Below are positions 1 to 62,169 of a DNA stretch of 62,169 nucleotides, one piece after another (positions within the stretch are counted from its first letter, which is position 1; each line of letters starts with the position of its first letter). The stretch lies in IMG/VR virus record IMGVR_UViG_3300011116_000128, positions 1 to 62,169 of that record. One strand, written 5' to 3'. The notes below the pieces were generated by a model. That model made no database searches. It was not told the DNA's origin and worked only from the letters and a program-made list of their open reading frames with translations. A program made the translations under genes and the position numbers. Source of the stretch: a virus. Taxonomy: Duplodnaviria; Caudoviricetes.

Positions 1-127
1 AAGGGTTAGCCCAGGGCCGTGCTGCATTTGTGCGCAATTTGGTTCAAGATGCCTACGGCACTTTCTTCTCATCGGCTACTTACGCAAAGCGGCCGGATGT
101 GATGGATCTGTACTCCAGCACAGACAT
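1..127. repeat. Terminal duplication, left copy (circular assembly overlap)
   Basis: 1-127 is identical to 62043-62169. The repeat lies inside an open reading frame, and 127 is a common assembler k-mer length. Confidence 0.97.
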
Positions 128-3100
128 GAAGTTTGCTGTTGAGAAGCTGGCTGATCTGGCTGATGCCATTAAGAATGGTGGCATCCCCATGCAGCAGACC
201 GTGGCAACCATGCTGTCTAAGGCTGGTCAATACATCCGCCGTGAGCGGACTTTTGCTGGCGTGTCTTATGACACCAAAGAAACCAAGGTCGACAAAGACA
301 CCGCTGAGAACATGGCCTCGTCCATGCGCCAGATCCTTGCGTTCTCCCGCGCCAAGGAAGAGGTTGTCAAAGGCATTCAAAAAGAGTTAGACCGCCAAGG
401 CGCTAAAGTCGGTGGAGAAGGCGAGAAGACGCAAGTCCAGTCTGCCAACTTTGGCTCAATCATGCACAACTTGATTGACCAGATGTTGCTATCGCTCAAA
501 GCGCAAGATTCTGTGCAACACGCTATTGATCGCTTAAAGGCCGGTGAAAAAGTAGTGATGACGGTCTCCAATACGATGGGTTCATTCCTGCAAAACTATG
601 CAGATGAAATGGGTCTTGTCACTGGTGATGCAGTGGATCTGTCTTTTGCTGATCTGTACCAGCGTTACCTTGAAAAGCAACGCATCATCAAAATTAAAAA
701 ACCGCGTGGCGCATCTGAAGAGTACCGGTTGACCGATCAAGATCTTGGCCCAGCTCTAACTGCTAGGTTCAATGAAATCAGGGACTTCATTGAAAGTTCC
801 GGCTTTGGCTCAGCCCCAATTTCCCCTATTGACTACTTGCACAGTGAGCTGAATAAAGCCGGGTACAAGACCGAGGAAATTACCGGACGCACTATCACGT
901 TGAATTACTCAAGTGGCAAGCCGCTGCTGACTTCACGTTCTGCCAACATCAAGCAGCGCGTGACTGCTGTTAAGAACTTTAACAATGGTAAAGCTGATGT
1001 CATCATCTTGAACCAAGCTGGATCTACAGGTCTGTCGCTTCATGCGTCCGAAAAGGTTGATGACAAGCGCAAGCGCCACATGATCATTGTTCAGCCAGAG
1101 AAGAACATTGATACGCATATGCAGATGCTTGGCCGCGTTCACCGCACGGGTCAGGTGGTAACTCCAGCCTACTCACAGATGATGGCTGATATCCCGGCCG
1201 AAATGCGCCCTGCTGCAGTCCTGCTGAAGAAGATGGCATCGCTCAATGCGAACACCACCGGCTCCCGTAAATCGGCTGTAGCTGCTGAAGGCGCGGTTGA
1301 TTTTATGAACGACTACGGCGGTCAAGTCGCCCAGGAATACTTGCGGGATAACCCTGATGTCTACGAAGACATTGGAGGCAAGCGGATTGTTGAGCTGGTG
1401 GATAACCCCACCGAAGCTACTGAAAACGACATTCGCCGCCTGACAGGTTACATTCCTATCCTGCCTATCAAGCAGCAGGAAGAGGTCTACAAAGACCTGA
1501 TTGAGCGTTACACCGATTTGGTTGCCCGCGAAGAAAGCATGGGCACAAACAAGCTGGAATCCAAGGCCAAGGACTTGGACGCCAAAACCATATCGTCTGT
1601 GCCCATCACCGAAGACAAGAACGTGCAGTCGGACTTTGGTAAGCCAGCCTTCATGGAACAAGTCGATGTCAAGCGCACAGTCAAGCCGTTCTCTAAGGAT
1701 GAGGTCAAAGAGCAGATCGAGGAAAACCTGGGTGGCAAAACTTCTAGCGAGTTTAGCAAGGATCTGCTGAAGGATCTGAACGACCGCGTCCGCACATACG
1801 TTGATGAGCGCGTCCAAGACGTCATTGAAGAAGATAATGTCAAGGCTGACACCATCAATAGTCAAGTCAGCGGGCAAGCTAGTCATGTTCGGTCTGTGAT
1901 TGAATCCTTCCCTATTGGCTCTCAAGTATCCATCAAGAATACCAATGGCGTGTTTGTGTATGGCGTGATCACCAACATCACAAACAGCAAAAAGACCAAA
2001 AACCCTGTTGCTGGCTCTGATTGGAAGATGCAAATTGCTCTAGCCAATGGGGATTCAAAAACCACTTCGTTGTCTTTTTCTCAGGTCGGAAGTTCCTACA
2101 CACTCAAGCGTGAGCAGGAAATCAACTGGCTTAACCCTGATACCTTGAAGGGTGAGTACATCCCGCTGATGGACTTGTTTGATAAGGGCGCTATTGCACG
2201 CCGGGAAAAACGTTGGATGGTGACCGGGAACATCCTGGCTGGGTATGCCGCCGTCAACAACATGGGGCAGATCATGTCCTATACAAAGGACGATGGTACT
2301 ACCGGCCAGGGCGTATTGATGCCCCGCACGTTTGACTTTGAGAAAGCCCAGAAAGAAGCCCCCGTCAAGCTCAAGAGCGCCAACAATGTGATGCAGTTCT
2401 TTGATGCGTTTGACAATGGAACTGTCAAAACAGAAGACGGCAACTTGCGCATTGTTAAGCGCAACAACACGTTTGTGTTTGCGGCTGAGCCATCCAAAAA
2501 ACTGGGTGGTACTTACTTCCTTGACCGCGGTCTCACCGACATTACCGGTGACTTCTACAAGCGCGGTGCTTTCATGGATGCTCGGTACATCAATGAAGAT
2601 ACCGCCATTAAAGCCATCCAATACCTATTGGCTACCAAGGGCGTGTCGCTAGAAGCAGCCAACAACAAAGAAGAAGCCCGCAAGCTGTTTGCGCCTAAAC
2701 CGTTTAAGCCTGGGTTAGCAAACGTGTCTTACAACAATGCCTATCACAGTGGCGATTTGGGATATGGGAAAGATACCGTTCTTGGAAGAATGTCAGGCAG
2801 AAGCACTGGGCATTTTGGTACAGGCGTTTATTTTGTTGGCAATCCACAGAAACTAAAAACTGTAATTAGGGATGAACGTCCAACTGAAAAAGTAAGCTTT
2901 GACGGATTTAATCTTGCGACTCCTAGAAACAATGATAACGCTCAGCGTTTACATGATGGTTTACGGCAAGTTAATCAGTTAGTTACTGCTGATTTGCAAA
3001 CCAAAGAAGCAGATGAAAAAATTAAACGTGCTGCATCTGACATTTGGTTTGCCGTTGGCGCTGGTAAATTTAGTGAAGAACAAATTCAACAAGCCATACG

Positions 3101-6100
3101 CAAAGCTTTAGCGGAAGCTGCTCCGCTGTATGAAGAGGTGTCTTATACATCAAAGTACGTTGAATCTGCGTCTACCCGTGTGATGAAAAAGCTGGGGTTT
3201 GATGGCATTGATGTTCGTGGCTTGAGCGAATTTGACAACACCACATATGGTTCAGTCATTTACCAAAAGCAATTCACTCCACGAGATAGCATTAACAGCT
3301 TGCAAAACCAAGGGCCTATTGGTCAACGTCTAAACCTGGACGAGAACCGGTTCATGGACCGGGCTGATTTGATCCGCCAGTATCAAAGCTTGCGTCAGAA
3401 GCGTGCCGGTGTCCTTGCTAAGTTTGCCAAAGGTGAAGCTGGCCTTAACGAACAACGAGCCATCACTGCCATCAATGAAACTGCTGGCGATTTAAGCAAT
3501 CAGATCAAGGCCAGCAAGCCAGAGCGCCGCAGCGCAAAAAACTTTTTTGCAGACGCTACTCGCGCATGGGATGCCGGTGAGATCAATGACGATGTGTACT
3601 CGGCTATCAAGACCCTGTACGAGCGCCATCCAAATGTGCTTGAAGGATTGAAATTCTCGGTCCGCATGAACCCTGAGAAAGACAGCAATGCCGCCGGGCA
3701 GTTCTTCTCACTGGCTCGGATCGTTCGTTTGTACAAAGGTACAACGGGAACTACAGATCCCGTCACCATTCGCCACGAAATTGTTCACTCGCTTGAACAG
3801 ATGATGTCTGGTGAAGCCTCGGCCGATTTGATCAATGACTGGGCCGACAAACTCGGCAAAGCCATCAAGACCAAAAAGTCCCCTGAAGCCCAGGTGTATT
3901 TCCGTGCAGTGCTGGAGTTCTTTGAAAACCCCACTGAGGATTCTTTTAAGAACGCACTGCGCCTGCTGCCAAGCTATGACTACTACCAATACCTGAACCC
4001 TTCCGAGTACTGGGCGGTCAACGCCGAGAAGCTGATGGCCCGCAAGCTTGGTTCTGGCTGGGACCGGTTTGTCTTGTCTGTCAAAGGTATGTATGAAGCC
4101 CTAAAGGACATGTTCGGGTTTGACAACCAGTACTTGATCCACAAAATCTTTGATGACGTTATGAATGGTCGTGGTGAGCGTTTCACCAAAGCCGCCCTGA
4201 ATGACTATGTTCTGCAGGAAAGCTTCGCTCTGATGAACCAGAACGTGCGCCGAAACTACAAAGGCGGACCAGCACCTCTGGCTACATGGCAAGAAGCCAA
4301 TGAGTCCAAGATAGACAACTTCATCTACAAGTGGCAAGACAAGCACGTTGACACCAAGCGTGTGGTTGAGGCCATCAAGAATGAAGTTGGCCGTATTGAG
4401 GATGCTTGGGATCCCTACCTCCAGGAAGAGCTGTTCCACGGCCGGACTGCCAAGCAGACAACGGATTTCCTCAAAGGCGAGCTGCGCCCATTCCTGGAAA
4501 AGATGGACAAGGATGGCATCAAGCTCCAAGACTTTGAAGAGTACCTCCATAACCGCCATGCTGAAGTACGCAATAATTTTATTGCAGCGCGGAACCCCGG
4601 GATGCCTGATGGCGGATCCGGTATTTACACGCAAGAAGCCCGTGACTACATGGCTGGCTTGGATCCTAAGACCAGAGCCAAGTACGAAGATCTAGCCACA
4701 ACGCTGGATAGGTTTGTCAAAGAAACCCAAGACCTTTTGGTTTCTTCCGGCCTGGAAAAGCAAGAGACTATTGATGCGTGGCGCAAGCTGCTGCCCTTCT
4801 ATGTCCCCCTGAACCGGGATGCTGACGAGCTGGATTACGTTAACCCTGTTAGCGGTATGGGCCAAGGGTTTGGCGTGCGCGGGGCCTTCTCAAAGACTGC
4901 CACCGGCTCTCTAAAAACAGTTGTAGACATTGTGGGCAACATCGCCCTGCAGCGTGAGCGTGCAATTGTGCGGGCTGAGAAGGCGCGTGTTGGCCGGGCG
5001 CTGTATGCCTTGGCTATTCAGAACCCCAACCCTAACTTCTGGATGCCCATCAACCCTGATGCCATCAAGAACAAGAAAAAACTGTATGCCGAAATGGTCA
5101 GCATGGGGATGAACCCAGCTGATGCAGACAACATTGTTCAAGAGCCACGGGTAGCCAGGATTGATCCAACTACCGGCTTGGTTCGTTACTCGGTCAATCC
5201 AGTCCTACGCAACTCACCAAACGTCTTGCCTATTCGCATTAACGGTGAAGACCGGTTTGTGTACTTTAACGCTGGCAATCCAAATGCCAAGCGCATGGTG
5301 GAGTCCTTAAAGAATCTTGATGTCCAGCAAATGGATGAGGCGCTCAGTTCTATCGCTGAAATTACGCGGTTCATTGCGGCAGCTAGTACTCAGTTCAACC
5401 CAGTGTTTGGTGCATTCAACTTTGTGCGTGACGTTCAAGGTGCTGCTATCAATCTTTCTAGCACGCCTATTGCTGATCGCAAGCTCCAGGTCATCAATGA
5501 CTCAAAGACGGCCGTCAGGGCTATCTATCGTGACCTCCGGGGCAAAGGTGCTACCACTCCAGCAATGCAGCAGTGGATTGACTTGTTTGAACAGTACCAA
5601 AAGGCTGGTGGGCAAACAGGATTCCGTGAGCAGTTCAGCAAAAGCAAAGAGAAGGCAACCATCGTCCAGCGTGAGCTGAGCCGCTTGAATCAAGGCAATC
5701 TCAAGAAAGCTACATATGCCGTTCTTGATTTGCTATCTGACTACAACGATGCAATGGAGAATGCTGTACGTTTAGCTGCATTCAAAGCTGCCCTGGATGA
5801 GGGGATTTCTGTAGACCGTGCTGCAAGCATAGCCAAGAACATCACCGTCAACTTCAACCGCAAAGGCGCAAACACTTCCAGCGCAGCCGCCCTGTATGCT
5901 TTCTTGAATGCCAGCATCCAAGGTACAGCTCGGCTCATTGGAACGCTATTTGTTAAAGACGCAAATGGCAAGATGAGCCTAAGCCCAGCCGGTAAGAAGA
6001 TTGTTGCGGGCGGTATGTTGCTTGGGGTAGCTCAGACGGCACTTTTGGCAATGGCCGGGTTTGGACCGGATGATCCTCCTGAGTGGGTTAAGTCTAAAAA

Positions 6101-6974
6101 CTTGGTTATTCCTACAGGGGATGGAAAGTACATCACTATTCCAATGCCATTGGGATTCAACGTATTCCCTAATGTTGGGCGTATTGTTTCTGAATACATG
6201 ATGGTTCAGTCCGGCGGCATGAAGGGTCGACGCGATCTTAAGAAGACCATTACCTACATTGGTTCCACAATTCTGGATGCATTCAATCCTTTGGGATCCA
6301 GCACGTTTGCTCAAACTCTGGCCCCCACTATTGTGGATCCATTCGTAGCAATTGCAGAAAACAAAGACGCATTTGGCCGTCCAATTTCCAAAGAAGACAA
6401 GGCGCTGGCCCCAACTCCTGGCTACAAACGCAGCCGCGAATCTGCTAATGGACTAAGCCAAGCATTAGCCTATGGCTTGAACTACATCACCGGAGGGGGA
6501 GATAAAGGTATTGGCTTGGTAAGCCCAACGGCTGACCAAATTAGCTATGTTGCAGGTCAATACAGTGGTGGTGTTGGAAGGCTGGGAATCCAAACGGCTG
6601 AATATGTAAAGTCAAAAGTAGTCGGAGAAGAAGTCCAGCCGTATCAAGTTCCTATCGTTGGAAAAATGTATGGGGACATCAACACCCCGGCCGCTATCTC
6701 TGGAAAGTTCTATGACAACATCACCGAAATGTCCAAACATGAGAACATCATCAAAGGCATGAAGGGCAAAGGCGTAACTGAGTACTACCAGGAAAACCCT
6801 GAAGCTAGATTGTGGCAACGGTCCAACTACGTTGAAAACCAGATTGCCCGTTTAAAGAAAGAGAAGAAGGCATTGTCTGAACGCAATGCACCCGAAGCTC
6901 AGCTTAAGCGTAAAGACGAGCAGATCAAACAGCTAATGGAATCCTTCAACAAGGAAGTCACAAAACGCCAATGA
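3..6974 (+). CDS. Giant polyvalent (DarB-like) protein, C-terminal half: strawberry-notch helicase C domain, ART-like domain, zincin metallopeptidase, LPD38-like C-terminus
   Basis: In frame with 56963-62169 across the junction. Motifs: IILNQAGSTGLSLHA and QMLGRVHRTGQ (Sno-type helicase C); AYH..GTGVYF..GFDGI (ART-like, ~2739-3265); RHEIVH (3771-3788) followed by SEYWA (zincin); YITIPMPLGFN and DAFGRPI (LPD38-like). Confidence 0.9.
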   Translation, partial: GLAQGRAAFVRNLVQDAYGTFFSSATYAKRPDVMDLYSSTDMKFAVEKLADLADAIKNGGIPMQQTVATMLSKAGQYIRRERTFAGVSYDTKETKVDKDTAENMASSMRQILAFSRAKEEVVKGIQKELDRQGAKVGGEGEKTQVQSANFGSIMHNLIDQMLLSLKAQDSVQHAIDRLKAGEKVVMTVSNTMGSFLQNYADEMGLVTGDAVDLSFADLYQRYLEKQRIIKIKKPRGASEEYRLTDQDLGPALTARFNEIRDFIESSGFGSAPISPIDYLHSELNKAGYKTEEITGRTITLNYSSGKPLLTSRSANIKQRVTAVKNFNNGKADVIILNQAGSTGLSLHASEKVDDKRKRHMIIVQPEKNIDTHMQMLGRVHRTGQVVTPAYSQMMADIPAEMRPAAVLLKKMASLNANTTGSRKSAVAAEGAVDFMNDYGGQVAQEYLRDNPDVYEDIGGKRIVELVDNPTEATENDIRRLTGYIPILPIKQQEEVYKDLIERYTDLVAREESMGTNKLESKAKDLDAKTISSVPITEDKNVQSDFGKPAFMEQVDVKRTVKPFSKDEVKEQIEENLGGKTSSEFSKDLLKDLNDRVRTYVDERVQDVIEEDNVKADTINSQVSGQASHVRSVIESFPIGSQVSIKNTNGVFVYGVITNITNSKKTKNPVAGSDWKMQIALANGDSKTTSLSFSQVGSSYTLKREQEINWLNPDTLKGEYIPLMDLFDKGAIARREKRWMVTGNILAGYAAVNNMGQIMSYTKDDGTTGQGVLMPRTFDFEKAQKEAPVKLKSANNVMQFFDAFDNGTVKTEDGNLRIVKRNNTFVFAAEPSKKLGGTYFLDRGLTDITGDFYKRGAFMDARYINEDTAIKAIQYLLATKGVSLEAANNKEEARKLFAPKPFKPGLANVSYNNAYHSGDLGYGKDTVLGRMSGRSTGHFGTGVYFVGNPQKLKTVIRDERPTEKVSFDGFNLATPRNNDNAQRLHDGLRQVNQLVTADLQTKEADEKIKRAASDIWFAVGAGKFSEEQIQQAIRKALAEAAPLYEEVSYTSKYVESASTRVMKKLGFDGIDVRGLSEFDNTTYGSVIYQKQFTPRDSINSLQNQGPIGQRLNLDENRFMDRADLIRQYQSLRQKRAGVLAKFAKGEAGLNEQRAITAINETAGDLSNQIKASKPERRSAKNFFADATRAWDAGEINDDVYSAIKTLYERHPNVLEGLKFSVRMNPEKDSNAAGQFFSLARIVRLYKGTTGTTDPVTIRHEIVHSLEQMMSGEASADLINDWADKLGKAIKTKKSPEAQVYFRAVLEFFENPTEDSFKNALRLLPSYDYYQYLNPSEYWAVNAEKLMARKLGSGWDRFVLSVKGMYEALKDMFGFDNQYLIHKIFDDVMNGRGERFTKAALNDYVLQESFALMNQNVRRNYKGGPAPLATWQEANESKIDNFIYKWQDKHVDTKRVVEAIKNEVGRIEDAWDPYLQEELFHGRTAKQTTDFLKGELRPFLEKMDKDGIKLQDFEEYLHNRHAEVRNNFIAARNPGMPDGGSGIYTQEARDYMAGLDPKTRAKYEDLATTLDRFVKETQDLLVSSGLEKQETIDAWRKLLPFYVPLNRDADELDYVNPVSGMGQGFGVRGAFSKTATGSLKTVVDIVGNIALQRERAIVRAEKARVGRALYALAIQNPNPNFWMPINPDAIKNKKKLYAEMVSMGMNPADADNIVQEPRVARIDPTTGLVRYSVNPVLRNSPNVLPIRINGEDRFVYFNAGNPNAKRMVESLKNLDVQQMDEALSSIAEITRFIAAASTQFNPVFGAFNFVRDVQGAAINLSSTPIADRKLQVINDSKTAVRAIYRDLRGKGATTPAMQQWIDLFEQYQKAGGQTGFREQFSKSKEKATIVQRELSRLNQGNLKKATYAVLDLLSDYNDAMENAVRLAAFKAALDEGISVDRAASIAKNITVNFNRKGANTSSAAALYAFLNASIQGTARLIGTLFVKDANGKMSLSPAGKKIVAGGMLLGVAQTALLAMAGFGPDDPPEWVKSKNLVIPTGDGKYITIPMPLGFNVFPNVGRIVSEYMMVQSGGMKGRRDLKKTITYIGSTILDAFNPLGSSTFAQTLAPTIVDPFVAIAENKDAFGRPISKEDKALAPTPGYKRSRESANGLSQALAYGLNYITGGGDKGIGLVSPTADQISYVAGQYSGGVGRLGIQTAEYVKSKVVGEEVQPYQVPIVGKMYGDINTPAAISGKFYDNITEMSKHENIIKGMKGKGVTEYYQENPEARLWQRSNYVENQIARLKKEKKALSERNAPEAQLKRKDEQIKQLMESFNKEVTKRQ

Positions 6975-7245
6975 TGTCTCGCTCAAAAAGCAGGCCAATA
7001 GTCTTGCGGTGGGCCTCTTCCCACACCTCAAGTCTTTCGGCCTTGCTCATGCTGGCACCCTGGTCCAGCTCAGAGTGGCACTTAAAGCAAAGTGATGCAA
7101 TCCTGTAGTCGTGCGCCTTAAGACCGCGGCCTTTGCCGTCCCGCAATTGATTGCTGTGAGCGGCCACCACCGTGCCATTTTGCGCCCCGCAATGCTGGCA
7201 TGGTAGCTCCCTCGCGGCGTCCAACAACTTACGATTCCGGTACAT
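6958..7245 (-). CDS. DUF1364-like / HNH-type zinc-binding nuclease
   Basis: MYRNRKLLDAARELPCQHCG..VVAAHSN..GKGRGLKAHD..LCFKCH. Start moved to MYRN. Confidence 0.8.
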   Translation of the reverse strand: MYRNRKLLDAARELPCQHCGAQNGTVVAAHSNQLRDGKGRGLKAHDYRIASLCFKCHSELDQGASMSKAERLEVWEEAHRKTIGLLFERDIIGVL

Positions 7246-7426
7246 GTTTCTTACGGCTTTTCTTGATGGCCGCAATCCCCTGCTCCGGCTTTCTCGCTTC
7301 CATGAATTGTTCAGCCAAATAAAAGGCGGCGTCAATCACATCCTCGCCCTCCCTGTTCCTCATAAGAAGCCCAGTCATGGCAAACATGGCCGCAAGGTCA
7401 CGTAGGTTCTCGTCGTGTTCTGACAT
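7229..7426 (-). CDS. Hypothetical protein (LRDLAAMFAM motif)
   Basis: Coupled ORF in the minus-strand operon. Confidence 0.7.
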   Translation of the reverse strand: MSEHDENLRDLAAMFAMTGLLMRNREGEDVIDAAFYLAEQFMEARKPEQGIAAIKKSRKKHVPES

Positions 7427-7668
7427 CAGTGGACCTTTGTTTCGTTCATTTCTTCCCTAATTTCTTTCAGCATGGTACGGATGAAGCTGATTAAAGTTTC
7501 ATCGGTCTCTTTCTCTGTTCCAGGCTTCTCTGTATGAACGGCAATTGAACACAGCACATGCGAAAGGGAAATGATTGCGCTAAATGGATGCGTGCATTCT
7601 GTGTTCATTACAGTTTCAAAGACCGCCGCACGCATTTCCTTTGTCTCATCGGTAAAGTCTTTCATCAC
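7426..7668 (-). CDS. Hypothetical protein
   Basis: GGAG RBS; overlaps both neighbours. Confidence 0.65.
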   Translation of the reverse strand: MMKDFTDETKEMRAAVFETVMNTECTHPFSAIISLSHVLCSIAVHTEKPGTEKETDETLISFIRTMLKEIREEMNETKVH

Positions 7669-7937
7669 ATCTCCAATGATTCAATTTGGGCAGACAGAAG
7701 GTCATTCAGGTACTTGCCCCGAACAGCTATGTGTTCAATCTCTTTCACATCATCAACCAATCGGACGCAATCCTTCAGGGCTTTGTTGTACCCAGACTTG
7801 TAGGCGTCATTGCCGTCAAGGATCATGCAGATAGCATCACGCACCATCCCTGATGCCTTGCGCTGCGCTGCCAATACCTTTATCTTGTCGTGGTACTCCA
7901 CCGGCAAATAAACGCTGTAGGGGATCATTTTTTTCAT
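7665..7937 (-). CDS. Ribbon-helix-helix-like DNA-binding protein
   Basis: N-terminal YSVYLP beta strand followed by two helices; GGAGG RBS. Confidence 0.55.
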   Translation of the reverse strand: MKKMIPYSVYLPVEYHDKIKVLAAQRKASGMVRDAICMILDGNDAYKSGYNKALKDCVRLVDDVKEIEHIAVRGKYLNDLLSAQIESLEM

Positions 7938-8356
7938 TGGTTCCTCCAAGCCTCAAAGCTTGCTTTCAATCGGTTAAATAGGTCGCGGGCTTCTTCGTTA
8001 ATCTTCAGCTCCTTGCGGGACTCAATGTCCAAATAAGAGATCAGCCAACTAGCGCAGGCTTTCTCGTTGCGCTCCATCAGCCATTCTTTCTTGTGTAGCC
8101 ATTCCCAAAAGTCAGGATCGCGGCATAGTATCCCAGCCATCTTAACGGCATGGTCGCCTGGGAACTCATGTTCTCGGTTCATCGGCTGCTCATCGTCACC
8201 CAGCCGGACCATGACCACCACATAACGAGAGCCGACAAAGTCGCGCATCAAGTCATCGGGTAGGTCATCAGGATGGACGGCCATCGTCAAGATGTAGCCG
8301 TCCTTGGACTGCTTGAGTCCGGTCTTAATTCCTTCGAACTGGATTGAGTCGGTCAA
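7934..8356 (-). CDS. Conserved hypothetical phage protein
   Basis: 140-aa ORF with TTG start; ILCRDPDFWEWL..LDIESRKEL motif. Confidence 0.7.
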   Translation of the reverse strand: MTDSIQFEGIKTGLKQSKDGYILTMAVHPDDLPDDLMRDFVGSRYVVVMVRLGDDEQPMNREHEFPGDHAVKMAGILCRDPDFWEWLHKKEWLMERNEKACASWLISYLDIESRKELKINEEARDLFNRLKASFEAWRNQ

Positions 8357-8531
8357 GTTTCATCTCCAAGTACTTCACAACACCAACGGTCATGGTGAGC
8401 TGTTCCTCAAGCTTGTCCAGTCGCGCCTGCATGTTTTCCTCATCGGCCATCATGGAGTTAAGCGCCTTGTTAAGGTTCTCGCAAACCTTCTCCCACTCTT
8501 TAACAGTGGTAGGTTTCTTTGATTTAGTCAT
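8325..8531 (-). CDS. Hypothetical coiled-coil protein
   Basis: Coupled ORF with a heptad pattern. Confidence 0.6.
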   Translation of the reverse strand: MTKSKKPTTVKEWEKVCENLNKALNSMMADEENMQARLDKLEEQLTMTVGVVKYLEMKLDRLNPVRRN

Positions 8532-8784
8532 CCCAAGGATCCTTTTGTTCAGATTGAACGGGCTTGACGTAGGTGTTCACCTTCATCGAAACCATCCGGT
8601 TGTTGTTCTTGTCGCGCTTAACCCAGCCATCCAGCTTGATGGTTACAGTGTCTTCGCCTTCAGCTTTGTCAATCATTTCCATGAGGTAGGCTTTGTCAAA
8701 CTTGATGTTCCCGTTCATGTCGGGCGCATTCGGGTTGCGTTTGTTGAGGGACGTAAAAAGCGCCCCAGTGTTTGTGTAGTCCAT
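8524..8784 (-). CDS. Putative ssDNA-binding protein (DUF736-like)
   Basis: GALF..KRNPNAPDMNG..LDGW..SMKV with acidic tail DPWDD; adjacent to Erf. Confidence 0.6.
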   Translation of the reverse strand: MDYTNTGALFTSLNKRNPNAPDMNGNIKFDKAYLMEMIDKAEGEDTVTIKLDGWVKRDKNNNRMVSMKVNTYVKPVQSEQKDPWDD

Positions 8785-8786
8785 GC

Positions 8787-9503
8787 TTACTCCTTAAATT
8801 TAGCTTTAGCTTCTTTGAACATGTCCATGATTTCGGCATGGTCATCGGGCGACTCGGCTTTCACCTTGTCGTAGTGTGAGCGGTTGACCTTGTACATTTC
8901 CTTGACCTGCTCTTCGCTTGTCGCAAAAGTCAACTTAAGCTTGGTGGCATCAATCAGCAAACTATTCCAGTCTTCCTGGTTGTCTGAGTCAATGATGATT
9001 GACCAAGCCACAGGCTCAACGTGCGGTGGCGGTAGTGTTTCGCCCCTGATTCGCCTTGGTGGTTCCACCTTTGGCTGGGCTTTGACAATTTCCACATCAC
9101 CAGCGCGGACGCGAATGTCCTCCAGCCCTGTCTTCGGAGGGCCGGAGTCAATGATGTCATGCTCAACGATTTCCATCGCCGTCATCCACAGATAGCGCCG
9201 CTGGTAGGTCTCAATCGCGCCCAGGTTCTGAATTGGGTGAGCGCCCTTCAATTCGGCTGCAGCCATTGGGCTGGAGATGGTAATGATCGTCCCATCATCA
9301 ACATCGGTAATGCACAGAGTCGCCTCTGTAACGCTGTATGAAACAACGCCGCACAAGCCAAGGTCGTTGAAGATGGTTTGGATATCCGGCAGGAAGTCCC
9401 CCAGCTCAAAATACTTGTACCCCGCAAACTTGTTCTGACCTGTTTTAGTCAGCTTCTTGCCTTGCAGTGCTACCCGCGCAGCCATTAGTTTTTTATGTAC
9501 CAT
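8787..9503 (-). CDS. erf: Erf-family single-strand annealing protein
   Basis: KTGQNKFAGYKYFELGD and GAIETYQRRYL signature; next to an exonuclease gene. Confidence 0.85.
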   Translation of the reverse strand: MVHKKLMAARVALQGKKLTKTGQNKFAGYKYFELGDFLPDIQTIFNDLGLCGVVSYSVTEATLCITDVDDGTIITISSPMAAAELKGAHPIQNLGAIETYQRRYLWMTAMEIVEHDIIDSGPPKTGLEDIRVRAGDVEIVKAQPKVEPPRRIRGETLPPPHVEPVAWSIIIDSDNQEDWNSLLIDATKLKLTFATSEEQVKEMYKVNRSHYDKVKAESPDDHAEIMDMFKEAKAKFKE

Positions 9504-9504
9504 G

Positions 9505-9717
9505 CTAAACGCCTTCAGTGGTTTTTTGCTCAGACACATTGGTTGCAGCCTCAAGGACGGCTCCATTGCTCATTAATTGGGCAACATCCAGTGTCTTTGC
9601 GATCCGAACTTCAAAGGTTTTGCCAGCAATGTGGCGGATTGCTTGTGCTTGGCTTGATGCCTGCACGAGGTGTTGTGCGCCACCGTTGGTGACAATGTAA
9701 ATGCGTTGTTCTGTCAT
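9505..9717 (-). CDS. Hypothetical protein
   Basis: GGAG RBS; RIYIV..LVQASSQAQAIRHIA. Confidence 0.7.
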   Translation of the reverse strand: MTEQRIYIVTNGGAQHLVQASSQAQAIRHIAGKTFEVRIAKTLDVAQLMSNGAVLEAATNVSEQKTTEGV

Positions 9718-9729
9718 AATTTTCTCCAG

Positions 9730-9897
9730 TTAAAAAAATCCAAACCAAATGCCAGTGCCGTGAATCCATGCAATCGGAAACACAATAGCGCCAGCAATTA
9801 AGAAGCCCCAAGAGGCCGTCTTGAGGCACACAAAAATGTGCGTCAGCCATGAGCCGACAAGCCAAACAAGGGCAACTAGCCCCCAAAAATTGTCCAT
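9730..9897 (-). CDS. Small membrane protein (55 aa, not in ORF track)
   Basis: MDNFWGLVALVWLVGSWLTHIFVCLKTASWGFLIAGAIVFPIAWIHGTGIWFGFF; AAGGAG RBS. Confidence 0.7.
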   Translation of the reverse strand: MDNFWGLVALVWLVGSWLTHIFVCLKTASWGFLIAGAIVFPIAWIHGTGIWFGFF

Positions 9898-9899
9898 GC

Positions 9900-10778
9900 T
9901 TACTCCTTAGTTTTTAAATAGTCCTGGTACTGGTTGCACCACTTACTGACAGAGCAAAAGTTAGCGCAGCGCGTCCTCTCTCCTGGCCGCACTTCGATCT
10001 CGTACTCTTTCCCGTACTCGGCCACCTTGGCCTGAGCTTCATCGGCGGTATCACAGACATTGCGTGCCTTGACCCCACCAATTTTTTTGACCGCGTAGGT
10101 CGTTTGTTTCTCCCACATCTCCTCGGAGGTACAGTGAGGTAGTTCGTCACCCGTCTCAAAATCAAACAGGGCGTTGGAGTGCATCTCAATGCGCTGCTCA
10201 ATGAACGCCTGCTGCTGCTCAAACGGCCACAGCTGGACCGGAATGACCTTGATGGGGGCATCGGGGTAGCCTTGCTTGACCGCGGCGTCACGGCGGCTCC
10301 AATCGCGGATGATGGCTACGATAGCCAAGTCGGTTACATCCTTCTGCTTGACATGGCGGACGAGCCAAGCGTAGATGTTGAGCTGCAGCTCCCAGTCAAT
10401 CTTCTCGTTCATCACCGACCAAGCGCCAACGGTCTTGTAGTCGTTGACTGTGATGGTGCCGTCTTCGTTCACGATCTGAAGGTCAATGGCTCCTGAGATG
10501 GACCAGCCGTCAACGTTGGCGTGCAGGCGCTCCTCGACCAAGTGGTGGTCATCGCGGCCATGCTCCAGCACCCCGTGGATAGCCGTGCCAAAAATGGACC
10601 AGACCATCTCGCTGACATCCTGCTCAATCTCATCGGCGTGCAGCTTGCGCAGCTGGACGATTCTGGGAGAAGAGATTAGCTCAGTGGCCGAAATGTTGGA
10701 CTTTCCCTTTGAGTAAGTCGGTCGTTTGAGGACGTTGACAAAGGTCTGCGGAAGGTTGAATTTGTTGGTGATGATCAT
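9900..10778 (-). CDS. PD-(D/E)XK exonuclease, Cas4/AddB-like
   Basis: GTAIH, ISGAID, DYKT, QLNIY motifs; C-terminal C..CANFC..C cysteine cluster. Confidence 0.85.
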   Translation of the reverse strand: MIITNKFNLPQTFVNVLKRPTYSKGKSNISATELISSPRIVQLRKLHADEIEQDVSEMVWSIFGTAIHGVLEHGRDDHHLVEERLHANVDGWSISGAIDLQIVNEDGTITVNDYKTVGAWSVMNEKIDWELQLNIYAWLVRHVKQKDVTDLAIVAIIRDWSRRDAAVKQGYPDAPIKVIPVQLWPFEQQQAFIEQRIEMHSNALFDFETGDELPHCTSEEMWEKQTTYAVKKIGGVKARNVCDTADEAQAKVAEYGKEYEIEVRPGERTRCANFCSVSKWCNQYQDYLKTKE

Positions 10779-10809
10779 GCTTTTCCTGTAGAATTAAGTG
10801 ACTGGGCCA

Positions 10810-10842
10810 CACATTGTACCCACATTGTATCATGTCTTGCAA
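10810..10842 (-). promoter_or_regulatory. sigma70-like promoter for the recombination operon, with tandem TACAAT boxes
   Basis: Minus strand TTGCAA-N18-TACAAT, plus a second TGnTACAAT 11 bp upstream. Confidence 0.6.
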
Positions 10843-10854
10843 GGACTATTTTTT

Positions 10855-11169
10855 ATGGCGACCTCAACCACCCAGCGCAGCCTCAAGTACATGAGGGACA
10901 ACGGGTTTTATGCCGAGGTAGTCGAGCGGTACAACTCTTTCACCAAGAGGAAGAACGACTTTGCGGGATTCATTGACATCCTATGCCTTGGCCAGGGCGC
11001 GGTGATCGGCGTGCAGACTACGAGCTGGGGCCACACCTCAGACCGGCTGAAGAAGATCCTTGAGCATGAAAACCTGGACATCGTGAGGGATGCCGGAATC
11101 AAGATAGAGGTCCACGGCTGGCAAAAGAAGGGAACCCGCTGGCAGGTCAAAGTAATTCATGTAGAATGA
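10855..11169 (+). CDS. PD-(D/E)XK nuclease, Holliday-junction-resolvase-like
   Basis: GFYAEVVE..DFAGFIDILCL..IGVQTT..IEVHGW. Confidence 0.7.
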   Translation: MATSTTQRSLKYMRDNGFYAEVVERYNSFTKRKNDFAGFIDILCLGQGAVIGVQTTSWGHTSDRLKKILEHENLDIVRDAGIKIEVHGWQKKGTRWQVKVIHVE

Positions 11170-11198
11170 CCGCGCTTCTCCTTGGTTCTTGGACCATT

Positions 11199-11227
11199 AC
11201 CCCTCTAGGAAACTAGGGGGGTCTTTT
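11199..11227 (+). terminator. Rho-independent terminator
   Basis: ACCCCTCTAG-GAAA-CTAGGGGGGT followed by CTTTT. Confidence 0.7.
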
Positions 11228-11318
11228 ACTTTAACAATGTTAAAGTCAACACGCATGGGGATTGTGACAATGCCAGCGCCGTACCTTTGAAAGTCGGTTA
11301 GCTTCAGTCCCCAGCCGT

Positions 11319-11427
11319 GTTGGTGAATGCGTAGGCTGATGCGCGTGGTGTTTTGGAAGCAACCGGGCGACCCTGCCTGTTTACTCGGAGCAACCAAATA
11401 AGCTGGAGTTCAGTGCCAGCCGCCAAC
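11319..11427 (+). ncRNA. tRNA-like cloverleaf RNA resembling phage C4 antisense RNA
   Basis: 7-bp closing stem GTTGGTG/CGCCAAC; arm GCGT-AGGCTG-ATGC; arm GCTGG-AGTTCAGTG-CCAGC; terminator immediately downstream. The family name is from recall and was not searched. Confidence 0.65.
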
Positions 11428-11436
11428 AAAAAACGC

Positions 11437-11475
11437 CCGACGCCTCTGCATTCTGTGTACGCGTCGGTTTTTTTT
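11437..11475 (+). terminator. Rho-independent terminator after the C4-like RNA
   Basis: CCGACGC...GCGTCGG followed by T8. Confidence 0.7.
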
Positions 11476-11483
11476 AGTACTTC

Positions 11484-11511
11484 TTGCCGCAAGGCAAAAA
11501 TAGTGTATAGT
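11484..11511 (+). promoter_or_regulatory. sigma70-like promoter
   Basis: TTGCCG-N16-TATAGT, directly upstream of a structured leader. Confidence 0.55.
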
Positions 11512-11515
11512 TCCA

Positions 11516-11622
11516 TTCGTTGTCGTTGCACACAACAATGTTTGAAGCCGTTTACTCATGCGTCTTGCCCACGAGAAATCTTGTGGGGTGCAACCAAGCC
11601 GCAGCAGTAAACGGCTTTTTTC
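11516..11622 (+). ncRNA. Structured RNA with pseudoknot and terminator-like end
   Basis: 12-bp stem AAGCCGTTTACT/AGTAAACGGCTT plus T run; loop GTTGCAC is complementary to GTGCAAC. Confidence 0.65.
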
Positions 11623-11966
11623 GTTTCAGCGCGGCAACCGGACTCCATCCGTAGCAAGGGGTTGCATCGCCCGCGTGGAAGAAAAGACAGAACCTCGGTG
11701 TGACCCGCACCTCCGAAGTAGCGCAAGCCAAAAGGAATAAACAAGGTTGTCAGTAATGACACATACCCTAGTACGCTGGGAGATGATCGACAGGCCGGTG
11801 AGAACTGGCCTACTCGGGATTCCAGGGGAGGGCGGATTGGCTGTCCGATAGATCGCATAAAAACCGGTCAAAGCACCTTGATAAAGAGTCGTTAGCCATC
11901 CAACACCCAACAGCCGGGGGAGGGAGGGTCAACGGGTAAGAGGGCTTAGCAATGACGATATAACAG

Positions 11967-11996
11967 TCGACATGCTAGGAATTCATGTGGTATGAT
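11967..11996 (+). promoter_or_regulatory. Promoter for the accessory/replication operon
   Basis: TCGACA-N18-TATGAT with extended TGn. Confidence 0.55.
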
Positions 11997-12002
11997 ATGC
12001 GC

Positions 12003-12062
12003 GAGGGGAAAGCGGATGCTGTGTGAACTGCGTAGCGGGCCACCAGTGCAGCGAGTACCTTC
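12003..12062 (+). ncRNA. Leader RNA with loop-E-like GAA/AGUA motif
   Basis: GAGGG-GAA-AGCGGATGCTG...CAGTGCAGCG-AGTA-CCTTC, between the promoter and the first RBS. Confidence 0.45.
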
Positions 12063-12080
12063 ACCTTACTAGGAGAAACA

Positions 12081-12218
12081 ATGAGATACATCCTTGACAT
12101 CTTTGCCCTGATAGGGCTTGTAAGCACCATCATCGTGGCTGGTTTCTATGCTGGCTATGTCACATACCACCCTAAGTGCCACACATTACCGGCCGTCTTT
12201 ACCAAGGAATGCAAATGA
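12081..12218 (+). CDS. Small membrane protein (45 aa, not in track)
   Basis: AGGAG RBS; MRYILDIFALIGLVSTIIVAGFYAGY... Confidence 0.65.
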   Translation: MRYILDIFALIGLVSTIIVAGFYAGYVTYHPKCHTLPAVFTKECK

Positions 12219-12412
12219 ACTGGAACCTTTTTTCATCTATAGCAGAGTTAAAGTCCCGCGTAGAAAACCTGGAGGACCAAGTGCGGGATCTGAACATGCG
12301 GCTTTCTGAAAAAGCCCATGCCGAAAAGCTATTGGCCTCTTTGCGCAAAGCACGGCAGCGTGAGTACTCCCGCCGGTATTACGAAAAGCACAAGAAAGTG
12401 AAAGCAGCATGA
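12215..12412 (+). CDS. Hypothetical coiled-coil protein with basic C-terminus
   Basis: ATGA coupling; RQREYSRRYYEKHK. Confidence 0.7.
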   Translation: MNWNLFSSIAELKSRVENLEDQVRDLNMRLSEKAHAEKLLASLRKARQREYSRRYYEKHKKVKAA

Positions 12413-12606
12413 TTAATACAATCAAACGGCTAATCACAACTCCAACAGCGTTAGAGATGGCGGCAAAAGAGCTTGTAGAGGCCCAGCGTGCCAAGCTGAA
12501 GGCCGAGAGCGCGATGGAATACGCCCTCAGCGTGGTTGATTACAACGATGCACGCATCAAACGCTTGCGTATGCGTATGAACGAACTGCAAGGAGAGCAA
12601 GCATGA
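12409..12606 (+). CDS. Hypothetical protein
   Basis: ATGA-coupled helical ORF. Confidence 0.7.
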   Translation: MINTIKRLITTPTALEMAAKELVEAQRAKLKAESAMEYALSVVDYNDARIKRLRMRMNELQGEQA

Positions 12607-12875
12607 ATGAAATAGAAAAAATGTGGACAGCGTTAGAGGCTCATCAGCCGACGGCTGACAAAAAGGGGTACGGCAAAGAATGGGCGCGTATGTGCAGTGA
12701 ACGTACCGTTGAGGCTGCTGCGCTTGCGGCTAATGCTGTTTGGCCTACTGCGGGGGCTAATGATGCTAATTATGCTGCTTATGCTGCTGATGCTGCTAGT
12801 TATGCTGTTCGTGCTGTCAGATACTCTAGAACTGCCGTTGACTACATATTTAAAGCAAACGGAGAGCAAGCATGA
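12603..12875 (+). CDS. Hypothetical protein with Ala-rich (AAY/AAD) repeats
   Basis: GGAG RBS; degenerate 9-nt (T/G)ATGCTGCT units. Confidence 0.7.
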   Translation: MNEIEKMWTALEAHQPTADKKGYGKEWARMCSERTVEAAALAANAVWPTAGANDANYAAYAADAASYAVRAVRYSRTAVDYIFKANGEQA

Positions 12876-13063
12876 GCGAGAAACCGGAACCATCTGCTGA
12901 AGACTGGATTATTTTTCGCCTGCTCAACGCATGGCACGAAAATGCTGGCTTTTTGGGATTTGATCTTACTGCGCGTAGGACTTTAGTTTTTATGTTCAGA
13001 AAGCTGGGCAAAGACACTGTGCTTGATATGGCTAAACAACTGGAAGAGGAGAGCAAAGCATGA
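12872..13063 (+). CDS. Hypothetical protein
   Basis: GGAG RBS, ATGA coupling. Confidence 0.6.
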   Translation: MSEKPEPSAEDWIIFRLLNAWHENAGFLGFDLTARRTLVFMFRKLGKDTVLDMAKQLEEESKA

Positions 13064-13191
13064 ACGACGATGACGACAGCGGCGGTGAATTCTTCTTCGA
13101 CCTGCTGAAAACGTTGGTAGCCCTGTTTGTTTTTATCCTGTTCCTCATGGTGATGGGAACGATCATAGGAGGGCTGCTCTCATGGTTCTGA
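13060..13191 (+). CDS. Small membrane protein (43 aa, not in track)
   Basis: MNDDDDSGGEFFFDLLKTLVALFVFILFLMVMGTIIGGLLSWF; GGAG RBS. Confidence 0.6.
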   Translation: MNDDDDSGGEFFFDLLKTLVALFVFILFLMVMGTIIGGLLSWF

Positions 13192-13394
13192 CTATCTACA
13201 TCCCGGTGCTGTTCGTGTGCCTGAACACTCAGTGTTCATTCGCGCAGACATCTAAGCACTACACCCGCGAGACCGAATGCATGGCGGTATTGGAAGAGTA
13301 CATGAGGCGGGTGCGGGAGATGGCAGCTAGTGCGAATCAGACTGTCACCCAGCTAAAGGGCGTGTGCATTGTCGCAAAGGATGGAATGCTATGA
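13182..13394 (+). CDS. Hypothetical Cys-containing protein
   Basis: AGGAGG RBS; CxxxxC..EC..C pattern. Confidence 0.6.
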   Translation: MVLTIYIPVLFVCLNTQCSFAQTSKHYTRETECMAVLEEYMRRVREMAASANQTVTQLKGVCIVAKDGML

Positions 13395-13409
13395 ACAAAG
13401 GCCAAAGAC

Positions 13410-13643
13410 ATGACTGAACCATACGGGTACTGCATGCAAGGATATAGGTACATCTTTGGCAAGGGCAAGTTTGAGCTTAGCTCTGCCGTGGGGGGTTTGT
13501 ACCCCATCTACCTTGAACCAACGCATGAAGGGCAAGAACCGTTTGCCTGCATTGACGCCGATGCAGGACTGTATTTGTTCTACCTAGAAGACATTAAAAG
13601 AACGTACTACCAACTAACCCCTGTATACAAGGAGACACTATGA
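13410..13643 (+). CDS. Hypothetical protein with two EP...P(I/V)Y modules
   Basis: Internal duplication EPYGY..YPIY / EPFAC..TPVY. Confidence 0.55.
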   Translation: MTEPYGYCMQGYRYIFGKGKFELSSAVGGLYPIYLEPTHEGQEPFACIDADAGLYLFYLEDIKRTYYQLTPVYKETL

Positions 13644-13969
13644 AAACACCTGAGGATGAAGCATTCGACGAGTTGGAGCGTAGGCGAGGCGGCTTTCAAG
13701 CCAAGCGGCAGATGGCTGCGGACAAGTTGGGCCAACTACTGGCAAACAACAACATGCCTGATACACCTACTGCTAGGGCGGTATACAGAAAGATGTTGGA
13801 GCGCGTTGAAGACGACGATGACATACAGGACTACAAGAAGCCGTGGGTAGGGCTGACTGATGATGAGATTAAAGAAATCATTGGGCCGTACGGAGCCACG
13901 CCCATCAAGGGCTATACCCGCAAACTGTTTGACCAGATTGAAGCAAAACTTAGGGAGAAGAACACATGA
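13640..13969 (+). CDS. Modular hypothetical protein (DDDIQDYKKPWVGLTD + IEAKLREKN)
   Basis: AAGGAG RBS; shares modules with neighbouring genes. Confidence 0.75.
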   Translation: MKTPEDEAFDELERRRGGFQAKRQMAADKLGQLLANNNMPDTPTARAVYRKMLERVEDDDDIQDYKKPWVGLTDDEIKEIIGPYGATPIKGYTRKLFDQIEAKLREKNT

Positions 13970-14196
13970 AATCCAAAACCCCCGAGCCGCTGTACCAACA
14001 GATTGTTCCAGTCGAAGACCGAGGCAAGGTAGCGGTAAGTAAGTACTACCGAGTCAACCAAAACATGGGTGGGCTGGGGCACAGCAGACACCCATACCTT
14101 CTTGAGTGCAACTTGCGAATCGACTTTGGCCCGGACGGTGGGATACACAACGTCGAATGGAGTAACAAAGTTTTAGAGGAGAAGAACAATGGATAA
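13966..14196 (+). CDS. Hypothetical protein
   Basis: Cassette junctions at both ends. Confidence 0.65.
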   Translation: MKSKTPEPLYQQIVPVEDRGKVAVSKYYRVNQNMGGLGHSRHPYLLECNLRIDFGPDGGIHNVEWSNKVLEEKNNG

Positions 14197-14392
14197 GACA
14201 TACGAAGCAATCATTGCAGGGGCTAAGGCAGACGGGTCTTGGGATAAAAAATACCCCTACGAAGACGATGACATACAGGACTACAAGAAGCCGTGGGTAG
14301 GGCTGACGGATGAGGATTGCAAAGGCATGAATGCTGGCGACAAAGTGGTGGCAATGTGGGCTAACAGAATCCTCAAGGAGAAGAACACATGA
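14189..14392 (+). CDS. Modular hypothetical protein (MDKTYEAII + WVGLTDE)
   Basis: Shared modules; GGAG RBS. Confidence 0.75.
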   Translation: MDKTYEAIIAGAKADGSWDKKYPYEDDDIQDYKKPWVGLTDEDCKGMNAGDKVVAMWANRILKEKNT

Positions 14393-14589
14393 TTGAAGTA
14401 GGCGACATTGTGCAAGTAGAGCCAAGTCAAAAGCTATTTGGAGGCTGCATGGTAGTGGTGACCGAGTTGAAAGATTGGGGCATTCAAGGCTATGTTCAGT
14501 CTGCTGGTGTAGAGGGGCAACAATACATCCGACTTAAAACAGAGCAGTATGAGCAAACAGGCGGGAAAGCAGTGTGGGTAATTAAATGA
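14389..14589 (+). CDS. Small SH3/KOW-like beta-barrel protein
   Basis: IEVGDIVQV..GCMVVVTE..WGIQGYV pattern. Confidence 0.65.
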   Translation: MIEVGDIVQVEPSQKLFGGCMVVVTELKDWGIQGYVQSAGVEGQQYIRLKTEQYEQTGGKAVWVIK

Positions 14590-14885
14590 ACAGAAATGTA
14601 AATTCTGAAGAAGGCCTCCACTCATGCGGCTATCACGATGGAAAGCGGGCGACACAGCCAGCGCAGGAGCCTGTGGCGTGGTATGACAAACACGGAATGA
14701 TTACGCATGACCCATTTGAAGGGGTAACAGCCCTCTACACCACCCCACCACAGCGCACATGGGTAGGGCTGACGGATGAAGAAATCAGAGACTGCCTTGG
14801 CCCTGAAGCTGTTCGTATTCCTCCGGGTTGGAGCAAGTTAACCCGAGCCATTGAAGCCAAACTAAAGGAGAAGAACAATGACTAA
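14586..14885 (+). CDS. Modular hypothetical protein (QEPVAW..LYTTPP + WVGLTDEE + IEAKLKEKN)
   Basis: Shared modules. Confidence 0.75.
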   Translation: MNRNVNSEEGLHSCGYHDGKRATQPAQEPVAWYDKHGMITHDPFEGVTALYTTPPQRTWVGLTDEEIRDCLGPEAVRIPPGWSKLTRAIEAKLKEKNND

Positions 14886-15141
14886 CAGACGCGGATTCTT
14901 TGGCTCCATGCTTGCGGCAGCGATGGCTCCTGCCATTGTGCGGGCAGAGTCCTTGATGAAAATCTATGTGCCGCCGCAGGACATCATTACCGATGTTCAG
15001 TTGGAAGAGGCGCTGTATCAAAATTTGAGCGCGGGGTACAGTCGTAACTTGGCGAAGGCAAGCATCCTCACACGGAAGCAGTTGATAGATGAATTACTCC
15101 CCAAGTTGAACAAACTTTTTGAATTGGAGTACGACAAATGA
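14878..15141 (+). CDS. Tat-signal protein carrying two major-capsid-like segments
   Basis: TNRRGFF + hydrophobic stretch + VRA; residues 42-61 and 64-85 align with MCP residues 94-113 and 3-24. Confidence 0.75.
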   Translation: MTNRRGFFGSMLAAAMAPAIVRAESLMKIYVPPQDIITDVQLEEALYQNLSAGYSRNLAKASILTRKQLIDELLPKLNKLFELEYDK

Positions 15142-15314
15142 TTGAAGATGATGACAACATACAGGATTACAAAAAACCTTGGGTCGGGCTGACAGATGAG
15201 GAGGTAGAACTCTACTGGGATTGGGAAGATTTTCAAACAGGAGCGGGTCGTTCAACCATATTCAAAATGGTCAGGGACATTGAAGCTAAGTTAAGGAGAA
15301 AGAACAATGGATAA
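15138..15314 (+). CDS. Modular hypothetical protein (58 aa, not in track)
   Basis: MIEDDDNIQDYKKPWVGLTDEEVELYWDWEDFQTGAGRSTIFKMVRDIEAKLRRKNNG; GGAG RBS. Confidence 0.75.
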   Translation: MIEDDDNIQDYKKPWVGLTDEEVELYWDWEDFQTGAGRSTIFKMVRDIEAKLRRKNNG

Positions 15315-15504
15315 AACATACGAAGCAATCATTGACTACGCAAAACCCTGCATGGATGCCGAGAAGGCATTGAAAGATGCTCACAACGCGGTTCTAGAGC
15401 AAAACCTGGATTTGGCTATGATCAGGACGATGGACGCCGTCATTTCGGCACGGCTCATGTACGGGTCATTGCGCGACATGAAGGAGAGGCAAGGTGGAAG
15501 ATAG
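15307..15504 (+). CDS. Hypothetical protein (MDKTYEAII module)
   Basis: AAGGAG RBS. Confidence 0.7.
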   Translation: MDKTYEAIIDYAKPCMDAEKALKDAHNAVLEQNLDLAMIRTMDAVISARLMYGSLRDMKERQGGR

Positions 15505-15871
15505 CCTCTCATACCCGAAATGTTTTGACAGTCAAACAAGGTTTGACGAGTGGAAAGCTACGGCCCGCACAACTGGGCTTGGTGGTGCTGGTTACTGTGC
15601 CGACTGCAATCCAAAACACAAAGCCGCAATGGCCCGACAAAAGCGCTGCGAGAACCCGACAGTTGCGTTTGAGCAGGATTCAGAGGGGAACCTTGTTGGC
15701 TACATCCCAGAGGTGCGAAGGATCTCCATCCCGCAGATAGAGAACATCATCCACAAATGGCTTAAGCCTGATGAGCAGCCATCCATAAGATATCTAGGGG
15801 TCCCCAGCCGGTGGCATCCAATGACGGGAACCTTTGACAGAATCCCAGCACCCAAAAAAGAAAGGAGATAA
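15494..15871 (+). CDS. Hypothetical Cys-rich protein
   Basis: PKCF..YCADC..RC pattern; GTG start with GGAG RBS. Confidence 0.65.
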   Translation: MEDSLSYPKCFDSQTRFDEWKATARTTGLGGAGYCADCNPKHKAAMARQKRCENPTVAFEQDSEGNLVGYIPEVRRISIPQIENIIHKWLKPDEQPSIRYLGVPSRWHPMTGTFDRIPAPKKERR

Positions 15872-16039
15872 ATGGACATACCAAACTTTGCAGCATGGTC
15901 CAACGAAAACTTGGCGAAGTTCGCAGCCGAATCTTACATACGAATGAAAGAACAACAGGATGCCCTCATGCTCATGCAGCGTGGCATCAAGGATGCGATA
16001 GAGAACCTCAACAAAGCACTAAAGGAAAACAATGACTGA
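15872..16039 (+). CDS. Hypothetical protein (55 aa, not in track)
   Basis: MDIPNFAAWSNENLAKFA...; AAGGAG RBS. Confidence 0.7.
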   Translation: MDIPNFAAWSNENLAKFAAESYIRMKEQQDALMLMQRGIKDAIENLNKALKENND

Positions 16040-16847
16040 AAAAATTCAACTGACAAAAATCCGCCTTGATGGTGGAACACAACCTCGCAAAGAGCTGGAT
16101 GAAACCTTGGTCCAGCACTACACCGAAGAATTACTTGAGGGTCAGGAATTCCCGCCGGTCGATTTGTACTTTGACGGCAAGCATTACTGGCTCTCCGATG
16201 GATTCCACCGCTGGCACGCACACAAGCGCGCAGCACACAAAGATATTTCTGCCATCGTAAATAAAGGCACCAAGCGCGATGCCTTTATCGCCTCTCTCAA
16301 AGCCAATGCCCATCACGGCAAGGCCCGCACACCCGATGAGCGCCGTTATGTTGTCCAGCTGGCCCTTGAAGATATTGAGTTGGGCGATATGTCCGACACT
16401 CAAATTGCAGCCATTTGCCAAGTGAGCGGAATGACTGTTGGCCGTGTACGCAAGGCATTGGGGCTACAGAAGGAGACCACCATTGGTAAAGACGGCAAGC
16501 GCCGCAACACCTCCAAAATTGGCCGCAAGCCAGAACCACCCAAATTCCCTGCACCTCCACCGGCTTATGAAGAAGAAGACAAACTGAAAGAGATGGCAAC
16601 AGAGATCACCGCGGTGTCTGAAGAGAACACCAAGCTGAAGGATATGTTGGCCGTGCGGTCGCTGCCGGTGTCTGAAGAGGCTAGGGCAGAAGTCGCAGAG
16701 ACCATTGAATCGTTGCGCGAACAGGTGCGTGAGCTTGAGTCCAAAGTGAAATCTCTTACACAAAGTAGAGATGAATTCATGTCCAAGAACGCCGAGATGG
16801 TCAAGCAAATAAACTATTGGAAGCGCCGCGCAGAAAAAGCGGCTTAA
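16032..16847 (+). CDS. ParB/Srx-like N-terminal domain protein with HTH and coiled coil
   Basis: TQPRKELD..FPPV..LSDGFHR..NAHHG; SDTQIAAICQVSGMTVGRVRK HTH. Confidence 0.85.
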   Translation: MTEKIQLTKIRLDGGTQPRKELDETLVQHYTEELLEGQEFPPVDLYFDGKHYWLSDGFHRWHAHKRAAHKDISAIVNKGTKRDAFIASLKANAHHGKARTPDERRYVVQLALEDIELGDMSDTQIAAICQVSGMTVGRVRKALGLQKETTIGKDGKRRNTSKIGRKPEPPKFPAPPPAYEEEDKLKEMATEITAVSEENTKLKDMLAVRSLPVSEEARAEVAETIESLREQVRELESKVKSLTQSRDEFMSKNAEMVKQINYWKRRAEKAA

Positions 16848-16883
16848 CACCGAAGCTGGGCGGTTTCCCAGCAGGAGAGAAGC

Positions 16884-18350
16884 ATGATTAACCTAAGACC
16901 ACATCAAGCGGATGTGGTGGAGAAGCTTGAGAAAGGCTTTTCCCAGCACCGCTGTCAACTGCTGTATGCCCCAACGGGGTTTGGCAAAACAGAAGTAGCC
17001 ATGCACATCATGGTTCAAGAGGCGAAGAAGGGCGTCAAGGTGGCAATGGTGCTTGATAGGATTGTGCTGGTCAACCAAACCAGTACACGCCTGTCAAAGT
17101 ACGGGATCGCTCATGGCGTCATGCAGTCAGGGCATTGGAGATACCGGCCGTATGAGCGCATACAGATCTGCAGCGCCCAGACTTTGGAGCGCCGCGATGA
17201 CTTCCCCGATGTTGGCCTCCTGATCATTGATGAGTGCCATGTCCAGCGCCAGCAAGTCATCGAGTTCATCAAGAGCCATCCTGATATGCGGGTTATCGGC
17301 CTGACTGCAACGCCGTTTACCAATGGCCTGGGAGGAACATACACCCATGTAGTCGGAGCCAAGCCAACGGGCGAATTGATTGAGGATAAATGGCTGGTGC
17401 CTCTCAAGATCTTCATAGCCAAAGAGATTGACATGACCGGAGCCAAGAAGGTGGCCGGTGAATGGTCGCAGGAAGAGACCACCAAGCGCGGTATGCAGAT
17501 TACCGGTGACATAGTTGACGAGTGGGTGAACAAGACCAACCAGCTGTTTGGTGGACCCAAAAAGACTGTGGTGTTCGCCTCCGGCGTGGAACATGGCCGT
17601 GACCTTGTGCGCCAGTTCAATGAGCGCGGCTACAACTTTGTCTCCATCTCCTACAAGGAAGATGATGACTTCAAGCGCGAGACCATTGAGGATTTCAGCG
17701 CACCTGATACCAAAATACATGGGTTGATTGCCACCGACATCCTGACTAGGGGTTTTGATGTGCCTGATGTCCTGATAGGCGTGTCGGCGCGTCCGTTTTC
17801 AAAATCCTTTTCCTCCCATGTGCAGCAGATGGGCCGGATCATGCGGCCCTGCGAAGGCAAGACGCACGGCGTGTGGCTGGATCATTCGGGCAACTACCTG
17901 CGGTTTAGGAAAGAGTGGGATACCCTTTTTGATGAGGGCGTCACAGAGCTGAATGACGGCGCAGAGTCAGCCAAGAAAGAGCCTCCTGAGAAAGTGAAAA
18001 AGGAATCCAAGTGCGGCGGCTGCGGTGCGCTTTGGATTTGGACTGACCGAGTGTGCGGTGAGTGCGGCTGGACCCGCCCCATGAAGGAGGTGGTCAATGT
18101 TCCAGGCCACATGGTCGAGTTGGGTGCAACCGAAAAGCCTGCGTTTGCGGCGGAAAACCAGAACTTCTACTCCGAATTGTTGTATTACTCGCGTATGCGT
18201 GGCTACAAAGAAGGATGGGCGGCGTATAAATATAAGGAAAAGTATGGCGTCTTCCCTCGCGGCCTATCCAATGGCCTCAAAAGCCCCAGCTACAACACTC
18301 TTAGCTGGATCAAAAGCAGAAACATAGCATGGGCGAAATCGAGAACATGA
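16884..18350 (+). CDS. SF2 DNA helicase (RadD/UvsW-like) with Zn finger
   Basis: APTGFGKT, DECH, GLTATP, GFDVP, QQMGRIMR; CGGC..CGEC. Confidence 0.93.
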   Translation: MINLRPHQADVVEKLEKGFSQHRCQLLYAPTGFGKTEVAMHIMVQEAKKGVKVAMVLDRIVLVNQTSTRLSKYGIAHGVMQSGHWRYRPYERIQICSAQTLERRDDFPDVGLLIIDECHVQRQQVIEFIKSHPDMRVIGLTATPFTNGLGGTYTHVVGAKPTGELIEDKWLVPLKIFIAKEIDMTGAKKVAGEWSQEETTKRGMQITGDIVDEWVNKTNQLFGGPKKTVVFASGVEHGRDLVRQFNERGYNFVSISYKEDDDFKRETIEDFSAPDTKIHGLIATDILTRGFDVPDVLIGVSARPFSKSFSSHVQQMGRIMRPCEGKTHGVWLDHSGNYLRFRKEWDTLFDEGVTELNDGAESAKKEPPEKVKKESKCGGCGALWIWTDRVCGECGWTRPMKEVVNVPGHMVELGATEKPAFAAENQNFYSELLYYSRMRGYKEGWAAYKYKEKYGVFPRGLSNGLKSPSYNTLSWIKSRNIAWAKSRT

Positions 18351-19156
18351 CCTTTGACCAATTTGCAAGAGAACATGGCCTCCTGATTGACCACATAATC
18401 GAAGGCCGCTGGGTTAGAGTCCCAACCGAAGACCATCCCCGCAAGAAGAATGGCGCCTACATCTTTAACGGGAGAAGTGGCCTCATACAAAACCATGCGG
18501 TCCACCAGCAGCCAATTCGGTATGTGTCCAGCGAACCCTTTGTGCCGGACCCGCAAGCTGCGGCCAAGCGCCAAAAGCAGAGAGACGAACAGATCAAGCG
18601 GCAAATTCAGGCTGCGAAAAAGGCGGCTTTCATCTTTAACAATGTTAGTGTTGAGTCTCACCCGTACCTGATCCGCAAGGGATTTACAGAGCCAGCTAAG
18701 GTATGGAAGGGCCTGTTGGTGGTGCCGATGCGGATAGATTCCAATCTAATTGGCCTCCAGCTAATTCAACCGGACGGGACAAAGCGGTTCCTGACGGGCC
18801 AGCGAACGAAGGGAGCCAGCCTGATCATCGACAACAAGGGGCCGGATGTGCTGGTCGAGGGGCTGGCAACGGGCCTGTCGGTGCGCCGCGCTTTGAAGCT
18901 TGCCCGTGTGCGGTACAAGATCCATATCTGCTTTTCGGCTGGGAATATGCTGGAGATAGCGCGGGGCCTGGACCATCCCATTGTGGTGGCCGACAATGAC
19001 CCGATGGGTATTGCAACAGCCAAAAAAATAGCCTCACGCTACTGGGTAGGCGAGGCCGGTGAGGATTTCAATGACTATGAGCAGAGGGTCGGCAGTCAGG
19101 CCGCTGCCGATTCCCTCGTTCCGTTTATTCAAGCATGGCATGAAAGTCCAGCATGA
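18347..19156 (+). CDS. Toprim-domain DNA primase
   Basis: HPYLIRKG, GLQLI..DGTKRF, VEGLATG, ADND, DFND. Confidence 0.9.
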   Translation: MTFDQFAREHGLLIDHIIEGRWVRVPTEDHPRKKNGAYIFNGRSGLIQNHAVHQQPIRYVSSEPFVPDPQAAAKRQKQRDEQIKRQIQAAKKAAFIFNNVSVESHPYLIRKGFTEPAKVWKGLLVVPMRIDSNLIGLQLIQPDGTKRFLTGQRTKGASLIIDNKGPDVLVEGLATGLSVRRALKLARVRYKIHICFSAGNMLEIARGLDHPIVVADNDPMGIATAKKIASRYWVGEAGEDFNDYEQRVGSQAAADSLVPFIQAWHESPA

Positions 19157-19340
19157 ATTGGACGGCCCTGTCTCCGTACAGGGTTTCAGTCTTACCATTG
19201 CCCACCCCACCATGCCCTGATAGCCAGCTAATAGTGATCCCATCTTCACCCATGTACCTGATGGTCGTGATGTCGGTTATGTAGGCGGTGTTGATGTAGC
19301 GCAGTTGCCCGTACTGATTGGTCGTTTGTATGAATTTCAT
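19125..19340 (-). CDS. Hypothetical protein
   Basis: GGAG RBS; last gene of the early operon. Confidence 0.6.
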   Translation of the reverse strand: MKFIQTTNQYGQLRYINTAYITDITTIRYMGEDGITISWLSGHGGVGNGKTETLYGDRAVQFMLDFHAMLE

Positions 19341-19510
19341 TTTTTCTCTCCAATCATGTAAGGGATCTGTCCGCTTTCGTGCGGCAGGATTAAAAATGGA
19401 AGGTCTAGGTCGGTCATTTCTTCCATGAAATGGCGCGCTGCCGTCCGTGATGTGAAGGCGCGGACAAACCGGCCTGCAAAGTAAACTTTGTAAAGCCAGC
19501 GTTGTCTCAT
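19337..19510 (-). CDS. Hypothetical protein (57 aa, not in track)
   Basis: MRQRWLYKVYFAGRFVRAF...; coupled to neighbours. Confidence 0.6.
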   Translation of the reverse strand: MRQRWLYKVYFAGRFVRAFTSRTAARHFMEEMTDLDLPFLILPHESGQIPYMIGEKK

Positions 19511-19641
19511 GTTTCTTCCTTCACGATGTAGGCGGCATTGCCGGTTTGCGCCATGTAGAACATGGCCTCCTTCTGCGCTTCTTTCTCGGTGGCAAACTCA
19601 CCCAGCAGGGTGTGGTTGTGGTTGTATACGCGGTACATCAT
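19507..19641 (-). CDS. Hypothetical protein (44 aa, not in track)
   Basis: MMYRVYNHNHTLLGEFATEKEA...; GGAGG RBS. Confidence 0.55.
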   Translation of the reverse strand: MMYRVYNHNHTLLGEFATEKEAQKEAMFYMAQTGNAAYIVKEET

Positions 19642-19835
19642 TTGACCTCCCCGAACCACTCGTCCAGCACGCCAGCGTTCTGCAGGGCCACTTCAATGTT
19701 AAAGACAAAGTCATTCAGCATTTTGGGCATTTCTTTGTCCTCGTAGGCTGCTTGCAGGGATTCAACAAGGTGCAGCGCGGTCTTTGAGTCCCCGTTAAAA
19801 GAAAGGGCCTTCTCTGAAGCTTGGATCAAAATCAT
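19638..19835 (-). CDS. Hypothetical protein
   Basis: C-terminal part of the track ORF; start at MILIQ. Confidence 0.55.
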   Translation of the reverse strand: MILIQASEKALSFNGDSKTALHLVESLQAAYEDKEMPKMLNDFVFNIEVALQNAGVLDEWFGEVK

Positions 19836-19836
19836 G

Positions 19837-20385
19837 TTAGCCACCCAGCCCTTCCGGCGCGTGGGAAATGCCAGCGTCCTCAAAAAACTTGTCGATCTCA
19901 TAATGAAAAGAGTCCTCGTCGAATTCACTTCCATTCGGCATATCAACAACGCATTCTTCGCCGTCTTTCCACCATCCCATGTAACCCATACCACCCTCGC
20001 AGTAGGCGGCTTCCACCGAAATACCGGCTTTGTGCATCGCCTCGTAGATCCCATCGGGCGGCGACCATGCGGTGTCGAACCAAACTGTGATTGAGTCGCC
20101 ATCGATCTCGTATTTGTGCACCCTCGCCTCCCATTTGGTCTTCCATTCTGCCATGCAGAAGTCGTACCAATTTTTATATCCAAATGCAGCCTCAAGCTTT
20201 TCCTCATCTTCGGTCACGGGACTACCGGCACGGGCCGGGGCGTCCAGCAGCGCCTGGGGGACAGGCACCACGGCCTGGAACCATTGCGCGTGTTCCCCGC
20301 GATCCAGTTCTTGCTTGATCTTCACCATAAAAGGGTGCGTTATGGGGGCCTTCATGCGGGCTGAGTTTGAACACCAGTTTGGCAT
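19837..20385 (-). CDS. Api92/YubB (DUF1281)-like ferredoxin-fold protein
   Basis: MPNWCSN, WYDF..WKTKW, FDTAWSPP signature. Confidence 0.8.
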   Translation of the reverse strand: MPNWCSNSARMKAPITHPFMVKIKQELDRGEHAQWFQAVVPVPQALLDAPARAGSPVTEDEEKLEAAFGYKNWYDFCMAEWKTKWEARVHKYEIDGDSITVWFDTAWSPPDGIYEAMHKAGISVEAAYCEGGMGYMGWWKDGEECVVDMPNGSEFDEDSFHYEIDKFFEDAGISHAPEGLGG

Positions 20386-20419
20386 AGCTTTCTCCTTTGT
20401 TACAGTTTACAGTTATGGG

Positions 20420-20468
20420 CAAATGCGGCCCCGCAAACCCAGCACGCTGGGCTTGCAGAGATCACTCG
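20420..20468 (-). promoter_or_regulatory. Intergenic RNA hairpin, copy 1 (candidate RNase III site)
   Basis: 49-nt stem with 2x3 internal loop; paralogous to 22727-22775. Confidence 0.65.
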
Positions 20469-20632
20469 TAGGTTTTGTCGGCGTCTTGTACGCCTTGCTC
20501 ATAGCCTCGCAGATACTCTTCTTGGGCCTCCCAGTCAATCTTCAGATCCAGCCTTGGGTCACCGCGTTTGCCGTGCCTGTAGCCAAGTCCAAATATCTCC
20601 GCCCATTCCAGCGGGGTTCGTTTGTCTGTCAT
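20462..20632 (-). CDS. Hypothetical protein (56 aa, not in track)
   Basis: MTDKRTPLEWAEIFGLGYRHG..YLRGYEQG; GGAG RBS. Confidence 0.6.
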   Translation of the reverse strand: MTDKRTPLEWAEIFGLGYRHGKRGDPRLDLKIDWEAQEEYLRGYEQGVQDADKTYE

Positions 20633-20826
20633 TTCTCTGCTCCTTCAATGATCTCGGTAAATTGCTCTAAAACACTCTCGCGGGACCCCTTCAGGCCCCA
20701 TTCCTTCTTGATGATTGCGTAGAAACTGCGCCCGCTGCGGCGCATCCCCTTGATCTCAAGCTTGAGTCCTGATCGCAGCGCGTGCATACGGAACAGCAGG
20801 ATTTTGTTCGGCTCGGTGATTACCAT
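20629..20826 (-). CDS. Hypothetical protein
   Basis: LRSGLKLEIKGMRRSGRS..IKKEWGLKG. Confidence 0.7.
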   Translation of the reverse strand: MVITEPNKILLFRMHALRSGLKLEIKGMRRSGRSFYAIIKKEWGLKGSRESVLEQFTEIIEGAEK

Positions 20827-21008
20827 TCGTCCCCCTCAATCGGTTCGTCAACATCGGATTCGTTGTAGCCGGTCAGGATCTCAGGCCGGTAGGTCGCAAG
20901 CACAGCATCGCAGCACTTGTCACAAACGCGGGCAAGGGGGATCCCCCGTGCGTCATGTTCCCACCACGAAGACTGACCCTCGTGTTTGCAGCGTAGGTCT
21001 TTTTTCAT
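20820..21008 (-). CDS. Small Zn-binding hypothetical protein
   Basis: DARGIPLARVCDKC..YRPEIL. Confidence 0.7.
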   Translation of the reverse strand: MKKDLRCKHEGQSSWWEHDARGIPLARVCDKCCDAVLATYRPEILTGYNESDVDEPIEGDEW

Positions 21009-21328
21009 TTGCTTTCTCCATGTGGTAGGTATGCTTTCAGTTGTTCAGCAGATATGCTTTTGATGAGTTCCTCGACCGCCGTAATGTCCCCATCTTGCAC
21101 ATCTTGCACAATCTGGGCAAGCACTAAGTCAACCAACGGTTTCTCCTTTGTTTTGGCAATCATTTCCAAAATACGGGTTACTTCGGCCTTAGCTTTGCGC
21201 GTTTCATCCTGAACTTTGTACCAGTAGGCCTCTGCTTTGTCCAAGTCGGCTGTGGCTTTTTCAAATTCAGCATAGACCTTGTTCCGTTCGGCTTTAGCCT
21301 GTTCAAGTTGCTCTTGTAGTGTCTTCAT
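21005..21328 (-). CDS. Hypothetical coiled-coil protein
   Basis: AAGGAG RBS; start at MKTLQEQ. Confidence 0.7.
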   Translation of the reverse strand: MKTLQEQLEQAKAERNKVYAEFEKATADLDKAEAYWYKVQDETRKAKAEVTRILEMIAKTKEKPLVDLVLAQIVQDVQDGDITAVEELIKSISAEQLKAYLPHGESK

Positions 21329-21341
21329 TTGCTTTCTCCTT

Positions 21342-21623
21342 TCAATCGTCCATGTCACCATACTCGGCGGCTTGCTCATCAATCGCCGACTCACGCGCAG
21401 ACACATACGTTGGGCTGGGTCTGTCCTCGGGTTTGTCTTCCAAGAATAAAACTTCGTCATCAATTGCGGCCCGTCCAATGTCAGGGCCACCATCCTGCTC
21501 CATGAATCGCGTAACGATCTCGTATTCGGTTTCGTGGCACCCAGCCACCTCCTTTGCGTGGGCGGCATCTTCAGCCTCCACCTCCACTTCAACGACATAA
21601 AACTGGCGGACTAGGAATTTCAT
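21342..21623 (-). CDS. Acidic hypothetical protein
   Basis: VEVEAEDAAHA motif; very acidic. Confidence 0.65.
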   Translation of the reverse strand: MKFLVRQFYVVEVEVEAEDAAHAKEVAGCHETEYEIVTRFMEQDGGPDIGRAAIDDEVLFLEDKPEDRPSPTYVSARESAIDEQAAEYGDMDD

Positions 21624-22300
21624 CGTATCCTCACAATCGGTATTACGCGACTTGCGCGATCATTAACAAGGGTAGTCTTCGCGCCGTGCGCCCGAAACCC
21701 TACGATGGATTTGCGGTCGGCTTTTTGGCACAGTTGGCACACAGCACAGGTCAGGTCTCGGGTCTGTGCGGGACAGATCACGATGGGCCGACCGGCTGGT
21801 GTGTAGGAATGCTCAGGGGTATCCACCGGCACGATGCAAACGACAGGCCCAGCCTGCAGGTCTGCCAGCCGGTCTGCCTCTCCAGCATCATCTGCGGACA
21901 GGTTAATGGTGTAGCCCCATGCGTTCGCATGACGGATCCACCGAATAGCCTGTGCGGATTTCTTGTGGGAGTAGGTGAATCCCCTGCGCCCCATGTTGGC
22001 TCGGACAATCAGCCCCAGTTCGTAGGCATCCACCCACTCACCCTTGCCGACAATGTCGCCCACCACCTCGCCTCGCCACAGTTGACCTTCCGGCAGCGCG
22101 GCTATCTTGGCGGCTAACTGGCGCGTGGTCAGGCCGCTGCGGTCAGCTCGGGTCCAAGCCAGCGAAGTGTGGAAGTCATCCCCGTAGCATCCCTTGCGGT
22201 ACTGGGGGCACGATGGAGGGCAGGATTTGCGTTCCCGATAGGTCACGGGAATCGGCCCGACTTTGCGGTTCCCGCTGCGCTCAACGAAGAGGGTTTTCAT
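21620..22300 (-). CDS. Cys-rich DUF7227/gp88-like protein (radical-SAM-like)
   Basis: SGNRKVG..SCPPSCP..CYG, GFTYSH, CPAQ..CAVCQLC, GFRAHG. Confidence 0.7.
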   Translation of the reverse strand: MKTLFVERSGNRKVGPIPVTYRERKSCPPSCPQYRKGCYGDDFHTSLAWTRADRSGLTTRQLAAKIAALPEGQLWRGEVVGDIVGKGEWVDAYELGLIVRANMGRRGFTYSHKKSAQAIRWIRHANAWGYTINLSADDAGEADRLADLQAGPVVCIVPVDTPEHSYTPAGRPIVICPAQTRDLTCAVCQLCQKADRKSIVGFRAHGAKTTLVNDRASRVIPIVRIR

Positions 22301-22541
22301 AGCTGGGTAGCTTGCGGACAAAACTGTCTCTGTCGGTGCGAACACTCTTGATATTGATGTCTTCACCGGCTGCGGTCTTGGCATTCGCCCACACGGATGC
22401 ATCGCAGTCCTCTTCAAGATAGGCAATGTCACCCGCTCGGTAAGAGTACGGGCTAATGCGATCTGCGATCTTGAGGCGGTGCAACTCAGTCATGGGCACT
22501 TCGATCCACCCGTGGCCCGGGTCTTCGTGGTACTTATACAT
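22281..22541 (-). CDS. Conserved early protein (DPGHGW..LEEDCD)
   Basis: Motif seen in phage and plasmid leading-region proteins. Confidence 0.75.
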   Translation of the reverse strand: MYKYHEDPGHGWIEVPMTELHRLKIADRISPYSYRAGDIAYLEEDCDASVWANAKTAAGEDINIKSVRTDRDSFVRKLPSYENPLR

Positions 22542-22704
22542 GGTCTTCCCCCATGTAGGTGGTTATCAAATAGCCCATGAACAGGCCACCCCAAACAAGG
22601 GCCGCGCTGGCTACAAAACCCTCGGCCCCAGCGCCAAAAATCAGCATGGCGGTCCCAGTAATCGCAATGCCGATGTCGGCAAGCATTTCACTCTTGGAAA
22701 TCAT
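22534..22704 (-). CDS. Small membrane protein
   Basis: AAGGAG RBS; two hydrophobic segments. Confidence 0.65.
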   Translation of the reverse strand: MISKSEMLADIGIAITGTAMLIFGAGAEGFVASAALVWGGLFMGYLITTYMGEDHV

Positions 22705-22726
22705 CTTTGCTCCTTGGTTAAACAGG

Positions 22727-22775
22727 CCAATGGTGGCCCACAAACCCAGCACGCTGGGCTTGTAGACAGCATTAG
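22727..22775 (-). promoter_or_regulatory. Intergenic RNA hairpin, copy 2 (candidate RNase III site)
   Basis: Same 49-nt architecture as 20420-20468, with a compensatory base-pair change. Confidence 0.65.
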
Positions 22776-23311
22776 CGCGGTTCGATGCTGAAGGTGTTAT
22801 TGCCGAAGTAGTCGGCCATTTTTTCGCCGATCACATCGTCCCAATCGACTTCGTCATCCATGTAGGTCTTGACAGCGCCTTCAACGTCAATGTTGTGTTT
22901 CGCCCAATCGTCAATTTTTGAGTCAAGGTTATCGCCCACCCATTCTTCGATGCATTCGTTGACCAGTTCCTGAGTTTTGTTTTCAATGGCAGATTCAACT
23001 TCGGTTTTGGCAATCCTTTCAAAACTGTCTCTGTAGGACATTAGTTCTGCTGCGGTCAGTTCCCGAACGATCTTTGCGATTTGCTCGGTTAGCGTGTCGC
23101 TGCGCTCCGCCCCGCGCTGGGCAGCTAATTCTTCCTTATGCATGGTGATAGCCGTGTTCAGGATAATGTGGGCAATCGTCCGCATGGAGATGCTGGAGCT
23201 GCTGTCGGGTGCGGCGCTGCACACATCGTTGACATAGCGCAGGGCATCGCTCATGTTGTTGTGGCTAGCGAAGAGGTCGTTGCGGTAGTCAGCCAGTTTA
23301 GGTAAGGTCAT
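22772..23311 (-). CDS. First early gene, acidic helical protein
   Basis: AGGAG RBS; acidic C-terminal helical repeats. Confidence 0.7.
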   Translation of the reverse strand: MTLPKLADYRNDLFASHNNMSDALRYVNDVCSAAPDSSSSISMRTIAHIILNTAITMHKEELAAQRGAERSDTLTEQIAKIVRELTAAELMSYRDSFERIAKTEVESAIENKTQELVNECIEEWVGDNLDSKIDDWAKHNIDVEGAVKTYMDDEVDWDDVIGEKMADYFGNNTFSIEPR

Positions 23312-23536
23312 CTTTAACTCCTGTTGATGTTGTTTAAGGGTTGCTACACATGACATCGTTTGATGCCATGTATGGCATTAGATCACAGATTTATGGGGAT
23401 TCGCAGGCCGGTGAAAAAATTTTTTTAGGGGACTGGGTTAGCCTGGGCCAGGACATCCAGCAGGGACGGCAATTGCCAACCACCACGCGCGGTGCTACCA
23501 TTCGGCCCATTCTTCATTCGTACCGGATAGGAAACA

Positions 23537-24328
23537 ATGGCAAAGCAGCAAACACAGAAACTCACTCGGGCGCAGATAAGGGAAGGGCTGGGCACTATCC
23601 CAGTAGAGACGCTCCTATCGTCCGGACAGGGGAAGACACCCAAACTCACAACCAAACAAAAAGAATTCGCGCGGGCTGTCGCAATGGGTAAGACCAAGGC
23701 CCAAGCTTACAGGGATGCATACAAAACCAATCCATCTCCCAGCACCATCGTATGCGCGCCGTATGTTCTGGCAAAGGACGCAAGGATACAACAAGAGGTG
23801 GAAGCTTACAAACTGGCAATTGAGGCGGAGAAACACCGAACACCTTCTCAATTGAAGGCGCTGCTCGTGCAGCAGCTGGTCCAACATAGCCTAGACGATG
23901 AGTTCCCACCAGCTAGTCGTGTCCAATGTCTCAAGCTACTGGGTAGCCTATTCGAGGTGGGCGCATTCGTGGAGCGCAAGGAGATCACCACCGTCAACCG
24001 CAGCGAAGACATTCGCACGCGCTTGCTCTCGCGGCTGCAATCCATCACAGTCGATGCCGAAGTTAAGCCTGACGATGCACTAGACCTGCTGGCTGAGATA
24101 CGCGGCGCTCAGTCTACTAGCGCAGCTGGCGGACAAACCCAGCTGGAAACCCAGCCACCGGTCAACGATGGCGCTGCCGCAGCACCCACCGAGGGGGCAC
24201 CCGGCCATTCGGCCGCGGCCGCGGGGGCCGCCGGTTCACATACTATTCCACTCAAACAATCACAACCAAAACAGGGGGAGGGGTTAACTTCAACTGATGT
24301 TGAAGTTGTCACCGATTTTGACAGATAG
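23537..24328 (+). CDS. terS: Terminase small subunit
   Basis: LTTKQKEFARAVAMGKTKAQAYRDAY HTH; upstream of terL. Confidence 0.75.
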   Translation: MAKQQTQKLTRAQIREGLGTIPVETLLSSGQGKTPKLTTKQKEFARAVAMGKTKAQAYRDAYKTNPSPSTIVCAPYVLAKDARIQQEVEAYKLAIEAEKHRTPSQLKALLVQQLVQHSLDDEFPPASRVQCLKLLGSLFEVGAFVERKEITTVNRSEDIRTRLLSRLQSITVDAEVKPDDALDLLAEIRGAQSTSAAGGQTQLETQPPVNDGAAAAPTEGAPGHSAAAAGAAGSHTIPLKQSQPKQGEGLTSTDVEVVTDFDR

Positions 24329-24400
24329 GTCCCCCCTTCTTTTTGCATACAAAAATGGGTGGGGTATATATTTTTGATAAAGTTGAAGGAACATAAACAC

Positions 24401-24640
24401 ATGTTAAAGATGGATGGATTGGATGATGCGATAGTTGGCATGACGGATTTATGGGTTCCTAGTGGGACTGGGGCAACGTATGTTGAGAAGCTGGTCTACG
24501 ACGGGGAGAAGATCATTGCCTCTCTTATGGCTCAAGGGATGAGTGAGGAGGACGCCTATGAGTTTTGTTCTTTTAATATTGAGGGTGCTTACATGGGGCC
24601 GGAGACGCCCATTATTTTTTGGCCCTACAACGAACATTAA
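24401..24640 (+). CDS. Hypothetical protein
   Basis: DGLDDAIVG..VYD..NIEGAYMGPETP motif. Confidence 0.7.
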   Translation: MLKMDGLDDAIVGMTDLWVPSGTGATYVEKLVYDGEKIIASLMAQGMSEEDAYEFCSFNIEGAYMGPETPIIFWPYNEH

Positions 24641-24700
24641 CTGGAGTTAGAGTTGCTTTATCCTAAGAGCGTATACACGGTAAAGAAGAAGGATTACCTT

Positions 24701-24922
24701 ATGACGGAGAAACAGCGGACGGTTTTTTTGGTGATAGATGAGTACTGGAAGAACTTTGGGTATGGGCCGTCGATAGATGACATCATGTTCCAGACAGGGG
24801 ATAAGGGGCGCGGGAATGTTCATCGGGTGGTTAAGAAGTTGTGTGACCTTGGGATTTGTAAGAGGATGACCAGGAGTGCTAGGAGCGTGCGGCCGAGCTA
24901 TTTGTCCATGCGAAACATATGA
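24701..24922 (+). CDS. LexA-like winged-helix DNA-binding protein (no protease domain)
   Basis: MTEKQRTVF..I..GYGPSIDDI..NVHRVVKKL..G..R..ARS. Confidence 0.8.
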   Translation: MTEKQRTVFLVIDEYWKNFGYGPSIDDIMFQTGDKGRGNVHRVVKKLCDLGICKRMTRSARSVRPSYLSMRNI

Positions 24923-26418
24923 ACCTTGAAGCTATCAGTCAGGCCATCGCGCTTTTACCTGTCAATGAGCAGGAGGCGTTCTTTGATGAGCTTGATGAGT
25001 ACCGGTCATCTCTTGTTAGAGAGGAGGCCGAGAAGGACTTTATGAAGTTTGTCCACTCAATGTGGCCGGGGTTTATAAATGGCCGCCACCATAAAGTGAT
25101 GGCGCGTAAGTTTGAGGAGATAGCGTCGGGGAAAATTAAGCGCCTGATCATCAACATGCCGCCCCGCCACACAAAGTCGGAATTCGCGTCCTACCTTCTA
25201 CCGGCTTGGTTTCTAGGTAAAAACCCGCATAAGAAAATCATCCAGACGTCTAACACGGCTGAGCTGGCCGTCGGGTTTGGACGTAAGGTAAGGAACTTAG
25301 TGGGGAGTGAGCAGTACGCCAAGATCTTCCCTAATGTTAATCTTCGTCAGGACAGTAAGGCCGCCGGGCGGTGGTCTACTAATAAGGACGGTGAATATTT
25401 TGCTATCGGTGTTGGAGGGACCGTAACCGGTAAGGGGGCAGACCTACTGATCATTGATGACCCTCACTCTGAGCAGGAGGCAGCTCTTGCGGCAGGAGAC
25501 CCGTCTGTTTTTGACAAAGTCTACGAGTGGTATACCTCCGGCCCTAGACAACGTCTTCAGCCTGGAGGATCAATTATTGTTGTGATGACCCGCTGGGCCA
25601 AGCGAGACCTAACCGGCCGGATCCTTCAATCCTCTATTGAAAAGGACGGCAACGACGAGTGGGAGGTAATCGACTTCCCCGCGATCTTGCCAAGCGATAA
25701 ACCTTTATGGCCTGAATACTGGAAGCTGGAGGAACTAGAAGCTCTTCGCTCTGAGCTGCCAGCTGCAAAGTGGAATGCCCAATACCAACAGAGTCCTACC
25801 TCTGAAGAGGGCGCTATTATTAAAAGGGAATGGTGGAAGGAGTGGAAGGGCGATGACCCACCGCGGTGTGAGTTCATCATCCAGAGCTGGGACACCGCGT
25901 TCTTAAAGTCAGAGCGGTCTGACTATTCCGCTTGCACTACTTGGGGCGTTTTCTATCTGAACGAGAACGAAAACGACGCCAACATTATTTTGCTGGACGC
26001 TTTCAAAAGAAGGATGGAATTCCCTGAACTGAAAGAGAAAGCCTTCAACCACTATAAATTGTGGGAGCCGGATGCTTTTATCGTTGAGGCCAAGGCTTCA
26101 GGCGCGCCTTTAATTTTTGAGTTAAGGGCGATGGGGATACCGGTCCAGGAGTTTACGCCCAGCAGGGGGAATGATAAGATGGTGCGGATTAATTCTGTAT
26201 CTGATTTGTTTGCAAGCGGGAAGGTCTGGGCACCCTCGACAAGATGGGCCGATGAGCTGATGGAAGAGATGGCGGCTTTCCCTAATTCAGACCATGATGA
26301 CTTGGTTGACTCAGCCACCCAGGCATTAATCAGATTCAGAAAAGGCGGTTTTATTCGTCTACAGACCGATGAACAAGACGAAATTCGTGCGTTTAGACGC
26401 AAGGTCTCTTATTACTAA
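24919..26418 (+). CDS. terL: Terminase large subunit
   Basis: NMPPRHTKS, LLIIDDP, MTRW, SWDTA, HDDLVD. Confidence 0.97.
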   Translation: MNLEAISQAIALLPVNEQEAFFDELDEYRSSLVREEAEKDFMKFVHSMWPGFINGRHHKVMARKFEEIASGKIKRLIINMPPRHTKSEFASYLLPAWFLGKNPHKKIIQTSNTAELAVGFGRKVRNLVGSEQYAKIFPNVNLRQDSKAAGRWSTNKDGEYFAIGVGGTVTGKGADLLIIDDPHSEQEAALAAGDPSVFDKVYEWYTSGPRQRLQPGGSIIVVMTRWAKRDLTGRILQSSIEKDGNDEWEVIDFPAILPSDKPLWPEYWKLEELEALRSELPAAKWNAQYQQSPTSEEGAIIKREWWKEWKGDDPPRCEFIIQSWDTAFLKSERSDYSACTTWGVFYLNENENDANIILLDAFKRRMEFPELKEKAFNHYKLWEPDAFIVEAKASGAPLIFELRAMGIPVQEFTPSRGNDKMVRINSVSDLFASGKVWAPSTRWADELMEEMAAFPNSDHDDLVDSATQALIRFRKGGFIRLQTDEQDEIRAFRRKVSYY

Positions 26419-26426
26419 GGATTGGT

Positions 26427-28835
26427 ATGTCCATTGAAAAGTCACTTTACGAAGCGCCACAAGGGATCACTTCCCTGGCTCCTGATGAGGGAATCGAAAT
26501 TGAAATCGAAGACCCGGAGTCAGTCGACATCAAGATAGGTGATGTTGAAATTCAAATAGGCAGTGTTGAAGATGACTTTGAGGCCAACCTAGTTGAACAC
26601 CTCCCAGACGATGTCGTAACAGAGTTAGTGTCGGATCTGCTGAGCGACTACGAGGATGACGTAAATTCCCGGAAGGACTGGATGCAGACCTATGTCGACG
26701 GTCTTGAACTTCTGGGCCTGAAGATCGAAGAGAGGGCAGACCCCTGGACTGGTGCGTGCGGTGTCTACCATCCCCTTCTGGCTGAGGCTGTTGTCAAGTT
26801 TCAAGCCGAAGTAATGATGAGTACCTTCCCGGCTGCTGGCCCTGTGAAGACCCAAATCATCGGCAAAGAAACCCCCGAAAAGAAACAAGCAGCCGTTCGC
26901 GTTGCGGCCGACATGAACTATGAGCTGACAGATGTGATGACCGAGTTCCGGCCAGAGCATGAGCGCATGTTGTGGGGCTTGGGGCTTGCCGGTAATGCAT
27001 TCAAGAAGGTTTACTTTGACCCCAGCCTGGATCGCCAGACCTCAATTTTTGTTCCGGCTGATGATTTGGTTGTTCCTTATGGCGCGTCCGACATTCAAAC
27101 GGCTGACCGCGTCACCCATGTTATGCGAAAAACCGAAAACGAGCTGCGCAAACTGCAGGTTGCCGGGTTTTATGCTGACATTGACCTGGGAGAACCCAAC
27201 AATACCCTTGATGAAGTAGAAAAAAAGATTGCCGAGAAGATGGGATTCCGCGCACAGACGGATGACCGCTACAAACTTCTTGAAATGAACGTGAATTTGG
27301 ACCTTGAGGGGTTTGAAGATGTCGACAAAGACGGGAATCCGACCGGAATTGCGCTACCTTACATCGTTACGATTGAAAAAGGCAGCAGCAAATGCGTTGC
27401 AATCCGCCGGAATTGGAAAAAAGGCGACAAGTTGCACACAAAACGGCAGCATTTTGTCCATTACGGCTACGTTCCTGGCTTTGGTTTCTATTGTTTTGGC
27501 CTAATCCACCTTGTTGGAGCTTTTGCCAAGTCAGGAACCTCCATTTTGCGTCAGTTGGTGGACGCTGGAACCCTATCAAACCTGCCCGGCGGATTCAAAA
27601 CCCGCGGTCTGCGTGTTAAGGGAGACGATACCCCCATCGGACCAGCAGAATGGCGTGATGTCGACGTACCCAGCGGGACAATTGCCGACAACATCATGGC
27701 TCTCCCCTATAAAGAGCCAAGCCAAGTGTTGGCATTACTGCTTGACAAGATCGTCGACGAGGGCCGCAAGTTTGCCTCGGCCGCTGACATCCAAGTTGCT
27801 GACATGTCGGCCAACTCTCCCGTTGGTACAACCCTGGCAATCCTTGAACGTACCCTGAAAGTGATGACCGCGGTCCAGGCCCGGATCCATTACTCCTTTA
27901 AGCAAGAGCTGGGACTGCTGCGCGACATCATCCGCGACTACACACCGCCTGAGTACACATACGAGCCAGAAGAAGGATCGCCAAAAGCGAAGAAATCCGA
28001 CTATGACTTGGTTGCAGTTATCCCTGTTTCAGACCCCAACGCCGCCACAATGGCGCAGAAGATTGTGCAGTATCAGGCGGTCATTCAACTGGCTCAAATG
28101 GCCCCGCAGATCTATGACCTGCCACAGCTACACCGCCAAATGTTAGATGTTCTGGGGATTAAAAACGCTGAGAAACTTGTTCCTTTGCCTGAAGACGAAA
28201 TGCCGGTGGACCCTATCAGCGAAAACATGAACGCACTCAAGGGTGTTCCGCTCAAGGCATTTATCACCCAGGACCAGGACGCTCATATTGCAGCGCACCA
28301 AATGTTCATGCAGGATCCGCTGGTGATGAAGACCATTGGTCAAAACCCGCAGGCCAACCAGATCATGGCTGCACTCCAGGCGCATATTGCGGAGCATCTT
28401 GGCTTCCACTACCGGACTTTGATTGAACAACAAATGGGCGTACCACTGCCGCCGCCGGACGAGCATTTGCCTGAAGACGTCGAGGTCCAGCTCTCTCGGC
28501 TCATTGCACAAGCCAGCACACAAGTGCTGCAGGCCAATACCGTCCAGGCCCAACAACAGCAGGCTCAACAACTTGCCCAAGACCCATTGGTCCAGATGCA
28601 ACAACAAGAGCTGCAGATCAAAGGCGCTGAACAACAACGCAAGGCACAGAAAGACCAAACTGACGCACAGCTCAAAGCAAACCAGCAGCAAATTGAACGT
28701 GAACGCATTCAATCCCAAAAAGAGACTGACATGACCAGGATCCAAACAGATTTGGAAAAGTCACAAAAGGAACTGCAGGCGCACAGTGAGCTTGAGCGCC
28801 AGCGCATCATGGCTAACTTGATTGGACGCAAATGA
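26427..28835 (+). CDS. Portal protein
   Basis: 802 aa directly after terL; Q-rich coiled-coil C-terminus of P22/podovirus type. Confidence 0.88.
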   Translation: MSIEKSLYEAPQGITSLAPDEGIEIEIEDPESVDIKIGDVEIQIGSVEDDFEANLVEHLPDDVVTELVSDLLSDYEDDVNSRKDWMQTYVDGLELLGLKIEERADPWTGACGVYHPLLAEAVVKFQAEVMMSTFPAAGPVKTQIIGKETPEKKQAAVRVAADMNYELTDVMTEFRPEHERMLWGLGLAGNAFKKVYFDPSLDRQTSIFVPADDLVVPYGASDIQTADRVTHVMRKTENELRKLQVAGFYADIDLGEPNNTLDEVEKKIAEKMGFRAQTDDRYKLLEMNVNLDLEGFEDVDKDGNPTGIALPYIVTIEKGSSKCVAIRRNWKKGDKLHTKRQHFVHYGYVPGFGFYCFGLIHLVGAFAKSGTSILRQLVDAGTLSNLPGGFKTRGLRVKGDDTPIGPAEWRDVDVPSGTIADNIMALPYKEPSQVLALLLDKIVDEGRKFASAADIQVADMSANSPVGTTLAILERTLKVMTAVQARIHYSFKQELGLLRDIIRDYTPPEYTYEPEEGSPKAKKSDYDLVAVIPVSDPNAATMAQKIVQYQAVIQLAQMAPQIYDLPQLHRQMLDVLGIKNAEKLVPLPEDEMPVDPISENMNALKGVPLKAFITQDQDAHIAAHQMFMQDPLVMKTIGQNPQANQIMAALQAHIAEHLGFHYRTLIEQQMGVPLPPPDEHLPEDVEVQLSRLIAQASTQVLQANTVQAQQQQAQQLAQDPLVQMQQQELQIKGAEQQRKAQKDQTDAQLKANQQQIERERIQSQKETDMTRIQTDLEKSQKELQAHSELERQRIMANLIGRK

Positions 28836-29032
28836 TTGACAAGTACCTACAACATCTGTCAAACAGGATAGATGACAAAGTATCCCAACTTCAAATAGCC
28901 CTGGCGGATGGCAACGCCAAGGATTATGCGGAGTACACAAAGATGTGCGGAGAGGTTAAAGGTCTGCTCACCGCACGTTTATTCATAACAGACCTACATG
29001 AAAGATTAAAAACCGATGACGATAATGAATGA
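28832..29032 (+). CDS. Hypothetical protein
   Basis: Conserved post-portal small ORF (DYAEY..CG.VKGL). Confidence 0.7.
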   Translation: MIDKYLQHLSNRIDDKVSQLQIALADGNAKDYAEYTKMCGEVKGLLTARLFITDLHERLKTDDDNE

Positions 29033-29429
29033 ATTGGACTTAGCAAAGGCTGTTGACTTGTCGCAGTTAATGCATAAAGAGCCAGAGCAAAAAGCCAAGC
29101 AGCTACCAAAGCCTGTTGGCTACCGCATCTTGTGTGCGATTCCAGAAGTGGAAGAAACCATTGAAGGCTCAAGCCTCATTAAGTCATCAGAAATGATGCG
29201 CACTGAGGAACTGTTGACTACGGTGTTATTCGTAGTAGACATGGGGCCTGATTGTTACGCGGACACCAGTCGATTCCCGACGGGACCCTACTGTCAACGC
29301 GGAGACTTTGTTTTGGTTCGGCCACATGCTGGGACAAGACTAGTCATTCACGGCAAAGAGTTTCGCATCATCAACGACGATTCAGTCGAAGGTGTAGTCG
29401 AAGATCCACGCGGCATCCGACGCAAATAA
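29025..29429 (+). CDS. groES: GroES-like co-chaperonin
   Basis: PKPVGYRIL, GDFVL, G.EFRIINDD.V.GVV. Confidence 0.8.
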   Translation: MNELDLAKAVDLSQLMHKEPEQKAKQLPKPVGYRILCAIPEVEETIEGSSLIKSSEMMRTEELLTTVLFVVDMGPDCYADTSRFPTGPYCQRGDFVLVRPHAGTRLVIHGKEFRIINDDSVEGVVEDPRGIRRK

Positions 29430-29438
29430 GGAACACAA

Positions 29439-30350
29439 ATGTCAAACGAATTCAAATTCCCTGACGAACAGGAAGATGAAAAACTTGACGATGACATCAT
29501 CGTTGAAGTTGAAGATAACACTCCCCCAGAAGACCGTAATAAAACTCCATTGCCTGAAAAAGTTCGGGAAGAGCTTTATAACGACGAGCTGGAGGATTAC
29601 TCTACCAAGGTCAAGAAAAAACTTCTTCAGATGAAGAAGCTGGCGCATGACGAGCGTAGAGAAAAAGATGCGGCTTTGCGTGAGCAAAATGAAGCCATTG
29701 CATTCGCCAAGAAACTGATGGAAGAGAATAAAAAGCTCAAAGCCAATCTGTCCAACAGCGAAAACAATGTCCTTTTTTCTGTTACCAAAACAGTAGAAAT
29801 GGAATTGGATGCGGCCAAAAAAGCCTATCGTGAAGCCTATGATTCAGGCGATACCGACAAGGTAATGGAAGCCCAGGAGCGTCTTACCCAGGCAACATTA
29901 AAGGTTGATAAGGTTAAGAGTTTCAAGCCAGCTCCACCGCCACAGGAAGAAACTGTGGTACAAACCCCCCAGCCCCAAGTCCAACGGCCTCCTGTAGACC
30001 CAACTGCAGAAGCTTGGCAACAAGAAAACCCTTGGTTTGGGCAAGATAAGGAAATGACTGCTTTGGCTCTAGGTGTTCACGACGCCATGCTGAGCGAAGG
30101 AGTTAGGCCCTCATCACAGGAGTATTACTCCCGGCTTAACGCCACTATCCGAAAACGTTTCCCAGAGAAATTTGAGGAAGCTGAGGAACAAGAAGATCGG
30201 CCCAGCCGAAAAAGCTCGGTGGTTGCACCAGCTACACGGACTACATCCGCAAAACGAGTAAAGCTTACCGTTGGTGAGTTGAACTTGGCAAAGAAATTTA
30301 AACTTACACCGGAGCAATTTGCTGCGGAAAAAATCAAATTAGGAGCCTAA
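29439..30350 (+). CDS. Putative scaffolding protein
   Basis: Acidic coiled coil; W..ENPWF motif; lies before the MCP gene. Confidence 0.65.
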   Translation: MSNEFKFPDEQEDEKLDDDIIVEVEDNTPPEDRNKTPLPEKVREELYNDELEDYSTKVKKKLLQMKKLAHDERREKDAALREQNEAIAFAKKLMEENKKLKANLSNSENNVLFSVTKTVEMELDAAKKAYREAYDSGDTDKVMEAQERLTQATLKVDKVKSFKPAPPPQEETVVQTPQPQVQRPPVDPTAEAWQQENPWFGQDKEMTALALGVHDAMLSEGVRPSSQEYYSRLNATIRKRFPEKFEEAEEQEDRPSRKSSVVAPATRTTSAKRVKLTVGELNLAKKFKLTPEQFAAEKIKLGA

Positions 30351-30351
30351 T

Positions 30352-30801
30352 ATGGCCGAAAACAGAAAACCACGCGAGCTTGAGGATCGGTTAATGGCAG
30401 AACGCCCTAAGCAGTGGCAGTTGCCTGACTCCCTTCCTGAACCTGATAAGCAGCCGGGGTACGAATATCGCTGGATCCGCGTTTCAACCTTAAACGCTCC
30501 AGATCCCAAAAACATTTCGGGCAAATTGCGCGAAGGATGGGAGCCTGTAAGCGTAGAAGAGCAACCACGATTCAGACTGCTAGCTGATCCAACTAGTCGG
30601 TTTAAAGACAACATTGAGATTGGCGGGTTATTGCTCTGCAAAACTCCAAGTGATTTCGTGGACCAGCGAAATGAACATTTTGCAAAACAGACACGCGCTC
30701 AAATGGAAGCTGTAGACAATACCCTTATGCGTCAAAGTGACCCGCGGATGCCTCTCTTTAACGAGAAAAAATCTTCGACTAGCTTTGGAAAAGGTATTTA
30801 A
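30352..30801 (+). CDS. Conserved head-region protein
   Basis: GYEYRWIR..EGWEPV..GGLLLCK. Confidence 0.75.
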   Translation: MAENRKPRELEDRLMAERPKQWQLPDSLPEPDKQPGYEYRWIRVSTLNAPDPKNISGKLREGWEPVSVEEQPRFRLLADPTSRFKDNIEIGGLLLCKTPSDFVDQRNEHFAKQTRAQMEAVDNTLMRQSDPRMPLFNEKKSSTSFGKGI

Positions 30802-30818
30802 TTTAACTTGGAGTTTTT

Positions 30819-31652
30819 ATGGCATATCCTGTCGTATCAGCGCCGTACGGTTTGTTGCCGCAGAACCTTATTGGAGGTCAAGTATTTGCAGGTTCTACCC
30901 GCATGTACAACATCCAGTACGGCTATGCAACCAGCATCTTCTACGGTGATTTCGTTGTTCTATCCCGTGGCTTTGCCACACGCGCCTCGGTCTCTACCGG
31001 CTCTAGTCTGAATCAGACCGTCGGTATTTTCTTGGGTTGCACCTACACCAATCCCACAACTAAGCAGAAGTTGTTTTCCCAGTATTGGCCCGCAAGCACC
31101 GCTGCCGGTGATTGCCAAGCCTACATCTTGGATGACCCGGATGCTGTGTTCAAGGCGGTTGTGTGCAGTTCCGGCACTACCGTTGCTTCCGGCGCTATGG
31201 CGATGATTGGCACTAACCTGTCTGCCATCGACAACACCGGCAACGCCAATACCGGTAACTCGGCTAATGCCATTCTGGCTCCTACTGCCACTCCTGTGAC
31301 CACCACCTTGCCCCTGCGTATGGTTGGTTTGGTGCAAGAGACGGCAGTTGCCTTGGGTACTGCTACTTACAGTTCGGGTACTTCCACCTTGACCGTGAGT
31401 GCGCTGCCTAATGCGTTGCCTGTTGGTACGGACGTTTCTGTGTTGACCACTAGCGGTCAAGTTGCACAGACGGGTTCTTTTGTGGCTACCGCAGCGGCTG
31501 CTGGCGCGACTTCTGTTGTGCTGAACCAAGCTGCTACGTTCACACTGAACTCTGGCGTGTACGGAGCAACCGTTGTCTTTACCCAGTACCCTGAAGTCTT
31601 GGTCAAGTTGAACCAAGGTCTGCATGGCTACTACTCTGCCACTGGCGCATAA
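30819..31652 (+). CDS. Putative capsid decoration / minor head protein
   Basis: Beta-rich, T/A/G-rich; immediately before the MCP gene. Confidence 0.6.
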   Translation: MAYPVVSAPYGLLPQNLIGGQVFAGSTRMYNIQYGYATSIFYGDFVVLSRGFATRASVSTGSSLNQTVGIFLGCTYTNPTTKQKLFSQYWPASTAAGDCQAYILDDPDAVFKAVVCSSGTTVASGAMAMIGTNLSAIDNTGNANTGNSANAILAPTATPVTTTLPLRMVGLVQETAVALGTATYSSGTSTLTVSALPNALPVGTDVSVLTTSGQVAQTGSFVATAAAAGATSVVLNQAATFTLNSGVYGATVVFTQYPEVLVKLNQGLHGYYSATGA

Positions 31653-31662
31653 GGAGTAAATT

Positions 31663-32574
31663 ATGGCTATTTCACGTGCCCAGCTGCTTAAAGAGCTGCT
31701 TCCAGGGCTTAACGCCTTGTTTGGTCTGCAGTACAAGACCTACGATCAAGAACACGAAGAGATCTACGAAACCGAGACCTCTGAGCGTTCTTTTGAAGAG
31801 GAAACTAAACTGTCTGGCTTCAGTGCTGCACCTGTCAAAAACGAGGGTTCCGCCCTTGCTTATGACAATGCTCAAGAGGCATGGACTGCTCGTTACAACC
31901 ACGAAACCATTGCTTTGGGCTTCTCCCTGACGGAAGAGGCAATCGAAGACAACCTGTATGACAGCTTGTCCGCTCGTTACACCAAAGGTCTGGCCCGTGC
32001 TATGGCGTACACCAAGCAGGTTAAAGCTGCTGCTGTTATCAACAACGGTTTTGCATCCAACTATGTTGGCGGCGACGGCGTATCGTTGTTCAGCACTGCC
32101 CATCCATTGACCAATGGTGGAACCAACAGCAATCGTCCTACCACTGCTGCCGATTTGAATGAGACTTCCCTGGAAGCCGCAGTCATTCAGATCGCTGCTT
32201 GGACTGATGAGCGCGGTTTGCTGATTGCAGCCAAGCCTAAGAAGCTGATTGTTCCTCCTGCTCTGATGTTCGTTGCTACTCGTCTGTTGGAAACCAGCCT
32301 GCGCGTTGGTACTACCGACAACGATATCAATGCGTTGAAGAACAACGGTTCAATCCCTGGCGGCTACGCCGTTAACCACTACTTGACCGACACTAACGGC
32401 TGGTACTTGACCACTGACGTTCCAAACGGCATGAAGCACTTTGTTCGTACCCCTCTTTCGAATGGTATGGACGGTGACTTTGACACTGGTAACGTCCGTT
32501 ACAAGTCCCGTGAGCGTTATTCGTTCGGCTGGTCTGACCCACTGGGCATGTTCGGTTCTCCCGGCTCGTCCTAA
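31663..32574 (+). CDS. Major capsid protein (Mu gpT-like, HK97 fold)
   Basis: MAISRAQLLKELLPGLNALFG, DGVSLFSTAHP, LIVPPAL, RERYSFGW; strong codon bias; terminator follows. Confidence 0.92.
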   Translation: MAISRAQLLKELLPGLNALFGLQYKTYDQEHEEIYETETSERSFEEETKLSGFSAAPVKNEGSALAYDNAQEAWTARYNHETIALGFSLTEEAIEDNLYDSLSARYTKGLARAMAYTKQVKAAAVINNGFASNYVGGDGVSLFSTAHPLTNGGTNSNRPTTAADLNETSLEAAVIQIAAWTDERGLLIAAKPKKLIVPPALMFVATRLLETSLRVGTTDNDINALKNNGSIPGGYAVNHYLTDTNGWYLTTDVPNGMKHFVRTPLSNGMDGDFDTGNVRYKSRERYSFGWSDPLGMFGSPGSS

Positions 32575-32596
32575 GTTAGGGTTTAACCCAGCAGAG

Positions 32597-32621
32597 AAAG
32601 GCCCCTTCGGGGGCCTTTTTC
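32597..32621 (+). terminator. Rho-independent terminator after the MCP gene
   Basis: AAAGGCCCC-TTCG-GGGCCTTTTT. Confidence 0.9.
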
Positions 32622-32664
32622 ATTGACTGCACACAATTAAAAAATGGTGTATATTGCACTCATT

Positions 32665-32739
32665 CCGGGGTTACCGGCGTATCAAACTAGTCCCGGCTAG
32701 GCGACATACCGATTGATACGCTTTACTTGTATGTAAGGA
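32665..32739 (+). ncRNA. Pseudoknotted leader RNA, candidate Mu-gpT-DE motif
   Basis: GCGTATCAA/TTGATACGC stem; CCGGG/CCCGG and ACATAC/GTATGT crossing pairings; lies downstream of a gpT-like MCP gene. Confidence 0.65.
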
Positions 32740-32745
32740 CTCATT

Positions 32746-33225
32746 ATGGGATTCGCAACTCATCTTGGCCCGTGGCTGCTTGGCACGGTCAAAAACACCA
32801 CCGGTACTACCGCTGGAACCATCCGTAATACGGGTACTGCAATCGTTTGCCAAAGCGCAGCCGTTACTTATGCTGACGCCGCCACTTCTTCGGCGTTCAC
32901 TATTCCCGCTGGTTCGATGATTACGTCAATTCAATTGCCGCAGTCAACCACCTTTACTGGCACGTCGGGAGTGATTACGGTCTATTTGAACGGTACGGCC
33001 TTGGCTACCTGCTCCGCAATTACCGGCGGTTCGGCTGGCGTAATCACCTTTACCGGCACGGCAGCACAAATGGCTGTATGGCTGAACATCGGTACTACTG
33101 ATGGCATCATCACCTACACGATGGCAAGCAGCGGTTCGCTGTCGGCTGGTGCAGGTAGCTTGATAATGGCCTACGCTGTGCGTGACTCCAGTGGCAATCA
33201 ATACCCGCCCGCTAACCAGCAGTAA
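32746..33225 (+). CDS. Virion structural protein
   Basis: Beta-rich; TIPAGSMI motif. Confidence 0.7.
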   Translation: MGFATHLGPWLLGTVKNTTGTTAGTIRNTGTAIVCQSAAVTYADAATSSAFTIPAGSMITSIQLPQSTTFTGTSGVITVYLNGTALATCSAITGGSAGVITFTGTAAQMAVWLNIGTTDGIITYTMASSGSLSAGAGSLIMAYAVRDSSGNQYPPANQQ

Positions 33226-33232
33226 TTAGTCT

Positions 33233-33254
33233 TGGGGGCTTCGGCCCCCGCTTT
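33233..33254 (+). terminator. Probable terminator hairpin
   Basis: GGGGGC-TTCG-GCCCCC; weak T tail. Confidence 0.55.
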
Positions 33255-33268
33255 ATAGGAGATTAGTT

Positions 33269-33559
33269 ATGCAACAGACAGACGTTAAGAGCGCCCATGC
33301 GAGTGCAGCAGCTACGCTGTTCAACGGGCCAACACGCCTGAAGGGCTTGATTATTTGCCCCGCAGTAAGCACTGCGGCAACTGTGCAGTTCAAAGATGGC
33401 GGGTCGTCTGGAACAGTGCTGCTGGAAATTGATATTGCCAGCAACACCAACCCCAACACCTACACGTTTGACATCCCCGGAGAGGGGATTAAGTTCAGCA
33501 GCACTTTGTACCTTGCTTTGAGCGCATCGGTTACCGGTGTGACGGTGTTCTATGGCTAA
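33269..33559 (+). CDS. Virion structural protein
   Basis: GPTRLKG..IPGEGIKF..VTVFYG; AGGAG RBS. Confidence 0.75.
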   Translation: MQQTDVKSAHASAAATLFNGPTRLKGLIICPAVSTAATVQFKDGGSSGTVLLEIDIASNTNPNTYTFDIPGEGIKFSSTLYLALSASVTGVTVFYG

Positions 33560-33797
33560 ATCACCTGCATGGACACGCAAGGAAGGCAAGAACCCCAACG
33601 GCGGCTTGAACGCCAAGGGACGGGCCTCCGCCAAAAAGCAAGGGATGAATTTGAAACCTCCCCAGCCGGAAGGAGGCAGCAGGCGCGACTCCTTCTGCGC
33701 AAGGATGGAAGGCATGAAGAAAAAGCTCACCAGCGAGAAAACAGCCAAAGACCCGAATTCCCGTATCAATAAGAGCCTGCGGGCATGGAACTGCTGA
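33552..33797 (+). CDS. Basic DUF6321-like protein
   Basis: GGLNAKGRAS..RRDSFCARM..DPNSRINKSLRAWNC. Confidence 0.75.
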   Translation: MAKSPAWTRKEGKNPNGGLNAKGRASAKKQGMNLKPPQPEGGSRRDSFCARMEGMKKKLTSEKTAKDPNSRINKSLRAWNC

Positions 33798-33798
33798 T

Positions 33799-34011
33799 AT
33801 GACTGAACATAACGACACTGTCAAAAGCATCCTAGATGTCACAGCTATCTTTACTACACTGGGTGCATTTTTGGAATGGATTTCTCCTGTGTTTGGCCTT
33901 ATTGGAGCCGTTGTTGGTCTGATGCGTATCGTTGAGATGGCTACAGGAAAGCCTTTCTCAGATGTCTTTAAGTGGAAAAAGAAGAAAGACGACGATGCCG
34001 AGCACAAGTAA
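33799..34011 (+). CDS. Small membrane protein (holin-like)
   Basis: Two hydrophobic segments and a charged tail. Confidence 0.5.
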   Translation: MTEHNDTVKSILDVTAIFTTLGAFLEWISPVFGLIGAVVGLMRIVEMATGKPFSDVFKWKKKKDDDAEHK

Positions 34012-34531
34012 AAAACAGCACAATTTCATGGCAGCGGTGGCGCACAGCCCATCGTTTGCCAAGAAAGCAGGGGTTCCACAGTCAGTGGGCCAAGATTTTG
34101 TAAACGCGGATAAGGGCCGCAAATTTTCTAAAGGTGGTAATACTATGGCTACACAAATGGATCCCCGCGTTATGAAAATGATGTTGGACATGAAACGCAA
34201 GCAAGATATGAATTCTCAAGTCATGCCATCCACTTCCCGAACTGGGCTGGGTGGTGGACTGTCTGGCGGGCTTGGCGCAAGCAGCGGCATGAAAAAAGGT
34301 GGCATGGCTAAGTTTGAAAAGTCCGGCAAAGACATGGAAAAGGGCATGAAAGAAGGCTCCAAAAAAGACATGATGGCGGACAGAATGCAAATGGGTATGA
34401 AACGTGGTGGTGCTACTAAGAAGATGGCTGGCGGCGGCCTTGCTGCTGGTCACAAGAGTGCTGATGGAATTGCTCAACGCGGCAAGACCAAAGGCAAAGA
34501 CATTGCAATGAAACGCGGCGGCAAATGCTAA
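33995..34531 (+). CDS. Basic Met/Lys/Gly-rich putative internal head protein
   Basis: Start at MPSTSKKQ; repeated MKKGG motifs; ADGIAQRGKT. Possible second start at 34145. Confidence 0.7.
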   Translation: MPSTSKKQHNFMAAVAHSPSFAKKAGVPQSVGQDFVNADKGRKFSKGGNTMATQMDPRVMKMMLDMKRKQDMNSQVMPSTSRTGLGGGLSGGLGASSGMKKGGMAKFEKSGKDMEKGMKEGSKKDMMADRMQMGMKRGGATKKMAGGGLAAGHKSADGIAQRGKTKGKDIAMKRGGKC

Positions 34532-34541
34532 GGAGCTAATC

Positions 34542-34814
34542 ATGGCTGATGACAAAAAACCGTCCAATTACGACGAAGTAATGGACGCCAAAACACAGGC
34601 AAAAAGGGACGCTGCGTATGAAGCTTCTCTGACCAATACGGAGCCAAGCCCAACTCCAAAGTACAACGCTGGCGCAGGTCAAGGTTTGCGTGGGGTTAAA
34701 AGGATGGCTTCTGGTGGTTCTGCATCTAGCCGAGCCGATGGCATTGCTCAACGCGGTAAAACTCGTGGCACCATTGTTATGTGTGGTGGTGGGATGGCTG
34801 GGGGCAAAAAGTGA
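34542..34814 (+). CDS. Putative internal head protein
   Basis: AAGGAG RBS; MASGG..ADGIAQRGKT. Confidence 0.7.
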   Translation: MADDKKPSNYDEVMDAKTQAKRDAAYEASLTNTEPSPTPKYNAGAGQGLRGVKRMASGGSASSRADGIAQRGKTRGTIVMCGGGMAGGKK

Positions 34815-35086
34815 TAGCTTCTCGCGGCATGGGTGCTATCAACCCATCCAAAATGCCCGGCGCGAAGAAAAAAGCCCGCCGGGACGACACTGACTTCACG
34901 CAGTATGCGGAAGGCGGCAAGGTAAATGCTGCGGGAAATTACACCAAACCCAGCTTGCGTAAACGCATCGTGTCTCAAGTAAAGGCAGCGGCTACGCAAG
35001 GCACTGGCGCTGGGCAGTGGTCAGCACGCAAAGCGCAGCTTGTGGCCAAGAAGTACAAAGCCGCTGGTGGAGGGTACAAAGATTGA
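34811..35086 (+). CDS. Basic hypothetical protein
   Basis: GTG start; NYTKPSLRKRI..GQWSARKAQ..GGGYK. Confidence 0.7.
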   Translation: MIASRGMGAINPSKMPGAKKKARRDDTDFTQYAEGGKVNAAGNYTKPSLRKRIVSQVKAAATQGTGAGQWSARKAQLVAKKYKAAGGGYKD

Positions 35087-35316
35087 AAGCACCGCAGCAA
35101 TCCCTGAAAGATTGGGCGGCCCAAAAATGGCGTACCAAGTCGGGAAAGCCATCGTCAAAAACAGGTGAGCGTTATCTCCCTGAAGCTGCTATAAAGTCTC
35201 TGTCCCCTGCCGAGTACGCTGCGACCACCAAAGCAAAACGAGCAGGCAAAGCAGCAGGCAAACAGTTTGTAGCCCAACCCAAAAGCATCGCAAAGAAAAC
35301 AGCAGGTTTTAGATAA
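35083..35316 (+). CDS. DUF5872-like basic protein
   Basis: TTG start; QQSLKDW..QKWRTKSG..GERYLP. Confidence 0.7.
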   Translation: MKAPQQSLKDWAAQKWRTKSGKPSSKTGERYLPEAAIKSLSPAEYAATTKAKRAGKAAGKQFVAQPKSIAKKTAGFR

Positions 35317-36248
35317 TGGCAACTACCGGCACCACAGCCTTTAATCTGGAGTTTACAGAACTCGCTGAAGAGGCTTGGGAGCGGGCTGGGCGCGAGATGC
35401 GCTCTGGCTATGATTTGCGTACTGCCCGTCGATCATTGAACTTGATGACCATTGAATGGGCCAACCGCGGTCTCAACATGTGGACCATTGAGACGGGCAC
35501 GATTACGTTGACCCAGGGATTGAACACGTATGCACTACCCACAGACACGATTGATTTGCTGGACCATGTAATCCGAACTCAACCCAATGTTGCGTCAACC
35601 CAGGCTGATTTGAGCATTACCAGGATTAGTGTTTCTACCTACGCCACAATCCCCAACAAGCTGACCCAGGGCCGCCCAATTCAAGTGTGGATTCAGCGCT
35701 TGTCAGGTGAAACTAATCCAACTTCTTCAACGCTTGACGGCGCAATTACCTCAACGGCTGACTCCATTACGCTCAATACCGTTGTTGGCCTTGCTGGATC
35801 TGGCTACATCCGCCTGGACAGTGAAGACATCTATTACACCTACATTTCAGGGAATACCCTAGGTGGCGTGTTTCGCGGCCAAAACAATACGACAGCTGCA
35901 TCCCATGCAACTTCAACAGCAGTTAATGTTCCTCAGCTGCCAGCTATAACAGTGTGGCCTACGCCTGATGGATCGCAGACCTATCAATTTGTTTACTACC
36001 GGCTGCGCCGGGTCCAGGATGCTGGTAAGGGCGTTGAGACGGCCGATATGAATTTCCGGTTTTTGCCTTGCGTGGTAGCGGGCTTGGCTTATTACATAGC
36101 CATGAAGGTGCCTGAACTCCAAGGGCGGCTTGACATGCTAAAGGCGGTTTACGAAGAACAGTTCAAGCTTGCTGCTGGTGAAGACCATGAAAAAGCAACC
36201 TTGCGTCTTGTGCCCCGCATGGGATTTATTGGTGGAGGTGGGATGTAA
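35316..36248 (+). CDS. Head-tail adaptor-like virion protein
   Basis: ARRSLNL..EWANRG, VWPTPD, GLAYYIA. Confidence 0.65.
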   Translation: MATTGTTAFNLEFTELAEEAWERAGREMRSGYDLRTARRSLNLMTIEWANRGLNMWTIETGTITLTQGLNTYALPTDTIDLLDHVIRTQPNVASTQADLSITRISVSTYATIPNKLTQGRPIQVWIQRLSGETNPTSSTLDGAITSTADSITLNTVVGLAGSGYIRLDSEDIYYTYISGNTLGGVFRGQNNTTAASHATSTAVNVPQLPAITVWPTPDGSQTYQFVYYRLRRVQDAGKGVETADMNFRFLPCVVAGLAYYIAMKVPELQGRLDMLKAVYEEQFKLAAGEDHEKATLRLVPRMGFIGGGGM

Positions 36249-36658
36249 TGACCTCGCCATATGCATCTGGCAAATATTCAATCGCCGAATGTGATCGGTG
36301 CGGACAGCGATTTAAGCTGAAAAGATTGAAGGTTGAAGTCATAAAAACTAAACTCTATCAGTTGAAAGTTTGTGAGGAATGTTGGGATCCTGATCACCCA
36401 CAATTGCAGCTTGGCATGTACCCAGTCAATGATCCCCAGGCGGTGTACCAGCCCCGCCCGGACACGACATATGTGGCTGGCGGCTTGAATGGGTTGCAAC
36501 TGACTACTAACGGTCAAGGAACTCCAACAGGTGGCTCCAGGGACATTCAATGGGGGTGGTATCCTATTGGTGGATCTAGCGGTTTTGATGCGGTTTTGAC
36601 TCCAAATTACTTGGTCGGAACCACAAGTGTTGGCACGGTAACAGTAACGGTTTCATAG
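36248..36658 (+). CDS. Zn-finger virion-associated protein
   Basis: CDRCG..CEEC..HPQL. Confidence 0.7.
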   Translation: MTSPYASGKYSIAECDRCGQRFKLKRLKVEVIKTKLYQLKVCEECWDPDHPQLQLGMYPVNDPQAVYQPRPDTTYVAGGLNGLQLTTNGQGTPTGGSRDIQWGWYPIGGSSGFDAVLTPNYLVGTTSVGTVTVTVS

Positions 36659-36664
36659 GAGTCC

Positions 36665-36865
36665 ATGATGGCTAAAGAAGGCATGAAAAGTGATGTGGCG
36701 CAAGACAAGGCCATGATTAAGAAGGCGTTCAAGCAACACGATGCCCAAGAGCACAAAGGTGGCAAAGGCACTACGTTGAAGCTGAAAAAAGGTGGGCCCA
36801 CTACGGATGACCGTATGCGCCTTGGCCGTAATATGTCCCGCGCAAAAAATCAAGGGAGCAAGTAA
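36665..36865 (+). CDS. Small basic protein
   Basis: AGGAG RBS; LKKGG motif. Confidence 0.65.
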   Translation: MMAKEGMKSDVAQDKAMIKKAFKQHDAQEHKGGKGTTLKLKKGGPTTDDRMRLGRNMSRAKNQGSK

Positions 36866-37116
36866 TGGCCTACAGCATGAAAAAGGGCGGTAAAGAAGTT
36901 GGCCAAGCCAGCGTTTATGCGCCTCCTCATACGATGGACGGCAAGGCTATGAAGGCGTCTTCAGGTCCTAATCGCAGCAAACTTGATACGCTTGATGTTG
37001 CAATCGGCGCATACAGTAAGTCCGCTGGTGACGAGCAAGTCAAAACAACTGGCATCAAGATGCGTGGCGCAGGCTGTGCAACTAAGGGCGTAATGTCAAG
37101 GGGCCCGATGGCATGA
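36865..37116 (+). CDS. Small basic protein
   Basis: MKKGG; RGAGCATKG motif. Confidence 0.65.
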   Translation: MAYSMKKGGKEVGQASVYAPPHTMDGKAMKASSGPNRSKLDTLDVAIGAYSKSAGDEQVKTTGIKMRGAGCATKGVMSRGPMA

Positions 37117-37817
37117 ACTATTCTGAGCTTGTATCGGCGATACAGACCTACACAGAAAACAACTTTCCGACGATTACTCTCGCGGACGGTTCTACGGTCT
37201 CGTCTACGGCTCAGATTAACCGCTTCATTGAGCAGGCAGAGCAGCGCATCTACAACACGGTTCAGTTCCCATCTTTGCGCAAAAACGTAACGGGGACAAT
37301 CACGGCAAACAACAAGTATTTGTCTTGTCCTAATGATTTCTTAGCCCCTTACTCATTGGCTATTTACCCTAGCGGTGGAGGTGACTACACGTACTTGTTG
37401 AACAAAGATGTAAATTTTATGCGTGAGGCTTACCCCAACTCAACAAGCACGGGGATACCAAAGTACTACGCATTGTTTGGCCCGACTGTAAATGGTTCAA
37501 CAATTACAAATGAGCTAAGCATCATCCTGGGGCCAACGCCAGGAGTGACTTATTTAGCTGAGCTTCACTACTACTATTACCCAGAGTCCATCACTACCGC
37601 ATCAAGCGGACAAACATGGCTTGGCGACAACTTTGACTCTGTTTTGTTGTATGGTGCATTGGTTGAGGCTTACACATACATGAAGGGCGAGGCCGATTTG
37701 GTTGCCCTGTACGGCAAAAAATACGTTGAGGCATTGGCTCTGGCTAAACGTCTGGGTGATGGAATGGAGCGTCAAGACGCTTATCGCAGCGGCCAGCTCA
37801 GAGTTGAGGTTAGCTAA
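37113..37817 (+). CDS. Tail adaptor / tubular protein A-like
   Basis: MNYSEL..FIEQAEQRI..GIPKYYA..GPTP..LLYGALVEA. Confidence 0.75.
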   Translation: MNYSELVSAIQTYTENNFPTITLADGSTVSSTAQINRFIEQAEQRIYNTVQFPSLRKNVTGTITANNKYLSCPNDFLAPYSLAIYPSGGGDYTYLLNKDVNFMREAYPNSTSTGIPKYYALFGPTVNGSTITNELSIILGPTPGVTYLAELHYYYYPESITTASSGQTWLGDNFDSVLLYGALVEAYTYMKGEADLVALYGKKYVEALALAKRLGDGMERQDAYRSGQLRVEVS

Positions 37818-38233
37818 TGTCCATTGTCCAAACTCAAACCACCAGCTTCAAGCAGGAGCTATATCAGGCGGTTCACAACCTGTCGTCTGACACCATCTAC
37901 ATCGCCTTGTACACGGGCGATGCAAACTTGAACGCAGACACAACGGCCTACACAAGCTCAAATGAAGTGGTGGCATCTGGTTACACGGCTGGCGGGCAAG
38001 CATTGACTGGTGTCTCCATCAGTTCATCGGGCTACACTGCCTACGTAAACTGGGCAAATGTGTCTTGGACTGCGGCTATCACCGCCCGGTGCGCCCTGAT
38101 TTACAACGTGACCCAAGGCAACAAGTCCATCGCCGTCATTGACTTCGGCGCAGACAAAACCTCGACTACCACGTTTACAATCACCATGCCCGCCAACACG
38201 GCTACCACTGCACTTATCAGGAGTTCAAATTGA
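37817..38233 (+). CDS. Tail structural protein, paralog 1
   Basis: SFKQEL..HN..IALYT..EV..GYTAGG. Confidence 0.75.
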   Translation: MSIVQTQTTSFKQELYQAVHNLSSDTIYIALYTGDANLNADTTAYTSSNEVVASGYTAGGQALTGVSISSSGYTAYVNWANVSWTAAITARCALIYNVTQGNKSIAVIDFGADKTSTTTFTITMPANTATTALIRSSN

Positions 38234-38421
38234 TTGTTACGACGACCAAAGGCGACATGGACGACTCCCTGTTGGAGCATCGCACTGGCACGATTGACAA
38301 CGAGAACGAGTTGACTACGTGGGTTGAGTATTGGCTGGAAGGGGAGCTTGTCCACCGCTCAGCCCATGTGATTTTGAAACAGATGCCCAGCTTTGCTGGC
38401 GGCGAAACCGCAACCTTTTAA
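38230..38421 (+). CDS. Hypothetical protein
   Basis: TTG start with AGGAG RBS; WVEYWLEGELVHRS. Confidence 0.7.
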   Translation: MIVTTTKGDMDDSLLEHRTGTIDNENELTTWVEYWLEGELVHRSAHVILKQMPSFAGGETATF

Positions 38422-38432
38422 GGGGAAATACC

Positions 38433-38909
38433 GTGGCGAACACCCAATCAATGTGCACTTCGTTCCTTGGCGAACTGATGACCGGCACGCACAATTTCGG
38501 CGTTGGCCCCATCCGGGCGGCTACCACAGCGGACACGTTCAAAGCCGCTTTGTACCTAGCTTCGGCAACCATCAACGCAGCGACTACGGCCTACACGGCT
38601 ACAGGTGAAGTGACGGGAACCAACTACACGGCTGGCGGCATCACGGTAACCAACGCTACCGCGCCCACTTCTACCAATTCTTCGGCCACCGCCGGGGTGG
38701 GCTACTGGACACCCTCTGCCAGCTTGGTGTACACGACTGTGACCCTGACCACTGCGTTCGACACGGTGCTGATTTACAACTCCACCCAGAGCAACAAGGC
38801 GGTGAGTGTGCATACCTTCTCCTCGCAGACCATCACTGCGGGAACCTTGACGCTGACAATGCCGTCCAACACCACGACGACTGCACTGCTGCGTTTGGCT
38901 ACAACCTAA
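38433..38909 (+). CDS. Tail structural protein, paralog 2
   Basis: GTG start; SFLGEL..HN..KAALY..EV..NYTAGG, homologous to 37817-38233. Confidence 0.75.
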   Translation: MANTQSMCTSFLGELMTGTHNFGVGPIRAATTADTFKAALYLASATINAATTAYTATGEVTGTNYTAGGITVTNATAPTSTNSSATAGVGYWTPSASLVYTTVTLTTAFDTVLIYNSTQSNKAVSVHTFSSQTITAGTLTLTMPSNTTTTALLRLATT

Positions 38910-38940
38910 TAGCGGGGCGCGGCTATACGCCGTGTAGACC

Positions 38941-39948
38941 ATGTTTGGTATAGACCCGTTTTCCGCTGCGCCGTTTGGAGCCACGGCTGCGGGCGGGTTG
39001 TCTGGCGTCCAAGCCACCGGTAATACTGGAAGCGTTTCCACCAGTCGCACAATTGCGCTCACCGGGGTCAGTGCAGAAGCCCAAGTCAATTACGCATGGG
39101 GCACTGGGACTTGGAGTTCCTACGGCTGGGGCGGCGTATCCCCGAACCTTAGCGTCAGCGTCAGCTACGACCGGGCCATCACAGGCGTTGCAGCTACCGG
39201 AGCAGTAGATAGTGTTTCTGTAGAGGTCTCCCTCGTTCTTTCCGGTGTACAGGCTTCTGGCGCTGTTGGTACGGTCACCTACGAACTGTCAAAAGCCCTG
39301 ACCGGGGTTCAGGCCAGCGGGGATGTTGGTACGGTCACGTACAGCATAGCCAAGGCCATAGCGGGGGTAGAAGCTTCCGGCGCGGTTGGGGCTGTTGTTT
39401 ATGGGCTGGCACGAGACCTGACAGGCAATGCCGCTGCTGGCGCAGTAGGCACGGTCACCTACGGCGTATCTCAAACCCTGACAGGTGCACCTGCAACCGG
39501 AGAAGTGGGGTCGGTCGCCCCAAGCCATACGCTGTCGTTGTCAGGAGTTGATGCTGCCGGGGCGGTTGGCGTCATTGGGTTTAGCAAGGAAGCAGCCCTT
39601 ACTGGGGTTCAGGCAGACGGCGGCGTGGGGACAGTGGTTCCCCCGCTCAGCATCAACACCGTTTCCGCTGAAGGGCAGGTTGGCAGCGTTGGGTTTAGCA
39701 TCACGATGGCGCTGTCTGGGGTGTCTGCCTCGGGCTACGTGGGCTCACTCCGACTGTTGTGGGAACTCATTGATGACAGCCAGACGGCCAACTGGCAGAA
39801 TATTGACGACACACAGTCCGCTGCTTGGGCAGCTATCGACACCGCCCAGAATTCCAGTTGGAGCAACACGAGCACCACTCAAACGCCGGGCTGGGATACA
39901 ATTGACAACGCGCAAACCGACCAGTGGGAATTGGTCGAAACGACATAG
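38941..39948 (+). CDS. Tail fibre-like repeat protein
   Basis: About ten ~21-aa LTGVxAxGxVGxV repeats; Trp-spaced C-terminal repeats. Confidence 0.75.
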   Translation: MFGIDPFSAAPFGATAAGGLSGVQATGNTGSVSTSRTIALTGVSAEAQVNYAWGTGTWSSYGWGGVSPNLSVSVSYDRAITGVAATGAVDSVSVEVSLVLSGVQASGAVGTVTYELSKALTGVQASGDVGTVTYSIAKAIAGVEASGAVGAVVYGLARDLTGNAAAGAVGTVTYGVSQTLTGAPATGEVGSVAPSHTLSLSGVDAAGAVGVIGFSKEAALTGVQADGGVGTVVPPLSINTVSAEGQVGSVGFSITMALSGVSASGYVGSLRLLWELIDDSQTANWQNIDDTQSAAWAAIDTAQNSSWSNTSTTQTPGWDTIDNAQTDQWELVETT

Positions 39949-39956
39949 GGTTCTAG

Positions 39957-40301
39957 ATGGCACTTGTTTTAGCCGACCGCGTACAGGTAGCAGCGACAGC
40001 CAACACGACTGTCAGCTTCACGTTAGGCGCGACCTCTACCGGCTTTCAGAGCTTTGCCGTCATTGGGAACGGCAATACAACGTACTACTCCGCGACGGAC
40101 GGAACCAACTGGGAAGTCGGGATTGGCACTTACGCCACTGCTGGCCCCACCCTTACCCGCACCACAATCTTCTCGTCGAGCAACAGCAACAACGCCGTCA
40201 GTACGTTTGGGGCGACCGTCACGGTGTTTGTGACCTACCCCGCCAGTGCGGCAGCTACTGACGGCAAGTCAATCATCATGTCGATGGTGTTTGGAATCTA
40301 A
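39957..40301 (+). CDS. Tail protein
   Basis: MALVLADRV..WEVGIGT..VFVTYPA. Confidence 0.7.
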   Translation: MALVLADRVQVAATANTTVSFTLGATSTGFQSFAVIGNGNTTYYSATDGTNWEVGIGTYATAGPTLTRTTIFSSSNSNNAVSTFGATVTVFVTYPASAAATDGKSIIMSMVFGI

Positions 40302-40310
40302 AGGAACCCT

Positions 40311-40682
40311 ATGGCAAACCCGAATATGGTCAATGTGTCCTCCATCCTTGGAGTGACTACCTACCTTGTGCCGACCACCACAACCGCAACTACATGGACT
40401 GCCCTGACTCCATCCGCTGGAACCATCAACAAAATTGACACCATGACGGCTACGAACGTCACGGCGACAGCGGCGGTTGTCACCGTATCCATCAATAGCG
40501 CGACCGGTGGCGGCGGTACTGCGTACCGACTTACGTACCAAACCAGCGTACCGGGCAACTCATCTTTGGTGGTCGTGGATAAAAGCACCATGATTTACGT
40601 CGGTGAAGCCCAGTCTATTGTGGTCACATCGGGAACCACCAATGCAATCGAGATGGTGGCTACTTACGAGGCAATCAGCTGA
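40311..40682 (+). CDS. Tail protein
   Basis: MANPN..YEAIS, beta-sandwich-like. Confidence 0.7.
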
Positions 40683-42262
40683 TGAATCGGTACAAGGGTT
40701 CCATTCGGTCTGCTACGGCTGCGCCTACCAGCAACATTGCTGCGGTTGGCATATGGACTTTGACGGAGCAAATGCAAGGTAAACAAGCAAGTGCTTGGCC
40801 GGGGTATGTAACCCCCACTGTTGACTATCTTGTAGTTGCAGGTGGAGGGGGAGCAAATCGTGGGGGTGGGGGCGCAGGTGGTCTTCTATCAGCTACTGGG
40901 TTTTCTATAACCGCAGGGGTTCAATACACTGTTACTGTAGGCGGCGGGGGTGCGCAAGGCACTGCGAATGCAAATGCGAACTTCGGAAGCAATTCTGTTT
41001 TTAGTAGCATCACAGCAACGGGTGGGGGACAAGGCGGGGGCGCTGGCGGCGTTGGGGCTACTGGAGGTTCGGGCGGGGGCGGAAGTGCCTCTGGCGGCTC
41101 GGTAGTTGCGGGTGGCTCAGGTACAGCGGGCCAAGGAAATGCAGGTGGCGCTAATGCTATTAACGCTGATACTTCTCAATCTCCTTACCCGTCAGGAGGA
41201 GGCGGTGGAGCGGGCGCAGTGGGGCAGACTGGGGGTGTAAATTTTGCGGGCTCAATTTCTGGTACAACGCTAACAGTAACGTCAGTTACTAATGGGGTTC
41301 TTGGCGTTGGGCAAATAATACAAACTAACGCCAGTGCTATAACTGCGGGTACAACAATTACCGCATTAGGCACAGGTACAGGTGGTATAGGTACATACAC
41401 GGTAAGTGTGTCTCAGACTGTTTCAGCGCAATCAGCTATATATACGTTATATCAGCCGGGGGCAGGAGGAGCGGGCCTTACATCCACTTTGCCTCCTTCT
41501 GTTTCTTGCACTGCTAATATTACAAATACCAGCACTACAGTTGCAGTAACCGCTATATCTACCGGCGTATTAGATGTAGGAACTGTGTTAGTTGGTACAG
41601 GCATTCCAACAGGTGCATACATTGTCAACCAGCAGTGGGGGGCGAGTGGCACAGCAGCGGCCAATACAACCGCTACGGGCAGCATCAATACAAACACCAT
41701 TACAGTGGCAAGCGCCACAGGAATTGCAATAGGCCAGTTAATTTCTGGGAACGGTGCAGCAGTCACGGGTATATCTAACGGAACATACGTTGCAAATTTG
41801 GTAGGCACAACGGTAACACTGAGCAACCCATTGACCGCTGCGCTTGCTTCCACGGCGGTATATTTTTTCACTGCCGGTAACACTGGGTCTTACACAATTA
41901 GTTCTGCTGCTACGGCAACCACCACAGGCTTGTCCACCACAAGCAATGGCGTTTATTTTGCTGGCGGCGGTGGAGGCTCTTGCTTTGGTTCAGCACTTGT
42001 TGGTAGAGGCGGTGCTGGTGGCGGGGCAGCGGGTTCAGCAGGTTCAAACGCTATGGGGTCAAGTGGGGTAAAAAATACTGGCGGTGGCGGGGGTGGCACA
42101 GGAAATGGCGGGGTATCTGGCGCTGGCGGTTCCGGTGTAGTAATTATTCGCTATCCAGACTCGTATGGTTTAGCTGTAGCCACCACAGGTTCACCCACAG
42201 TCACTACCGCCGGAGGCTACCGCGTGTATAAGTTTACTTCTTCTGGAACAATCACTTTCTAA
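40682..42262 (+). CDS. Glycine-rich tail fibre / adhesin
   Basis: [11 protein letters not shown]...[10 protein letters not shown] glycine-rich domain with inserted beta modules. Confidence 0.8.
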
Positions 42263-42264
42263 TC

Positions 42265-42606
42265 ATGGCCCACTTTGCGCAAGTAATCAACGGCTATGTC
42301 CAGCAGGTCATTGTGGCTGACCAAGATGTCATCGACTCTGGTGCTTTTGGCTCAGGATGGGTACAGACCAGCTACAACACTTACGGGGGCCAACACTTAA
42401 TGGGTGGCACGCCATTCCGCAAGAATTACGCTGGCATCGGCTACACCTACGATGCCCAAAGGGATGCGTTTATACCGCCAAAGCCCTACAATAGCTGGAC
42501 GTTGAACGAAGATACCTGCTTGTGGCAGCCGCCTGTAGCGCGGCCTGTGGACGACAATATGTACGACTGGGATGAAGAATCCCTCTCTTGGAGAATGATT
42601 ACATGA
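42265..42606 (+). CDS. Tail-fibre-associated protein
   Basis: MAHFA..WVQTSYN..FRKNYAGIG..DAFIPPKP. Confidence 0.75.
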   Translation: MAHFAQVINGYVQQVIVADQDVIDSGAFGSGWVQTSYNTYGGQHLMGGTPFRKNYAGIGYTYDAQRDAFIPPKPYNSWTLNEDTCLWQPPVARPVDDNMYDWDEESLSWRMIT

Positions 42607-43199
42607 CGACTGCGTATACCTCCCTCTTGGGCCTTGCCCTCCCTGTAACGGGCGAACTGTCCGGGACATGGGGCGACACGGTCAACAACTACATCACCCA
42701 GTACCTTGATGCGGCAGTGGCGGGCACGAACACCATCAGCACCGATGCTGATGTCACGCTGACCAAGACTACCAATGCATCACTTACAGGGACTTCCTCG
42801 CAGTACTCCATCATTCTCTGGACGGCAGGGGGCACAGCAACCCGCACCATCATTGCCCCCGCAGCATCGTCAGGTAGCCGCCAGTACTACATCGTCGTCA
42901 ACAAGACTTCCAGCACGCAGTCCATCAAGCTGTGCGGCACGGGGCCAACCACCGGGGTCACCATTGGCGCGGGCAGTTCGGCAATCTGTGTATGGAACGG
43001 CTCAGACTTCATCAAGGTCTCAGGAAGCGGTGGGGCTACCGGTGGCGGGGCCGACCAGATTTTTTACGAGAACGGCCAAACGGTGAACACCAGCTACACC
43101 ATCACAACCAACAACAACGCCGGTACGTTTGGGCCCGTCACAGTCGCAAGCGGAGTCACGGTAACCATCCCGTCTGGTTCTGTCTGGTCAGTTGTTTAA
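42603..43199 (+). CDS. Tail protein
   Basis: GELSGTWG; C-terminal GP..VTVTIPSGSVW. Confidence 0.75.
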   Translation: MTTAYTSLLGLALPVTGELSGTWGDTVNNYITQYLDAAVAGTNTISTDADVTLTKTTNASLTGTSSQYSIILWTAGGTATRTIIAPAASSGSRQYYIVVNKTSSTQSIKLCGTGPTTGVTIGAGSSAICVWNGSDFIKVSGSGGATGGGADQIFYENGQTVNTSYTITTNNNAGTFGPVTVASGVTVTIPSGSVWSVV

Positions 43200-43208
43200 G
43201 GAGAACCC

Positions 43209-43892
43209 ATGAGTTCAATCGCACTTTCAGGCAACGCATCGGGCGCAGGCGTATTCACCATCGCCTCGCCCAACAGCGCCAGCAGCTACACGCTAACCCT
43301 CCCTGCGGCCACGGGCACGTTGGTAGCGGGTGCGAATGCAAATAGCGTCGCCTTGCCCGGCTCCACATCGGGCACGATAACACTCACCGCACCCGCCGTT
43401 GCGGGAACGAATACCATTACTTTGGCCGCGCAGACGGGAACACTGAATGTGGCTGGCCCAGCGTTCAGTGCGTATGCAAGCACTACGCAAAGCATCACAA
43501 GCAACGTGCATACAAAGGTGGCGATTGACACGGAGATTTTTGACACCAATTCATGCTTTGATACTGCCACCTACCGATTTACTCCGACAGTAGCTGGATA
43601 CTACCAAGTCAACGGTCATATACGGCTATCTGCCAACGCAACCACCATATCGCAAGCGGTAGTTAGTATATTCAAAAATGGAACCACCGTAGGCGCGGCC
43701 TCCGTAGACAATTTTGCCACAACGGTAATTACATCGTATGTTGCCCGCAGTATTAACACCCTCGTTTACTTGAACGGTTCTACTGACTACATTGAGTTGT
43801 ATGGGTCAATTACAGGTACAAGTCCCCAATTTATTGCTGGTTCCGCTACAGCCACAGCTTCTTTCTCCGCAAGCCTTGTGAGGGGTGCATAA
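43209..43892 (+). CDS. C1q-like domain tail protein
   Basis: PAFSAY..FDT..RFTPTVAGYYQ..NGSTDYIELY. Confidence 0.75.
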   Translation: MSSIALSGNASGAGVFTIASPNSASSYTLTLPAATGTLVAGANANSVALPGSTSGTITLTAPAVAGTNTITLAAQTGTLNVAGPAFSAYASTTQSITSNVHTKVAIDTEIFDTNSCFDTATYRFTPTVAGYYQVNGHIRLSANATTISQAVVSIFKNGTTVGAASVDNFATTVITSYVARSINTLVYLNGSTDYIELYGSITGTSPQFIAGSATATASFSASLVRGA

Positions 43893-43893
43893 C

Positions 43894-44055
43894 ATGACAC
43901 TGTACGAAAAAATTATGGCGCTTTACCCTGACATGCAGGAGGCGGATTTTGCGGAGTTTGTTCTGCTGCAAAACGACTGGGATGGGCGCGGTGATTACAT
44001 CGCCAAATGGGAACACCCCGCTCTCCCACGCCCCACTGAGGAGCAACTAGCATGA
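43894..44055 (+). CDS. XkdW-like small tail protein (53 aa, not in track)
   Basis: LQNDWDGRGDYIAKWEHP..PTEEQL. Confidence 0.65.
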   Translation: MTLYEKIMALYPDMQEADFAEFVLLQNDWDGRGDYIAKWEHPALPRPTEEQLA

Positions 44056-44900
44056 CCGCTGTACTATCAGGCACAAACGGGCTGATTCAGTCCTACGGCT
44101 ACATAGACAATACGACCACCCCGGTCGCTGCGACCAACGGGTTTAACTACACCTTCACGCCGTCATCGACGGGAACTGTGCTGGTGATAAACCCCGCTGG
44201 CACATTGGCTACCGGCATCATCACGATGCCCGCCTCGCCTGTGGACGGCATGACCATCACGTTCAGCAGCAGCCAGCAAATCACGGCGCTGACAATGATG
44301 GGTAACGGTGCGAACATCAACAACGCCGTGACATTGTTGCCAGCCAAGACAGCGGTGACCTACGTCTACCGCGCAACAGGCACTACTTGGTGGCCTATGC
44401 AGAGTGTGCCGGGTACAGGTTCGCAGTTGGTGAGCGGCACTGCGGTAGCGTCCACCAGCGGAACTAACATTGATTTCACCGGCATTCCAAGCTGGGTCAA
44501 ACGCATCACTGTTATGTTTAATGGGGTTAGTACAAGTGGCACAAGTAATTTGTACTTACAAATCGGCACAAGTAGTGGGGTGGAAACTAGTGGGTACGTT
44601 TCTGGCATTGGAAGTAGCACATCTGCTGGTTCTGCTGGATATGCTTCTGCTACAACTGCTTTTATTTTGGTAGGCATTAACACAATTACAGATACGCAAA
44701 ATGGGTTTGTCGTGTTAACTAATGTGTCTGGGAATATTTGGACTGAAATGGGCGCGTTAAATCGGGCTTCTGGCGGCACAAGCGCCGTTGCTACATCGGC
44801 TGGCTCCAAAACTTTAGCTGCGGTTTTAGACCGTGTACGCATCACCACAGCGGGCGGTGACACTTTCGACGCTGGCTCCATCAACATTCTTTACGAGTAA
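44052..44900 (+). CDS. Tail fibre protein
   Basis: IDFTGIPSWVKRITV..TFDAGSINILYE. Confidence 0.75.
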   Translation: MTAVLSGTNGLIQSYGYIDNTTTPVAATNGFNYTFTPSSTGTVLVINPAGTLATGIITMPASPVDGMTITFSSSQQITALTMMGNGANINNAVTLLPAKTAVTYVYRATGTTWWPMQSVPGTGSQLVSGTAVASTSGTNIDFTGIPSWVKRITVMFNGVSTSGTSNLYLQIGTSSGVETSGYVSGIGSSTSAGSAGYASATTAFILVGINTITDTQNGFVVLTNVSGNIWTEMGALNRASGGTSAVATSAGSKTLAAVLDRVRITTAGGDTFDAGSINILYE

Positions 44901-44906
44901 ACCACT

Positions 44907-45278
44907 ATGGCAACCACAATTAGCGGAAGCACTGGAGTCGCAGCACCGGGCCTGACCTTATCAGGCCAATACACCGAGGGTGTTGTAGGTATTGGCAACT
45001 CAGGCACAGCACAAACACTATCTCTTGCCAATGGCACTTTCCAAACGGTGACCATGACAGGCAACTGCACGTTCACTATGCCTGCTGCAACGGCGGGGCA
45101 ATCGTTCACTTTGTTGATTAGTACGGGTGCGGGCTCCTTCACGGGCACGTTCACGGGGGTCAAGTGGCCCAACAATACTGCCCCCACCATCACCACGACT
45201 GCCAGCCGCTGGGACATCCTGACGTTCATCAGCAACGGCACTAGCTGGTATGGTAACTTTGCACAGGCATACGCATAA
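44907..45278 (+). CDS. Tail protein
   Basis: VKWP..APT..DILTF..GTSWYG. Confidence 0.7.
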   Translation: MATTISGSTGVAAPGLTLSGQYTEGVVGIGNSGTAQTLSLANGTFQTVTMTGNCTFTMPAATAGQSFTLLISTGAGSFTGTFTGVKWPNNTAPTITTTASRWDILTFISNGTSWYGNFAQAYA

Positions 45279-46033
45279 TGTTCTCTGCTTCTCGCGTCGC
45301 CATCGCAGACCAAAGGGTCGGGGGGTATCTTTTTACCGCCACGATTAGCGCGAACACGAATAACTACAACCTACGCGCCGCAGCCGTAACCGCTGGTTGG
45401 GACCAAGTAAAGCCGCTTTTTGCAACGGTCACCATCAATGCAGGGGTTTATGTTGGTTCGGCATCGACTGGTACTCGCGCATTTGATACTGGGGTTACGT
45501 TTCCCGCTGGCACTACTTTAGCTCTCATCAATAACGGGACTATCATTGGGCGTGGGGGTAATGGGGGTACGGGGCAAACACCCGGATGTGGCGGCGCAAC
45601 TGCGGGCGCGGCTGGAGGACAAGCACTAATTGCACAACAGGCAATCACTATTACCAACAACGGTACTATTGGTGGCGGTGGCGGTGGCGGTGGTGGCGGT
45701 AACGGAGGAACTTTTGGGTCTGGCGGCAGCAGCAGTTCGGGCGGTGGCGGCGGCGGTGGCGGACAGGGTGTTAGCTCTGGGGGCGCTGGCGGTACAGGTA
45801 ACGCAGGAGCAAGCAGTAACGGTTCTGCTGGTGGAGCCGGTACGTTAAGTGCAGCAGGCGGGGGTGGCGCTCCGGGTACAGGTGGTGCCCCAACTGCTGG
45901 AGGAAGTGGCGGTACTGCGGGCGTTGCTGGAAGTGCTAGCGCCGGGGGTAGTGGCGCTGCCGGAGCTTGCCTGACTGGCAACTCAAACATCACATGGTTA
46001 GCTTTTGGAACACGATTGGGGTCAATAACATGA
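45278..46033 (+). CDS. Polyglycine receptor-recognition protein (T-even gp38-like)
   Basis: INNGTIIGRGGNGG..ITNNGTIGGGGGGGG..GAAG. Confidence 0.7.
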   Translation: MFSASRVAIADQRVGGYLFTATISANTNNYNLRAAAVTAGWDQVKPLFATVTINAGVYVGSASTGTRAFDTGVTFPAGTTLALINNGTIIGRGGNGGTGQTPGCGGATAGAAGGQALIAQQAITITNNGTIGGGGGGGGGGNGGTFGSGGSSSSGGGGGGGGQGVSSGGAGGTGNAGASSNGSAGGAGTLSAAGGGGAPGTGGAPTAGGSGGTAGVAGSASAGGSGAAGACLTGNSNITWLAFGTRLGSIT

Positions 46034-46302
46034 CGATTGAGAACATCACTTTTGAAATCACGGCAGTCAACGAGAGCTTGCGCTGCATGGACGTTGTGTT
46101 TCGTGCAACAGGGCAGCCTGAGGTGCTTGTTGGTGCGCGTATGCCTTTTGAAGGTGAAGACTTGAATGCTTTGATGGCTTCAGTAGCACCTATTGGGTAT
46201 TGGGAAGACCTTGCTAAACAGGTTGCCCCCGTAACGGTTGGGACTACCGGCGCGGTCACGCTAAATGCGCCAATCAATACTGACAACGTGAGCACCATGT
46301 GA
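46030..46302 (+). CDS. Hypothetical protein
   Basis: Coupled ORF. Confidence 0.6.
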   Translation: MTIENITFEITAVNESLRCMDVVFRATGQPEVLVGARMPFEGEDLNALMASVAPIGYWEDLAKQVAPVTVGTTGAVTLNAPINTDNVSTM

Positions 46303-46568
46303 CGTTGACAACGCCGCGCTACACATTTCAATTTGGAAAGAACACGCACAATGTCTACCGTTGTTTTGCTGGTGAAGGAATACCAAAGCATGAACATGAT
46401 TACGCCCATGCGACAGTCTGCCACGTTGGGAAAATTGTCGTGCGTAAAGAGGGGGTTCAGCGGGAGTTCACGCCGGAGTCTGGTGCGGTTGTGCTCAAGG
46501 CCAACGAATGGCACGAAATTGAAGCGTTGGTAGATGGTACGGTTTTTGAAAACATCTTTGTAACCTGA
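46299..46568 (+). CDS. Cupin-fold protein
   Basis: PKHEHDYAH..G..HEIEAL. Confidence 0.7.
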   Translation: MTLTTPRYTFQFGKNTHNVYRCFAGEGIPKHEHDYAHATVCHVGKIVVRKEGVQREFTPESGAVVLKANEWHEIEALVDGTVFENIFVT

Positions 46569-46574
46569 GTAAAA

Positions 46575-47045
46575 ATGATTGACCCCTTTACCGCCTTTGC
46601 AGCCGCGCAGGCAGCGGTAAAGGGTATCCAAGCCGCCATCAAACTTGGCAAGGACGTTCAAGGCATTGCGGCTGACTTGGGTAAGTTTTTTGAGGCCAAG
46701 GACGCGGTTCAAGAAGCCGCGAACAACCCCAAGAAGTTCAAGTCAGACACCGCACAGGCACTAGAGACGGTGATGCAGGCTAAGCAGCTTGCCGAGGCCG
46801 AGAATGATTTGAAGAACATGCTCATCTGGTCAGGAAATGCCGACGTTTGGGAAGGCGTGCTGCTGGAGCGCAACAACATCATTCAGAAGCGCAAAAAGGC
46901 AGAGATGGAAGCTGCTGCGGCCAAGGCCAAGCGCAAGAAGGAAATCATGGAACTGCTGAACATTGCATTCTGGGTGTCGGTGTTTTTGTCTGCCATCGGC
47001 CTGAGCTACTTTTTCACGATTTTGTTCCTTGAAAGGAGAGCATGA
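46575..47045 (+). CDS. Membrane-anchored coiled-coil protein (lysis region)
   Basis: MIDPFTAFA N-terminus; C-terminal TM helix. Confidence 0.7.
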   Translation: MIDPFTAFAAAQAAVKGIQAAIKLGKDVQGIAADLGKFFEAKDAVQEAANNPKKFKSDTAQALETVMQAKQLAEAENDLKNMLIWSGNADVWEGVLLERNNIIQKRKKAEMEAAAAKAKRKKEIMELLNIAFWVSVFLSAIGLSYFFTILFLERRA

Positions 47046-47539
47046 TGGAATGGCTTAAATCAATCGCGCCTACCGTTGCTACGGCGCTGGGCGGCCCTCT
47101 GGCAGGCATGGCGGTGTCCGCTGTGTCCAAAGCCTTGAACATTGAGCCGGAGGAAGTGCAGAACGTCATCAGCAGCAACAAACTGAACGCCGAGCAGGTA
47201 GCAGCCATCCAGCTTGCCGAACTGGAACTGAAGAAGCAGGCCCAGTCGATGAACCTTGACTTTGCCAAGCTGATAACCGAGGACAAAAAATCTGCGCGTG
47301 ACATGCAGATTGCCACCAAGTCGTGGATTCCCCCGGTCATGGCGCTTGGTGTTACCTGCGGGTTCTTTGGCATCTTGTTTGGCCTGATGTACGGGCAGAT
47401 TCAGCACGCGCCGCAAATCGACATCATGCTGGGTTCGTTGGGCACGGCTTGGACAGGCATCATCAGTTTCTACTTCGGCTCCAGCGCCGGTAGCCAAGCC
47501 AAGACCGAACTGCTGCGCCAAGCGGAGGCTGCCAAATGA
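47042..47539 (+). CDS. Putative holin
   Basis: APTVATALGGP; two C-terminal TM segments; FYFGSS; adjacent to endolysin. Confidence 0.65.
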   Translation: MMEWLKSIAPTVATALGGPLAGMAVSAVSKALNIEPEEVQNVISSNKLNAEQVAAIQLAELELKKQAQSMNLDFAKLITEDKKSARDMQIATKSWIPPVMALGVTCGFFGILFGLMYGQIQHAPQIDIMLGSLGTAWTGIISFYFGSSAGSQAKTELLRQAEAAK

Positions 47540-48060
47540 AGGCCAACTTCGACGCCTCTTTCGCCCAAGTAATGAAGTCTGAGGGCGGCTACGTGAACGA
47601 TGCGGCTGACCACGGCGGTGAGACCAACCTTGGAGTGACCATCGGCGCGTGGGGTGCGTACCTTGGCCGTGCCATTCAACCCGGCGAGATGAAGGCGCTG
47701 ACTTTGGACACCGTGAAGCCCTTCTACAAGACCATGTACTGGGACAAGGTGAAGTGCGACGACCTGCCCACCGGCGTTGACTACGCCGTTTTTGACTTCG
47801 CGGTGAACGCAGGGGTCTCCCGGGCGGCAAAGTTCCTCCAGCGGGCTGTGGGGGCTGTAGATGACGGCATCATTGGTTCAGGCACGCTGGGGCTAGTAGC
47901 CAGAGCCGACCCACAAAAACTGTTGGATAACTTCTCAGACCAGAAGCAAGGGTTCTACAATCGCCTCGCCACCACCAATCCGTCCCAGCAGAAATTTCTT
48001 AAAGGATGGTTGGCCCGTGTAAACCATGTACAGGACGCTGCGGAATCAATGTTAGCTTGA
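47536..48060 (+). CDS. Endolysin, GH108 lysozyme with peptidoglycan-binding domain
   Basis: EGGYVN..DHGGETNLGVT, FDFAVNAG, KFLKGWLARV. Confidence 0.92.
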   Translation: MKANFDASFAQVMKSEGGYVNDAADHGGETNLGVTIGAWGAYLGRAIQPGEMKALTLDTVKPFYKTMYWDKVKCDDLPTGVDYAVFDFAVNAGVSRAAKFLQRAVGAVDDGIIGSGTLGLVARADPQKLLDNFSDQKQGFYNRLATTNPSQQKFLKGWLARVNHVQDAAESMLA

Positions 48061-48061
48061 T

Positions 48062-50182
48062 ATGCCACTACAGAAAGTCATTCTCAAGCCCGGTGTAAAC
48101 AGAGAAAACACTCGTTACACCAACGAAGGTGGCTACTACGAGTCCGACAAAATTCGGTTTCGTCAAGGCACGCCTGAAAAAATTGGTGGGTGGGTACGTA
48201 TCTCCGCTAACACGTACACAGGTGTGTGCCGTTCGCTGTGGAATTGGACGACCTTGACCGGGGCTAATTTGGTTGGCGTAGGTACGAGCAACAAGTTCTA
48301 TATTGAAGCTACCGGGGCGTACTACGACATTACGCCCATCTACACCACTAACACGTTAGGGGCAAACCCGCTTTCTACTAACGGCACAACGACGGTTACG
48401 GTTACTGACGCTAGCTACAGTCCGCAGGTCGGAGATTTTGTGATTTTCTCCGGCGCTACCACTTTCAATGGCGTGACCATCAGCGGGGAGTACGAAGTCA
48501 AGACCGTGCCGACTAGTACGACCTACACCATCACTGCGGCGACTACAGCTTCCGGTTCGGGCTCAGGTGGCGGCTCTGCGGTGTATGCCTCCTACTTGCT
48601 GCATATTGGCTCGGCGGCAAATGCGGCTTTTGCTGGATGGGGTTCAGGTTCTTGGAGCAGTAGCAATTGGGGCGGTCTTGGTTACGCCAGCACGGCAACT
48701 TTGGCAATCTGGTCTCAGTGGAACTTTGGGCAGAATCTAGTGTTTGGCCCCAAGCTGGGCAAGCTGTACTACTGGAATGCCACGACTGCGGTGAATCTGG
48801 CAACGCCCACCCAAGTCACTATTACCAATGCTGCGCCCGCAGTTTGCACGCTTGTGACAAACACCACTACACCAATCATTAGTGGCACGGCCATCATGTT
48901 CCAGACAACGGATACGTTGCCATTACCGCTCAAACCGTACACGGTGTACTACGTCACCAAGAGCCTAGTAAATGACACGTTCAAGCTGTCTTTAAGCTAT
49001 GTGGACTATGTGGCAGGTACGTTCATCACTACAACCACAGCAGGGTCTGGCACGCACACACTATCCGCACGGGGCATTGCAGTTTCTGATTTGGCGGGTG
49101 CATCCAGCGTGCCGATTCAACAAAACACCATTCTGGTGTCGGACTCCAGCCGATTCACCATGTGCTTCGGCGCTAACCCCTACGGCAGTACGACCTATGA
49201 CCCCATGACCATTCGATGGTCAGACCAAGAAAGCGTAGTTGAGTGGGCCCCGGCTATTACCAACCAAGCCGGTGAAGTGCAGCTATCGCATGGTTCGGAA
49301 ATCGTAGCGGTGTTGCAAAGCCGTCAAGAAGTTCTTGTGTGGACAGACGCTGCGCTCTATTCCTTGCAGTACCTTGGGCCGCCGTATGTATGGAGCAACC
49401 AACTCCTGTCCGACAACATTTCTATCGCCAGCATGAACGCCGCATCCTATGCCAGCGGGGTTTCCTATTGGATGGGGCAGGACAAGTTCTACAAATACGA
49501 CGGGCGGGTACAAACGCTGCGCTGCGACCTGCGTCAGTACATCTACAGTGACATCAACCGTACTCAGTTTTCCCAAGTGTTTTCTGGCACAAACGAGGGT
49601 TTCAATGAGGTGTGGTGGTTCTATTGCTCACAAAACAGCACAACCATCGACAAGTACGTCATATACAACTACGCCGAAGACATTTGGTACTACGGCTCAA
49701 TGGCGCGTTCGGCTTGGCTGGATACCGCGCTGCGTAGTTACCCGATTGCAGCTACCTATGTGAACAACCTTGTCTACCATGAAAACGGTGTGGATGATGG
49801 GACTACGGGGACTCTTGCGCCTATTGAAGCGTCCATCACCTCTGCGCAATACGACATTGGGGACGGGCACAACTTTGCGTTTGTGTATCGCATGATTCCT
49901 GACCTGACTTTCCGTGGGTCTACTGAAGGAACTACGCCGCAAGTGACCATGTACCTACAAGGGTTGAACAACTCGGGCTCCGGTATCACGCAGACTGGCA
50001 ATGCAGATGTGGCGTACTCAGGTTCTGCACCGTCCGTCATTAACGTAGACCAGTACACCGGACAGATTTACATCCGCATACGTGGGCGTCAAATGCAGAT
50101 GAAGCTCACTTCCAACACGCTTGGTACACAGTGGCAGCTTGGGGCTCCGCGTATAGATTTGCGTCCTGATGGCAGAAGGTAG
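48062..50182 (+). CDS. Tail nozzle / stabilisation protein (tubular protein B-like)
   Basis: 706-aa beta-propeller-like protein; IRWSDQE; ends RPDGRR. Confidence 0.75.
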   Translation: MPLQKVILKPGVNRENTRYTNEGGYYESDKIRFRQGTPEKIGGWVRISANTYTGVCRSLWNWTTLTGANLVGVGTSNKFYIEATGAYYDITPIYTTNTLGANPLSTNGTTTVTVTDASYSPQVGDFVIFSGATTFNGVTISGEYEVKTVPTSTTYTITAATTASGSGSGGGSAVYASYLLHIGSAANAAFAGWGSGSWSSSNWGGLGYASTATLAIWSQWNFGQNLVFGPKLGKLYYWNATTAVNLATPTQVTITNAAPAVCTLVTNTTTPIISGTAIMFQTTDTLPLPLKPYTVYYVTKSLVNDTFKLSLSYVDYVAGTFITTTTAGSGTHTLSARGIAVSDLAGASSVPIQQNTILVSDSSRFTMCFGANPYGSTTYDPMTIRWSDQESVVEWAPAITNQAGEVQLSHGSEIVAVLQSRQEVLVWTDAALYSLQYLGPPYVWSNQLLSDNISIASMNAASYASGVSYWMGQDKFYKYDGRVQTLRCDLRQYIYSDINRTQFSQVFSGTNEGFNEVWWFYCSQNSTTIDKYVIYNYAEDIWYYGSMARSAWLDTALRSYPIAATYVNNLVYHENGVDDGTTGTLAPIEASITSAQYDIGDGHNFAFVYRMIPDLTFRGSTEGTTPQVTMYLQGLNNSGSGITQTGNADVAYSGSAPSVINVDQYTGQIYIRIRGRQMQMKLTSNTLGTQWQLGAPRIDLRPDGRR

Positions 50183-50185
50183 AGT

Positions 50186-50851
50186 ATGGCTGCTAATCCC
50201 ATAACAGACCTACGTCCCCCACAACAGCCACGACTACCTGTTGCTACGCTGGACTATGACCCCGGATACGTCAACGGGTTGAATAACATTCTGCGGTTGT
50301 ATTTCAACCAGCTTGACAATGCGTTTGCGTCTTTACTGGCTAGTAGCGGGGGCGCATATTTGCGCAATCCCTATGGCGCGTTTTCTGACTACACCGACCA
50401 GACCACAACGGCAAACACAGCTACTTTGATGGCTTTAAGCACCACTGACTTTAGCAACAAGGTCACTATCAACGCCTCAAAAATAACCGTGCAGAGCGCC
50501 GGTATCTACAACCTTCAGTTCAGCGCACAGTTTCAAAATACGGACAACGCAATCCAAGACATTAGCATCTGGCTGCGCCAAAACGGCACGGACATACCGG
50601 GGTCAACAGGCTTGGTGTCTATCCCCGCCAGAAAAAGTGCTTCCGCAGGTGAAGAGGCGCATCAGATTATAGGGTGGAATTACTACGTAAGCATGGCAGC
50701 GAACGACTACATAGAAATTTACTGGTCAACAACCAATGCGTCCGTAACCATCCAAACCTACGCCGCATCCACGGGGCCTGTGCGCCCCTCAACTGCTTCT
50801 GTGGTAGCTACAATGTCATTCGTTTCTGCACTTCCTATATCCGCCATCTAA
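50186..50851 (+). CDS. Virion protein with C1q-like beta sandwich
   Basis: LRLYFNQLD coil; GIYNLQFSAQ. Confidence 0.65.
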   Translation: MAANPITDLRPPQQPRLPVATLDYDPGYVNGLNNILRLYFNQLDNAFASLLASSGGAYLRNPYGAFSDYTDQTTTANTATLMALSTTDFSNKVTINASKITVQSAGIYNLQFSAQFQNTDNAIQDISIWLRQNGTDIPGSTGLVSIPARKSASAGEEAHQIIGWNYYVSMAANDYIEIYWSTTNASVTIQTYAASTGPVRPSTASVVATMSFVSALPISAI

Positions 50852-50861
50852 GGGAATTTTT

Positions 50862-53800
50862 ATGTTGCCGCAACAAGGAATTATGTCGCTTGCCAATTAT
50901 GGCCCCCAGGCAGATCGGGCGGTTGATCAAGTCCTGAGCAGCACAACCCAAATGCTGGGTAAGTTGGACAATAAAACCCTTGGCTTGTTGCTCCAGCTCA
51001 CGCAATACCTGAAGGACCATAAATCCAAATACAAGGAATTGATTGGCAAACTGGAGAAAAAGGGTTCACTTCCACCTGGGGTTTTCCCTGATCACTACGA
51101 TCCCAAGTTCCTTTCGGTGTTTGCCCTGAGCGTTTCCAAAGCTCAAAAGGGCGGCATGGCAGAAGGTGGTATTGCCACCATCGCCCAGACCCTGAAAAAC
51201 CAAGGGCGCGGCAAAGACACTATGTTGGCTCACATTAGCCCTAGTGAAGCCAGGCTGCTGGAAAAACGCGGCGGCGTTGGGACAATTAACCCAGCCACTG
51301 GCCTGCCTGAGTACGGCCTGTTTGAGGACATTGGCAATGCGCTGTCTGGCGTAGGTAACGCCGTTGGCAACATCCTAAAGCCGGTTGGTGACTTGATTGG
51401 TAACGTTGTCAGCAGCCCCCTTGGATTGGCCGCCACCGCCGCTGCAGCCTATTACTTCATGGGGCCAAGCGCAGGAGCTGTGGTTCCTAGTGTGGCTGGA
51501 GCAACCCTGCCAGGAGAGGCAGCAGCTATTGGTACGGCGGCGCACTTAACTCCGGCCGCAATTGAGTCTGGGATAGGCTCTGCTGGCTATGGAACCAGTG
51601 CAGCCGCTGCTGAGTCTGGCCTATTCAATCCAGAGACGATTGGGTCCGGCGCTGCAATAGGCGCACCCTCTACAACAGACAAGCTTCTTTCAGCCAATTT
51701 ACTTAAAAACGTAAAGCTTTCATCGGGCGAGGAAGAGCCTGCATCAGATCCAAACGCTCTCATCAAGCTTCTGATGATGTTTGAGATGATGAACAGCAAA
51801 CAAAACCAACCAGTAAGTCAGGTGCTTCCTGCGTTGACAGAAAATACATCAAGCTTGCCTTATGACAAACCCAAAAAAGACCTGTCATCGTTTATTCCTT
51901 CCCAAACCACACATGCAGCAGGAGGTGGTCTTATGACTAAACATCTTGGAATCGGTGGCCTGAGCGCCAAACGGTCGCAGACAGACTACGCCAAAAACTA
52001 TTTGCCCGGCAGCGGCTACCGTCCAGGCCAAGGTGGAATTACGTACTTCACCCCTGTTGAGTACATTGGCGATGGAACAACTGCGCCCACAGATACAACT
52101 GGCACCTCCCCTTCAACCGCAACCGATGAGCTGTTAAGGCAAACGCTGGGCCGGACCGGCGGAGGTGGCGGGATGGATTCTGAAAGCCGTGCTGCCATGT
52201 TGGCTGAAACAGCGGCAAGGATGGATGCATGGGAAAAAGCTGATCCTGAAGGGTACAAGCACCGTAATGATTGGATAAAAAACTTATTCAATGGATCAAT
52301 GCTTGTCCAACTTGCTAAGCTGGCGTCACAAGGCATTGACACCGTTAAGCAGACATGGGCCAATGAAAGGTTAAAAGCTTTAGGCATTGATCCCAAGATT
52401 GTTTTGGCAAACCAAAATGCTATTGCTGGAACATCTATGCAGCAAGCCCTTAATTCATTAGGGCAGGCCAGCGCGGCCGCAGGTAACTATGCTGAAGTTG
52501 GTGGGTATGAGCCTGGGTCTGAAGAGGCTAAGGCTGCTGCATCTGGAACGGTTGGCGGTTATGGCCCAGGTACACCTGGATTTAATGCAATGCCTGATAC
52601 TAGCAACCCAGCAAGTGTAGGTATGGTAGGACTCCCACCAAGTAACTATACCCCTACTGCATACACCTTTCAACCCAATGCTGTAAACAATTTGTTAAGT
52701 AATTTGGGTTTACCTGAAAGCAATGAAACAGTAGAAAGGTATTTAGCGGAGAACAAAGATATTGCCTTAGCCAAAACAACTGATGATGTACTTAAGCAGC
52801 TAATTGCAGATTCAAATTTGGCCGCTAGCGCGTCTTCTGCAGCTGATATTCCTACCACTATTCGGGAAGCAACTACCCCTGAAGCGCAAGCCAACAAAAT
52901 TGCTGAGCTAACAAACATTGCTAAAACAAATGAAGCAAACGCCGATGAACGCGCTGAATATGAAAAACGTGCTCAAATGTTGGCAGATCAAACAAACGAA
53001 GAGTCACTTGCATCGGCTTTGGGGAGTGATTACACACCAAGAGGAGAAGAGGGGCAAGCTGCTGTTGCCAAATTAGCACAAAGAATTGAGGATCAAGAAA
53101 AAGCACGACTTGATAGATTAGCAGCTAGCATTGCAGCTGACCCAGTGCGCGCAGCTCGAGAAGCCCGGTTAAAGATGCTTTTGGGCCAGACTAATGAAGA
53201 GTCCATCAAATCTTTTTTGGGTGATGATTACACTCCAAAAGAAATTGCACCAGTTGAATCTGAAAGTGATCGTTTGGACCAATTAATCCAGTCTTTTCTT
53301 GACACTACACCTGGAGATGTTTTTGGCCCAGCAGTACAACTTGCTGCCGCCGATGGGTTTAACCTTGGTGAACCTTCCGGCAACACCATTGGGAACTACA
53401 GCATGTTTGTTCCGCAAGAAGCCGCCGATACTTCTGGCGTGTTGAGCGCAAATGCAATTCAGCAAGCATACCCTGGCGCTTTCGATCAATCGCCATTGGC
53501 TTCCTTGGCTCCAACGTCTTACTCGTACTTGGGTGGTCAAGGTAACAACTCTATCCTTGGTGGGTATGGTGGTCTTGGAAGTGCTTGGCAAGGCGTTGTT
53601 GATTCCAGCGGAAACCCTGTATTGACTAGCCAGGGCGCTGCTGAGCGGGCGTTCCTAAATTCGCCTGAAGGCATTGCGCTTGGTAATGAGCGGGCATTGC
53701 AAGGCTACATCTCTCCTCTATCGGATCCGGCGCAAAGGCAGGGGCAAGGAAGTGAAACTCAAGGCAATGACGGCAATGACGGCAATGACGGCGGAGCAGA

Positions 53801-54260
53801 TTCCGGCGGCTACGCGGCTTCTGCACAAAACGCTGGCACTGCTCGCGGAGATAGCGATGGTGGCGGCGGATACTCAAACGCGAATGCTGGAAACTATGGC
53901 TGGGCACGTTCTGGCGGGGGTGAGGGGGGCGGTTGGGCCGCAGGAGGAACGACACACGGCGGCATAGCCAACCTGCACCAATACAACCTCGGTTCCTACT
54001 CCGATGGCGGGCGCTTGCTCAAGGGGCCAGGAGATGGCGTTTCCGACTCTATCCCCGCTACAATTGGACAAGGTCAACCAGCCCGCCTAGCAGACGGCGA
54101 GTTTGTTATACCGGCAAGGATTGTTTCTGAGCTAGGAAACGGTTCTACAGATGCGGGCGCTAAGCGTTTGTATGAAATGATGGACCGCATTCAAAGAGTC
54201 CGCCGAAAAACCAAAAATGTTGCAGCGAACACAAAAGCCGCAAAATACTTGCCAGCATAA
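50862..54260 (+). CDS. Putative internal virion / DNA ejection protein
   Basis: GRGKDTMLAHI..INPATGLPE and GPGDGVSDSIPA..LADGEFV motifs; variable low-complexity middle. Confidence 0.7.
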   Translation: MLPQQGIMSLANYGPQADRAVDQVLSSTTQMLGKLDNKTLGLLLQLTQYLKDHKSKYKELIGKLEKKGSLPPGVFPDHYDPKFLSVFALSVSKAQKGGMAEGGIATIAQTLKNQGRGKDTMLAHISPSEARLLEKRGGVGTINPATGLPEYGLFEDIGNALSGVGNAVGNILKPVGDLIGNVVSSPLGLAATAAAAYYFMGPSAGAVVPSVAGATLPGEAAAIGTAAHLTPAAIESGIGSAGYGTSAAAAESGLFNPETIGSGAAIGAPSTTDKLLSANLLKNVKLSSGEEEPASDPNALIKLLMMFEMMNSKQNQPVSQVLPALTENTSSLPYDKPKKDLSSFIPSQTTHAAGGGLMTKHLGIGGLSAKRSQTDYAKNYLPGSGYRPGQGGITYFTPVEYIGDGTTAPTDTTGTSPSTATDELLRQTLGRTGGGGGMDSESRAAMLAETAARMDAWEKADPEGYKHRNDWIKNLFNGSMLVQLAKLASQGIDTVKQTWANERLKALGIDPKIVLANQNAIAGTSMQQALNSLGQASAAAGNYAEVGGYEPGSEEAKAAASGTVGGYGPGTPGFNAMPDTSNPASVGMVGLPPSNYTPTAYTFQPNAVNNLLSNLGLPESNETVERYLAENKDIALAKTTDDVLKQLIADSNLAASASSAADIPTTIREATTPEAQANKIAELTNIAKTNEANADERAEYEKRAQMLADQTNEESLASALGSDYTPRGEEGQAAVAKLAQRIEDQEKARLDRLAASIAADPVRAAREARLKMLLGQTNEESIKSFLGDDYTPKEIAPVESESDRLDQLIQSFLDTTPGDVFGPAVQLAAADGFNLGEPSGNTIGNYSMFVPQEAADTSGVLSANAIQQAYPGAFDQSPLASLAPTSYSYLGGQGNNSILGGYGGLGSAWQGVVDSSGNPVLTSQGAAERAFLNSPEGIALGNERALQGYISPLSDPAQRQGQGSETQGNDGNDGNDGGADSGGYAASAQNAGTARGDSDGGGGYSNANAGNYGWARSGGGEGGGWAAGGTTHGGIANLHQYNLGSYSDGGRLLKGPGDGVSDSIPATIGQGQPARLADGEFVIPARIVSELGNGSTDAGAKRLYEMMDRIQRVRRKTKNVAANTKAAKYLPA

Positions 54261-54269
54261 GGAACGATC

Positions 54270-55265
54270 ATGGTCGCAATAACTTCAGCATCGACGCTTG
54301 ACAACAACCTCACAGCGGGTGGGACTAACTCTCAGGGGTTGGCCGAATGGGCGTCTCCTTATGTCACAAACTATCTAAGTCAAGCTCAAGCTCTAGGTAA
54401 AACGCCATATCAAACTTACGCCGGTCCTCTTACGGCTGGTGCGTCCAATCTTCAAAAACAAGCATTTCAAGGGATTGGAAGCTTGACTGTTCCTGGCGCT
54501 ATTGGTGACGCAACTTCAACTGCTGGTAATGTTGCTAAAACCGTTGGTGGGATGACGTATACCCCAACCACAACCGATTTCAACGCTACGCAAGCGCAGC
54601 AGTACATGAACCCGTACTTGCAGATGTCGCTTAACCCTCAGCTGGAAGAGGCGCGTCGACAATCACAGATTACCCAAATGGGTAATAGCGCAAAAATGGC
54701 TCAAGCTGGCGCATTTGGCGGTAGCCGTCAAGCCATCATGGACGCTGAGACCCAACGCAACCTAGGAACAAACTTGGCCAACATTACTGGCGCAGGCTAC
54801 AACACGGCCTACACAAATGCCATGCAGCAATTTAATGCTGATCAAGCGCGCAAAGCTCAAGAGGCGCAGTTTGGCGCTAACTTTGGGCTGGGCACACAAG
54901 CCGCGGCTCTCAATGCGGCCAACATCCAAGGCCAGTTAGGGCTGACTCAGAACCAAGCCAACCTTGCCAATCTTAACGCCCAACTAGGTGCTGGTGCGAC
55001 AGAGCGTGGAATTACGGCCGAAGGCATTGCGGCGGATCAAGCTGAGTTTGAAAAGCAACGCCAGTTCCCCTACCAACAGGTGCAGTTCCAGCGCGACATG
55101 ATCTCTGGAATGCCAATATCATCTCTATCAAACACGCCCGGATCTTTGACCGGCATTGGTTCTTTACTAAGCTCATTGGGTGGCGCTACCAGCGTAGCTT
55201 CCGCTCTTGGCTACAAAGACGTTGGCTCTTTATTGAAGAAAATAGGGCTTGACTTAGGACCATAA
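54270..55265 (+). CDS. Putative DNA ejection (pilot) protein
   Basis: Q/A/G-rich; YMNPY and AGAFGGSR motifs. Confidence 0.7.
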   Translation: MVAITSASTLDNNLTAGGTNSQGLAEWASPYVTNYLSQAQALGKTPYQTYAGPLTAGASNLQKQAFQGIGSLTVPGAIGDATSTAGNVAKTVGGMTYTPTTTDFNATQAQQYMNPYLQMSLNPQLEEARRQSQITQMGNSAKMAQAGAFGGSRQAIMDAETQRNLGTNLANITGAGYNTAYTNAMQQFNADQARKAQEAQFGANFGLGTQAAALNAANIQGQLGLTQNQANLANLNAQLGAGATERGITAEGIAADQAEFEKQRQFPYQQVQFQRDMISGMPISSLSNTPGSLTGIGSLLSSLGGATSVASALGYKDVGSLLKKIGLDLGP

Positions 55266-55276
55266 GGGTATGAAAA

Positions 55277-56959
55277 ATGAACCTCGTTAAAATTCAGGAT
55301 GATCTGAAACTGGCCCCAGTCCAGGCGATCATGGCCTATGCAAACGGGAGTAATCCCGAAGTGCCTCCTTATATGGCTCTTGCTGAGCTAAGCCGACGCA
55401 AGACAATGGAGCAGCGTCGAGCAGAGCCTCCAACGCAGTCTGTCAAAGAAAAACTTGAATCAGAGGTCACAAACCCTCAAGGCATTGCGCAGCTACCGCA
55501 AGCCATGCCGCAGCCAGGAATGTTGCCTCAAGGCGCTCCCCAGCAAATGCCACAACAGATGCCTCAACGCCCGCCAGGAATGGCTGCTGGTGGAATTGCC
55601 CGTATCCCCACGCGCAGTGACATGTTCCATTACGCTCCCGGCGGTATTGTTGCTTTTGCTGAAGGTGGTGAACTAACTCCCGAAGATTTTGGAGCTATTA
55701 GAGGGCCTATGGGGGACATTAATTTGCGCCAGAGTAGCCCAACAGCACTGAACCCATTTCCAGGTGTAAATTTTGCAGCTAGAAATTTTGAAGATAAAAC
55801 TGTTGATGTTGGCGCTCACAACCCAAAACTAGACCTTCCTGGCGCGCTTACATCCCAAAACAAAGGCGCGCAACCTAGCGGGATTGCTGCGTTGCCAGAA
55901 ACAGCGCAACTGCAAGACCTTGTACCAAATGCAGCAAGCCAATTACGCAAGGCATTGCTTGGAGATGTCACCCTGCCTGAAGTGCAGAGCAAAGAAGACA
56001 TTCGCAAAGCAATGATTGCTGATGCCTTGGCTGATGGAAATGTTGAAAAAGCCAAAATGCTTTCTCAAATTCCGGGTGAAGCGCTTATTCCGCTTGTCAA
56101 AAAACTCAATGAACAAAATGAAGAGCAACGGGCGGGTTTTAGAGAAGGCCAAGGCCGGATGGGTTTAGCAGCTCTATCTAATGCGTTGATTGCGGCCGGT
56201 GAAGCTACACGCGGCCAAAAGGGCGCAGGCATAGGTGAGGCATTTGGAGGGTTTGGTAAATCCTACAATGCATTTACGGCTGAAGACGTTAAGCGCCTTG
56301 AAGCCCAGAAAGCAATTGAACGGGCGCAGAATATTGAAGTTGCCACCCTTCAGAGCAAGATTGATGACTTGCGCGCAGCACATGCAAACGGCACGATTCA
56401 AGACCAGCAGGAAGCTCAAAAAGCAGTTCAAGAGCAAGCTAAAAGAATGCAAGACTTGAAGATGGGCGCTGCTGACAAAATCCTTGCGCAAGCACTTGCA
56501 CAGTCTCAAGCTCAAACTACAAAAGAGCATTACAAAGCTATTGAAAAACAAGCTGCCGATCAACTTGAAGCAACAAAAGCACACTATGCTGATCAGGCCC
56601 GCAAGTCTGCTGCGGCACTGCAAGTGCAAAAAGACCTGCGTCAAGATGCTATTGAAGCAAGAGCGCGGGCTAAACTTGACGATGCAATGAGAGGCGACCC
56701 CCGTATTGCTATGCTTTCCAGGCGGCTTAATGACCCCGTTAACCCTATTGAAATTGGAAGCGAAAATTACGATAAGATTATGGATGAGGTGGAGCGTATT
56801 CGGCGTGAAATTATGGCGGAGCATCCTGAATTTGAAGTCCCATCAACAAGAAGAGGAGCGCCCCAATATGCTAAAGATGCCAAAGGCAATGTGATTGTTT
56901 CATATGACAATTGGGCCACACATCAACCTTTTAAGCGTACTATTACTGGCGGGAGATAA
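55277..56959 (+). CDS. Putative DNA ejection protein
   Basis: Helical; MAAGG/YAPGGIVAFAEGG motifs. Confidence 0.65.
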   Translation: MNLVKIQDDLKLAPVQAIMAYANGSNPEVPPYMALAELSRRKTMEQRRAEPPTQSVKEKLESEVTNPQGIAQLPQAMPQPGMLPQGAPQQMPQQMPQRPPGMAAGGIARIPTRSDMFHYAPGGIVAFAEGGELTPEDFGAIRGPMGDINLRQSSPTALNPFPGVNFAARNFEDKTVDVGAHNPKLDLPGALTSQNKGAQPSGIAALPETAQLQDLVPNAASQLRKALLGDVTLPEVQSKEDIRKAMIADALADGNVEKAKMLSQIPGEALIPLVKKLNEQNEEQRAGFREGQGRMGLAALSNALIAAGEATRGQKGAGIGEAFGGFGKSYNAFTAEDVKRLEAQKAIERAQNIEVATLQSKIDDLRAAHANGTIQDQQEAQKAVQEQAKRMQDLKMGAADKILAQALAQSQAQTTKEHYKAIEKQAADQLEATKAHYADQARKSAAALQVQKDLRQDAIEARARAKLDDAMRGDPRIAMLSRRLNDPVNPIEIGSENYDKIMDEVERIRREIMAEHPEFEVPSTRRGAPQYAKDAKGNVIVSYDNWATHQPFKRTITGGR

Positions 56960-56962
56960 ATA

Positions 56963-59900
56963 ATGCCATTGCCACCTGGGTTTGAGGTTATTGAATCACC
57001 AATTGCCAAACAAGAAAAGGCAAAAAACTTACCCGAAGGCTTTGAGCTAATAGAGAACCCGTTCAAGCTGCCTGAGCGCCCGCCTGCGCCAGAGCCATAT
57101 AGCGTTGGGTCAGGCATCCTTGACCTCCTGAAGCAGACTGTCTCTCCTGCTGTAGCTGCACCTTTTCAAATCCCACGCGGAGCTGAGCTTGCGGTCAAAG
57201 GCGCTGCACGCAAGGCTATGGAAGGTGAGCCAGAGGCGGTCATGCCGTCATCTGTGTATTCCCCTGGCCTGGATACAGAAGAAACAATTTTTGGCCCTGA
57301 AACAGAGGCGCAAAAAGCACGCCGTAAGCTTGGTGCGCAACGAGCTGTTGCGTCTATGCCATCCATCCCTTATGCAAAGGACTTGGCAAAGATTGGAGAC
57401 AAGGTCCAAAAGGACATCTATGAAAGCTTGTCTCCTCAAGGTAAGCAAGCTCTAAAAGATACAGAGATAACAGGCAATCTCTTTAAGGGTGAAGTGGACT
57501 TTGGAACTAACCCTAACGCAATGGGGTACGCCTTACAAGTAGCAAACGTATTTGGCTCATTGGCCCCAGTTCTTATAACGGCTGGGATAACCAAAAGTCC
57601 TGGCGCGGCCGGGGCCGTTGGTGGGGGCATGGCTGCTGATGAGGCAGGCCAAAACGCTGCTCAAGAAATAAACAAGTTGTCTGACGCTCAACTGCGCGAA
57701 CAAAGCCCGTTTTACGCACAGATGATTGCTGGTGGAGCCTCCCCTAAAGAAGCCCGTCAATTGACGATTAGCAAAGCAGCTGAGTCCGGCGCTATTTTGC
57801 AAGGGCTAGTGGCTACGTTTGGTGACAGGTTTACTGGTCAATTGGTGACAGGTGCTTTTGACAACGTCTTAAAGAAGATGGCAGGCACAACACTGGGACG
57901 CAGAGCCGCTGGTCTTGGCATTGGAATGGGCGAAGAAGGTCTGCAAGAAACTGCAGAAGGCGTTGCGTCTAACATTGGTATTCAGGGTGTTCTGCCAAAG
58001 ACAGAGCTTGGCGAAGGATCTGCGGCCAACTTTATCCTTGGCGCGCTAGGTGGCGCAGGCCCAGGCGCTATCAGTGGCATACATATCAATGAGACCCCTG
58101 AAGAACAACGTGCCCGCGTCTTGTCTACTCTGTTGAATGAATCAGTAAAAGGCAAAACTGCTGACCAGCGAGCCATTGACCAGCAAGCAATTAATGCTAT
58201 GCGGCCTGACCGCGGATTCCAGGCTGGGACCAACATTCAAATTGACCCTCAAACAGGTCAGCCGGTTCTTTACAGAGAGCCACCGGCCCCAACAGAGCCA
58301 ACCGGTATAGCCGCGCTTACACCAGCAGCCCCAGCAGAAGGCATTGCTGGCATTCAACCGCCTGTTGTTCAACCAACACCTGTAGTCCAAGAAGATCAAG
58401 AGGCACAAGACAAGAAGGCGATGATGGATGAGGTGATGGCCGCGTTAGGCCAGCCTGTTACATCAACTTCAACTCCAGTTAAAGTTGAAGAGCCAAACAT
58501 TGTTAATGCATATGACATGGGTAATAACATGGAATACCGTGTTATCAAAACCCAAAATGGCTACACAGCCAATATGTATGACAAGGATTCAGGCCAATAT
58601 GTTTCTGGTTCTGCCCGCATTTTTAGGACAGATAAATTTGGGGATGAGGCTTTAACCAAAGCCAACGAATTTGCGCAATCTGAACAAGCTAAAACTGTTC
58701 AGCCTCAAGGAGTTTCAAGTGGCACTGAAGTTTCTCAAATTCAACAAACAAAACCACAAGAACAACAAGCGCCAGTAGGTCAGGAGCAAAGTTCTAAAGA
58801 AGAAATGCTTCAGCGGCTAAAAACCTCGGCTCCAGAAACGGCTGAAACAATTGCATTGCGTCCACGGGTTAACACAGTAATTCAACAGCTTAAAGATGCT
58901 GGGCTGGATAATTTCGCAAACATCGTAGAAGGCGATGCAGTTAAAAACAAATTTGATGAGAAAAAAGTCAAGCACTGGGAGGAGTGGGCTGCCAGGATGA
59001 TTGCTCAGCAAAATTTGATTAAAGGCGCAGAGAAAGGCATCAATAAACCTGTTGAGCCACGCAATCGCACTTTGGCTGACTTGTATGAAAGCAAATACGA
59101 AAACCAATCCGGCCTGTACATCCCCAAAGAAATTACCGACTTGGTTTTGAATAAAGCTAATGAATACATCAAGCAAGCGGCAGATTTAGGGGTTAATTTA
59201 GAGGACATTGATAGTCGTTTTCCTCAATCCATAGTTGCCATAAAAGATAATGAATCAAGATTGCGTGGGCAATTTTTGCGTTACGCCAACCAACGCAAAA
59301 TGGTTGAACGTGACTACAAAAAAGCCAACTTGGATGGTTTTTTAAAAGCCGAAAAAGAACTTGGTGACATGTTGGGCGTAGACCTTGCGCCTTTGCGCGG
59401 GCCATTCGAAAGCGAGACTACCACTGTTACGCCAACTACCCCGGCAGGCGTTACTCCAACGACGGCCCCTGTTACTCCCACAGTTTCGCCAACCGACATT
59501 ACCCCGGCCATTACTCCTCAAACGGCTGAAGAGACTGTAAAGATTAATAAGGCCAAAGATGATTTGACAGATGCGCTAGGTGACTTAGCAGAACTGCTGA
59601 CCAAAAACACGCGCATGAACATCGTGCCGGAGGACGAGCAGAAGCTGATGCCAATCCTTTCTCGGCTGATGGATGCCGCCTTCCGCATGGGCTACTACAA
59701 GTTCAAGCAGGCCGCTCGGTTCATTATGAAGACCATCCGAGAGAAGCTTGGCAAAAACGTGGCAGACCAGATTACGCTGGACCATTTGCAGGGTTCTTAC
59801 ATCAGTATGGCTGGCAAGTACCAAGAGCAAGGTGCAAGCTCCAAGAAGGAAGTTGTTTCTGTTGAAAGCCTGCAAGAGCTTGAAGAAGAAGCCGCTGCTG

Positions 59901-62169
59901 ATCTGTCTACCCCTGATGGTAAGTTTGCTGTTGCCCAAAAGATAGCTGACCTATTCAACGGCGGAGCGGCTTTTGCCAATATCGTTGAGGCACGCAAAGC
60001 CATTGAAGAAATGACCGGCCAAAAGATTGAAGCCGGGACAGAGTCTGCAAAGCAGGCCGATGAAGCTATCGAAGTAGGCGTGGTCCTGGCATCGCGCAAT
60101 ATCGTCGAGCAAGGGCGCAAGGACGGCCTCACCAAGGAACAGATCTACGACAAGCTGGTAGACCTATATGGACGCCAGCCAAACTTGTCTGTGCGCTCTT
60201 CTACCAGCGTATCCAACCAAGCCTATTCAACGCCCAATGCCTTGGCTTTCCTGGCCTCTGAGCGGGCTGGCATCAACAACAAGACCACTGTCTATGAACC
60301 AACGGCTGGTAACGGGATGCTGCTCATTGGAGCCAACCCTAACAATGTTAATGCTAACGAGTTGAATGCAGACCGTTACGAAATGTTGCAGCGCATCATG
60401 GATGGAGCAACCGTTACGCAAGGTAACGCACTTGATTCCCAGATTGAAAACAACACATTTGACGTTGTCATTGAGAACCCTCCTTTTGGCAAAGCTGGTG
60501 AGATCAGCAACATCGACCACAACATTGCTCTGGCATCACTGCAGACCCTGAAAGAAGACGGCCGTGCTGTCTTGATTTTGGGCGGAGTCCAGGCCAATAC
60601 CGAAGAAGGACGGCGCGAGGGATACCGCGGTTCTGCAAAGCGCAATTTCTATTTTGAGCTGTACAACTTGTACAACGTGGTTGACCACTTTACGGTGGGC
60701 GGGAACCTGTACGCAAAACAAGGCACGACCTACCCTGTTGATGTCATCGTAATTGATGGCTGGGGCAAATCCAAGCGTGACCTACCGGCCGCTGACTTGC
60801 CTCAAGTCTTTACCTCTTACGAACAATTGAAGGAGAAACTAAATGATCGCGTGGTATCCACAGGAAATGTCAGCCCCGCCGGAACTAACGTCGGTGTCAG
60901 TACCGAAGGGGGAGTTAAGCCAAGCACAGTGGGTGAACGCACTGAGCGACAGGGTAATGAACCTGGCACTGAAGGAAGAAAACCCGCTGGAGTCGGCGAA
61001 CGCGGCGTGTCAGAGGCTGGAACTACCGGAGGTGCAGAACGCAAACCAAGTGGGGAACGCACTGGTGAAGGACAACCTAAACCTGCTGACGTATCTGAAC
61101 GTGGCGCAAATAAAGGATCAGTTTCCGGCGAAGGTGAGCGAGGAAAGCCCACTAGCGAAGGAGGCACTGAAAGAGGTGGACCTGGAAAGCTGGGTAGAGT
61201 TAGCGTTGTCGCAGGTGAACGAGTCGAATCTGGATTAAAGCAGCGGGCTGGTCAAGAGCAAGAAACCGCTTCTCAAGTCACCTACACGCCAAAGTCTAGC
61301 GCTATCGCCGTAGGAACGCTTGCGCCCAAAGCTATGGCGCAGTCTATTCAAGACTCTATTGACCGCATTGAATCCCAAGTGGGTAATGTGGATGAATTTG
61401 TGGCTGAGTCCTTGGAAATGGATCCAGATACCCTGCGCGAGAAGTTTTCTGCTGAACAGATCGACGCCCTGGTCCTGGCTATCCGCAATGCTCAAGAAGG
61501 CAAGGGCTTCATCATTGGCGACCAGACAGGTGTCGGCAAAGGCCGTGTTGTTGCAGCCATGATTAAGTACGCCATGATTAACGGCAAGATACCTATCTTC
61601 GTTACCGAGAAGCCCAATTTGTATTCGGACATGATCCGGGACTTGGACGATATTGGCATGACTGACGAGCTTGGACTTGATACAGCCAAGACCAACATCT
61701 TCATTACCAATGGTGGTGAATCCATTCCTTACACCTTGTTGCGTAAGGTGAATGGGGAAATAACTGAGAACAACCTAATTCTTAAAGCTCCTAAGTCTGG
61801 CGCTGCGCTTGATGGGATGATGAAAGAAATGCAGGAGAAGGAAGACCTTGGGAACTTCAAGGTCATCTTTACTACCTACAGCCAGCTGCAAACCGTCAAA
61901 GGCAAACCTACTGAGCGCCAACGCTTCATCAAGACATTTGGTGCTGGCAATTACATGATTTTTGATGAGAGCCATAACGCTGGTGGAGCTGGCGAAACCC
62001 AGGCTCGTACAAAAGAACAACGAGATCAACAGAAAGAAGGCAAAGGGTTAGCCCAGGGCCGTGCTGCATTTGTGCGCAATTTGGTTCAAGATGCCTACGG
62101 CACTTTCTTCTCATCGGCTACTTACGCAAAGCGGCCGGATGTGATGGATCTGTACTCCAGCACAGACAT
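56963..62169 (+). CDS. Giant polyvalent protein, N-terminal half: ejection-type N-terminus, N6-adenine DNA methyltransferase, strawberry-notch P-loop ATPase
   Basis: ATG at 56963 with GGGAG RBS, open to the window end. EPTAGNG (60296), NPPF (60476), GDQTGVGKGR (61517) and DESH (61964) are all in the same frame. Missing from the ORF track because it has no stop inside the window. Confidence 0.9.
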   Translation, partial: MPLPPGFEVIESPIAKQEKAKNLPEGFELIENPFKLPERPPAPEPYSVGSGILDLLKQTVSPAVAAPFQIPRGAELAVKGAARKAMEGEPEAVMPSSVYSPGLDTEETIFGPETEAQKARRKLGAQRAVASMPSIPYAKDLAKIGDKVQKDIYESLSPQGKQALKDTEITGNLFKGEVDFGTNPNAMGYALQVANVFGSLAPVLITAGITKSPGAAGAVGGGMAADEAGQNAAQEINKLSDAQLREQSPFYAQMIAGGASPKEARQLTISKAAESGAILQGLVATFGDRFTGQLVTGAFDNVLKKMAGTTLGRRAAGLGIGMGEEGLQETAEGVASNIGIQGVLPKTELGEGSAANFILGALGGAGPGAISGIHINETPEEQRARVLSTLLNESVKGKTADQRAIDQQAINAMRPDRGFQAGTNIQIDPQTGQPVLYREPPAPTEPTGIAALTPAAPAEGIAGIQPPVVQPTPVVQEDQEAQDKKAMMDEVMAALGQPVTSTSTPVKVEEPNIVNAYDMGNNMEYRVIKTQNGYTANMYDKDSGQYVSGSARIFRTDKFGDEALTKANEFAQSEQAKTVQPQGVSSGTEVSQIQQTKPQEQQAPVGQEQSSKEEMLQRLKTSAPETAETIALRPRVNTVIQQLKDAGLDNFANIVEGDAVKNKFDEKKVKHWEEWAARMIAQQNLIKGAEKGINKPVEPRNRTLADLYESKYENQSGLYIPKEITDLVLNKANEYIKQAADLGVNLEDIDSRFPQSIVAIKDNESRLRGQFLRYANQRKMVERDYKKANLDGFLKAEKELGDMLGVDLAPLRGPFESETTTVTPTTPAGVTPTTAPVTPTVSPTDITPAITPQTAEETVKINKAKDDLTDALGDLAELLTKNTRMNIVPEDEQKLMPILSRLMDAAFRMGYYKFKQAARFIMKTIREKLGKNVADQITLDHLQGSYISMAGKYQEQGASSKKEVVSVESLQELEEEAAADLSTPDGKFAVAQKIADLFNGGAAFANIVEARKAIEEMTGQKIEAGTESAKQADEAIEVGVVLASRNIVEQGRKDGLTKEQIYDKLVDLYGRQPNLSVRSSTSVSNQAYSTPNALAFLASERAGINNKTTVYEPTAGNGMLLIGANPNNVNANELNADRYEMLQRIMDGATVTQGNALDSQIENNTFDVVIENPPFGKAGEISNIDHNIALASLQTLKEDGRAVLILGGVQANTEEGRREGYRGSAKRNFYFELYNLYNVVDHFTVGGNLYAKQGTTYPVDVIVIDGWGKSKRDLPAADLPQVFTSYEQLKEKLNDRVVSTGNVSPAGTNVGVSTEGGVKPSTVGERTERQGNEPGTEGRKPAGVGERGVSEAGTTGGAERKPSGERTGEGQPKPADVSERGANKGSVSGEGERGKPTSEGGTERGGPGKLGRVSVVAGERVESGLKQRAGQEQETASQVTYTPKSSAIAVGTLAPKAMAQSIQDSIDRIESQVGNVDEFVAESLEMDPDTLREKFSAEQIDALVLAIRNAQEGKGFIIGDQTGVGKGRVVAAMIKYAMINGKIPIFVTEKPNLYSDMIRDLDDIGMTDELGLDTAKTNIFITNGGESIPYTLLRKVNGEITENNLILKAPKSGAALDGMMKEMQEKEDLGNFKVIFTTYSQLQTVKGKPTERQRFIKTFGAGNYMIFDESHNAGGAGETQARTKEQRDQQKEGKGLAQGRAAFVRNLVQDAYGTFFSSATYAKRPDVMDLYSSTD
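60843..61238 (+). CDS. Candidate nested gene in the +1 frame of the giant protein's linker
   Basis: AAGGAG 7 nt before ATG; 131 aa with globular helical composition; coincides with a low-complexity linker in the main frame. Confidence 0.55.
   Translation: MIAWYPQEMSAPPELTSVSVPKGELSQAQWVNALSDRVMNLALKEENPLESANAACQRLELPEVQNANQVGNALVKDNLNLLTYLNVAQIKDQFPAKVSEESPLAKEALKEVDLESWVELALSQVNESNLD
62043..62169. repeat. Terminal duplication, right copy
   Basis: Identical to 1-127. Confidence 0.97.

What the first reader, a model, noticed from the sequence alone, without database searches (positions are those of the whole stretch)
14878..15141. Tat-exported mini-protein built from two rearranged pieces of the phage's own major capsid protein (candidate capsid decoy)
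Seen: the 87-aa ORF starts with a twin-arginine signal (TNRRGFF, hydrophobic stretch, VRA/ES site). Residues 42-61, LEEALYQNLSAGYSRNLAKA, match MCP 94-113, IEDNLYDSLSARYTKGLARA (10/20 identical). Residues 64-85, LTRKQLIDELLPKLNKLFELEY, match MCP 3-24, ISRAQLLKELLPGLNALFGLQY (13/22 identical). The two segments are in reverse order relative to the MCP. The gene lies 17 kb from the head genes, inside the shuffled accessory array. Known: some anti-phage systems are triggered by capsid protein (CapRel-SJ46; Lit via the T4 Gol peptide), and Tat exports folded proteins and can carry bound partners. Inference: it could be a decoy that binds a capsid sensor and tethers or exports it, or a dominant-negative inhibitor of a competing phage's head assembly. 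I know of no described example.
Basis: partly seen in the sequence, partly recalled or inferred. Interest (0 to 1): 0.88.

Follow-up and report, generated by a model that had tools for sequence, protein, structure and literature searches.

The report
Tat-leader mini-protein mimicking capsid N-arm
A freshwater phage carries a small, conserved accessory gene that joins an export-type (twin-arginine) leader to copies of two helices of its own capsid protein, and it turns out to be one member of a large, undescribed phage family that repeatedly fuses this same leader to pieces of virion proteins.

Summary
ORF 14878-15141 (+, 87 aa) is real. Its residues 64-85 and 37-67 match residues 3-24 and 89-119 of the phage's major capsid protein (MCP, 31663-32574), each with 0 of 2000 shuffles reaching the score.

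The gene is not debris. It has 50 homologous clusters, and dN/dS is 0.11 for the leader and 0.23 for the N-arm-like part.

The new finding is about the first ~37 residues. They have twin-arginine (Tat) signal features. They form a nearly invariant leader shared by 118 protein clusters at E<=1e-10 and 2445 at E<=1e-3. It was found in 53 viral loci, in almost no bacterial genomes, and in 0 of 5 cultured relatives.

The cargo behind the leader is very diverse:
- LamG domains.
- Tail-spike pieces.
- MCP pieces from several unrelated MCP families, most often the N-arm.

Published procapsid structures show the N-arm helix and the spine helix forming the coiled coil where scaffolding protein docks. 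My best reading (about 0.3) is therefore a Tat-leader-directed mimic of that immature-capsid surface. It would capture something that recognises the surface: a host capsid sensor, or a rival's or satellite's scaffold-like protein.

Export, binding and function are all untested. I found no described equivalent.

The parts
14865..14870 (+). Shine-Dalgarno-like AAGGAG, 7 nt upstream of the ATG
   Evidence: Read from the sequence.
14878..15141 (+). Mini-protein gene, 87 aa plus stop
   Evidence: ORF list. 50 homologous clusters. dN/dS is below 1 in all three segments. Contigs of four public runs hold it.
14878..14946 (+). Residues 1-23: Tat-type signal-like part of the leader (RR, uncharged A-rich stretch, V-R-A)
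   Evidence: RR is invariant in 224 of 224 family proteins. Pfam TAT_signal hits 59 of 144 relatives. The window ORF itself is below threshold.
14947..14988 (+). Residues 24-37: conserved peptide after the putative cleavage site (E-S-L-M-K-I-Y-V-P-P...), also part of the family-wide leader
   Evidence: Invariant or nearly invariant columns in A1 and A2, including M27, V31 and P32. Synonymous codons are saturated.
14986..15078 (+). Residues 37-67: segment similar to MCP 89-119 (start of the predicted spine helix). Variable within the family.
   Evidence: BLASTP 12/31, E 3e-5. 0 of 2000 shuffles reach the score. dN/dS 0.44. Contigs of runs X11 and X14 replace 14982-15058 with 95 other letters.
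15067..15132 (+). Residues 64-85: segment similar to the MCP N-arm (MCP 3-24)
   Evidence: BLASTP 13/22, E 8e-7. 0 of 2000 shuffles reach the score. hhalign 93.7%, E 1.9e-7. dN/dS 0.23.
31663..32574 (+). Major capsid protein gene (303 aa), the source family of both pieces
   Evidence: phrog_371 E 1.8e-21 and Pfam Mu-like_gpT E 1.5e-8. More than 8000 homologous clusters.
31669..31734 (+). MCP residues 3-24 (N-arm)
   Evidence: Called the N-arm by position in the HK97 fold and by analogy with P22 (residues 2-30) and JBD30 (residues 6-25). This is inference; no reliable model of this MCP was obtained.
31927..32019 (+). MCP residues 89-119 (end of a P-domain strand and first part of the long predicted spine helix)
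   Evidence: The assignment rests on HK97-fold topology and is inference.
29439..30350 (+). Putative scaffolding protein (303 aa), a candidate partner of the N-arm surface
   Evidence: Sits between the portal and MCP genes. It is highly charged and has a basic C-terminal tail. phrog_28737, function unknown. The scaffold role is inferred, not shown.

Best explanation
SHOWN
- The gene encodes a conserved 87-aa accessory protein with two functional halves.
- Residues 1-37 are a leader with all the sequence hallmarks of a twin-arginine (Tat) signal peptide, followed by a conserved 14-residue peptide.
- This leader is shared, almost unchanged at the protein level but with scrambled synonymous codons, by a large family of small proteins (61-250 aa among the 150 best hits). 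The members whose origin could be traced lie almost entirely on viral contigs.
- Residues 37-87 are diverged copies of two helices of the phage's own HK97-fold capsid protein: the N-arm and the start of the spine helix.
- Other members of the leader family independently carry pieces of their own kind of MCP, most often the N-arm. Others carry pieces of tail spikes, or LamG domains.

INFERRED
- In procapsids of other phages, the N-arm helix packs on the spine helix as a coiled coil. That pair is where scaffolding protein docks.
- The mini-protein is therefore a two-helix mimic of the immature (unassembled or prohead-state) face of the capsid protein.
- I propose that it acts as bait. It binds a protein that recognises that face. 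Candidates are a host immune sensor of capsid protein, or a scaffold-like protein of a co-infecting phage or satellite.
- The Tat leader would then take the bait, and perhaps its bound partner, to the Tat translocon, the membrane or the periplasm, removing the partner from the cytoplasm.
For: The gene is real and under selection:
- 50 homologous clusters.
- dN/dS is 0.11 for the leader, 0.44 for the middle and 0.23 for the N-arm-like part, from 8 sequences.

Leader:
- The A1 profile finds 2445 clusters at E<=1e-3 and 118 at E<=1e-10 among 1.84 billion representatives. Most match profile positions 1-41 only.
- In 48 distinct DNAs, invariant residues use all their synonymous codons, and 63% of same-residue codon pairs differ in codon.
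- Tat-like features in 224 unique proteins: RR in 224, a hydrophobic residue two or three positions after RR in 219, an uncharged stretch of 13 or more in 196, that stretch ending in K/R in 216, and small residues at -3/-1 in 203.
- Pfam TAT_signal hits 59 of 144.
- Language-model neighbours include Tat-signal proteins at 0.81-0.87, which is a lead only.

Phage origin:
- 53 viral loci.
- 4 loci in 185,579 species' genomes, one of which is an ordinary Tat enzyme.

Capsid mimicry is recurrent, not accidental:
- In a scan of 221 cargos against 5 MCP references, the whole A1 family plus 20 other proteins match MCP at z>=5. The N-arm dominates.
- A control with 10 non-MCP references totalling 4872 aa gave 4 hits.
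- Pfam finds PhiKZ_MCP in 5 of 144 and GP7 MCP in 1 of 144.
- Two of the reference proteins belong to the P22 coat family.
- In 5 of 10 leader genes across 9 genomes, the cargo matches a larger ORF of the same genome: MCP twice and tail spike once.

Structural rationale from papers:
- The P22 scaffold helix-turn-helix docks on N-arm residues N4, D14, E15 and E18, plus R101 of the P-domain (PMC9965877, passages).
- The prohead-state N-arm helix forms a coiled coil with the spine helix in phi29, P22, HK97, 80alpha, T7 and T5, and it binds scaffold (PMC11922011, passages).
- The AF2 model of the mini-protein has helices at 39-58 and 66-80, but at low confidence.

Accessory status:
- 0 of 5 cultured relatives have the gene.
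- It lies in a cassette array whose units are swapped in natural populations.
Against: - No experiment or prediction shows export, cleavage or any binding.
- The window ORF does not reach Pfam TAT_signal or TIGR01409, with no hit at E<=1. Only 3 of 31 A1 members hit at E<=1.
- A leader conserved far beyond what Tat recognition is known to need, including an invariant Met three residues past the putative cleavage site, suggests it does something more than or other than export.
- Much of the family's cargo is not capsid-like: LamG in 23 of 144, pectate-lyase-like in 3 of 144, most unassigned. A capsid-specific role therefore cannot be the family's general function.
- Half of the own-genome tests found no parent protein.
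- The spine-like segment is variable, and it is lost or replaced in many family members.
- A mimic of a sensor's trigger would be expected to activate the sensor rather than silence it.
- The assignment of MCP 3-24 and 89-119 to the N-arm and spine helix rests on fold topology and analogy. The AF2 model of the MCP failed (pLDDT 31), and no solved relative was found by sequence.
Confidence: 0.3

Rival explanations
1. Periplasmic or envelope function unrelated to capsids. The family would be a set of Tat-exported early proteins acting in the envelope, for example in superinfection exclusion, receptor or glycan masking, or interference with an incoming phage's ejection machinery. Virion-protein pieces would be reused only as convenient folding units that mature in the cytoplasm, and here the capsid-derived helices would simply be a helical hairpin.
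For: - Tat-like features are family-wide.
- The cargo includes lectin-type LamG domains (23 of 144) and tail-spike N-terminal coils. These could bind surface glycans.
- The gene sits among early or replication genes in this phage. In other phages it sits at moron-like positions, such as upstream of the portal or primase gene.
- The conserved peptide right after the putative cleavage site would become the mature N-terminus, a plausible handle for a periplasmic partner.
Against: - It does not explain why MCP N-arms are captured again and again from unrelated MCP families. It also does not explain why the N-arm-like part keeps the residues it shares with the MCP under purifying selection.
- No envelope partner is known.
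Confidence: 0.22
2. The leader is the active part and the cargo is largely filler. The nearly invariant leader might occupy or jam the host Tat translocon, bind a chaperone, or act as a membrane-active peptide. The downstream part would be whatever in-frame piece recombination supplied, often from the phage's own large structural genes.
For: - The leader is the most constrained part (dN/dS 0.11). It is the only part shared across the family.
- Cargos are very diverse, and they are often incomplete domains.
- Natural contigs show recombination joints exactly at the gene start and inside the middle segment.
Against: - The N-arm-like segment has dN/dS 0.23 and nearly invariant columns.
- MCP pieces are far more frequent than pieces of terminase, portal, helicase or primase.
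- Captured N-arms start at MCP residue 2-3, so they are complete.
Confidence: 0.15
3. Assembly or virion component that is not exported. The leader would be a targeting or anchoring peptide, for example to the membrane site of procapsid assembly, to the scaffold core, or into the capsid like the capsid-targeting sequences of T4 internal proteins. The N-arm-like helix would let the protein join or regulate the phage's own capsid assembly.
For: - A conserved N-terminal tag with variable cargo recalls T4 internal proteins (recalled, not checked here).
- In some phages the leader gene lies between the terminase and portal genes (L032, L040, L044).
- The cargo resembles virion proteins.
Against: - In this phage the gene is in the early or replication region, 16.5 kb from the head genes.
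- It is absent from 5 of 5 cultured relatives. Only about 50 clusters carry it, against more than 8000 MCP clusters. It is therefore not a core assembly factor.
- The leader fits Tat rules closely.
Confidence: 0.1
4. Dead recombination fragment with no function of its own.
For: It lies in a recombining cassette array, and it is made of rearranged pieces of another gene.
Against: - There are 50 homologous clusters down to 45% identity, all with an intact frame.
- dN/dS is well below 1.
- It has a good ribosome-binding site and translational coupling to its neighbours.
Confidence: 0.02

Closest known systems
Scaffold-site competitors of phage satellites (SaPI1 CpmB, SaPIpT1028 Rcm)
   Same: They are small helical proteins that exploit the scaffold/MCP docking interface by mimicry, in order to interfere with capsid assembly. 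Sources: PMC12409344 (abstract read) and PMC5644958 (search listing only).
   Different: - They mimic the scaffold side and bind MCP. This protein copies the MCP side.
- They have no signal-like leader.
- No cargo, including this one, matched the window's putative scaffold in my control.
Capsid-protein triggers of abortive-infection systems (T4 Gol peptide with Lit; MCP with CapRel-SJ46)
   Same: A short part of an HK97-fold MCP is the recognised element.
   Different: - Those are parts of the real MCP that activate a host defence. Here a separate gene encodes the piece and adds a Tat-like leader.
I read no paper on it here, and no sensor is known for this phage.
Tat 'hitchhiker' export (for example the periplasmic hydrogenase small subunit carrying a signal-less large subunit)
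   Same: A small subunit with a Tat signal that could carry a bound partner across the membrane. A cluster of [Fe] hydrogenase small subunits is among the language-model neighbours at 0.87, which is a lead only.
   Different: Those are cellular redox enzymes with cofactors. No partner of this protein is known. The mechanism is recalled, not tested.
T4 internal proteins with a conserved capsid-targeting sequence and hypervariable cargo
   Same: The architecture is the same: a short conserved N-terminal tag, a highly variable downstream part, and accessory loci that recombine.
   Different: The T4 tag is about 10 residues, is not Tat-like, and is cut by the prohead protease (recalled). Here the tag is about 37 residues with twin-arginine features, and no prohead protease was identified.
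Ordinary bacterial Tat signal peptides (Pfam PF10518, TIGR01409)
   Same: It shares the RR motif, a weakly hydrophobic uncharged stretch, a basic residue in the c-region and small residues at -3/-1. The leader HMM also picks up a normal Tat-signal enzyme in an Acidobacteriota genome.
   Different: Cellular Tat signals vary freely between orthologues. This leader is nearly invariant through and beyond the putative cleavage site, across phages as different as 62-kb and 322-kb genomes.

Membership tests
Tat signal peptide (PF10518 / TIGR01409) | Twin-arginine motif followed by hydrophobic residues (consensus S/T-R-R-x-F-L-K, recalled) | tested here: met
   N-R-R-G-F-F-G at residues 3-9. RR is present in 224 of 224 family proteins, and 219 of 224 have a hydrophobic residue two or three positions after RR.
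Tat signal peptide (PF10518 / TIGR01409) | Uncharged, moderately hydrophobic h-region of 13 or more residues, and a c-region with small residues at -3/-1 | tested here: met
   16 uncharged residues with mean Kyte-Doolittle 1.73, then V-R-A. Across the family: 196 of 224 have a stretch of 13 or more, 216 of 224 end it in K/R, and 203 of 224 have small residues at -3/-1. These are rules of thumb scripted by me, not SignalP or TatP.
Tat signal peptide (PF10518 / TIGR01409) | Reaches the curated profile models | tested here: not met
   The window ORF has no PF10518 or TIGR01409 hit at E<=1. In A1, 3 of 31 hit at E<=1. In the wider family, 59 of 144 hit at E<=0.01 with a best of 1.4e-5. Two relatives score 21.1 bits against a cut-off of 22.7.
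Tat signal peptide (PF10518 / TIGR01409) | Tat-dependent export and cleavage | not testable with these tools
   Needs localisation in tat+ and tatC- cells. The host is unknown.
HK97-fold major capsid protein (Mu-like gpT, phrog_371) | Complete fold with N-arm, E-loop, P-domain and A-domain | tested here: not met
   The protein is 87 aa. Only two segments of 22 and 31 residues match. It has no MCP hit in Pfam or PHROGs. It is derived from the family but is not a member.
HK97-fold major capsid protein (Mu-like gpT, phrog_371) | Homology of the C-terminal segment to the MCP N-arm | tested here: met
   BLASTP E 8e-7. 0 of 2000 shuffles reach the score. hhalign 93.7%, E 1.9e-7. The family profile hits the MCP N-terminus in 4 of 5 related phages.
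Scaffold mimics (CpmB/Rcm type) | Resemblance to the scaffold's MCP-binding helix | tested here: not met
   No cargo, including the window protein, matched the window's putative scaffold at z>=5. The resemblance is to the MCP side.
Decoy of a capsid-sensing defence system | Binds and neutralises a host sensor of MCP | not testable with these tools
   No host genome or sensor is known for this uncultured phage.
Capsid-targeted internal proteins (T4 type) | Tag cleaved by a prohead protease; protein present in virions | not tested
   The proteins I scanned revealed no prohead protease, but I did not scan every ORF. There is no proteomics for this phage.

The most novel reading that the evidence does not exclude
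Phages of many lineages would carry a modular 'bait plus disposal tag' system. A nearly invariant Tat leader is fused to short copies of exactly those virion-protein surfaces that are exposed only before assembly: the MCP N-arm/spine coiled coil, tail-spike N-terminal coils and LamG domains. The bait captures host immune sensors, or a rival's or satellite's assembly factors, that recognise these surfaces. The Tat pathway then exports or tethers the complex, clearing it from the cytoplasm. That would be protein-level counter-defence by hitchhiker export.
Probability: 0.12. Interest if true: 0.95.

Novelty: categorically new. Interest (0 to 1): 0.8.

Why it matters
Capsid protein is one of the commonest triggers of bacterial immunity, and the scaffold-docking face of the capsid protein is the target of satellite piracy. 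A dedicated phage gene that copies just that face would be a new kind of player in these conflicts.

Beyond this gene, the work uncovers a large and apparently undescribed family. It has at least 118 clusters at 50% identity with strong matches. Its members join one almost invariant twin-arginine leader to pieces of virion proteins. It occurs in phages from 62-kb genomes to 322-kb jumbo genomes, and this phage type is found in freshwater metagenomes of many studies.

Even if the decoy idea is wrong, the family raises two open questions:
- What is a Tat-type leader doing on lytic-phage proteins?
- Why do phages keep separate, selected copies of fragments of their own structural proteins?

Both questions can be tested directly with reporter fusions and pull-downs.

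Tried and rejected
- Complex prediction of the MCP (alignment A4) with mini-protein residues 24-87 (A1) gave no verdict. The score was 0.00 against a mark of 0.32, and the controls were not run. I count this neither for nor against binding.
- The AF2 model of the MCP from an 11-row alignment failed (pLDDT 31.3), so I could not show the N-arm/spine packing in this MCP.
- The AF2 model of the mini-protein has low confidence (pLDDT 60.6, pTM 0.22). I used it only for helix positions.
- PDB sequence searches with the MCP alone and with its profile found no relative.
- tblastn against 50,697 GenBank phage records found no leader with any of three queries: the ORF, a 40-aa leader, and a leader-LamG protein. 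BLAST's low-complexity filter may mask the Ala-rich leader, so this is weak evidence of absence.
- PHROGs has no family for the mini-protein or for 10 other leader proteins.
- NCBIfam gave only sub-threshold hits.
- The weak Pfam DUF7510 hit (E 0.045) was not seen in the wider family, so I dropped it.
- The search for longer fused forms found only three leader-LamG proteins of 165-171 aa.
- The cluster look-up gave no names.
- The 900-927-aa ORF that matches the cargo in three jumbo records stayed unidentified.
- The idea that the invariant Met-27 is an internal start was rejected. The codons before it vary freely and form no conserved ribosome-binding site.
- The idea that the leader is a conserved DNA element was rejected for the same reason.
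- No RNA holder was listed for the stretch. The four runs I laid are contigs and say nothing about expression.
- Supplementary files of the papers were not seen. Figures of the P22 and phi29 papers that show the N-arm/spine geometry were not available to me.
Full report
1. THE OBSERVATION

The window is a complete 62,169-bp virus record with direct terminal repeats. ORF 14878..15141 (+) encodes 87 aa. An AAGGAG box lies 7 nt before the ATG. The start overlaps the stop of the upstream ORF, and the stop overlaps the next ATG, so the gene sits in a tightly coupled operon.

The MCP is 31663..32574 (303 aa; phrog_371 E 1.8e-21; Pfam Mu-like_gpT). BLASTP gives two separate matches. The first is mini 64-85 against MCP 3-24 (13/22, E 8e-7). 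The second is mini 37-67 against MCP 89-119 (12/31, E 3e-5). In 2000 shuffles of each segment, and 2000 shuffles of the MCP, none reached the observed score.

Three further checks agree:
- A six-frame search of the genome with the ORF finds only the ORF itself and those two MCP places.
- A profile-profile comparison of the family with an MCP alignment gives 93.7% probability and E 1.9e-7 over 33 N-arm columns.
- The family profile hits the MCP N-terminus in 4 of 5 cultured relatives: Pag-Yong1, DSL-LC04, HTVC023P and 023Pt_psg01, but not Caulobacter phage RW.

2. A REAL GENE UNDER SELECTION

The large protein collection holds 50 homologous clusters, 45-98% identical. In the alignment of 31 of them (A1):
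- Residues 1-34 are almost invariant.
- The middle is variable, with insertions and deletions.
- The C-terminal N-arm-like part keeps nearly invariant columns (T65, R66, Q67, Q68, L74, P75, F81, E84).

For the eight members whose DNA I hold, pooled pairwise dN/dS is 0.11 for residues 1-34, 0.44 for 35-62 and 0.23 for 63-87. The pairs are not independent, so these are rough figures.

The 77-aa versions in the collection (P0005, P0007) reflect a gene caller starting at Met-11. Conservation of residues 1-10 and the ribosome-binding site favour the longer form.

3. THE LEADER DEFINES A LARGE PHAGE FAMILY

A profile of A1 was searched against 1.84 billion representative proteins. It found 2445 clusters at E<=1e-3, 118 at E<=1e-10 and 1 at E<=1e-30. 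Most match profile positions 1-41 only. Part of the weak tail may be ordinary Tat signals.

The 150 listed proteins are 61-250 aa. I aligned 144 of them (A2). Columns R4, R5, F7 and M27 are invariant, and L8, A17, P18, A19, V21, L26, V31 and P32 are 90% or more conserved. Beyond about position 40 nothing is shared.

The conservation is at the protein level. In 48 distinct DNAs of the leader, invariant Ala and Pro use all four codons. Arg and Ser use both codon families. 63% of same-residue codon pairs differ in codon.

By simple rules the leader looks like a Tat signal. Of 224 unique proteins:
- 224 have RR.
- 219 have a hydrophobic residue two or three positions after RR.
- 196 have an uncharged stretch of 13 or more residues.
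- In 216 that stretch ends in K or R.
- 203 have small residues at -3/-1.

Pfam TAT_signal is hit by 59 of 144 at E<=0.01. The window ORF itself is not hit, and only 3 of 31 A1 members are hit at E<=1. TIGR01409 is not reached either.

The leader was found in 53 loci of the viral contig collection, on contigs of 4 kb to 322 kb. It was found in only 4 loci of one genome each for 185,579 species. One of those is an ordinary Tat-signal enzyme. None of five cultured relatives has it. Three tblastn searches of GenBank phages found none, with the caveat that low-complexity masking may hide it. Most genomes have one leader gene. Some have two to four, partly in tandem.

4. WHAT THE LEADER CARRIES

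Pfam on the 144 proteins finds:
- Laminin_G_3 in 23.
- PhiKZ_MCP in 5.
- Pectate-lyase-like in 3.
- DUF7483 in 2.
- GP7 MCP in 1.
- fn3 in 1.

NCBIfam gives weak N4-gp56 MCP hits for two proteins.

I then aligned 221 cargos (the part after the leader) against five MCPs from my loci, each with 200 shuffles. The five were two gpT-like MCPs, two of the P22 coat family (Pfam E 1e-39 and 1.5e-48) and one phrog_9953 major head protein.

At z>=5, the whole A1 family and 20 further proteins match an MCP:
- 8 carry the N-arm of P22-type coats, from about residue 2-3 up to residue 56.
- 2 carry a gpT-type N-arm about 90% identical to the real one (P0063, P0152). This is a capture separate from A1.
- 2 carry the N-arm region of the third MCP type.
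- 3 carry the strand plus start of the spine helix (L024, L031, P0074).
- 5 carry other parts (L026, L049, L052, P0068, P0116).

The same test with ten non-MCP proteins (terminase, portal, helicase, primase, ParB, scaffold and others; 4872 aa) gave 4 hits.

In nine genomes with ten leader genes, five cargos match a larger ORF of the same genome, with 0 of 300 shuffles reaching the score:
- MCP in two.
- A tail-spike or tail-fibre protein in one.
- A 517-aa protein of unknown function in one.
- A 2012-aa protein in one, borderline at z 5.1.

The other five found no parent. In three jumbo records the cargo matches a 900-927-aa ORF that I could not identify.

5. WHY THESE TWO PIECES

In P22, the N-arm is residues 2-30 and is a helix in the procapsid. 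The scaffold's C-terminal helix-turn-helix is held by N-arm residues N4, D14, E15 and E18, and by R101 of the P-domain, which contains the long helix (PMC9965877, passages read).

[quoted passage not shown] The authors say this also holds in P22, HK97, 80alpha, T7 and T5, and that the prohead-state N-arm binds scaffold in several phages (PMC11922011, passages read).

In the Mu-like phage JBD30, N-arm residues 6-25 are a helix in the procapsid (PMC11445458, passages).

By position and fold topology, MCP 3-24 here is the N-arm. MCP 89-119 is the end of a P-domain strand plus the start of the spine helix. This is inference: my MCP model failed, and no solved relative was found by sequence.

A spine-like helix joined by a short linker to an N-arm-like helix would rebuild that coiled coil. 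AF2 places helices at 39-58 and 66-80 with low confidence. The reversed order does not matter for a two-helix hairpin.

Compared with the MCP, the family's N-arm copy keeps R, Q, the LLP and LN motifs, F and Y. It replaces three small residues of the MCP (G15, A18, G21) with charged or polar ones. That pattern fits a free-standing helix that keeps one face. This last point is my inference.

6. CONTEXT

The gene lies in a + strand block of small ORFs upstream of a ParB-like gene (my reading of its sequence, no family hit), a helicase and a Toprim protein. ERF and PD-(D/E)XK genes lie on the opposite strand nearby.

Four neighbouring ORFs share an acidic-then-'PWVGLTDEE' motif and a K/R-E/R-K-N tail. 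In other phages the leader gene sits just upstream of the portal gene or of a primase gene. Its position is therefore moron-like, not fixed.

Near-identical DNA is held by runs labelled freshwater, lake, sediment or viral metagenome from 11 studies, one of which may be the source of the record. Contigs of four runs show units of the array replaced at gene boundaries, for example 14188->14878 with 324 other letters. In two of those runs the mini-gene's middle, 14982-15058, is replaced by 95 letters, in frame.

7. MECHANISM AND ODDS

Shown:
- It is a selected accessory gene.
- It has a Tat-like leader shared family-wide.
- Its cargo is homologous to the MCP N-arm and spine helix.
- MCP pieces were captured recurrently and independently in the family.

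Inferred:
- The cargo mimics the prohead-state, scaffold-docking face of the MCP.
- The leader sends it to the Tat translocon or the periplasm.

My best reading (0.3) is bait plus disposal tag. The bait would capture a protein that recognises that face, either a host capsid sensor or a rival's or satellite's scaffold-like protein.

Rivals:
- An envelope function with virion pieces reused as folding units (0.22).
- A leader-only function with filler cargo (0.15).
- A non-exported assembly or virion role (0.1).
- Dead fragment (0.02).
- The remainder is unassigned.

Against the best reading:
- Nothing shows export or binding.
- The ORF misses the curated Tat models.
- The leader is conserved beyond what export should need, including an invariant Met after the putative cleavage site.
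- Much of the family's cargo is not capsid-like.
- A trigger mimic might activate a sensor rather than silence it.

8. NOVELTY

Seven full-text searches found no description of a Tat-type leader on phage proteins carrying capsid pieces. The terms combined twin-arginine or Tat signal with phage, capsid, superinfection exclusion, moron, decoy, N-arm mimic, and the related pelagiphage HTVC023P. I saw only search listings, apart from the papers named above.

The nearest known things are:
- Scaffold mimics of satellites (abstract of PMC12409344).
- Capsid-peptide triggers of Lit and CapRel (recalled).
- Tat hitchhiking (recalled).
- T4 capsid-targeting tags (recalled).

Noticed in passing
window 13640-13969, 14189-14392, 14586-14885, 15138-15314 (+): Four small neighbouring ORFs are paralogues. 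They share an acidic run, then 'IQDYKKPWVGLTDEE'-like residues and a C-terminal 'EAKL(K/R)EKN' tail, with ATGA-type overlaps between genes. No Pfam or PHROG family was found for the two I scanned.
   Followed up: partly
window 14188-14878 and 14981-15059: Metagenome contigs replace whole units of the array at gene boundaries (14188->14878 with 324 other letters). They also replace the middle of the mini-gene in frame (77 nt replaced by 95 nt). Depth spikes over 14692-14943 show that the conserved gene ends, and the first part of the leader, are shared by many different contigs.
   Followed up: partly
window 3-6974 (+) and 56963-62167 (+): A 2323-aa ORF is open at the record's start, and a 1735-aa ORF is open at its end. 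Because the record has terminal repeats, they may be one giant gene of about 4000 aa running across the ends.
   Followed up: no
window 29016-29429 (+): A GroES-like co-chaperonin gene (phrog_3188, E 4.3e-9) lies between the portal gene and the putative scaffold gene.
   Followed up: no
window 30819-31652 (+): A 277-aa Ala/Thr/Gly-rich ORF sits directly upstream of the MCP gene, with no family hit. A homologue sits next to the MCP gene in L038.
   Followed up: no
L054 8685-10540; L019 3623-4199; G001 (L020, L071, L074): Some phages carry two to four leader genes, partly in tandem, each with different cargo. One protein (P0167) has two leaders in a row, as if two neighbouring genes had fused.
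   Followed up: partly
P0185 (leader protein) against the L026 portal 13046-15268: In the non-MCP control, one cargo matched a portal protein (score 63, z 8.0). Portal pieces may therefore also occur as cargo.
   Followed up: no
L032, L026, L057, P0056, P0068 cargos: Several cargos share a 'GD-x-x-T-I-x-G' type motif. It also occurs at about residues 250-262 of the P22-type coat of L026 (z 6.9 for L026's own cargo). This may be another recurrent capsid-derived piece.
   Followed up: no
window 21620-22432 (-): A strong DUF7227 protein (E 1.3e-65) lies on the opposite strand within the replication region.
   Followed up: no
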